From: Prasinococcaceae sp. CCMP 1430
Lineage: Eukaryota; Plantae; Prasinodermophyta
Assembly: GCA_013416795.1 (NCBI GenBank)
Contig: RQSC01001105.1
Coordinates: forward strand, 14,046-42,688
Length of the DNA: 28,643 bases
Direction of reading: 5' to 3'
Both the position numbers and the translations under genes were made by a program. Shown piece after piece: positions 1 to 28,643 of the stretch; positions within the stretch are counted from its first letter, which is position 1; the number at the start of each line of letters is the position of its first letter. The notes under the pieces are model-generated. The model made no database searches. It saw nothing but the letters and a program-made list of their open reading frames with translations, and was not told where the DNA came from.

Positions 1-648
1 CTGGCGCGCGCGGGCGGCCGGCCGCCCGGCCCGCTCGCTCGCGCCGGGTCGGGGAACGGCTGCGGAACGCGCCGCGGGACAACGCGCCTCAAATTCCGCT
101 TTTTACGATGCGTTCCGCTCTGCGCCCTCGCCGGCGCGCGCTTCCGAAAGCGAAAGCGAAGGCGGCGCCCCGAAAAAGCGTTTGAACCGAGCCCTCTCGC
201 CCGCGCCGGCCGCCGCGCGGCGCGGCGGTCGGCGGCGTAGACCCTGAACACCCACCTTATCGCCTCGTCGGAGCGAATCTACGGACGAGCGCGCATTTCG
301 CGGCGCGCTCCCGCGCCCTCCCCGCGCTTCCGATTGCGTTTTCACCTGCGCCGGCGTCCTGGCCCGCCGGAACGCGCGCGCCCCAAAACCGCCCAATTCT
401 TCGCCGCGGCCCCGCCCGCCCGCGCACAAGCGCGCGCACCGATATTTCTGTTCTGTGCAGCATTTTGGCGGGCGCATGCGAATTCATACGCGGGGGCGCG
501 CGCGAGGCGTGCGGGCCGAGCCGGGTTGGGTTGGGTAGCGATTGGGTTGGGTTGGGGGCCTGCTGCGGCCCACAGCGCGCGCGGCCGCGGCACCGTTCTT
601 CCCCGTCCCGCCCGCCCGCCCGCCCGCCAGCCAGCCCAGCCCGACGCC

Positions 649-796
649 ATGGCGCTCGCGACGAGCCTCGCCGAGCCAGTGCAAGTCGGAGTACCCCCAC
701 GCGTACGTCCGCGTCATCGGCTTCGACTCGGTGCGCCAGGTGCAGTGCCTGTCGTTCATCGTCCAGAAGCCGGGCCAGACCTCGGGCGGCTGGTAA
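649..796 (+). pseudogene. RBCS: RuBisCO small subunit remnant with most of the coding sequence missing (pseudogene or assembly collapse)
   Basis: 674-796 encodes [40 protein letters not shown], matching the rbcS C-terminus. It is preceded directly by an out-of-frame ATG at 649 (MALATSLA, like a transit-peptide start). No stretch long enough to be an intron lies between them. TGTAA at 945-949. Confidence 0.8.
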
Positions 797-1115
797 ACAG
801 TTCATCGAACGGCATCTGCGGCTCGGTGTGCGACATAGTGTCAACAAAAAAACTACGCTAGCGCGAGGTCCTTCCTAACTCACACTCCCCTGCTTTGCAA
901 GGGAAACACTGCGGCTGTCGAGAAAGCTCTCTAGTCTGCGCTCATGTAAGGTCCAATCTAATAGCAACCAGGCGCCACCACGCACGTAGGTGAGAGCTTC
1001 GCGAGCGTTGTAGAGGGATGCTGCAGAGACGAGGCCGCGCCATTGGAAGTGCACCGTTGCCTCTTTCAGGCTACGTCGCCGCTCTGCTCGCTACCCTGCC
1101 TGCTCTGGCTTGGCG

Positions 1116-1234
1116 GCTTTGGCGCTTTCGATTCGCCGTAGCCGTGCGCCCTCTTCACGCGCCCAGCGGCTGCTTTGGCGCTTTCGCCTTCTCATTCGCC
1201 GTAGCCGTGCGCCCTCTCCACGCGCCCAGCGGCT
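1116..1234. repeat. Two-unit direct tandem duplication (56 and 63 nt)
   Basis: 1116-1171 and 1172-1234 are identical except for a 7-nt insertion (ccttctc) and one substitution. Confidence 0.9.
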
Positions 1235-2415
1235 GCTCGCGACTTTCCTAGAGCGCGGCCATGGGGTTGCACGCGGCGTCGAGCGCTGCCACGCGGTGGC
1301 CATGCCCTTCCCCGCTCGCACGGAGGGCCGTACCATCGACCATTGCCGCCGCCTCGCCCTTTGAACGCCTTGCGCCCGAACAACGCTCCCTCAGGCTCGT
1401 GTGTAGCTCGCGTGCCTGCAGTACCGTCTCGTCGCCCACCTGCCCACCTGCCCAGGACACTCCGACGTGCCCGTGCGCGTGTTGGTGTGGCGAGGTGGGT
1501 GGCCGGAGACGCCGCGGAGCGCCTGCGCAAACATGCCAGCCATCGAAATGAATCCACGTAAACCGCGTTATAATTTCAAAATGGATATCGAGTATTTGTA
1601 CCTATATAGAGTAGATCTCGCGCCAACGGAACAGTGCATATATTACGTGAATATGTGAAGGTATAATTACTTTAAATGATTGTGATGAATGTAAGTGTAC
1701 GTGTGTCAGCTTGCGTGTGATTTTGAAGGCATTCTCAGACGCGCGGCGTGGTGTGAGCGTAAACCTTAACGCGTGTGTGTTAACTGTGCGTGCGATTGGC
1801 GGCGGCTTGGGCGTGCTGGTGTGGGCGTTTGTGTGGGTGGGGGGGTGAGGGGAGGTGGCGTCGCTGCGGAGCAGGCGCATGTGTCGCGCGTGGGCGCCAA
1901 CGCAGGCAGGTTGGTGCGTACTGGTCAGAGCTCGAGTTGCGCGCGCGCGGCCGCAGAGCCCGACTGCAGTGCCACTCAGCGCGAGTCTATCACCCGCGCG
2001 CCCGCGCGCGACGCGCACTCCCTCGAGAGGCCACGACGGTGGCGGGCGGAGGGTGTGAGGGGAGGGGGCAGAGCGCGCAGCGCTCTCGCACGCCCACTCG
2101 CTCGTCGGGAGCGCACGCACCCGTCACCTCCGCTGCTCGCGTCCCCGGTGGAGCCATTCCGCCGCGACTGCGCCACGGGCGCCGCCGCGACCTCCATCGA
2201 CCGCCCGCACGCGCGCCTATGCGAGCGCGCGCTGCGGCGCCCGCGCCCACTGTGCCCGCGCCTGCGTGTGGCGCGGGGGCGCCTGCGTCCGCTCGGGGGA
2301 ACGCACCGGAACCGTCGCGTGCCGCCTGACGACGAACCATGTGCGACGCCACGAACGCATCGCCCGTGGGTAAATTATATTTTAATATCAACAGTGCGTC
2401 TGTTCGCGCGACGCG

Positions 2416-5094
2416 TCATGCCCGCGAGGACGCACCGCCCGAGTCACTCGCGACCGTCTTGAGCTCGCCCATGCTGGCCTCGAGCGCCGCGAGCACCTCG
2501 TTGGCACCGGCCTCTTCATCCTTGGCGCGCGCGACGAGCAGCTTCACGACGTTGCCATGGAAGCCGAGGAGCGCGTCGGTGCGCTCATCACCGAGCTCGG
2601 ACCGCAGGGCCTCGATGGCAACGCCGAGTTTCTTGCCGGGGGCCTGCAGCAGCACGCCCCTGTGCCGCGCGTACAAGAGCTGGACCGCCGTGGCCAGCGC
2701 CGCCGCGGGATCATCCTCGCGCTCGAGCGCTGCGAGCAGCAGCGACTTCTGCGCATGCACCGCCTGCCGCTCCGACTTCTTGTCCATCGCCCTCAGGCCG
2801 AGGCCACACGCCCGGGACGCGGCCTGCAGCGCGTCGAGCAACGCGGCCAGCGACCCATTGCTGGCGTTCAGCGCAGCGACGGCCGCGCCCACATGCTCCG
2901 ACGTGGCCGCGTCCAGGCTTTTGGCGAGCGCCATCGCCATCGCCGCGCGCTCTTTCGGGGAGAGGGCGCCAGCGCCGGCGCGAAGCTCCGAGTGCGCGCC
3001 GTCCTCCGCATGGCCCTGGCCTCCCGACTGAACCGCCTCATCGAGCGTCAGCAGACGCAGGAGGCTGTCGACGGCGTCCGCACCGCACGTGCGCAGCACG
3101 TGCTTGGCGAAGTGGGGGGCCTCTGCCTCGTCTGCCTTGAAGAGCTCCGCCCCGCGTGCGGCGTGCTGCAGCGCCGACCAGCGGCTCCCGACTTCTGCCT
3201 GCAGCGCGGCGCGAGCGCGGCGGCGGCCGTCGGCGCCCGCCGAGAACGCCGACCGAGCGCCCTCGTCGTACGCCTCCCTGGCGGCTTTCACCGACGCCTC
3301 TACCAGCGCCCCTGCGAGCTCCGGCGCGTCGTGCAGGCGGAGCTCCGGCCGCAGCGAGCGCAGACGGGCGAGGAGCGCCGCCGTCGTCAGCGCCTCCGGC
3401 ACCTGTGTGGCCGCCGGCGCCTGCACTCTCGCTGCGGCGCCCTGCGCCTGCTTCTTCCCGCCGGTCGCCCCGCCGCCGCCGCCCCCGCCGGCCTTGCCCT
3501 TCTTCTTGCCCTTGCCCTTCTTGCCAGCCTTGCCGCTCGGCCGCGCATCCCAGTCGTCGTCGGAGCCGGCGTCCCTGGCGGCGCCGGCGGCATGCGGCTT
3601 GGCGCCTGCGCCGGACGCTTCGGGTGTGGCGCCTCCGCCGGCGCTGCCAGCGGCGCCTGCGGCGCCCGCGCCCGCCTGCGCGCGTGTGCCCCGTGCGGCG
3701 GCGCTCTTCAGGCCCTCCTGGCGTGCGTGCTCGACGAGCGCTTCGCGCAGCTCCGCCGCGAGCGCATGAGTGACCACGTACACGCCGGCGTGGGCCGCCC
3801 AGACGTCGGCGTTCCGCGCGGCGAGCGCGCCCACGAGCTGCGCGGCGTCGGCGTCGCCCAGACCCTCGGGCAGGTGCGCGCGCGCGTCCGCCCACCCTGC
3901 CGTGCGCACATCCTCCTCGACACCCGCGTCCAGCCGCGAGAGCACCGCGGCGCCGACGTAGCAGTCGCCGAGCGACACGCCACCCGGGTGGCGCGCGGCC
4001 ATGTACGCCGCGGGGTCCGCCACCTGCAGCGCGCCGAGACGCGAATACTCCATCATGCCGTTGGCCGCGTAGTACGCCTCTGCCGCCTCGCGCTGTGCCA
4101 CGCTGTATACGCGCGGCACCCACGTTGAGCCGCCGCCCTGAGCAACACCTGCCAGGTCCGACACGGCGGCGGAGCCGGCCGAACCAGCCGTGCCTCCTAC
4201 CGTAGCGGCCGCGCTGGCGGCGCTGGCGCCCTGGGCCCTTGCGCGGCTGCCCTTGCCCTTCCCCCCTTTCTTGCTCCCGCCGGCATCCCCCGCTGCGCCG
4301 GACGCGCCGCCCACGCCGCCGCCGGGCGCGCTCGCGGCGGCCGCTGCCATCACCTCGGCGGCGATCGTCCTGAAGAGCACGCCTCCTCCGCCGCCGCTGC
4401 TGCCACCGCCGCCGCGCGCGCCGCCACCGCTGCCACCACCGCCAAAGAGAGCCCCCTCGAGCGTGGCAATGGCGGTTGGCCTGCCCGCAGCGCGCAGCGC
4501 GCCCACCACTTGCGCGCGCAGCGCGGCGACGTGCGTTTCGGTGTAGAGCGCGCCCGCGTCGGCGTCGAGCCGCCCGCGGATGACGCCGCCGAGGTGCGCC
4601 TCCACGACGCGCCGAACGGCGTCTGCCGACAGGTCGAACGCAACCGCGAGGTCCGGCACGGACGCCGCGCCGGATTCGGCGAGCAGCTCGTCGATCTCGG
4701 CGGCCACCGCCGCGTAGTACTCCTCCGTCACCAGGTCTCCATTATACAGCGATACCTCGCCACCCGCGTCCGGGCTCCCCTCGCCCGCGCCGCTGACGAG
4801 CTCGTCGGCGGCGCGCTCGACGTGCGCGAGGTCCACGCCTGCGGCGGCCGCGGCGTCGACGAGCGGCAGCCTCCCGCCGGCGGCCCGCAGCTGTGCGGCC
4901 ACATCGGTACGCAGGCGTGCGCGCGTGAGGTACTCGCGGCCGCTCGCCGTGTGCACCACGGCGTCGCCCAGCAGGCCGCGCGCGCGCAGCAGCTGCACGA
5001 GGTCGACCGCGTTGCGCTCCGACAGCCGCGCCGCCGAACGCGTCTCCTGCGCGGCGCTCAGCGCGCCGAACAGCGACTCGAGCTCCGCATCCAT
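2416..5094 (-). CDS. UFL1: E3 UFM1-protein ligase 1, 892 aa, apparently intronless
   Basis: The N-terminus MDAELESLFGALSAAQ...RLSERNAVDLV...HTASGREYLT is typical of UFL1, as is the acidic/basic loop SDDDW...KKGKGKKK. ATG at 5094, TGA at 2416-2418. Confidence 0.93.
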   Translation of the reverse strand: MDAELESLFGALSAAQETRSAARLSERNAVDLVQLLRARGLLGDAVVHTASGREYLTRARLRTDVAAQLRAAGGRLPLVDAAAAAGVDLAHVERAADELVSGAGEGSPDAGGEVSLYNGDLVTEEYYAAVAAEIDELLAESGAASVPDLAVAFDLSADAVRRVVEAHLGGVIRGRLDADAGALYTETHVAALRAQVVGALRAAGRPTAIATLEGALFGGGGSGGGARGGGGSSGGGGGVLFRTIAAEVMAAAAASAPGGGVGGASGAAGDAGGSKKGGKGKGSRARAQGASAASAAATVGGTAGSAGSAAVSDLAGVAQGGGSTWVPRVYSVAQREAAEAYYAANGMMEYSRLGALQVADPAAYMAARHPGGVSLGDCYVGAAVLSRLDAGVEEDVRTAGWADARAHLPEGLGDADAAQLVGALAARNADVWAAHAGVYVVTHALAAELREALVEHARQEGLKSAAARGTRAQAGAGAAGAAGSAGGGATPEASGAGAKPHAAGAARDAGSDDDWDARPSGKAGKKGKGKKKGKAGGGGGGGATGGKKQAQGAAARVQAPAATQVPEALTTAALLARLRSLRPELRLHDAPELAGALVEASVKAAREAYDEGARSAFSAGADGRRRARAALQAEVGSRWSALQHAARGAELFKADEAEAPHFAKHVLRTCGADAVDSLLRLLTLDEAVQSGGQGHAEDGAHSELRAGAGALSPKERAAMAMALAKSLDAATSEHVGAAVAALNASNGSLAALLDALQAASRACGLGLRAMDKKSERQAVHAQKSLLLAALEREDDPAAALATAVQLLYARHRGVLLQAPGKKLGVAIEALRSELGDERTDALLGFHGNVVKLLVARAKDEEAGANEVLAALEASMGELKTVASDSGGASSRA

Positions 5095-5611
5095 AGCGGC
5101 GGCCGCCGCCGCCGCCCGTCCCCTCCTCTCCCCAACCCCCAATCCACCCTACCCCGTCAGGCGCGTGGGCGCCCGCGCGAGCGCGCTCTGGCACCCCCGC
5201 CCTCGCCATCGACCACGCCGCCGCCGATCTCCCCCTCCTCGACGCCCCGCCCGCCGCCGTCCTCGGCGCTCGCGCGCTCGCTCCTGCGATCTGAACCCTA
5301 TGTAAAATCCTACCCTAAACCCCACGCGGCGTTTGTCGTATCAAAATCAGGGTCAAACGCTCGGCGCGCGGCCGGCCAAAACCCGTCCAAAATCAAAAAT
5401 CATGAGGGCGCGCGAGCGAGCGGCGGGGGCGGGGGTGTTTGCCACACGGCACGCGTGGGGCGGGCGGGCGCCGGGGGTGGGGGTGCAGGCGAGGAGGGGG
5501 CGTGGGCGAAGAGGGGAGGTGGGGGCGTTCGCTGCGGCGCGGACGCGCTCGGTCCCAGCAGCGGTTGCGGTTTCGGCGGTTGCGGTGGCGGCGGCGGCGG
5601 CGGCGCGCGCG

Positions 5612-7863
5612 ATGCTGCCGGTGACGCACGCGCAGGCGCGCATCGCGGCCGCGCCGGGCGCGAGTTATGCGGGGGCGAGCAGCGGTGGGAGAGGGGCGAG
5701 CGGCGGCGGCGGCGGCGTGAGGTACACGTACCGTGAGTACCGGTTCCTGCCGCCGTACCTCCGCCGTGTGATCAAGGTGCGCGTCTCGTCGCGCGCGCGC
5801 GCGGCGGCTGCGCGGGGGGCGCTGCGCGCGACGCGCGCGCGCGCGCGGGCGCGACCGCGCGGCAGCGACGGCCGCGCACGCGTTGTTGTTGTGGTGGACA
5901 GATTTTGTACAGAGGCTCGCATTCTCGCGCGCGGCGTTCACTCCTCGTCGTCATCGCTGCTGCCATGGTCAATCCCCGTGTCTACCTCCATGTCGAGCTC
6001 GACCTCCTGTTCCTTGTCCCAATCCTTCAGCTTCATCGAGCGCGCGTCCAGCGCGTCGTCGTCGAGCACGCGCCAGCCAGTGCTGGCTGGCTCGTCGGCG
6101 GCCGCGGGGAGGCCCGCGCTGCCGTCGGCCGTCTTGGCGTCGGACGCGGAGGACACCTTCTTCAGCTCCGACAGGAAGGACGAGCGGCTCAGTTTGGCGA
6201 CGTCGCGGCGCTTCTCGCCGCGCGCCTCGGCCGCCTCGCGGAGCTCCTGTGCCTTGGCGACGGCGTTGAAGAGGCGAACAACGCCCTTGGTGGCCACGCG
6301 CACCAGCACCTTCTCTTGCGGGCCGGTGCACGACTCGAGCGGGACGTGCCCCAGTGCGCGGCGCTTCTTGCGCGCCGCGCGACCCTCGGCACGCCGCGCG
6401 CTGTCCTGGCGCTCCTCGGCCTCGAGCTGCTGCAAGCGTCGCGTGCCCTTGATCTGCGCTGGTGCCGCCACGCTGGCCGCGCCGTCGCGCTGGCGCTTCT
6501 CCGCAGCGCGACCCATGATGGCATGGAACGCCGCCGCCATGCCCACTTCGCCCGCGGCGGCCGCGCCCTTTCCCTCCGCGTCCTCGCCGTCGCTGTCGCT
6601 GTCGCTGCCCCCGTCGCTCTCGCTCTCGTAGTCATCGCCGCCCTCTTCGTCCAGGCCGCTGTCCAGGCCGTCATCGAGGTCGTCGTCCGCTGCCATCTGG
6701 TCTTCCTCCTCGGAGTCTCCGTCCTCTTCCTCGGATTCCTCCTCGAAGGACTCGCTTCCCTCGTCACGCTCGGACTCGGAGCCGGCCCCGCTCACGCCTT
6801 CGCTCTCGCCTTCGCCGCGGGGCGCGGGCGCGGCGCTCGGCGGCGGCGAGCGTCTCCGCCTGGCGGCAGCGACATCGCGGGCGGGCATCGCGGCGAGCTG
6901 CCCGGCGAGGGGTGGAGGTGGTGCGGGCAGCTCAGGCCGGCGCTACAGAGCAGCGAGTGCTGCCGCGAGCTCCTCGAGCACCGGGCGCCACGCGCGCGTG
7001 CCCCTTGCGCGCGCGCGCGAATGCCGGACCCGCGCCCGCGGCTGCGCATGTGCTTGCGCCCACCCACAACAAGTGGAACCAAATGGACACCGAGTATACG
7101 ATGTGGCAGATGGTCAACCTGTGCGTCGCGCCGAAGGCGGTGTACAAGCAGACGTCCTTCCGCAAACAGACCAAAAACCAGTGGGCGCGCGACGACCCGG
7201 CGTTCGTGGTGATCCTAGCAGCGCTTGTCGCGCTCTCGGCGGTGGCGTACTGCCTCGCGTTCGGGAGGCCGCCGCTGTGGCGCTGGGCGGTGGGGGTGGC
7301 GTGGGCGGTGTTCGTGGATTTCTTGGGAACCGGAGCGGTGCGTCGCGCTCTGCCGCGCCGAGCGCCCTGCCTCGCGCGCCCTCGTTCACCCTCGCCGCTG
7401 GCCCTGGCTGCTGACAGACGCGCCCTCGCTGGCGCGCACGGCGCGCTCCGGCCAGGTGATTGCCACCGTGTGCTGGGGAATCTCGAACGCGTACTTGAGA
7501 CGAGACGGCGGGGCTGGGCACTCGCACGCGGTGGAGCAGCGCGTCGAGTGGATGTACGCCTTCGATGTGCACTGCAACGCATACTTCCCGCTGTTCGTCA
7601 CGCTGTATGTGCTCCAGTTTTTCCTGTCGCCGCTGCTCCTGCAGCACGGCTACCTGGCGGCGATCGCGTCGGACACGCTCTACGCTGGCGCCTTGAGTTA
7701 CTACGCATACGTGACATTTCTGGGCTACAACCAGCTGCCGTTCCTCGAGAGGACCGAACTCTTCCTATGCCCGATATGGCTGGTGCTCGCGGCGCTACCG
7801 CTGTGCATCATAGGCGGCTTCAACGCGACGCGCTTCACGCTCGCGATGGCGTTCGACTACTAG
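5612..7863 (+). CDS. UNC50: UNC-50/GMH1 family Golgi membrane protein; exons 5612-5776, 7074-7337, 7456-7863 (278 aa)
   Basis: Splicing gives ...PPYLRRVIK|WNQMDTEYTMWQMVNLCVAPKAVYKQTSFRKQTKNQWARDDPAF...GA|VIATVCW...VEWMYAFDVHCNAYFP, collinear with plant UNC-50. Donors GTGCGC (5777) and GTGCGT (7338); acceptors AAG (7073) and CAG (7455); both introns are phase 0. Confidence 0.92.
5938..6888 (-). CDS. RRP15: Rrp15 family ribosome biogenesis protein, 316 aa, nested in UNC-50 intron 1
   Basis: Acidic N-terminal region followed by KKRRALGHV...QEKVLVRVATKGVVRLFNAVAKAQ...LSRSSFLSELKK...GWRVLDD...MKLKDWD, the Rrp15 signature. Confidence 0.9.
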   Translation of the reverse strand: MPARDVAAARRRRSPPPSAAPAPRGEGESEGVSGAGSESERDEGSESFEEESEEEDGDSEEEDQMAADDDLDDGLDSGLDEEGGDDYESESDGGSDSDSDGEDAEGKGAAAAGEVGMAAAFHAIMGRAAEKRQRDGAASVAAPAQIKGTRRLQQLEAEERQDSARRAEGRAARKKRRALGHVPLESCTGPQEKVLVRVATKGVVRLFNAVAKAQELREAAEARGEKRRDVAKLSRSSFLSELKKVSSASDAKTADGSAGLPAAADEPASTGWRVLDDDALDARSMKLKDWDKEQEVELDMEVDTGIDHGSSDDDEE

Positions 7864-8369
7864 CTAGCGTGCGCAGGAGCCGGTCGGCCGCCTGGGGTGC
7901 GCCTGCGCGAGCGCGAGCGCGAGTACGCGTCGAGCTCCTGGCGGCCAGCCAGGGCGCCCTTCTATAATGCGTGCCGCAGCGCTCTGTGGATGGAGTGCCG
8001 GTGGGTTAGTCCGGATGCGTGGGCACGCGCGCATGCTCCGCGCAAGATCCCGCAAACGGACGTCCATGCGCTTTTCAGCTGGCTTAGTCACTCCTCGCCG
8101 CAGGCGTTCGCAGTCTCCAGAAGCAGCGCCATCTCGGCCGCCGTGAGCCCCCCCCGCAGCGTGCGTCGCGCCGATGACATCAGCAGCGATCGCAGCCGTC
8201 TCAGCACCGCCGGCCGTTGCCACCTGGCACATGATACAGCCAAGGTGAATGACGGAGCAGTCTCTGTGACGGTCCTAATGAAGATATTTTTTATGCACAG
8301 CAATGGGGTGTGAGTGCAGTGCGCGGCCAGCGACGCACGTGCGCCCGCAAAGGTGTCCCTCTAGAGATT

Positions 8370-9162
8370 CTATAGCGTGTGGTCCGCTGGCTCGTTGTAC
8401 GAGTAGCCCCGCCACACCGCGCGGAACTCGCTCCCCATTGAGCTCAACCTGCGAGCGCCGCAGGGTGGCGCCGGCGAGCACACGCGACGTCAGCAGCATG
8501 CGGGCGAAGCGAGAGGGCGCGCATCTAGTCTTGCGGGGAGAGTGTAGCGATGCGCGGGTTGCGAGGCGCACGTACCTCGCCTTGAGGTTGGGCGCGCGCA
8601 GCGAGGCGTGCGCCAGCGAGAAGCCCAGGCCCATGAAGACGGCCCATGCGAGCGTCGTGAGCGCGTCTGTCGCCCAGAGCGCCAGAGCCGACACGAGGCT
8701 CGCCCCGCCCGCCACGAGCGCGCGATCCACCCCGCAGATGCGCACAGGCTGTCCGCGCCGCCGGCTCGCGCCCGGAGCGGCTGGCGGCGCGTTCCCTCCC
8801 CTCGAGCGCATCTTGGCGGCGAGCGGCGGGCTCACTTTCTTCGCGAGGCGCACGAGGCGCTCGGAGAGCGCCGCCGCGAACGTGTCCACGTAGCAGAGCG
8901 CCGCGATCGCCACCAGGCCGAGCGCCACCAGCGCCCACGGATTCCTCCAGAACATGAACGCGAACGCGAACGCAATGACGGCCGCGTAGTTCGTCCTGTA
9001 GTAGTAGAGGTTGCACTTGAGGCGCGCGACGAGCCTCTCCTTGGTCTTGGGCGCGCCGAACCGCCCGCCGAGGAACTCGCGGAACGGCCGCGGGGGCTCG
9101 GACCACTCGACCTCGCGCAGCGAGTCCGCCACCTCGGACCACTCCACCGCCGACCAGTCCAT
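8370..9162 (-). CDS. PRA1: PRA1 family (prenylated Rab acceptor, PRA1.A-like); exons 9162-8576 and 8448-8370
   Basis: MDWSAVEWSEVADSLREVEWSEPPRPFREF...RLKCNLYYYRTNY...AHASLRAPNLKAR|LSSMGSEFRAVWRGYS. The intron 8575-8449 has GTACGT...GCTGAC...CAG. Confidence 0.9.
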
Positions 9163-9301
9163 CGCGCCGCAGCGGCGCGCCCGCCGCCCGCGCCGTCCCC
9201 CCGCACCGCGCCTGGCAGGTAGCGCCGGGGGCTCGACGGCGCGTGCGGGAGGGGAGGGGAGGGGAGGAAAGGGGAGGAAAGGGGAGGGGGCACGGGGCGC
9301 T

Positions 9302-9368
9302 CGCGCCGTGTGGCGCGCGGCAGCAGCAGCCAGCCCCCCCGCGCGCGCGACGCGCGCCACACGGCGCG
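9302..9368. promoter_or_regulatory. 18-bp perfect inverted repeat in the PRA1 / coiled-coil gene divergent promoter
   Basis: CGCGCCGTGTGGCGCGCG (9302-9319) and CGCGCGCCACACGGCGCG (9351-9368), with a 31-nt spacer. The regulatory role is inferred from position. Confidence 0.55.
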
Positions 9369-9458
9369 CGCGGTCGGCGCGCGCGCTCGCGCCCCCCTTC
9401 CCCCTTCTCCCCGTGCGGCGGCGAGGGCGGGTTGGGGAGGGTGTGGGGGAGGGGGCGG

Positions 9459-10757
9459 ATGCCGTGGGGCGGCGCGGACTCGGACTCCGAATCGAGCGCG
9501 GACTGGTCGGACGGCGACGCGAGCGCCGCGGCGAGCGGCTCGGGCGGCGACGGGGAAGTATCGCAGCACGGAGCGAGCAGCGGCGATGAGTCCGATGACG
9601 ACTTCGACGCGCCTGTGCCGCCGCAGCAGCAGCAGCGGCAGCTGGCGGCAGCCATCGTGGCAGAGCCGACAGACGATGCGAGAGCTGCCTCGGAGGAGCC
9701 CGCCATCGCGGCAGCGCACGGCGGTGACGGCGGCGGGCAGCCGCGGGCGTATTCGCAGGCGCAGCCGACGCTGCCCGCGCAGCAGATTGCGCCGCAGCTC
9801 GAGCGACGACAGAGCCTTCCACAACACCGGGGTGGGACAGCTGTATCGGCAGGGTTGACAGCTTCGCAGCCAGCCTCGGGCGCCGTGCGCGCGCTCATCG
9901 ACGCGAACACAGAGCTGCTGCGCGCGCTCATGGGAGACGAGGCTGACGAGGCCCTGGCCTCGCTGCGGACGGAGGGCGGTGAAACAGAAGAGGAGGGGGC
10001 TGGGCTGCCGTCAGGCGCGTCGGTGGCTGTGCAGTATGCGCCCGGAGTGCACGCACCGACGCAGCAGTACGTCGACGTGACGGCGATGGTGGAGGCCATA
10101 CGGGACCTGAAGCGATCGAACGCAAAGCTCGAGGCAGAACTCGAGGATGCGAGGGACGAAATGGCAGGGCTGCGCGCGGGCCCTGTGGCAGCGATGGATG
10201 CCGCGAATGAACGCGCGGCCGCTAAATACAGAGAGAGGGGCGAGGAATTGGCAGCTGTGCGACAAGCCCTGGCCGTGGAAAGGCACTCGAACGACGAGGC
10301 GGAGTCCGATCGCGCTGCCACGGAGGCCGCTCTTCACAGGGAAATCCTGCGGCTGGAGGCGGCGCTCGAGGACGAGAAGGCCGCGGGGGCGACCGCTGAG
10401 GCCGTCGCCCGCGATGCCCTGCCCGAGCTCGAGGCCGAGCGTGCTGTCAGCCGCGAGCTCTACACGACGATCGTCGCGCAGGCCGCAGACGCGCAAACCC
10501 AGCCAGTCGTGCGCGGGCGTGCCCAGCTGGCGTTGCACGCCGCCGCCAGCTCCGCCACGCCGCCAGCTCTAAGCACTGATGGCAAGCTCGCCGCGCTGCG
10601 CGCGATCGAGACCCGCTTGATGGACATTCGGTCGCGGCGTGCCGAGGTGATCCGCGACTTGAAGGTCGAGCACACCGAGATCGTCGCCACGGAGGAGCGC
10701 GAGGAGAAGCGGCTCTTGCGCAAGCGCGCCGTTCTAATGGAAGCTGCTGCAGGCTAG
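9459..10757 (+). CDS. Hypothetical protein with acidic/disordered N-half and coiled-coil C-half, 432 aa
   Basis: Long ORF with protein-like composition and heptad-rich segments (IRDLKRSNAKLEAELEDARDEMAGL; LRAIETRLMDIRSRR). TGTAA at 10796-10800 downstream. No family recognised. Confidence 0.75.
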   Translation: MPWGGADSDSESSADWSDGDASAAASGSGGDGEVSQHGASSGDESDDDFDAPVPPQQQQRQLAAAIVAEPTDDARAASEEPAIAAAHGGDGGGQPRAYSQAQPTLPAQQIAPQLERRQSLPQHRGGTAVSAGLTASQPASGAVRALIDANTELLRALMGDEADEALASLRTEGGETEEEGAGLPSGASVAVQYAPGVHAPTQQYVDVTAMVEAIRDLKRSNAKLEAELEDARDEMAGLRAGPVAAMDAANERAAAKYRERGEELAAVRQALAVERHSNDEAESDRAATEAALHREILRLEAALEDEKAAGATAEAVARDALPELEAERAVSRELYTTIVAQAADAQTQPVVRGRAQLALHAAASSATPPALSTDGKLAALRAIETRLMDIRSRRAEVIRDLKVEHTEIVATEEREEKRLLRKRAVLMEAAAG

Positions 10758-10944
10758 GCGGCGTGCCGCTGGCGTGGCCGCAGCCCGCGTTCGCATGTAA
10801 TTCTATGTACCATAGGACATGCGGCGGGGCGCGCAGGCACGCACTCGAGGCTGGTGGCACCTCGCACCGCACAGAGCGTCTCGATGTATAGTATATTAGA
10901 ATGGCCGCCCTCGCGCTGGCCCTGGGGGCTGCCGGGCTCGCCAC

Positions 10945-11718
10945 CTAGGGCTCGCTGTCGATCGTGTCGTCCGGAAGCTGCAAGCGCGAGTACAGCACGT
11001 AGATGGTCGCGAAGCACGAGAGCATTGCGATCGCCGCGACCGTCTTAAAGCCCGACGAGCGCGATTTTGTGCGCTTCTTGCGAAGTGCTCCGCCGCCGCC
11101 TGGCTTGGTGTCGCCAACGGTGAGCGGCAGCGACCTGGCCGCGCCACCCACGCCGGCCTTTCGCATCGCGCGCACGTGCCACGGCGTGCGCTTCGAGTAC
11201 TTGTCGGCGGCGCCGTCGCTCGCGTTGCCGCCACCGGTTGCGGCATCAGCCTCGGCGATTGCCGCCGCTGCCGCCGCGTGTGTCGACGCGTGCGAGTTTC
11301 CTGAGCGCTGCTTCTGTACCGAGGGCGGCGAGAGCGCCGCGCTCGCCATGGCCCCGAACGGCGCGGCGTCCCCTCCGCCACCAGCGCCCGAGCCGTTCGC
11401 AGTGTGCGTCTGTGCTGCCCTGCGCGGAGGGGTTGCAGTCGGCGCGGCGGGCGCGACCCCGGGCGCGCTCACCCCGCCGGGGACCTCTATAACGAGCTCG
11501 TCGATCTCGCCGAGCTGCTCGATCGACGTCACCTCAGTGAGCGTCTTCGCCTGATAGACGGCGCCGACCGCGCTCACGCGCAGCTTGCGCGCGGCTGTTG
11601 CGCGGAAGTCGGCCCACGTGACGCCCGGGGCGAGTGGCACCACGGCCTTGCGCAGCGGCCGGCCCGACGGGAGCGTGGGCCCGTCCTTGACCGACACGAA
11701 CACCAGCTGCTGGGGCAT
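10945..11718 (-). CDS. Hypothetical tail-anchored membrane protein with a small N-terminal globular (possibly beta-grasp) domain, 257 aa
   Basis: An N-terminal domain of about 80 aa, an Ala/Pro linker, a polybasic stretch LRKKRTKSR, a single hydrophobic helix VAAIAMLSCFATIYVLY and a short tail. Confidence 0.75.
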   Translation of the reverse strand: MPQQLVFVSVKDGPTLPSGRPLRKAVVPLAPGVTWADFRATAARKLRVSAVGAVYQAKTLTEVTSIEQLGEIDELVIEVPGGVSAPGVAPAAPTATPPRRAAQTHTANGSGAGGGGDAAPFGAMASAALSPPSVQKQRSGNSHASTHAAAAAAIAEADAATGGGNASDGAADKYSKRTPWHVRAMRKAGVGGAARSLPLTVGDTKPGGGGALRKKRTKSRSSGFKTVAAIAMLSCFATIYVLYSRLQLPDDTIDSEP

Positions 11719-11802
11719 CGCGCTGCTTGGCCCCGGCTGCGCGCCTCGGCCCGGCGACCCCTCCGTCGCGCGCCGCCGCGCGCGCAGGAGGCGGGCGCTG
11801 CC

Positions 11803-11803
11803 N
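11803..11803. other. Single-N scaffold gap
   Basis: n in the sequence, between two divergent genes. Confidence 0.9.
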
Positions 11804-11806
11804 CCG

Positions 11807-12922
11807 ATGTCTAGATCTACGGTGTCGCAGTCTACCGATGGGCCCGCAACGGACGCTCAAGCAGCAGCGCAAAAGGCACAGCCAACACCGGTAGCGGACG
11901 TGGGCTCTGTGCAAGCACTGGCGTCCAGGACGCACGGCCCCACCGACGCACAGCGCTCACGCTCTTCTGCGTCGGTGCCAGGCTCCCCCACGCAGTCCCC
12001 GATGGGCACTGTCACGTCAGCCATGTCGGCGAGTGTTCCGAGCATGGATGCACAGATGTCTTCGCTGTCTCTATCGACTCCGTCGCTGCCACCTTCTCGC
12101 GACAGCAGCGGCGCGCAGCAGGGGCCGCCATCACATCCCGCGGTGAAGGGAGTGGGCCTCGATGGACAGGCTAAAACCGCGCCCGCGCAGAGCACACGGG
12201 GAGAGGCAGCTCCGAGGGGCTTGACAATTGCAATGTCCACGGCGCCGGCAACGCCTCCACCGCCACAGCGGCCACAGGGCAGCGCGCACCCGCACGTTTC
12301 TCCGGTACCACAAATGCCCCCCCCAACCGCGCAACCTCCGCTGCCTCCTCCTGGCCTTGCGCTCCTCCTCCGACAGCAGGGACCGATGACGACGCCCGGC
12401 GAGCCTGGCGCAAGGAAGGGAAGCGAGAGCCTCTTCGGCTCGACGGTCGAGTCCCCCACTCTCTCTCCCGGGGGGGCGATATCGAAGGGCCGGCTCAAGC
12501 AACTCCTGGACGCGTCCTTCCAAAGCAAGCCTCGCCCCGAGGATCGTGAGGGCGTCTCTCCAGGCCTCGAAAACCTGGACGCGTTTGCGACGCGCGGGTC
12601 ACAGCCGACGCCCGCCGTCGACGATCTCCCTGCGATCGGCTTCGGACGGCGCTTTCCAGCAGCACCGCAGCATGCACACGTTCTCACCTCGTACCCATGG
12701 ACAGAACAGCAGCGTACGCCTGGGCACGCCAGCGCCGCAGCCGAGCTCTTTTACGTTGTGGACAATGAGCAATTGCTTTTTGCGTTCCACTTTCAACAAG
12801 GTGGATACCTCCAGCTCGCAGCAGCGAAGGAACTTTGCCGCCGCGGATGGCGCTTCGACATGAAACAGCGCGCGTGGTTCACGCGAGCACAGGAGCCCCA
12901 GGAGGTCAATAGTGCCTACTGC
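11807..12922 (+). CDS. NOT2/NOT3/NOT5-box protein (NOT3-like, divergent); 3' exons unresolved, 5' end next to a gap
   Basis: LKQLLDASFQSKPRPEDRE...SYP...LFYVVDNEQLLFAFHFQQGGYLQLAAAKELCRRGWRFDMKQRAWFTRAQEP aligns with the NOT3 NOT-box. A probable donor GTGCGC follows at 12923. Confidence 0.75.
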
Positions 12923-13376
12923 GTGCGCGGAGGCGCGCAGGCGTGCGCAAGGTGCGCGGCTGGGTGGGCGGGCAGGTGGGCGGGTGGGTCGTGGGCGTCG
13001 TCCGCCGCGTGCGTGGCGGGCTCTGGTCACGCGCCACCGTTTCATCTTTTCTCTTCGTTGCGCTGGCCACAGCTCGGATTTGAGGTTCGGGCTCAAGAAT
13101 GCCCTCGCTCTGTCTGCGCCCTTTTTTCTCGCGCGCACCCGTCGCTCGTCGCGGCCGGATCGGCGCCTCTGCCGGTCGGGCGCGGCGCGCCACCAACCCG
13201 GCGCGTTCCGTCCCGGCCCGGGCGGGGGCGTCCCCGCGACTCTGACCTTTTCGGCGCCTTGCTCACTCAATTCCCGCTTTTTGGAACAGTAGTGCCGTAT
13301 CACATGCAAACGCCCTCCGGGTCGGAATTCCACGTCCGCACTCGGGAGTGAGCTTGCGCGAACCTCGGTAGTATAA

Positions 13377-13447
13377 CCCTGAAGCCCGAAGCCTGAAGGG
13401 CTGAAGCCTGAAGGCCTGAAGCCTGAAGCCTGAACCTGAAGCCTGAA
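13377..13447. repeat. Degenerate tandem array of about 10 CCTGAAG units
   Basis: ccctgaag cccgaag cctgaag ggctgaag cctgaag gcctgaag cctgaag cctgaa cctgaag cctgaa. Confidence 0.9.
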
Positions 13448-13510
13448 CTGACCCCTTTGCGTGAGGGCGCTACTATCGATGGCACTACGTAGTACGTATC
13501 CTGATGGTAC

Positions 13511-13526
13511 ACTGTAGTACTACAGT
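13511..13526. repeat. Perfect 16-bp palindrome ACTGTAGTACTACAGT
   Basis: Self-complementary by inspection. A 10-bp palindrome ACTACGTAGT lies at 13484-13493. Confidence 0.9.
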
Positions 13527-14031
13527 ACCTCTCCGATCGGTTGCGCGCGCGGCGCGGCGCCGAGGCGCCGAGGCGCGTTGGCGCGCGCGTTCGTTTGGGA
13601 GGTGCCCCACATGGTATCATGCTACTGTACCGCCATCAGGACCAGGCCGGGGATGGATGGGTGGATGTTGGGATATATGGGCGGCGCTCGGCGCACCCAC
13701 CCGTCAGAACGAACGAAACGAATTTGGGCCCGGCGGAGGGGCATCTCGGCGGTTTCGAATGGCATTTCGCGCCGTTTGGGCTCGCCATCAAAACGCAAAC
13801 GATTGTTGGGGGGATAAAATACGAAAGGGGGAAAAAGATGCCCGCGCGCCGCCACAGCGCGCACAGCGGCGGGTGCGCGGCGCGCGCGGGTGCGCGCACG
13901 CGGGGGGTACCGTGTGGACGTGTACGCGGCTGTTCGTTCGGCGGGCCGGGCGGCGGGACACGGCGGCGCGGCGGCGCTGAGGAGGCAGTGTGGCGAGGAT
14001 CCGCGCGGCGGCGCCGAACGGGGAACGTAGA

Positions 14032-16059
14032 ATGGGCGCCCGCGCCCCCCACGCGGCGGCCACCGCCGCCGCGGCCGGGAGCGAGGCTGGGGGCGCTGAG
14101 GCCGCGCCGGCCGCGCTGCTGTCGCCTCGGCCGAAGACGCAGCCGGAGCCCATGGGGACGGCGGATGCGTTAGGCTGCGGCGTCTTCGAGCGCGTCGCGA
14201 TGGAGTTCCGGCCGTACCATAGCAACTCTGTGAATGCTGCGCTGCACCTGGTCACGACGCCGCTCGCGCTGGCTGGCGCCGCGGCGGCCGCGGGTGTTGG
14301 CGTTGCGCGTTTGATGGGCAGCGCAGACGACGGCAGCGTGGCGGCCGTGGCCGCGGCGGGCGTTTGCGCGGCCTACGCCGCCAGTCTGCTGCCTTACCTG
14401 TCGTTGCTGCTGTGGTGCGCGTCGACGGTGGTGTGCGCTGCCACAGGCGGGCTTGCAGTGCTCTTCGTGCGCGAGTGCGGCCTGTATGGGGCGCTGGCTG
14501 CCTTCGCCGCGGGGTACGTGCTACAGGACCTGGCGCACTTCGCCACAGGGGAGCGCACGTACCAGAGCGCATACCAAGGCCGCACGGGCTGGCTCGTCAC
14601 GCTCGCTGCTCACACGTTCTTTCTGGTCCCGCTCGTGCTCGACGCGCTCTGCCATACGGAGGACAGCATCCTCGCGTGGCCCGTGCCGCACGACCACGTC
14701 ATGTACGCGCGCCTCGACGGCGCAGAGGAAGTCGCTCACCGCGCCACGCTACGCGAGTGGGTGATCGAGCAGAAGCCTTCGGCGAAGCACACCACGCACT
14801 GGTGGTACGAGCGTCTGCCGGAGGCCGCAAAAGCGAGCTTCCACGCGCTCGCGATGAGCGGCAGCATGCTCGGGATGTTCCGCGCGCGCTTTCCCGGCAA
14901 TGCCTATACCGTCGAGCCAGTCTTTGGGATGAATGAAATCTACGTGGCATCGGACCAGAACCTCGGACAAACCTCGGACAACGTGTTTTACATGCTGCAC
15001 ACGGACGGCCCCTGGGGCGTCTTCCCCATGTGCGGGCTCTACCGGTGCATCCTGGCAATCTCGCCCAACGAGCAGGTGGCGACACGATTCCCCTTTTCCT
15101 CAAAAGAGTTCGTGCTCACCGATGGCGACGTCGCGGCATTCGATTTCAATCGCGAGATCCATGACATCAAGAACGTACCTGGCCGCTGTAACGAAGGCCA
15201 GCGGATCACGCTCAAGGTACACTACGTGGTCTACCCAACGGTGCTGAGGCCATACGGCAAGCTGCTCAAGGCTCTGACGACCACCTACAACACGTTGGCG
15301 CGCCTGACCTTCCTCAACACGATCCAGCCGCGCGGCCTGTGGAGGCTCGCTGCTTGGCTCGTGCTGAAGATCACCTCGGTGCGCTTCCGCACCGAGATGC
15401 ACGCGGGCTGGACGAACGTGTCGTACGTGGCCGCGTGCGCCCTCGCCGCGCATTGGCTCGGGGACTACCGCCTGCTCGTGGCGATGACCTCGTTCGTACA
15501 CTATTTCATGTACATTGGCACATACCATGCGGCGCTGCTGGGGCTGCGGGTGAGCTTTGGCCATTTCAAACGGGACGTGGTCTTCTACAAGGCGGTCGCG
15601 TACGCTCACATCTGCAACATTCTCGTGCGAAACTTGGACGTCGCGCGCGCCCATGCGTCGCTGCCGGTGGCCGCGGCGATGGTGTGCATCGGCTACGGCC
15701 TAGCAGCGGCGGCCTCTGTGGCGCTTGGGCTCGATCAGACGTACTTCGGCGCCGAGCTAGGGGAGTGCAAGCCACGCTTCGTTACGGCCTTTCCCTACGG
15801 TAGATTTGGGGTACCCCATCCGATGATACTGGGCGCCATCACCGGTCTCGTCGGATTGCAGCTCACCGGCGCGTTTGTGGGCGTGCCGTGGCTCATACCG
15901 ACCCACATCGGCCTGTACCTCTTGCACATGCTGCAGGAGCAGGCGTGCGACATGTACAGCGCCGACGCCGCCATTAAGGCCTTTGGCCACGCGCGAAGGC
16001 ACAGTGCCGGCTACCTCCCGGCCGTCGCGCGCGCGCACGACGAGGGCATCACCGCCTGA
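14032..16059 (+). CDS. Multi-domain membrane enzyme: Mpo1/DUF962-like + putative Fe(II) dioxygenase (HxD...H) + PEMT-like methyltransferase; start may instead be 14152
   Basis: One uninterrupted ORF. FRPYHSNSVNAALHLVTTP...YVLQDLAHFATGE is Mpo1-like. FYMLHTDGP...LTDGDVAAFDFNREIH...RITLKVHY is double-stranded beta-helix (DSBH)-like. ALGLDQTYFGAELG...FVTAFPY...PHPMILGAI is PEMT/OPI3-like. Confidence 0.85.
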   Translation: MGARAPHAAATAAAAGSEAGGAEAAPAALLSPRPKTQPEPMGTADALGCGVFERVAMEFRPYHSNSVNAALHLVTTPLALAGAAAAAGVGVARLMGSADDGSVAAVAAAGVCAAYAASLLPYLSLLLWCASTVVCAATGGLAVLFVRECGLYGALAAFAAGYVLQDLAHFATGERTYQSAYQGRTGWLVTLAAHTFFLVPLVLDALCHTEDSILAWPVPHDHVMYARLDGAEEVAHRATLREWVIEQKPSAKHTTHWWYERLPEAAKASFHALAMSGSMLGMFRARFPGNAYTVEPVFGMNEIYVASDQNLGQTSDNVFYMLHTDGPWGVFPMCGLYRCILAISPNEQVATRFPFSSKEFVLTDGDVAAFDFNREIHDIKNVPGRCNEGQRITLKVHYVVYPTVLRPYGKLLKALTTTYNTLARLTFLNTIQPRGLWRLAAWLVLKITSVRFRTEMHAGWTNVSYVAACALAAHWLGDYRLLVAMTSFVHYFMYIGTYHAALLGLRVSFGHFKRDVVFYKAVAYAHICNILVRNLDVARAHASLPVAAAMVCIGYGLAAAASVALGLDQTYFGAELGECKPRFVTAFPYGRFGVPHPMILGAITGLVGLQLTGAFVGVPWLIPTHIGLYLLHMLQEQACDMYSADAAIKAFGHARRHSAGYLPAVARAHDEGITA

Positions 16060-16266
16060 GAGACTGCGCCGAGCTGCGCGTGGCGCTACGGGCGCACCGC
16101 TCACCTCGAGGTAACACAACATTTCGCCTCGCTGGCGCCGGACGTCGAATGGTTCGAGCCCCTTTAGATTCCCGTGGGTAGTATTGATATATAATTATAA
16201 TGTCATATCATCTGGAGTGAATGTGAGCCGCGAGTTCCCCTCGCTCGCTCGCTGCGCTGGCGCTGC

Positions 16267-17217
16267 GTGCCACTGCGCGCGCGGGGCGCGCAGGCACCGC
16301 TGGGCGCAGGGCCTGCGGGGAGGCGGCGATGGCCGCGGCGAGGGTCCATCGCGCGGCGAGGGGGCGGCCCGCTCCAACGCGAGGCTCGAGGGAGGGACTG
16401 CTGGGGGGTCGGGAGCGGCGGGAGCGGCGGGAGCAGCGATTCCGGCGACGGGGGCGAGCGCGAGCTCTCGCCTGAGGAGTGGGATCGTGCGCTTGCGGAG
16501 GCGTCGATGCTGCTGGCGCAGGCAACGCGCATGGCAGAGGCGCAGACGCGCGCGGAGCTGGGCGTGGCGTTCGCTCTCGACGCGTCCGATGCGGCGGCGG
16601 GCGCTGGCGGCCGCATGCCCCCTTCCGACTCGGGCGACGAGGGGGACGCTGCCGTGTCGTCGGTGGCAGAGCGCGTGGCGGGTCTTGCGCGCTTTCTGTG
16701 CGAGGGCATGGGCGCGAGCGACGCCCTATCCGCCGAGCGTCTCGCCGCATCGCTCGTGCGCGCCGGCTCGCCATACGCCCATCCGGAGATGCTTGAGCAG
16801 AAGGTGAGACGCCTGCAGAACACCTTGGCTCTGGACAGCCTGGACGTGATGTCCCTCGTCCTGGCCGATGCCCAGGTGCTCCACGTCGACGCAGGCAGCG
16901 CAGTTCGCCGTCTCCTTGAGATGCTTGCAGTGTGGCCCGCAGGCCGCGCGGCGTGCGCCCTCTCCAACTGCCCGCGGCTGCTGTACGTGGAGGACTTCTC
17001 TGAACGCTACGCGGGGACGCAGGACGCACTCGTGGGGCTCATGGGCGTTTCGGAGGCGGACGCGGCCTTCTGTCTCTCAGAAGAACCGGGCCTGCTCTGG
17101 ACGCTCCTCGTGCACACCGACCCGATCCTCTCCTGGCGTGCGAGAGACATCGCGGAACTGCCCATGTCAGTACAGAACGACATCAGTTTCGGGCTGCGGA
17201 GTAAATACGCGTTGTAG
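16267..17217 (+). CDS. Probable organelle-targeted helical-repeat protein (weakly mTERF-like); true start not found
   Basis: Arg/Gly/Ala-rich N-terminus, then repeats such as ALSNCPRLLYV and CLSEEPGLLWT. The frame is open from 16201, but the first in-frame ATG is at 16507. Confidence 0.6.
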   Translation: MPLRARGAQAPLGAGPAGRRRWPRRGSIARRGGGPLQREARGRDCWGVGSGGSGGSSDSGDGGERELSPEEWDRALAEASMLLAQATRMAEAQTRAELGVAFALDASDAAAGAGGRMPPSDSGDEGDAAVSSVAERVAGLARFLCEGMGASDALSAERLAASLVRAGSPYAHPEMLEQKVRRLQNTLALDSLDVMSLVLADAQVLHVDAGSAVRRLLEMLAVWPAGRAACALSNCPRLLYVEDFSERYAGTQDALVGLMGVSEADAAFCLSEEPGLLWTLLVHTDPILSWRARDIAELPMSVQNDISFGLRSKYAL

Positions 17218-17399
17218 AAGCTGGCCGGCGTGGGCGTGGGCGGGCCGGCCAGCGAGGGGGGCGCGCTGGACTCGGGCAGCGGAGCGCGCTGACGCACTCG
17301 CGCACGACGCCACCATATCTTATTAATACTTAGGACTGGGCCTCCGACGCCAGCGCCCGACGCGCGCATTCAGTGCCGGCACAGCGCGGCGCCGAGCGC

Positions 17400-19480
17400 T
17401 CAGAGCAAGCTCGGCGGGCCGCCTTTGCTGCCTGGCGGTCGCGCGTCCCTCGGACCGCCGCGCCCACCGGCGCCTCCGCCGATGCCCTTGAAGAGCTCGG
17501 AGCGCGCCTCTCCATGCATCTTGCCCCGCGAGAGCGCCTGTCGCTCCTGTTGCTGCCGAAGGCCGCTCGTTCCAAACACCGAACCGCTGCCAAGTTGCGA
17601 GCTACCCATTCGAGATGTGCCCCGGACGCTCCCACCACCGGTGCCGCCGCCGCCGCTGCCGCCCGCAGATTCGGCGTGCCACCCAGCCATCAGCGAGGAC
17701 AAGCCACCGCCAACGCCACCGCGCGCGTGCGCGCGCTTGCGCGCGCCCACCGCCGCGGCTTCCTCAGCGCTCGCAACGTCATCCACACCAACACACACGT
17801 AGTCGTCGATGACAGAGCGATCCATCACGGACATGTCCCCCACAAGCCTTCCGAGAGGATCGAGTCCATTGGCGTTGCTCACGGCCATCGCAGCCTCGCT
17901 CGACAGTGGAGGCATCGGAGCTCCGTTGGCCAGGACAGCGGTCGCAAGGGGCGGATAATGGCGCGCACGCTGCGCCATGCCCCGTTGCTGCTGCTGCTGC
18001 CACTCCGATCGAGCTGGTTGCTGATGCTGCACGTCGGGGTATCTATCGACAGGAGCTGGCTGGCCGTGCTGCTGCACGCCCCTGCTGTGCGGTGTCTTCC
18101 CCCGCAGCAGCTCTGTCCCGCGCCCTGCCTGTTGGCGGCCGCCAGCGTCGCTCGCGCCATTTCTGCTGCGAGCGTTTGGCGCCCTATCGGCCAAGTCGGC
18201 ACTCGTAAATGCGGTATCCGCGGTCAAGAACTTGGCGAGCATGTCATCGGCGGCCGCGCTGCCGTACTGCAGGGGAGCGCCGCCACTGTTCAAAGGGTTC
18301 TGCCGATGCTGCTGCCGTTCCTGCCCACCGCGCTCATGGTGGTGCTGCGCGTGCTCTCTGGCGTGGGCTGGCACGACCGCTGAGTAGGCCTGCGCGCCCT
18401 CAACACCCGCCGCGCTGTCCTCCGCCCGGATCCTCGCCGAGCGCGCAGCCTGCTCCTCTGCGAGCTCTTGCTTCCTGCGCGCGCGTGTTGCGTCCCTCTC
18501 CGCTTTCCCCGCCTCGCGCTCTGCCCTGTACTCTTTCTCGAGCTCGTCGAGCTTGGCCTGCGTCAGATCCGCGAGCAGCGCCGCTGTCAGGATCTCGTGC
18601 AGATCGTCCAGCGGCAGCGACGGCAGCCATGAGCGAATGTGCACCACGATCTCCTCGAAGTCATCCATGCGCAGCGCGTGCGCCTCGGTCTCCTCGAGCA
18701 GCTGCAGGCCGAGCTGCATGACCACCAGCATGGAACGCTCCGCCAGCACGATATCCAGAACGCGGCTCGCGAAACGCAGCGGGTACTCAGTCGAGAAGAG
18801 CGTCAGGAACCAGCCGCTCGCGTACAGCACTGGGCCGATGCCAAAGTCGGCGAGATGCGCGGCGAGCCGAGGGCAACGCTCCCGCAGCAGCCTCTCCAGC
18901 TGGAACATGCGAAGCTGCAGCATGTCCATGTCGGGCAGGTAGTATTCGCGGAGGCCCGCCGCGAACATCAGTGAGCACAAAGCGTCGAACACCTCGCTCT
19001 CATGCTCGAGGTACATGAGCAGCATGCCGCCCACGAAGTTCATGCCCTGGCAGTACGCGACGCCGCTGTCGTACACCGAGTACGCGCACAGCACGCGGTA
19101 TAGCGGCGCTCGGCCGGGCCCGCGCTCGCCGCGGAAGAGCGGGTGGGTGGGAAAGGTGCGCGGCACGTCGCGCTCTATAAGCTGGCGCACGCTCTCCTCG
19201 GGAAGCTTGTCGCGCAGGTGGCTGTAGCCTTTGTCGCGCTGCGAGTGCAGCAGCCCGAGCCACATCTGGCGCCGCGTGTCGCGGCTTACCGAGGCGTACA
19301 TCCGCCCGCCACGCACGTGCGCCATGGGCACCTGCACGTCGACGCGGTCGTCTCCCCCGGTGAGCCGCTGATCCGAGGCGCGTCGCCTCTCGGCAATGTC
19401 GTCCGCGATGGCCATCACCTGGCCGCGCATCGCCGCGGCCGCGCCGGCGAGGCCCGAGCCCGCGCGCCGCGCCGCCTTCG
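17400..19480 (-). CDS. TBC-domain Rab GTPase-activating protein (EVI5/GYP-like); 5' end at the N gap, first ATG after the gap at 19430
   Basis: LIERDVPRTFP (Arg finger), AYCQGMNFVGGMLL (Gln finger) and YASGWFLTLFS, followed by a coiled coil and a long low-complexity tail. Confidence 0.9.
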
Positions 19481-19481
19481 N
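19481..19481. other. Single-N scaffold gap
   Basis: n in the sequence; composition changes abruptly across it. Confidence 0.9.
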
Positions 19482-19590
19482 AAGCAGGAGGAGAAAAAGA
19501 AGGCCGCGCAAGCGAAGGTCATTGAGAAGTTCTTAGCGACGACGTCATCCGACGAGCTCTTGAAGCTTGATAATTTGGAGAAGCTGTGGC

Positions 19591-20472
19591 ATGCCGAGGC
19601 CCTCGCGCGTGCGCGGGGTGGCGCGCGGCGACTGGGGCGCGCGGCTGGCAGCCGTGGACGTGCCCAAGGACGTGCTCGCCAGGGTGGTCGCGGAGCACCT
19701 GCTCAAGGAGGGCCACGTGGAGGCCGCGCAGGCGTTCGCAGCCGAGGCAGGCCCCGCCGCAGCCGACGCGTGCGACCCAGAAGCAATCGCGTGCGCGCGG
19801 CGCCGGGCCTCTGCGCGCAGCGCCATCGCAGGCGGGGACGTGATGCGCGCGGTGGAGGCCGCCGGTGGGGCAGAGGCGCTCGGGCCGGAGCTCACGTTCA
19901 GATTGCACAGGCAAAGGGTCATCGAACTCGCGTGCGCCGGCGACTCGAGCGGCGCGCTCGAGTACGCCGCCGAGCATCTCGCGCCTGCCGCTGCCTTGGA
20001 CGCCAGCGGGGCGCTGCTCGAGTCGCTCGAGAGCGCGGTGTCGCTGGTGGCCTTCGACGACCCGCGCTCGAGTCCCATGGCCGAGCTTGCCGGCGACGCC
20101 GAGCGCCGCGGGGTGGCGGACGCGCTCAATGCGCACATGCTGCGCAGGGAGGGGCGCGGCGGCGCCGACAGTGCCATGCAAGGCCTGCTCAGGCAGATCG
20201 CCTACGCCGAGGAAAAGGTCTGTGGAAGCGCCAATGCAGTAGAGGCCGCGATCTTCTGAGCGCGCACCCTCGCCTGCTCTCTCGCGCTGACAGCCTGGGC
20301 ACCCGCCGTCGACCTCACCCTCCGTGCGCCCCAGATCAAGACCTCGGGGGCGCCCACGCTCGAGGCAACGAGTGGTGTGGTGGTCGATCGCGAGGGGCGC
20401 AGTGTGGTCAAGCCCTACCCCGCCGGCGCGACACCCTTCGCCGAGGGCGCGGCCGCTGCTGACGAGGAGTGA
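19591..20472 (+). CDS. GID8: GID8/TWA1-like LisH-CTLH-CRA protein; exons 19591-20217 and 20335-20472
   Basis: ARGDWGARLAAVDVPKDVLARVVAEHLLKEGHVEAAQAF (LisH), FRLHRQRVIEL (CTLH), SLVAFDDPRSSPMAEL...VADALN (CRA). The intron 20218-20334 has GTCTGT...GCTGAC...CAG. Confidence 0.88.
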
Positions 20473-20571
20473 GCGATCCATCCTGTAGCATTAGCATCTA
20501 GAAATCTACAGCCTACGAAGCTAGTGCGTCGCGCCAGGCCTCGAGCTCCCTGCCCCGCTTCGCAGCCCCTC

Positions 20572-21987
20572 TTAGCTGCCGCGTTCGGCGCCCTTGGCCG
20601 CCACGTGGTTTGGGAAGGCGCAGCGCGCGACCTCCTCCCACCGCTCGTTCGGCAGCTGCGCGCCAACGCAGCCCACGGCAGCGGCGCCAGCCGCGCACCC
20701 GGCGCGCGCGGCGGTGGCCGTCATGGTAGCGAGCTCGCCCGCCCCGAGCGTGCCGAGCTCGACAGCGCCTGTACCGCCTGCCAGGAACAGCGCCCAGAGC
20801 AGTGCAGCCGCGTACGAGTCGCCCGCGCCCGTGGTGTCGACTACCCGATCCACGCGAGGCGCGGCAACTCTCTGCGGCTCCGCGCAGCCACGCGAGCGCA
20901 CCAGGGCCCCGTCGGCGCCCAGCGAGCATGAGGCCACCAGCACGCCACAGTCCTCCACGGCGAACGCTAGTGCATCGCGCGCGACGGCACGCTTGGTGGC
21001 GGCGTCCATGCCCCCGCTGCCCCCACGCGACTCGCCCTCGTCCTCAAGCAGCGCGTGCGCCTCGTCCTCATTCATCAGCAGCACGTCCACCGCGCGTGAG
21101 AGCAGCAGGCGTCGGAGCGGTGCCCGCCGCACTCGCACGAGCTCCCACGACGCCAGGTCGAGGCTCACGCGCGCCCCCGCGCGCCTCGCGGCGTCACACG
21201 CCGCCTCGGCGAGGCCTTCCTTCCAGAGCTGATATCCCTCAATTGCGAGCACGAGTGGGCCGGCGCGGTCCTGGCCGCCCTCGCTGCGCGGTGGCATCGC
21301 ACCACCGGCGGCGCTCGCCAGGTCGCCCGCCCGCATCTCCGCGGCCGCCCCAAGGAATGGCCGCATCGTGCGCTGACCGGTGGCGTCAACCACGGCCGTG
21401 CACACGCCAGTGGGCGTCTCCGGCGCGCGCGCGAGCAGTGGCCTGACCCCTGCGGCCGAGAGTGCCGCCGCGTACGCCTCGCCCCGAGCGTCGTTCCCGA
21501 CCTTGCCGACGAACGCCACGGAAGGGGTGGGAGCGTCCTCGCCCCCTCCCGGGCCCGCCGCGCTCGCCCTGACCAGCGCGGCCACCCCACGCGCCACGTT
21601 GGCTGCCGACCCGCCCGGAGTCTCGACGACGGCTGCGCCCGCCGCCTCGGCCGCTTCGAGCAGCGCGTGCGCGGCTTCGCGCGAGACTGGGTGCGAGCCG
21701 CCGGCGTCGGCGTCGGCGATGCCCACCGTGGCCAGTGGCGCGGCGCCGAGCCTCACGACGGCGTCGACCAGCGGGTCGCCCAGGGCGATCAGGGCGGGTG
21801 CGGGCGGCGGCACCGCCATCGTGCTCGCGTCGGTGCCACCGCCGCGGTGTGGCGCGCAGCGGCGGTGGGGCGGCGGCGGCTGCGAGCGCCAAGTGGCGAG
21901 GGTATGTCCAAACCCTCCTGCACGCAGCGCCACACGCGACGCGCGGCGCGGCGCGGCGTTGCGGGACGCAGCGCGGCGCGGCGGCAC
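20572..21987 (-). CDS. PfkB-family sugar/nucleoside kinase (resembles plant plastid nucleoside/inosine kinases); 5' end at the N gap
   Basis: LGDPLVD, PGGSAANVARG, GKVGNDARG, GQRTMRPFLG, SLDLASWELVR, MNEDEA and DTTGAGDSY motifs. Confidence 0.9.
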   Translation of the reverse strand: MPPRRAASRNAAPRRASRVALRAGGFGHTLATWRSQPPPPHRRCAPHRGGGTDASTMAVPPPAPALIALGDPLVDAVVRLGAAPLATVGIADADAGGSHPVSREAAHALLEAAEAAGAAVVETPGGSAANVARGVAALVRASAAGPGGGEDAPTPSVAFVGKVGNDARGEAYAAALSAAGVRPLLARAPETPTGVCTAVVDATGQRTMRPFLGAAAEMRAGDLASAAGGAMPPRSEGGQDRAGPLVLAIEGYQLWKEGLAEAACDAARRAGARVSLDLASWELVRVRRAPLRRLLLSRAVDVLLMNEDEAHALLEDEGESRGGSGGMDAATKRAVARDALAFAVEDCGVLVASCSLGADGALVRSRGCAEPQRVAAPRVDRVVDTTGAGDSYAAALLWALFLAGGTGAVELGTLGAGELATMTATAARAGCAAGAAAVGCVGAQLPNERWEEVARCAFPNHVAAKGAERGS

Positions 21988-21988
21988 N
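21988..21988. other. Single-N scaffold gap
   Basis: n in the sequence, between the divergent PfkB and TMEM161-like genes. Confidence 0.9.
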
Positions 21989-22005
21989 TCGCGCGATCGG
22001 CGCCC

Positions 22006-23388
22006 ATGTTCGGTCTGCTCGACACGGCAATCGCGCTACTCGTCGGCGGGGCGGCGAGCGCGCTCGCGTGTGCCGTTGGCGCGTCACTTGGCAACCGCTG
22101 GGCTTGGGGGCCGCTCTACGCATGCGCGGTGGTGGCGGTCGGTGCATGCCTCACGCTGGGCGCAACGCTCGCCGGCAACGGCAGCGGCGTGCGGCCAGGC
22201 GCCGCCGAGCGCATGGCGGCCGCCGCTCGTGGGACGGTCGCGCTGCCGGCTGCGCTCGCGCTCGCGGCCGCGCCCGAGCGACTGCTCGGCTTCGGCGTCG
22301 AGCGCGCGGCAGCCGCCGCGCCCGTCGCCTTCGAGTGCCTTGCGGCGCGCATGCACGCGCTCGCTGGCGAGGAGAGTGGCGGCGTGGTGGCCGAGGCGCT
22401 CGATGCGGACGCAGCTGCGGAGGCGGCGGCGCCTCTGCGCATGGCGCTGGCGATGTGCGGCGCGCTCGCATGCGGCGTGTGTGTACCGGCAGCCGCGCGC
22501 TGGGCTCGCGCGTACGCGCTCGCTACGCAGCCGCCGCACTGGGCGGACGGCTTCGTGGGCGCGGGCGCCATGGGGCGGACGGCGATGCACGCCGCCTTCG
22601 TTGTTCCCATGCTGGCGGCGCTCGTTTGGGTCGCGCCGGCGGCGAGGGACGTCATCGCCCCGCCGGAGCTCGCACCATACGAAGCTTTTGCCGACGCGCC
22701 GGGGGTGAGTGGCAGCAGCATGCGCGCGCGCGCAGCAACGCGCACATCTCGCGCGTCCTCGCGCGGGTGTGCGCATCCGTCCTGTCGCGCCCCATACCAG
22801 AGGCGCGCTTGCACCTGTCGCATGCACACGCACGTGTCGCGCCCATGCGTTGCACTACTGACCTCCAACTTCGAACCCGGTGGTACATCCTCGCGCTCGG
22901 CTACCCGTTCCCCCCGCCCGCAGCGCCTGAGCGAGTCCGAGTGGGAGCTCCGCCTGCGCCTCGTACGGTGGGTCCAGGCGAGCGCAGCCCTCCTGGCAGC
23001 GCTCGCGCGGCTGTTCGCGGCGCGCCCCGCGCTGCAGGGCTTTCTGGACAGCGCGCTCGTGCGCTGGTACGCCTACCGCCACGGTGGAGATCACAGCGCG
23101 CGCGCGCGCGCGACAGTGCGCCTCGGCTTGGAGCAGGTCAACCTGCTTGCCAACAAGGCCGCGCTTCAATTCGTGGCCCCCGCAGTCATTTCGGTAGGCC
23201 TCGCGGCGCCGCTCGTGCTGTGGGAGCTCGCGCCGCCACGGGTGCACGACGACGCGTGCGCGAACGCAGCGTTCGCACTGGCGATGCCCGCCCTCAGCTT
23301 TGGCACGATGTGGGTGAACCTCTCGTGGGTCGTGAGCGTTCTCGTTGCCCTTTTCGCCACTCGAAGCGGCCTCATGGGCTCATCGTGA
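22006..23388 (+). CDS. TMEM161: TMEM161-like multi-pass membrane protein; exons 22006-22704 and 22924-23388; 5' possibly partial
   Basis: Multiple hydrophobic helices. ARLFAARPALQGFL...NKAALQFVAPAVI resembles the TMEM161 C-terminal half. The intron has GTGAGT...CTGAC...CAG. Confidence 0.7.
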   Translation: MFGLLDTAIALLVGGAASALACAVGASLGNRWAWGPLYACAVVAVGACLTLGATLAGNGSGVRPGAAERMAAAARGTVALPAALALAAAPERLLGFGVERAAAAAPVAFECLAARMHALAGEESGGVVAEALDADAAAEAAAPLRMALAMCGALACGVCVPAAARWARAYALATQPPHWADGFVGAGAMGRTAMHAAFVVPMLAALVWVAPAARDVIAPPELAPYEAFADAPGVSGSSMRARAATRTSRASSRGCAHPSCRAPYQRRACTCRMHTHVSRPCVALLTSNFEPGGTSSRSATRSPRPQRLSESEWELRLRLVRWVQASAALLAALARLFAARPALQGFLDSALVRWYAYRHGGDHSARARATVRLGLEQVNLLANKAALQFVAPAVISVGLAAPLVLWELAPPRVHDDACANAAFALAMPALSFGTMWVNLSWVVSVLVALFATRSGLMGSS

Positions 23389-23752
23389 GAGGTCGGCAGG
23401 GGTCTGGAGTTGCGCGGGCGTGTGCCGACGCGCATCTCCGCATGTGCTGGCCGTCGTGCTGCATCATCAAAAGATTGCGTTGCGTGGAGGAAGGAAATTG
23501 CAAGCGATCGTAATCTATAGTACTGTACTGTACTAGCCACCTGCTGGGCGGCCCTAGGAGAGGCTGCCGCCGGCCACCGCGCGGACTCGTGTGGCACCTG
23601 CTGCGCCCCCCGCCCCCCCTACCCCTCCCCTCTCCTCCCCCTTCCTGCGGACACGCGGCAGCTGCGCGTGCTCCGGCGCGCAAACACTCCCCCCACCGCT
23701 CCAGGCCGGCTGTGGTGCAGAATTGGGGTGCGGGAGCTTTTTGGCAGGGTTA

Positions 23753-25229
23753 ATGAGATCGCAGAGCGCCCGGGCGCGCCACGCGCGCGCGCGCGATCCG
23801 AAACGTGTGGCGCGCGCGGGGAGGCGGTGGCAGAGCGCGCAGCCCGCGGCAGCGCAGGGGTGGGGCGGTGTGTGTGGGGGGACGCGCACGCGGCCGTCGC
23901 GCGGCGCACGCTCGGCGCCGGAGCGCTCGAGGTCCCGGAGGTCTGCCTCGGCACCATGACGTGGGGCGAGCAAAACACCGAGACGGAGGCGCACGCGCAG
24001 CTCGACTACGCCGTCAGCGAGAAAGGAATCAATTTCATAGACACAGCGGAGCTCTATCCGGTGAGCTCGCCGCTGCGAGCGCGCGAGGGCCCACGTGCCG
24101 CCGCAGACTGAGCCGCTTGCAACACGCCCGCTGGCAGCTCGCTCGCTGACCCTCCCCGCGCCGCGTCTGCGCACACGCGGGCAGGTGCCGGCCAAGGAGG
24201 AGACGCAAGGGCGCACTGACAGGTACATTGGCTCGTGGCTGAGGGGTGTCAAGCGCGAGGATGTCACAATCGCAACGAAGGTCTGCGGGTACTCGGATCG
24301 CCTGCGGTGGTTCCGCGAGGCGGAGGGCCAGCCGACGCGCGTCTCCGCCGCACAGATCGCCGAGAGCGTCGACCGCAGCCTAGCACGGCTGGGTACGGAC
24401 TACATTGACTTGCTGCAACTCCACTGGCCCGACCGATACGTGCCACTGTTCGGCGCGGGCGCATACGACGCCAAGGAGCACAGGCAGGACACCGTGCCAA
24501 TCGAGGAGCAGCTGGAGGCGCTGGCGCGGCTGCGCGACGCGGGCAAAGTGAAGTTCGTCGGGCTCTCCAACGAAACGAGTTTCGGGGTGATGCGATTTGT
24601 CGGTGCCGCCGAGGCGTCGCAGAATGCCTCGCTGCCGCGCGTCGTCAGCATACAAAACGCATACTCGCTCAACGTGCGGGGCGCTTTCGAGACCGATCTC
24701 GTGGAGACCTGCGCGCCGCACAACTGCAACGTGAGCCTGCTTGCGTATTCCCCGCTCGCTGGGGGCACCCTCACGGGCAAGTACCTGGAAGACGAGTCGG
24801 ATCCTCGCGCGAGAATGAACGCGTACACGAACTACATGAATCGATACCGCAACCAAAGGGCGCGCGAGGCGACCGCGGCGTACGTGGCGCTCGCTCGAGC
24901 ACATGGGCTCACTCCCACACAGGTGCGGCGCGCCGATCGCGTCGACTGTTTGCGCGTGGAGTCCGCACGGCGGCGCTCGTTGGCGTGCACGCCCTGCTGG
25001 TCCTCGTGCGAGTGCACCTCGCTGACGCGCGCTGGTGCACCGCGTGCTTTTGCAGCTCGCTCTGGGCTTCTGCCGCTCGCGCCCGTTCATGGGCTCAACC
25101 ATCGTCGGGGCAACCTCGTTGGAACAGCTCAAGGAGAACATTGAAACCTTCGAAATGGAAGCGCTGACTCCGGACGTGCTCGAGGCCATCGATGAGATCT
25201 ACAGCGAGTATCGCGATCCCGCCAATTGA
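23753..25229 (+). CDS. Aldo-keto reductase (Tas-like); exons ?-24060, 24185-24922, 25056-25229; start uncertain (nearest ATG at 23753 is out of frame)
   Basis: VPEVCLGTMTWGE...NFIDTAELYP|VP...IATKV...LLQLHWPDR...GLSNET...SIQNAYSL...YSPLAGGTLTGKY...TQ|LALGF...IVGATSLEQLKENI. Catalytic D/Y/K/H are present. Confidence 0.92.
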
Positions 25230-25403
25230 CGAGCATCGCGAATCCCTGTGGGCGGTGGCACTGCACAGAATCACCTTCGTTACTCAAGCGCCTTGCCACG
25301 TGCGCGCGGCGCGCGCGCGACGGAGAGCGCCAGCACTGCGCGCACGGTAGGACACACCCGGCGCGGGCCCGCTCGCACATTCGCAGCGGGACTGCCACCG
25401 ACA

Positions 25404-26612
25404 TCACCGGGCCTCCTTGCTCCCCAGCGTCAGCACATGGGCCTTGTCGTTCAAGTGCACGGCGGGGCTGCGATACTCCTCGTGAATTTTGTCGACGGCC
25501 GCGTTGAGCTCCTCGGGCAGTGCCTCCAGCGACAGTGCTGCCACGCACTCCTCGCATTGCTTCACCGAGGCGGTGCCAGTAATGATCGAAGCGTTGAACC
25601 ACTTGTCGCGAGCCCAAGCGAGCGCAAGTTGCAGCGGCGTGAGGCCCCACTCGGCCGCCAGCTTGGCATACGCGCGTCCCGCCTCAACCGCCAGGGGATA
25701 GAAGTATCTCGGCTGAAAATCCTTGCACTTGTTGTGACGCCAATCGCTCGGGTTGCCACGCTCAGGATCTTTGGCAAACTGCTCTGGGTTGTCGTACTTG
25801 CCCGTCAGAATCCCCCCTGCCAAGCAGCCGTACGGCAGGCCCACGACGCCAAATCTGTGGCACGCCTCGAGCGTGTCGGCCTCGTAGATCCTGTTTGTGA
25901 GCGAAAAGTCGTTCTGCAGCGTCACGGGGCGTGGCACGCCGAGGCGGTCGCACGTGGTGCAGAAAATGGTCACGCCGTACGCGTTCTCGTTGCTCAAGCC
26001 CCAGTGTTTAATGAGGCCGAGCTCGAGCAGGCGCCCGATTGAGCGCACCTGGTCTTCGAAGACGCTCAAGTCGCCCTCGTCGAAAGCCTGCACGGCCCTG
26101 TGCGACCTCCCCGGATGGAACGAGGCGCACCCGAACACTGGGGTGTCGCGCGTGGGCCAATGCAGCTGGTACAGGTCCACGTATTCGCACTGCAGCCGCT
26201 CGATGCTCGCCCGGCAAGACGCCTCGAGCGCGTCTCCAACAAAGCCGTGCGGCTTGCCGGTGCCGCCGACGCCGTTGGGGTTGCATTTGGTGGCGATGAC
26301 GAGGTCTTTGCGCGCGATCGCGCCCGAGGCCGTGCGGTCGGCGAGCCAGTTGCCCATCCATTGCTCGGTTGTCTTCCCGTAGTCCCACGCGACCGGATAC
26401 AGCTCAGCGGTGTCGAAAAAGTTCACGCCCAGCGCGACCATCCGGTCCATCTGCGCGTGCGCCTGCGCCTCCTCGCCGTTGAAGCTGCCCCAGCACATCG
26501 TGCCGCAGCAAGCCTCCGTCACCTCCAGCCCGCTACGACCCAGCGAGACCTTCCTGAGCCCTCGCGTGCCAATGCGCGCGCGCGGCTCGGCGCTGTCCGC
26601 GGGGGCGGCCAT
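25404..26612 (-). CDS. Aldo-keto reductase (Tas-like), intronless, 402 aa
   Basis: LGRSGLEVTEACCGTMCWG...NFFDTAELYP...IATKC...LYQLHWPTR...WGLSNEN...LQNDFSL...LAGGILTGKY...LQLALAW. Catalytic D/Y/K/H are present. Confidence 0.93.
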   Translation of the reverse strand: MAAPADSAEPRARIGTRGLRKVSLGRSGLEVTEACCGTMCWGSFNGEEAQAHAQMDRMVALGVNFFDTAELYPVAWDYGKTTEQWMGNWLADRTASGAIARKDLVIATKCNPNGVGGTGKPHGFVGDALEASCRASIERLQCEYVDLYQLHWPTRDTPVFGCASFHPGRSHRAVQAFDEGDLSVFEDQVRSIGRLLELGLIKHWGLSNENAYGVTIFCTTCDRLGVPRPVTLQNDFSLTNRIYEADTLEACHRFGVVGLPYGCLAGGILTGKYDNPEQFAKDPERGNPSDWRHNKCKDFQPRYFYPLAVEAGRAYAKLAAEWGLTPLQLALAWARDKWFNASIITGTASVKQCEECVAALSLEALPEELNAAVDKIHEEYRSPAVHLNDKAHVLTLGSKEAR

Positions 26613-26959
26613 GGCGGCTGGATCCGCGGCGCGCCCCACTGACCGGCCGAAGGCGGCAGCAAACTACTTCCCCCACCCACCCTTCCACCCACCCACTTCC
26701 GACTTGCGGCGCTGCACCGGGCCACACAGCCGCGCACTGTGTGGCGCGGCCTGGCCCCGAGTGCGCGTGCGCGCGCAGCGTGCTGTGTCTCCGATTAGGG
26801 CTTTGGGTTGCGGTCGAATGAATATGGTTTTCATTGGAGGGTCCATCAAGGCGTGGCCGGAGCGCGCATGCTGCTGCCGCACATGCGAACCACGCGCATG
26901 CGTACACACGTTGTCTGGGCGCTACTGCGCGCCGCGCCTCCACCGCCGCGCGGGCCTCC

Positions 26960-28643
26960 TCACGGGCGCCTCGGCGCGAGCAGCCCTTTCTCCTCGGCAT
27001 CCAGGAAGAGCGCTACCACCTCGCGCAGCCGCGGCGGCACCTGCTTCGCCAGCAGCTGCGCCGACACCGGGATGCGCGCAAAGTCGCCGCTGCCGTCGCC
27101 ATCGTCGTCGAGCAGCAGGCTGTCTGCCGCCACTTGTACCTTGGCAAGCTCGGCCCTAATAGCCGCGCGCGACGCCCTACCCTTCAAAGCCTGTCCCGCC
27201 GCACGCACGCTGAGTATTCGACACACGCGTGACGTTGCGCCGCACAGCCTCCGAAGTTGCCTCGCGCGCGAAGCATCATAGACGCCGTCGCTGTAGTCGC
27301 TCACGCCCGGGCCGCCGTCGCCCGCAAGCCCGCGCGCGGCCGCAAGCGTCGTCGCAAGACCCCTGTACTTCTCACCGAGCGCCACCAAATCGTCCCAGTC
27401 CATCGACGGGCTGAGCTTCGACTCCGAGCCGCCTTCGTTGCTGGCACTTGTGCCGCTCAGGGCACTCCCGAGCAAGAGCTCCGATGAGCCTTCCTCAGCG
27501 TCGTCGTCGCTGTCATCGTCATGGCAGAGGCCCAAGTCGCCGTAGGCGTCGCCACTGCCGTTACTGTACCCGCCGCCAGGCGCACCCCGCACGACGTCGT
27601 CCCGTGCCACGCCGGCCGGGCGGAAGCGGCGCATCTCGTACGTGCACAGGTTGGCCAACCGCGCGATCTGCGCGGCGTTCCCCTCGATGGCAGCGAACTC
27701 GGCGCACTCGCTCTCCCTCGGGCGCGCGAGCGCCGCCGGAAGGCCAGTCGCGAGCAGCGCAAGCTGCGCGCAGTCGACGCTCACGCGCCCTCGGAGCTCG
27801 TCGCTGGCGTACTCTGGCCACGCGAGCAGCCCCGCGATGGTGGTGAGCCCTGCGCCCAGCAGCACCATGTACACGCGGTACTGCGGCGCGAGCGTGTCGG
27901 AGCCGAAGCCCACCGCCACCCACAGCGATAGCTGCTGCTGGTACGCGTCTATCGTGAGGAAGTCGAAAGAGAGCACGGAGAGGAAGTAGAAGTAGTCGAA
28001 GTTGGGCGAGCTCCGGTTGGTCGCGCGCGCGTACACGCCGGCGATCGTGACGATCGCCGCACAGAAGAGGTAGAAGTTGCCGCGCGTGACGTAGTTGTCC
28101 GCGGCGAGCGCGTGCAGGACGCCGCCGGGGTCGCAGGCGTCCTGGAGTGCGTCGGAGGTCGCGCACCAGTGCCTGACGGTGTCGTGGAACGCGCCACCGA
28201 CCGCCTTGAAGTTGATGAGGTCGTCCACGCTCAGCACGAGCAGGGCGCCGCTCGCGCCCACGAGCGTGCCGAGCAGCCGCTCGGCCGACTTGCGCAGCAG
28301 CTCGCCCTGCAGGCGCTCCGAGCAGTTCACCACGCTGATGAGCGCCCAAATCCCATACCCGTGCGCCACGTCCACGCGCAGGTCGGTGTCGAGGACGAGC
28401 GCCGCGGACAGGCTCACGCACAGCGCGCAGCGCGCAGCCCACCGCAGCGCTCCGCGCGAGCGGCGCCGCGCGGCGGCGGACGCCACGCGCTGCTCCCACA
28501 CCCTCGCGGCCTTGGCGTCGCGCGCCGAACGCGCGTCTGGCACGGCGAGGGCGTGAACGCGCCGCCGCTCGCGCGTGGCTTCGCGCAGCTCCTCCTCGAC
28601 CGACGTCTCCGCCTCGCTGGGCGCCTCGCGCGCGCGCGTGCTG
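26960..28643 (-). CDS. ALMT: Aluminium-activated malate transporter (ALMT)/FUSC-like channel; reading frame is open to the window edge
   Basis: WALISVVNCSERLQGELLRKSAERLLGTLVGA, FDYFYFLSVLSF, YRVYMVLLGAG and LLAWPEYASDELR match the ALMT transmembrane-domain pattern. No stop occurs in this frame upstream of 28543. Confidence 0.75.
   Translation of the reverse strand, partial: STRAREAPSEAETSVEEELREATRERRRVHALAVPDARSARDAKAARVWEQRVASAAARRRSRGALRWAARCALCVSLSAALVLDTDLRVDVAHGYGIWALISVVNCSERLQGELLRKSAERLLGTLVGASGALLVLSVDDLINFKAVGGAFHDTVRHWCATSDALQDACDPGGVLHALAADNYVTRGNFYLFCAAIVTIAGVYARATNRSSPNFDYFYFLSVLSFDFLTIDAYQQQLSLWVAVGFGSDTLAPQYRVYMVLLGAGLTTIAGLLAWPEYASDELRGRVSVDCAQLALLATGLPAALARPRESECAEFAAIEGNAAQIARLANLCTYEMRRFRPAGVARDDVVRGAPGGGYSNGSGDAYGDLGLCHDDDSDDDAEEGSSELLLGSALSGTSASNEGGSESKLSPSMDWDDLVALGEKYRGLATTLAAARGLAGDGGPGVSDYSDGVYDASRARQLRRLCGATSRVCRILSVRAAGQALKGRASRAAIRAELAKVQVAADSLLLDDDGDGSGDFARIPVSAQLLAKQVPPRLREVVALFLDAEEKGLLAPRRP

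What the first reader, a model, noticed from the sequence alone, without database searches (positions are those of the whole stretch)
5612..7863. Complete RRP15 gene nested antisense inside intron 1 of UNC-50
Seen: MLPVTH...PPYLRRVIK (5612-5776) ends at a GTGCGC donor and the protein resumes 1297 nt later at WNQMDTEY (7074). This rebuilds the conserved LRRIIK-WQQMD junction of plant UNC-50. The whole RRP15 ORF (5938-6888, minus strand) lies in that intron, with about 160 nt for its 3' UTR and about 185 nt upstream before exon 2. The other introns I could define are only 117-219 nt. Inference: RRP15 was inserted or relocated into the intron, and two housekeeping genes are forced into antisense co-transcription. 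Gene predictors would probably miss exon 1.
Basis: partly seen in the sequence, partly recalled or inferred. Interest (0 to 1): 0.75.

Follow-up and report, generated by a model that had tools for sequence, protein, structure and literature searches.

The report
RRP15 gene nested in UNC-50 intron
In the marine green picoalga Prasinoderma coloniale, the ribosome-assembly gene RRP15 really does lie backwards inside the first intron of the Golgi-trafficking gene UNC-50, but this is an ordinary nested gene and the three-exon UNC-50 model is already public.

Summary
UNC-50 has three exons: 5612-5776, 7074-7337 and 7456-7863. Intron 1 (5777-7073, 1297 nt, GTGCGC...AAG) contains the whole single-exon RRP15 reading frame (5938-6888, minus strand).

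Each exon, searched separately, is identical to residues 1-55, 56-143 and 144-278 of a public 278-aa Prasinoderma coloniale protein (UniRef100_A0A7R9XYA5; gene model PRCOL_00006227-RA).

The RRP15 ORF is 100% identical to a protein that is also in the MMETSP transcriptome set.

Micromonas-like metagenome contigs have an intron at the same phase-0 site (...RRLMK | FRQMD), but it is only 117-120 nt and holds no gene. No RRP15 lies within 10 kb of UNC-50 in any of the 43 related loci. A closer relative (71% identical) shows spliced and unspliced forms that part exactly at this site. The intron is therefore old, and the gene inside it looks like a lineage-specific arrival.

Antisense co-transcription is inferred, not shown.

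Nested intronic genes are well known. This is a tidy example in a compact genome (mean intron 225 nt) and of low interest.

The parts
5612..5776 (+). UNC-50 exon 1 (55 codons, MLPVTH...FLPPYLRRVIK)
   Evidence: 100% identical to residues 1-55 of public protein P0188. BLASTP to Chlorokybus UNC-50 P0028 gives E 8e-08, ending at ...RRIVK. It is the unique best tblastn site for homologue N-termini in the window. GC3 is 0.89. Y49, R51 and R52 are invariant in alignment A1.
5777..7073 (+). UNC-50 intron 1, 1297 nt, phase 0, GTGCGC...AAG; host of RRP15
   Evidence: Read directly from the sequence. The junction is fixed by P0188 residues 55/56. The same site carries a 117-120 nt intron in loci L004, L005, L008, L010 and L011.
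5938..6888 (-). RRP15 coding sequence, single exon, 316 aa plus stop
   Evidence: Pfam Rrp15p PF07890 at 56 bits, full profile 1-140. 100% identical to P0215, which is also held in MMETSP, UniRef and EukProt. Plant and algal RRP15-like proteins are the next relatives. GC3 is 0.87.
5777..5937 (-). 161 nt between the RRP15 stop and UNC-50 exon 1; presumed RRP15 3' UTR and poly(A) region
   Evidence: Inference only. The one AT-richer patch (minus strand CTGTACAAAATCTGTCCACCACAACAACAAC, about 5883-5913) lies 25-55 nt past the stop. No transcript-end data.
6889..7073 (-). 185 nt between the RRP15 ATG and the UNC-50 exon 2 acceptor; presumed RRP15 5' UTR and promoter, also the 3' end of the host intron
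   Evidence: Inference from position. It holds no in-frame ATG for UNC-50 upstream of M7083.
7074..7337 (+). UNC-50 exon 2 (88 codons, WNQMDTEY...)
   Evidence: Pfam UNC-50 E 9e-32, profile 8-93. 100% identical to P0188 residues 56-143.
7338..7455 (+). UNC-50 intron 2, 118 nt, GTGCGT...CAG
   Evidence: Sequence. Junction fixed by P0188 residues 143/144.
7456..7863 (+). UNC-50 exon 3 (135 codons plus TAG)
   Evidence: Pfam UNC-50 E 5e-44, profile 95-220. Identical to P0188 residues 144-278; the single M/V difference is the tool reading the first GTG as a start codon.
5095..5611 (.). 517-nt divergent region between the first ATG of UFL1 (minus strand) and the UNC-50 ATG; presumed UNC-50 promoter
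   Evidence: UFL1 is identified by Pfam E3_UFM1_ligase, UFL1 and UFL1_C. The promoter role is inferred.

Best explanation
This is a true host/nested gene pair in nuclear DNA of Prasinoderma coloniale. UNC-50, a Golgi membrane protein of the UNC-50/GMH1 family, is transcribed on the + strand from the region it shares divergently with UFL1. Its pre-mRNA runs antisense through the entire RRP15 gene. A 1297-nt phase-0 intron (GTGCGC...AAG) is then spliced out, joining ...YLRRVIK to WNQMD..., and a 118-nt second intron follows. RRP15, a pre-60S ribosome-assembly factor, is an independent single-exon gene on the minus strand. Its start signals must lie in the last 185 nt of the host intron (or reach into exon 2), and its end signals in the first 161 nt. 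The intron site is old: it is shared with a chlorophyte lineage, where the intron is about 120 nt. So RRP15 most likely moved into a short pre-existing intron in the Prasinoderma lineage, and it now makes up 73% of that intron. Shown: both reading frames, the splice junctions at protein level, the identity of both products with public proteins, and the conserved intron site. Inferred: promoters, transcript ends, simultaneous transcription and any interference, and the direction and mechanism of the relocation.
For: Pfam family assignments for exon 2, exon 3 and the nested ORF. Exons 1, 2 and 3, compared one at a time, equal residues 1-55, 56-143 and 144-278 of P0188, a 278-aa UNC-50 family protein of P. 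coloniale (UniRef100_A0A7R9XYA5; EukProt PRCOL_00006227-RA). Exon 1 aligns to homologue N-termini (MLP..., YRxYxFLPxYxRRxxK) and ends exactly where they continue with WRQMD. RRP15 equals P0215, which is present in MMETSP. The genome paper reports that 6,996 of 7,139 gene models are transcript-supported, that PASA transcripts were used for annotation, and that the mean intron is 225 nt. The same intron site occurs in Micromonas-like loci at 117-120 nt with GTGAGA/GTGCGA...CAG. In the 71%-identical relative, P0198 (spliced form) and P0002 (genomic ORF) are 98% identical from W onward and unrelated before it. An RRP15 profile built from 66 homologues hits only the window's ORF (E 1e-69) among the 43 loci.
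Against: No RNA reads or transcript contigs could be examined here, so the splice is supported at protein and annotation level only. P0188 could in principle be a homology-guided prediction. The acceptor is AAG, whereas intron 2 and the Micromonas-like introns use CAG, and I saw no clear branch-point motif. At 1297 nt the intron is about six times the genome mean. No target-site duplication or poly(A) remnant marks an insertion. Nesting could not be checked in the nearest relative, so the timing and direction of the relocation rest on distant comparisons.
Confidence: 0.9

Rival explanations
1. The two genes are simply head to head. UNC-50 transcription starts in the 185 nt after RRP15, translation starts at M7083 (WNQ-M-DTEY), and 5612-5776 is a relic or a rarely used alternative first exon.
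For: RRP15 and exon 2 are arranged like a typical compact bidirectional pair 185 nt apart. An in-frame ATG exists at 7083. No RNA evidence was seen here.
Against: Exon 1 is an intact ORF with GC3 of 0.89. It carries the invariant Y..RR motif and the MLP start of the family. It is kept in the 71% relative (P0198: ARYTYRELRFLPPYLRRVVK) and is part of the public 278-aa protein. A start at M7083 would drop Pfam profile positions 1-10 or so.
Confidence: 0.04
2. An assembly artefact (a mis-join or collapsed insertion) placed RRP15 between exon 1 and exon 2. In the real chromosome the intron is short.
For: A follow-up note of this scan reports a mis-joined 3.6-kb 'intron' elsewhere in this genome's assembly (s1-405969; I did not check it). 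(CG)n tracts lie at both ends of the intron and could mislead an assembler.
Against: RRP15 sits with plausible 161-nt and 185-nt flanks, and the sequence is continuous through both boundaries. The published annotation spans it. Other assemblies carry the 99%-identical RRP15 on contigs up to 8.7 kb, though their flanks could not be read.
Confidence: 0.03
3. The nest is ancestral rather than a derived insertion. RRP15 already lay in this UNC-50 intron early in green-lineage history and was lost from it in chlorophytes, leaving the short intron.
For: The intron site itself is old. P. coloniale branches before the chlorophyte/streptophyte split (PMC7455551, abstract), so polarity cannot be read from chlorophytes alone.
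Against: None of the 43 loci from varied algae and other eukaryotes has RRP15 near UNC-50. Many of them have no intron at the site. Reviews of nested genes report gain by insertion as the usual route (PMC5174743 abstract).
Confidence: 0.1

Closest known systems
Public P. coloniale gene model PRCOL_00006227-RA / UniRef100_A0A7R9XYA5 (UNC-50 family protein, 278 aa)
   Same: Identical to the three exons found here, residue for residue. The window is this locus.
   Different: Nothing in the sequence differs. The genome paper does not mention nested genes, so the nesting is implicit in the annotation and not described.
Nested (intronic) protein-coding genes of animals, e.g. Drosophila melanogaster, where nearly 10% of genes are in nested structures (PMC3814207; PMC5174743)
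   Same: One complete gene lies within one intron of another and has its own signals. Antisense orientation is common for such pairs (my own knowledge).
   Different: The usual pattern is a short, young duplicate inserted into an already long intron (PMC5174743 abstract). Here the nested gene is a conserved housekeeping gene. The intron is long only because of it (951 of 1297 nt), in a genome whose mean intron is 225 nt, and the same intron is about 120 nt in another alga.
Nested genes in the dinoflagellate alga Amphidinium carterae (25% of genes nested; PMC12584245)
   Same: Genes lie embedded in introns of host genes in an alga, and nested and host genes are expressed independently.
   Different: That genome is 1.25 Gb with very long introns. 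P. coloniale is 25 Mb and compact.
UNC-50 / GMH1 family (Pfam PF05216) and RRP15 (Pfam PF07890)
   Same: Both products are ordinary full-length members of their families. The closest named relatives are green algae and land plants.
   Different: Neither protein shows anything unusual. Only their genomic arrangement is of note.

Membership tests
UNC-50 family (PF05216) | Match to the Pfam profile above the gathering score | tested here: met
   Exon 2 scores 110.8 bits and exon 3 scores 150.9 bits against a cut-off of 22.1.
UNC-50 family (PF05216) | Coverage of the whole profile, including the N-terminal Y-x-R-R motif just before [WF]RQMD | tested here: met
   Exons 2 and 3 cover profile positions 8-220. 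Exon 1 ends with YLRRVIK, and Y49, R51 and R52 are invariant among 15 sequences. That these 7 residues fill profile positions 1-7 is inferred, because the joined protein was not scanned.
Rrp15p family (PF07890) | Match to the Pfam profile above the gathering score, over the full profile length | tested here: met
   56 bits against a cut-off of 27, profile 1-140 of 140, residues 117-243. 66 homologues all carry PF07890.
Nested (intronic) gene pair | The whole coding sequence of one gene lies inside a single intron of another | tested here: met
   RRP15 5938-6888 lies inside intron 5777-7073.
Nested (intronic) gene pair | The host intron is really spliced | tested here: met
   At protein level: public protein P0188 equals exon 1 + exon 2 + exon 3. 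The orthologous site shows spliced and unspliced forms in a relative. No reads were inspected.
Nested (intronic) gene pair | Both genes are expressed as separate transcripts, and the nested transcript ends within the intron | not testable with these tools
   The exact RRP15 protein is in the MMETSP transcriptome set, which suggests expression. Transcript ends are unknown.

The most novel reading that the evidence does not exclude
The UNC-50/RRP15 nest may be one of many in P. coloniale. First readers of this scan flagged several other housekeeping genes lying antisense in unusually long introns of the same genome (PNO1, RPB11, one in a BASS intron, one at RPL27A), all unchecked. If the nests are numerous and conserved in other Prasinodermophyta, gene capture by short introns would be a genome-wide trait of this compact, early-branching green lineage. 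It would also give a natural system for studying antisense interference between essential genes.
Probability: 0.15. Interest if true: 0.45.

Novelty: new member of a known kind. Interest (0 to 1): 0.2.

Why it matters
It matters little on its own. It explains why one intron is six times the genome's mean length. It shows that a conserved, short phase-0 intron can take in a whole essential gene in a compact picoalgal genome. It also offers a clean pair (Golgi trafficking host, ribosome-assembly guest, both constitutive) for asking whether antisense read-through affects expression. For the scan, exon 1 is not a missed exon, because the public annotation already has it.

Tried and rejected
The contigs carrying the close relatives (P0197/P0002 for UNC-50, P0227/P0123 for RRP15) and the independent P. 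coloniale-like contigs could not be read, so synteny in the nearest relative and independent confirmation of the assembly remain open.
2. The one metagenome scan returned no locus closer than 64%.
3. Scans of viral contigs and genome contigs with the relative's UNC-50 and RRP15 found nothing.
4. tblastn and a 66-sequence RRP15 profile found no RRP15 near UNC-50 in any locus.
5. Insertion scars: no target-site duplication and no poly(A) remnant, only (CG)n-rich low-complexity repeats at both intron ends.
6. I tested whether the intron ends pair to loop out RRP15. The duplex of the first 90 nt with the last 110 nt is -124.8 kcal/mol, but 8.9% of GC-matched windows pair as well, so this is not significant. 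The MFE fold of the whole intron pairs 23-90 with 1183-1271 (61 pairs; 25 control segments reach at most 46). That is weak and I do not rely on it.
7. Rfam and tRNA scans of the window gave nothing, so there is no intronic snoRNA.
8. P0122 (84% RRP15 on a 29.5-kb contig) looked like a second relative. It is the same protein with an out-of-frame stretch.
9. The spliced UNC-50 model was searched exon by exon, by reference.
10. The large representative search, structure prediction and the third word search were not needed.
11. The DNA is algal, not human.

Full report
**What is there**

The window is GC-rich nuclear DNA, 62-77% GC per kb. On the + strand an ATG at 5612 opens 55 codons (MLPVTH...FLPPYLRRVIK) that end at 5776, directly before GTGCGC. 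The frame resumes at 7074 (WNQMDTEY...) directly after AAG.

A second, 118-nt intron (7338-7455, GTGCGT...CAG) separates exon 2 (7074-7337) from exon 3 (7456-7863, TAG). Intron 1 is 5777-7073, exactly 1297 nt, phase 0.

Inside it, on the minus strand, is one uninterrupted ORF, 5938-6888 (316 aa, ATG start). It leaves 161 nt to the donor and 185 nt to the acceptor.

**Identity of the two genes**

- Pfam places exon 2 (E 9e-32, profile positions 8-93) and exon 3 (E 5e-44, positions 95-220) in the UNC-50 family.
- Pfam places the nested ORF in Rrp15p (56 bits against a cut-off of 27, whole profile 1-140).
- The closest named UNC-50 relatives are green algae and land plants at 51-65% identity.
- RRP15-like proteins of plants and algae are the next relatives of the nested ORF.

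**Is exon 1 real?**

Exon 1 is too short to hit Pfam on its own, so I compared it by reference with full-length homologues.

- In a 15-sequence alignment it shares the MLP start and the block Y-R-x-Y-x-F-L-P-x-Y-x-R-R-x-x-K. Y49, R51 and R52 are invariant. It stops exactly where the others continue with WRQMD.
- BLASTP to the Chlorokybus protein gives E 8e-08.
- The N-terminal pieces of 14 homologues were run by tblastn against all six frames of the window. Nine gave their best hit at the same place, each hit ending at 5776. The other hits were low-complexity noise, and nothing lies in 6889-7073.
- Its GC3 is 0.89, like coding sequence; the published values are 85.7% for CDS and 73.5% for introns (PMC11884799).

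**The decisive result**

A cluster look-up showed that the 90% cluster of the exon-3 hit contains P0188. This is a 278-aa 'UNC-50 family protein' of Prasinoderma coloniale, listed as UniRef100_A0A7R9XYA5 and as EukProt PRCOL_00006227-RA.

I compared it exon by exon:
- Exon 1 equals residues 1-55.
- Exon 2 equals residues 56-143.
- Exon 3 equals residues 144-278.

The only mismatch is the tool reading the first GTG of exon 3 as Met.

The RRP15 ORF is 100% identical to P0215, which is held in MMETSP, UniRef and EukProt among other sources. The window is therefore the P. coloniale locus itself, and both gene models are already public.

The genome paper reports 69.8% GC and 7,139 genes, of which 6,996 are transcript-supported. 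Annotation used PASA, Augustus and GeneMark with assembled transcripts. There are 2.2 exons per gene and the mean intron is 225 nt (PMC7455551). It does not discuss nested genes.

**Age of the intron and origin of the nest**

The single metagenome scan gave 43 UNC-50 loci.

- In five GC-rich picoalgal contigs (L004, L005, L008, L010, L011; 53-55% identical; I take them for Micromonas-like, which is an inference), exon 1 ends ...Y[VI]RRLMK. It is followed by a 117-120-nt intron (GTGAGA or GTGCGA ... CAG) and then by FRQMD. This is the same phase-0 site.
- Other algal loci read straight through the site with no intron.
- An Arabidopsis variant model (P0104) departs from the Capsella protein exactly after FRRIVK, which suggests an exon boundary there too.
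- In the nearest relative, whose cluster is 71% identical in exon 3, two forms coexist. P0198 reads ...FLPPYLRRVVK-WRQMD. P0002 has unrelated residues up to ...LLQ-WRQMD. From W onward they are 98% identical. This is what a spliced message and an ORF called on genomic DNA would look like.

So the intron site is old.

RRP15 is absent from all 43 loci, nine of which extend 5-10 kb to each side. This holds both by tblastn and with a profile built from 66 homologues, which scores the window's own ORF at E 1e-69.

The simplest reading is that a short ancestral intron took in RRP15 in the Prasinoderma lineage. The gene now makes up 951 of the 1297 nt.

I found no target-site duplication or poly(A) trace, so the mechanism is unknown. 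An ancestral nest that was lost elsewhere is not excluded.

**How it most likely works**

Shown:
- Two intact genes on opposite strands, one inside the other's intron.
- Splice junctions consistent with the public protein.

Inferred:
- UNC-50 is transcribed from the 517-nt region it shares divergently with UFL1 (first ATG at 5094, minus strand; Pfam hits). Polymerase reads antisense through RRP15, and the 1297-nt intron is removed.
- RRP15 starts from signals within the last 185 nt of the intron, or reaching into exon 2.
- RRP15 probably ends near the only AT-richer patch, 25-55 nt past its stop.

Whether the two transcripts overlap, and whether they interfere, cannot be said. Work on Drosophila and mammals reports interference for nested pairs, with differing consequences (PMC5174743, PMC8467205; abstracts only).

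**Rivals**

- A head-to-head pair with UNC-50 starting at M7083 is contradicted by the conserved, coding-like exon 1 and by the public protein.
The published annotation spans the site, and the flanks look like ordinary gene ends.

**Things that led nowhere**

- Scans of viral contigs and genome contigs for relatives found nothing.
- Pairing between the two ends of the intron is not significant against GC-matched controls.
- Rfam and tRNA scans of the window gave nothing.
- P0122, apparently an 84% relative on a 29.5-kb contig, is the same RRP15 with a frameshifted stretch.

**Comparison with what is known, and verdict**

[quoted passage not shown] Nearly 10% of Drosophila genes are in such structures (PMC3814207). 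A quarter of the genes of the dinoflagellate Amphidinium are nested (PMC12584245).

This case differs only in degree. The host intron is short in other algae, the genome is compact, and the guest is an old housekeeping gene, not a young duplicate.

It is a new, undescribed example of a known kind, already implicit in the public annotation, and I score its interest low. Other first-reader notes on this genome mention further antisense genes in long introns. They are unchecked, but a genome-wide count from the public GFF would be the sensible follow-up.

Noticed in passing
window 2416-5142 (-): A UFL1 (E3 UFM1-protein ligase 1) gene with all three Pfam domains and a long Gly/Ala-rich insert. Its first ATG, at 5094, lies 517 nt from the UNC-50 ATG in divergent orientation.
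   Followed up: partly
window 8278-9822 (-), PRA1 domain about 8578-9105: A PRA1 (prenylated Rab acceptor) family gene is convergent with UNC-50, about 410 nt between their stops. With the RabGAP-TBC gene at 17400-19511 (-), three membrane-traffic genes lie within 14 kb. This may well be chance.
   Followed up: no
window 5790-5852 and 6985-7035: (CG)n-rich tracts lie just inside both ends of intron 1. An MFE fold of the intron pairs 23-90 with 1183-1271, which would loop out the RRP15 antisense region. Against GC-matched controls the pairing energy is not significant (8.9%).
   Followed up: yes
L004 9521-9640; L005 155-271; L008 9485-9601; L010 7473-7589; L011 1069-1185: Micromonas-like metagenome contigs carry a 117-120-nt intron at exactly the UNC-50 K|[WF]RQMD site. 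Ostreococcus-like and other algal contigs have none.
   Followed up: yes
protein P0122 (ENA contig of 29,504 nt): This protein is listed as 84% identical to RRP15 but is the same protein with an out-of-frame stretch of about 36 residues. It probably comes from a noisy assembly of P. coloniale-like DNA and not from a separate species.
   Followed up: partly
protein P0215, contig length 1381 nt: The only contig on record for the exact RRP15 protein is 1381 nt, longer than the 1297-nt host intron. If it is a transcript, the RRP15 mRNA overlaps a UNC-50 exon in antisense, or an unstranded assembly merged the two.
   Followed up: no
window 9243-10757 (+) and 21735-23513 (+): These long ORFs (504 and 592 aa) have no Pfam match. 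The first is Glu/Ala-rich and coiled-coil-like in its C-terminal half. Whether either is a true gene was not checked in this GC-rich DNA.
   Followed up: no

What the first reader, a model, noticed from the sequence alone, without database searches (positions are those of the whole stretch)
14032..16059. Three-enzyme fusion: Mpo1-like dioxygenase + HxD...H dioxygenase-like domain + PEMT-like methyltransferase
Seen: one intronless ORF with three modules. (a) About 14200-14650: His motifs YHSNSVNAALH and QDLAH...E around hydrophobic helices. (b) About 14700-15240: a soluble domain with H-T-D (14998-15006), a distal His (15160) and R-I-T-L. (c) About 15450-15940: membrane helices with TYFGAELG and AFPY...PHPM. 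Established: yeast Mpo1 is an Fe(II) dioxygenase that shortens 2-hydroxy fatty acids; PEMT/OPI3-family enzymes are SAM-dependent membrane lipid methyltransferases; HxD...H is the facial triad of Fe(II)/2-oxoglutarate oxygenases. Inference: a channelled lipid-tailoring enzyme for an unassigned pathway. Candidates are sphingolipid or hydroxy-fatty-acid remodelling, or betaine-lipid head-group chemistry such as the DGTS-to-DGTA conversion, for which I know of no identified enzyme. I know of no characterised protein with this architecture.
Basis: partly seen in the sequence, partly recalled or inferred. Interest (0 to 1): 0.85.

Follow-up and report, generated by a model that had tools for sequence, protein, structure and literature searches.

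The report
Candidate DGTA betaine-lipid synthase, three-domain
This green-alga gene encodes a conserved three-part membrane enzyme (two iron oxygenase modules plus a methyltransferase) that in bacteria sits beside the genes for the phosphorus-free lipid DGTS and in one eukaryote is fused to them. That makes it the best available candidate for the long-unidentified enzyme that converts DGTS into DGTA.

Summary

Domains:
- The N-terminal part gives recurrent but sub-threshold Mpo1-like matches.
- The middle part folds with high confidence as a prolyl-hydroxylase-type 2-oxoglutarate/Fe(II) oxygenase, with an invariant H-x-D...H triad.
- The C-terminal part is PEMT-like in 63 of 65 homologues.

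The whole architecture is kept across hundreds of proteins in green algae, ochrophytes, a haptophyte, diplonemids, chytrids and several bacterial phyla. In several eukaryotes it is encoded on a single transcript.

New here: in 23 of 34 bacterial loci the gene lies directly beside btaA-btaB, the DGTS synthesis genes, usually in the order phosphoesterase-btaA-btaB-X. One eukaryotic transcript-like contig fuses it in frame to a BtaA+BtaB (BTA1-type) module. The enzyme therefore very probably acts on DGTS or its precursor.

DGTS-to-DGTA conversion loses one carboxyl and gains another, and its enzyme is reported as unknown. It is the most likely reaction (about 0.5). No paper in the searchable library describes this family. 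Function is inferred, not shown. The main gap is whether confirmed DGTA producers such as diatoms carry it. The scan had not noted this family on other DNA.

The parts
14032..16059 (+). Whole coding sequence (675 aa from the first ATG; the ORF opens at GTG 13990; stop at 16057-16059)
   Evidence: ORF list. Full-length homologues. AF2 model of the whole protein: pLDDT 88.5, pTM 0.86.
14032..14184 (+). Ala/Arg/Pro-rich N-terminal extension. It is not conserved and is modelled with low confidence. It may be a targeting peptide or may lie upstream of the true start (other ATGs at 14152 and 14200).
   Evidence: Alignment starts to be conserved near residue 66. pLDDT is under 50 for model residues 1-33.
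14185..14649 (+). N-terminal helical membrane domain, Mpo1-like (DUF962-like), with invariant His77, His86, His183, Glu188, His208 (numbering from 13990)
   Evidence: Pfam PF06127 at 20.6 bits, cut-off 24. 17 of 65 homologues match, best E 2.6e-5. One homologue is named YGL010W-like by JGI. Invariant columns.
14215..14247 (+). H-x8-H motif (YHSNSVNAALH) in the first conserved helix
14524..14553 (+). QDLAH...E motif (invariant Gln179, His183, Glu188)
14650..15243 (+). Soluble double-stranded beta-helix domain, prolyl-hydroxylase-type 2OG/Fe(II) oxygenase fold
   Evidence: Domain model pLDDT 93.7. VIA-align against 48,161 chains: top 50 all 2OG oxygenases, Z 12.9 to 5c5t and 2y33. Foldseek: 188 hits at E<=1e-3. 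Whole model Z 12.8.
14998..15006 (+). H-T-D: first His and Asp of the metal triad (His337, Asp339), invariant in 65 sequences
15160..15162 (+). Distal His391 of the triad, invariant, at the start of a beta strand
15202..15216 (+). R-I-T-L-K at the start of the last long strand. Arg405 and Lys409 are nearly invariant and are candidate binders of the 2OG C5 carboxylate. This is inferred from strand register, not from a superposition.
15244..15993 (+). C-terminal polytopic membrane domain, PEMT/ICMT-like methyltransferase. It includes extra helices with invariant His504 and Arg528.
   Evidence: Helices in the model. Pfam PEMT in 63 of 65 homologues. Invariant columns.
15667..15882 (+). Stretch matched by Pfam PF04191 (PEMT) in this protein (residues 560-631)
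   Evidence: 18.2 bits, below the cut-off of 25 here; above it in several relatives:
15739..15825 (+). TYFGAELG ... AFPY ... PHPM block. Thr584, Tyr585, Phe586, Glu589, Gly591, Phe601-Tyr603 and His610-Ile613 are invariant in the 17 closest homologues; of these only Glu589, Pro602, Pro611 and Met612 stay strictly invariant in 65 sequences.
15925..15942 (+). HMLQEQ near the C-terminus. His646, Gln649 and Glu650 are invariant in the 17 closest homologues; Glu650 stays invariant in 65.

Best explanation
The gene encodes a trifunctional integral-membrane enzyme of betaine-lipid metabolism. It acts after BtaA/BtaB (BTA1) on the head group of DGTS and most likely converts it to its isomer DGTA, that is, it is a 'DGTA synthase'.

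Proposed working, all inferred:
- The lipid stays in the bilayer and its head group is handed between three active sites held in one rigid protein.
- The Mpo1-like iron domain removes the original carboxyl carbon as CO2, by analogy with Mpo1's one-step oxidative decarboxylation of 2-hydroxy acids.
- The cytosol-facing 2OG/Fe(II) oxygenase domain activates or oxidises a C-H bond of the head group.
- The PEMT-like domain delivers one carbon from S-adenosylmethionine, either to nitrogen or to a carbon that ends up as the new carboxyl.

Shown here: the domain folds, the conserved metal and cofactor motifs, and the genomic coupling to DGTS synthesis. Not shown: substrate, product, and the order and chemistry of the steps.
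For: Coupling to DGTS synthesis:
1. Gene neighbourhood. 34 bacterial loci encode a full-length relative. In 23 of them btaA (Pfam DUF3419, E to 1e-121) and btaB lie directly beside it, typically as metallophosphoesterase-btaA-btaB-X with X starting 30-240 nt after btaB. The lineages include Pirellulales, Phycisphaera, Myxococcota, a Prochloraceae cyanobacterium, Shewanella surugensis and other MAGs. Both co-directional and convergent arrangements occur.
2. Gene fusion. A 3953-nt contig with AT-rich flanks carries one 1231-aa ORF: X (residues 15-582) followed by DUF3419 and a methyltransferase, a BTA1-type module.

The protein itself:
3. The bacterial btaAB-linked proteins are 38-50% identical to one another. 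They keep residues equivalent to the algal protein's His77/His86/His183/Glu188/His208, His337/Asp339/His391/Arg405/Lys409, His504, the HPM of the PHPM block and the C-terminal Gln-Glu.
4. The middle domain has a 2OG oxygenase fold. PEMT matches 63 of 65 homologues; Mpo1-like matches are recurrent.
5. The whole-protein model is compact (pTM 0.86).

Fit to the known reaction and its distribution:
6. DGTA is reported to arise from DGTS by 'decarboxylation/recarboxylation', with enzyme and mechanism unknown (PMC10685587). The three modules offer decarboxylation, oxidation and one-carbon supply.
7. Carriers include Ochromonas, the genus where DGTS-to-DGTA conversion was traced, and a brown alga, a DGTA-containing group. 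Other carriers are Tribonema, Chrysochromulina, Tetraselmis and Pterosperma. O. tauri, a green prasinophyte, has BTA1 and is reported to contain only DGTA, so a converting enzyme must exist in that lineage.
8. Lead only, not checked: another note of this scan reports a stand-alone BtaB in the same genome.
Against: - No biochemical or genetic data exist for any member.
- The betaine-lipid chemotype of Prasinoderma, the chytrids, the diplonemids and all the bacteria carrying the gene is unknown to me. I found no report of DGTA in a cultured bacterium.
- No diatom, Pavlova or Ectocarpus protein appeared by name in the capped hit lists.
- The green-lineage chemotype is disputed. One study assigns Mamiellales DGTS by phylogeny.
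- About a third of the bacterial loci lack btaAB nearby. Three sit next to a PUFA synthase cluster instead.
- PEMT/ICMT-type enzymes are known to me as N- and O-methyltransferases, not C-methyltransferases, so the role of the third module in an isomerisation is not obvious.
- The Mpo1-like assignment is below Pfam's threshold.
Confidence: 0.5

Rival explanations
1. The enzyme works in the betaine-lipid pathway but makes something other than DGTA. Possibilities are a hydroxylated, carboxyl-methylated or chain-shortened DGTS derivative, a still undescribed betaine lipid (especially in the bacteria), or a step toward DGCC.
For: The btaAB neighbourhood and the BTA1 fusion show coupling to DGTS synthesis, not the product. 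ICMT/PEMT-type domains are known to me as carboxyl-O- and N-methyltransferases. One relative matches Pfam ICMT and one is named Ste14-like. I found no report of DGTA in cultured bacteria. The chemotypes of most carriers are unknown.
Against: DGTA is the only DGTS-derived lipid for which precursor-product tracer evidence is cited. Carriers include classic DGTA groups such as Ochromonas and a brown alga. DGCC-rich but DGTA-poor groups were not conspicuous among named hits. Two oxygenase modules plus a methyltransferase are more than a simple methyl ester or hydroxyl would need.
Confidence: 0.3
2. The enzyme is a general lipid-tailoring enzyme unrelated to the betaine head group. Examples: alpha-oxidation of 2-hydroxy or other acyl chains (2OG hydroxylase plus Mpo1-like decarboxylase) combined with PE/PC-type N-methylation, or remodelling of polyunsaturated acyl chains. 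Its linkage to btaAB would then reflect only co-regulation under phosphate stress.
For: Mpo1 is a 2-hydroxy fatty acid dioxygenase (PMC10398889). A 2OG hydroxylase followed by Mpo1-type cleavage would make a complete alpha-oxidation unit (my inference). Three bacterial members lie next to pfa-type PUFA synthase genes. One operon also holds a CarF-like lipid desaturase and a quinone-reductase-like dehydrogenase. UniRef names a member phosphatidyl-N-methylethanolamine N-methyltransferase by automatic transfer.
Against: An in-frame fusion to BtaA+BtaB and tight positioning 30-240 nt after btaB in many lineages argue for a shared substrate, not mere co-regulation. The three modules are never seen apart from one another in the main family, which suggests one multi-step reaction on one substrate.
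Confidence: 0.12
3. The enzyme is the missing algal step of DMSP synthesis: oxidative decarboxylation of the 2-hydroxy acid DMSHB to DMSP by the Mpo1-like module, with the methyltransferase acting on MTHB.
For: Mpo1 chemistry (2-hydroxy acid to the acid one carbon shorter plus CO2) is formally the DMSHB-to-DMSP reaction. The algal decarboxylase is reported as unidentified (PMC11306096). Several carriers are marine algae that make DMSP.
Against: The substrates are small and soluble, whereas this is a polytopic membrane protein with a lipid-type methyltransferase. Chlorophytes already have DSYE for the methylation step. The bacterial context is btaAB, not sulfur metabolism. Carriers include freshwater or soil chytrids and Tribonema.
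Confidence: 0.03
4. The single ORF is an annotation or assembly artefact, or the modules are separate or degenerate genes.
For: The public 970-aa gene model for this locus differs from the plain ORF. High G+C DNA yields many spurious long ORFs.
Against: The architecture is collinear in over 100 cluster representatives and on complete transcripts of several eukaryotes. The predicted catalytic residues are invariant. The whole-protein model is confident. A second assembly carries the same ORF.
Confidence: 0.02

Closest known systems
BTA1 / BtaA-BtaB (DGTS synthase)
   Same: Same pathway by genomic association. It is adjacent in 23 of 34 bacterial loci and fused in one eukaryote. Both are SAM-using enzymes of betaine-lipid head-group chemistry and, in algae, multi-domain fusions.
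   Different: There is no sequence or fold relationship. BtaA is DUF3419 and BtaB a class I methyltransferase. X has two iron-oxygenase modules and a membrane-embedded PEMT-type methyltransferase. X would act after DGTS is made.
Yeast Mpo1 (YGL010W; Pfam PF06127, DUF962), Fe(II)-dependent 2-hydroxy fatty acid dioxygenase
   Same: The N-terminal module is a small helical membrane domain with conserved His residues and gives recurrent weak matches to PF06127. The expected chemistry, loss of C1 as CO2, fits the tracer-defined loss of the DGTS carboxyl.
   Different: Matches are below Pfam's gathering score and cover only about positions 4-65 of the 95-position profile. Here the module is fused to two other enzymes. 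The presumed substrate is a head-group carboxylate next to a quaternary ammonium, not a 2-hydroxy fatty acid.
Prolyl-4-hydroxylase / PHD2-type 2OG/Fe(II) oxygenases (vCPH 5c5t, PHD2 2y33)
   Same: Double-stranded beta-helix fold (Z 12.9, about 160 aligned residues, rmsd 3.7). H-x-D...H triad with a basic residue on the following strand.
   Different: Only 10-14% sequence identity and no Pfam or PDB sequence match. The domain is inserted between two membrane domains. The substrate is presumably a lipid head group, not a protein. From memory, not tested: the 2OG oxygenases that handle trimethylammonium substrates (BBOX, TMLH) may be the closer functional analogues.
PEMT / Opi3 and ICMT (Ste14) membrane methyltransferases (Pfam PF04191, PF04140)
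   Same: Polytopic membrane domain matching PF04191 in 63 of 65 relatives. It has an (R/P)HPM-type motif and a C-terminal acidic motif.
   Different: The match covers only the last 70-90 residues of a domain of about 250 residues with extra helices. It is never free-standing in this family. The methyl acceptor is unknown.
Two-enzyme fatty acid alpha-oxidation (2-hydroxylase followed by Mpo1 or HACL)
   Same: A hydroxylase-type module plus a C1-removing module in one pathway.
   Different: Here both are in one polypeptide with a methyltransferase and are tied to betaine-lipid genes rather than to sphingolipid metabolism.

Membership tests
2OG/Fe(II)-dependent oxygenase superfamily (P4H/PHD-like) | Double-stranded beta-helix (jelly-roll) core fold | tested here: met
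   Domain model pLDDT 93.7. An unbiased VIA-align search of 48,161 chains returned only 2OG oxygenases in the top 50, Z 12.9-9.9. Foldseek gave 188 hits at E<=1e-3.
2OG/Fe(II)-dependent oxygenase superfamily (P4H/PHD-like) | H-x-D/E...H metal-binding facial triad | tested here: met
   His337, Asp339 and His391 are invariant in 65 sequences, with 54-residue spacing. The distal His lies at the start of the penultimate strand.
2OG/Fe(II)-dependent oxygenase superfamily (P4H/PHD-like) | Basic residue on the last core strand that binds the 2OG C5 carboxylate | tested here: inconclusive
   Arg405 and Lys409 are nearly invariant at the start of the last strand. Equivalence to PHD2 Arg383 or the P4H Lys is judged from strand register only.
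2OG/Fe(II)-dependent oxygenase superfamily (P4H/PHD-like) | Dependence on Fe(II), 2OG and O2 | not testable with these tools
   Needs an enzyme assay.
Mpo1-like (Pfam PF06127 / DUF962) | Significant match to the family profile | tested here: inconclusive
   20.6 bits against a cut-off of 24 in this protein. 17 of 65 relatives match at E<=0.01, best 2.6e-5, and none was seen above the cut-off. JGI names one relative YGL010W-like.
Mpo1-like (Pfam PF06127 / DUF962) | Conserved His residues in membrane helices for Fe(II) binding | tested here: inconclusive
   His77, His86, His183, Glu188 and His208 are invariant. I could not align them to the experimentally defined Mpo1 residues, because the paper on them is not held and no Mpo1 sequence or structure was available from a tool.
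PEMT/ICMT membrane methyltransferases (Pfam PF04191) | Match to the family profile | tested here: met
   63 of 65 relatives match, best E 6e-10. Several are above the 25-bit cut-off. This protein itself scores 18.2 bits.
PEMT/ICMT membrane methyltransferases (Pfam PF04191) | SAM binding and methyl transfer | not testable with these tools
   The conserved PHPM...G and Q-E motifs resemble, from memory, the RHPxY and EE motifs of the family.
Betaine-lipid (DGTS) pathway accessory enzyme, a 'DGTA synthase' (no described family) | Genomic coupling to btaA/btaB or BTA1 | tested here: met
   23 of 34 bacterial loci are adjacent. In-frame fusion in L001.
Betaine-lipid (DGTS) pathway accessory enzyme, a 'DGTA synthase' (no described family) | Present in DGTA producers and absent from DGTS-only organisms | tested here: inconclusive
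   Present in Ochromonas, a brown alga, Tribonema, Chrysochromulina and prasinophytes. No Chlamydomonas, Nannochloropsis or land-plant names appeared in the hit lists, but no diatom, Pavlova or Ectocarpus names either. The lists are capped, so absence is not established.
Betaine-lipid (DGTS) pathway accessory enzyme, a 'DGTA synthase' (no described family) | Converts DGTS to DGTA | not testable with these tools
   Needs expression or knock-out with isomer-resolving lipid analysis.

The most novel reading that the evidence does not exclude
This family is the long-sought DGTA synthase. One polypeptide performs the whole 'decarboxylation/recarboxylation' of the DGTS head group. The new carboxyl (or the new N-CH2 carbon) comes from oxidised or SAM-derived carbon rather than from CO2 fixation. 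Planctomycetes, Myxococcota, some cyanobacteria and Shewanella surugensis, not only eukaryotic algae, would then make DGTA under phosphate stress. That would change how DGTA is read as a biomarker in the ocean.
Probability: 0.45. Interest if true: 0.9.

Novelty: new variant of a known kind. Interest (0 to 1): 0.82.

Why it matters
Betaine lipids replace phospholipids in much of the ocean's phytoplankton when phosphate is scarce. DGTA is a major extraplastidial lipid and a polyunsaturated fatty acid platform in diatoms, brown algae and other groups. Since the 1992 tracer work the DGTS-to-DGTA step has had no enzyme and no mechanism. A 2023 paper still states this (PMC10685587), and I found no later paper assigning it.

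The result here is a concrete, cloneable candidate with conserved predicted catalytic residues. It comes with compact bacterial operons (phosphoesterase-btaA-btaB-X) in cultured strains: Stieleria bergensis, S. mannarensis, S. tagensis, Rhodopirellula baltica BR-MGV and Shewanella surugensis DSM 17177. This makes the question directly testable.

If confirmed, it would:
- give a gene marker that separates DGTS makers from DGTA makers in metagenomes;
- allow engineering of DGTA in heterologous hosts;
- reveal an unusual three-site enzyme combining two different iron oxygenase types with a membrane methyltransferase;
- show bacterial sources of DGTA.

Tried and rejected
Searches that gave nothing useful:
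- Profile searches of the whole family and of the middle domain against PDB sequences gave nothing meaningful. Only fold comparison identified the middle domain.
- NCBIfam has no model for the protein.
- Pfam has no match for the middle domain.
- The search for related loci with the 65-sequence alignment failed for lack of a conserved stretch. It worked with seven bacterial sequences.
- Papers on Mpo1 catalytic residues and the 2025 betaine-lipid review are not held.

Ideas and checks that did not hold up:
- DMSP idea (Mpo1-type DMSHB decarboxylase): considered because the algal decarboxylase is unknown. Set aside because of the membrane/lipid nature of the protein and the btaAB context.
- Looked for BTA1 in the window and next to the chytrid homologue. 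None was found: the window's neighbours are UFL1, PRA1, a CNOT2/3-like gene and an aldo-keto reductase.
- Tried to use the near-identical contig L045 as transcript evidence. It is collinear genomic-type sequence with an upstream indel and says nothing about splicing. Transcript support therefore comes from relatives.
- The public 970-aa gene model joins residues 1-657 to a downstream ORF through a predicted intron. I rejected it as the likely product because all homologues end 10-40 residues after the Q-E motif, as the plain ORF does, and the added part has no family match.

Limits:
- I could not name the organism of the fusion transcript (SRR21705866) or of the abundant marine clusters P0008/P0009. 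They branch with green-algal sequences and may be Mamiellales, but this is unverified.
- Several explicit atom-by-atom routes from DGTS to DGTA were considered: carboxyl 1,2-shift, Stevens-type shift, C-methylation followed by oxidation, and alpha-oxidation followed by aminomethylation. None could be favoured from sequence, so none is asserted.
Full report
**1. What is in the sequence**

Window 13990-16059 (+) is a single open reading frame of 689 codons. The first ATG is at 14032, giving 675 aa, and an in-frame stop lies just upstream of 13990. The region is 63-69% G+C and full of overlapping spurious ORFs. This one is real:
- An exact-sequence look-up places it in Prasinoderma coloniale, as EukProt EP00793, PRCOL_00006224.
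- A 98.5% identical copy exists in an independent assembly.
- It has full-length homologues at E down to 1e-146. There are 683 cluster representatives at E<=1e-3 and 156 at E<=1e-30.

**2. Domain anatomy**

An AlphaFold2 model built on 65 homologues is confident and compact (mean pLDDT 88.5, pTM 0.86). Only the first ~33 and last ~23 residues are disordered. In numbering from 13990 the protein has three parts.

(a) Residues ~66-220: a helical membrane domain.
- Invariant residues are His77, His86, His183, Glu188 and His208.
- It gives a weak Pfam Mpo1-like match (20.6 bits, cut-off 24).
- The match recurs in 17 of 65 relatives, best E 2.6e-5. JGI names one relative 'YGL010W', the systematic name of MPO1.
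- I rate this assignment probable but not proven.

(b) Residues 221-418: a soluble domain with no Pfam or PDB sequence match.
- Folded alone it reaches pLDDT 93.7.
- An unbiased structural search of 48,161 PDB chains returns only 2OG/Fe(II) oxygenases in the top 50. The best are the viral collagen prolyl hydroxylase 5c5t and PHD2 2y33, at Z 12.9 with ~160 aligned residues.
- Foldseek gives 188 hits at E<=1e-3 with the same families on top. The whole-protein model gives the same answer.
- His337-x-Asp339 and His391 are invariant. His391 opens the penultimate strand, and the nearly invariant Arg405/Lys409 open the last strand. This is the canonical layout.

(c) Residues ~419-668: a polytopic membrane domain.
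- Its last part matches Pfam PEMT in 63 of 65 relatives, best E 6e-10.
- Several relatives score above the gathering cut-off.
- It has conserved TYFG.ELG, FPY, PHPMI.G and Q-E motifs.

**3. Is it one gene?**

Complete single transcripts encode the whole architecture in:
- Pterosperma (MMETSP1438);
- Tetraselmis (MMETSP0419);
- Tribonema gayanum;
- the diplonemids Flectonema and Rhynchopus.

An Ochromonas transcriptome entry (MMETSP1177) matches over 99% of a full-length query.

The public 970-aa model for the Prasinoderma locus splices residues 1-657 onto a downstream ORF at 16276-17214. All homologues end shortly after the Q-E motif, as the plain ORF does, and the appended part matches no family. 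I take the 675-aa product as the likely one. RNA-seq of this alga would settle it.

**4. The decisive context**

Pfam scans of long or odd relatives showed that P0118 (1231 aa) is this three-module protein (residues 15-582) followed by DUF3419 and a class I methyltransferase. [quoted passage not shown] Its contig is 3953 nt with one uninterrupted ORF, short AT-rich flanks and upstream in-frame stops. It looks like an mRNA.

Bacterial homologues then showed the same link:
- An uncultured bacterium: dehydrogenase-X-btaA-btaB-CarF-like desaturase.
- A Myxococcales MAG: X next to convergent btaB-btaA.
- Stieleria and Rhodopirellula: metallophosphoesterase-btaA-btaB-X, with 6-38 nt between btaB and X.

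To quantify this I scanned one genome per bacterial species and found 34 loci. I searched their six-frame ORFs with HMMs built from the btaA, btaB and neighbouring genes seen above.
- 23 of 34 loci carry btaA and btaB directly beside X.
- Two of the remaining eleven contigs are too short to tell.
- One further locus is a degraded remnant.
- One locus, plus two metagenomic relatives, lies next to a pfa-type polyunsaturated fatty acid synthase instead.

The btaAB-linked loci come from Pirellulales, Phycisphaera, Myxococcota, a Prochloraceae cyanobacterium, Shewanella surugensis and several other MAGs. Gene orders differ between them, so the linkage is maintained, not merely inherited. The DUF3419 matches are full length, at E 1e-98 to 1e-121. 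The upstream phosphoesterase is LpxH-like. From memory, that is the family of the phosphate-starvation phospholipase PlcP. This is inferred, not tested.

**5. Relationship between the algal and bacterial proteins**

A maximum-likelihood tree of 33 sequences separates a bacterial, btaAB-linked clade (support 100/99) from a mostly eukaryotic clade.
- The Prasinoderma protein groups with other green-lineage sequences (Pterosperma, P0002, P0008/P0009).
- The fusion protein falls near Ochromonas and the brown alga, on a long branch.
- The pfa-linked bacterial proteins nest among eukaryotic ones next to Tribonema and a chytrid. This suggests horizontal transfer.

The seven bacterial proteins aligned are 38-50% identical to one another and keep residues equivalent to the algal protein's predicted catalytic residues in all three modules. 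Transferring the functional inference to the algal gene is therefore reasonable.

**6. What it most likely does**

The neighbourhood and the fusion place the enzyme after BtaA/BtaB, acting on DGTS or its unmethylated precursor. I put this at about 0.8.

The only DGTS-derived lipid with tracer support is DGTA. [quoted passage not shown]

The three modules supply the kinds of chemistry such a conversion needs:
- removal of C1 as CO2, the Mpo1-type reaction;
- C-H activation or oxidation by the 2OG oxygenase;
- one carbon from SAM, from the PEMT-like module.

How these combine is unknown. I considered several atom mappings and cannot choose between them. Isotope tracing in a reconstituted system would decide.

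Named carriers include Ochromonas (the genus of the original tracer work), a brown alga, Tribonema, Chrysochromulina, Tetraselmis and Pterosperma. O. tauri has BTA1 yet is reported to hold only DGTA.

I give 'DGTA synthase' about 0.5. Another DGTS-derived product gets about 0.3. A lipid function not centred on the betaine head group gets about 0.12. Small remainders go to the DMSP idea and to artefact.

**7. Weak points**

- No member has been studied experimentally.
- Chemotypes of most carriers are unknown, including Prasinoderma, the chytrids, the diplonemids and all the bacteria.
- The capped hit lists named no diatom, Pavlova or Ectocarpus protein, so the crucial presence/absence test is open.
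- The green-lineage DGTS/DGTA assignment is itself disputed.
- A third of the bacterial loci lack btaAB nearby.
- The Mpo1-like call is sub-threshold.

**8. Novelty**

Searches of the held literature for a DGTA synthase, for btaA/btaB together with DGTA, and for the decarboxylation/recarboxylation step found no enzyme assignment. Statements up to late 2023 say it is unknown. Public names for members are 'hypothetical protein', 'methyltransferase' or an automatic PEMT label.

Each module belongs to a known superfamily. The combination and the proposed role have not been described.

One other note of this scan reports a stand-alone BtaB elsewhere in the same genome. I did not check it. If true, it means the alga has the upstream pathway.

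Noticed in passing
window 16003-17214 (+): The public gene model PRCOL_00006224 (970 aa) joins residues 1-657 of this protein to a downstream ORF (16276-17214) through a predicted intron. This skips the natural stop at 16057. The appended 313 aa match no Pfam family, and homologues lack such a tail. It is probably an over-merged model of two genes.
   Followed up: partly
L007 1-7711; L022 1-9611; contig of P0016: Three bacterial members, which nest inside the eukaryote-like clade, lie divergently next to a pfa-type polyunsaturated fatty acid synthase cluster (PfaA-like, PfaD/NMO, PPTase) instead of btaAB. This may link to the PUFA-rich nature of DGTA, or may mark a horizontally transferred lipid island.
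   Followed up: partly
L002 8729-14228: One bacterial operon reads quinone-reductase-like dehydrogenase, X, btaA, btaB, CarF-like plasmanylethanolamine desaturase (145.8 bits, below the cut-off of 500), with overlapping stop and start codons. This suggests a larger betaine or ether-lipid module.
   Followed up: no
L044 8472-10951 (Stieleria sedimenti): The locus looks degraded. X matches only from residue 260 on, only a btaB fragment is present, and no btaA was detected. It may be a pseudogenised cassette or an assembly problem.
   Followed up: no
proteins P0121, P0134, P0138, P0140, P0141, P0144, P0154 (350-485 aa): A shorter subfamily aligns to query residues ~165-510 at about 30% identity. 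That covers the end of the Mpo1-like domain, the oxygenase domain and, in the longer members, the first helices of the C-terminal domain. None matches Pfam PEMT. Origin and context are unknown.
   Followed up: no
L006 7245-9056 (Hormoscilla sp. GUM202): In this cyanobacterium the homologue is only 351 aa (C-terminal half), preceded by a separate 195-aa ORF. It may be a split or frameshifted gene. There is no btaAB nearby.
   Followed up: no
window 13908-13925 versus L045 156-325: A second Prasinoderma-like assembly (98.5% identical) has about 170 nt where the window has 16 nt, just upstream of the ORF. This is an indel in the presumed promoter or 5' UTR.
   Followed up: no
window 2416-5142 (-), 8275-9822 (-), 11585-13351 (+), 24095-25144 (+), 26960-28543 (-): Neighbouring ORFs match UFL1 (UFM1 E3 ligase), the PRA1 family, the NOT2/3/5 C-terminal domain, an aldo-keto reductase and, weakly, ALMT/FUSC-type transporters. 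None relates to lipid head-group synthesis, so the alga has no gene cluster here.
   Followed up: partly
proteins P0238 / P0250 (Convolutriloba macropyga record): A homologue is annotated in the genome of an acoel flatworm that hosts green-algal symbionts. It may be symbiont-derived sequence, or a transfer into the animal.
   Followed up: no
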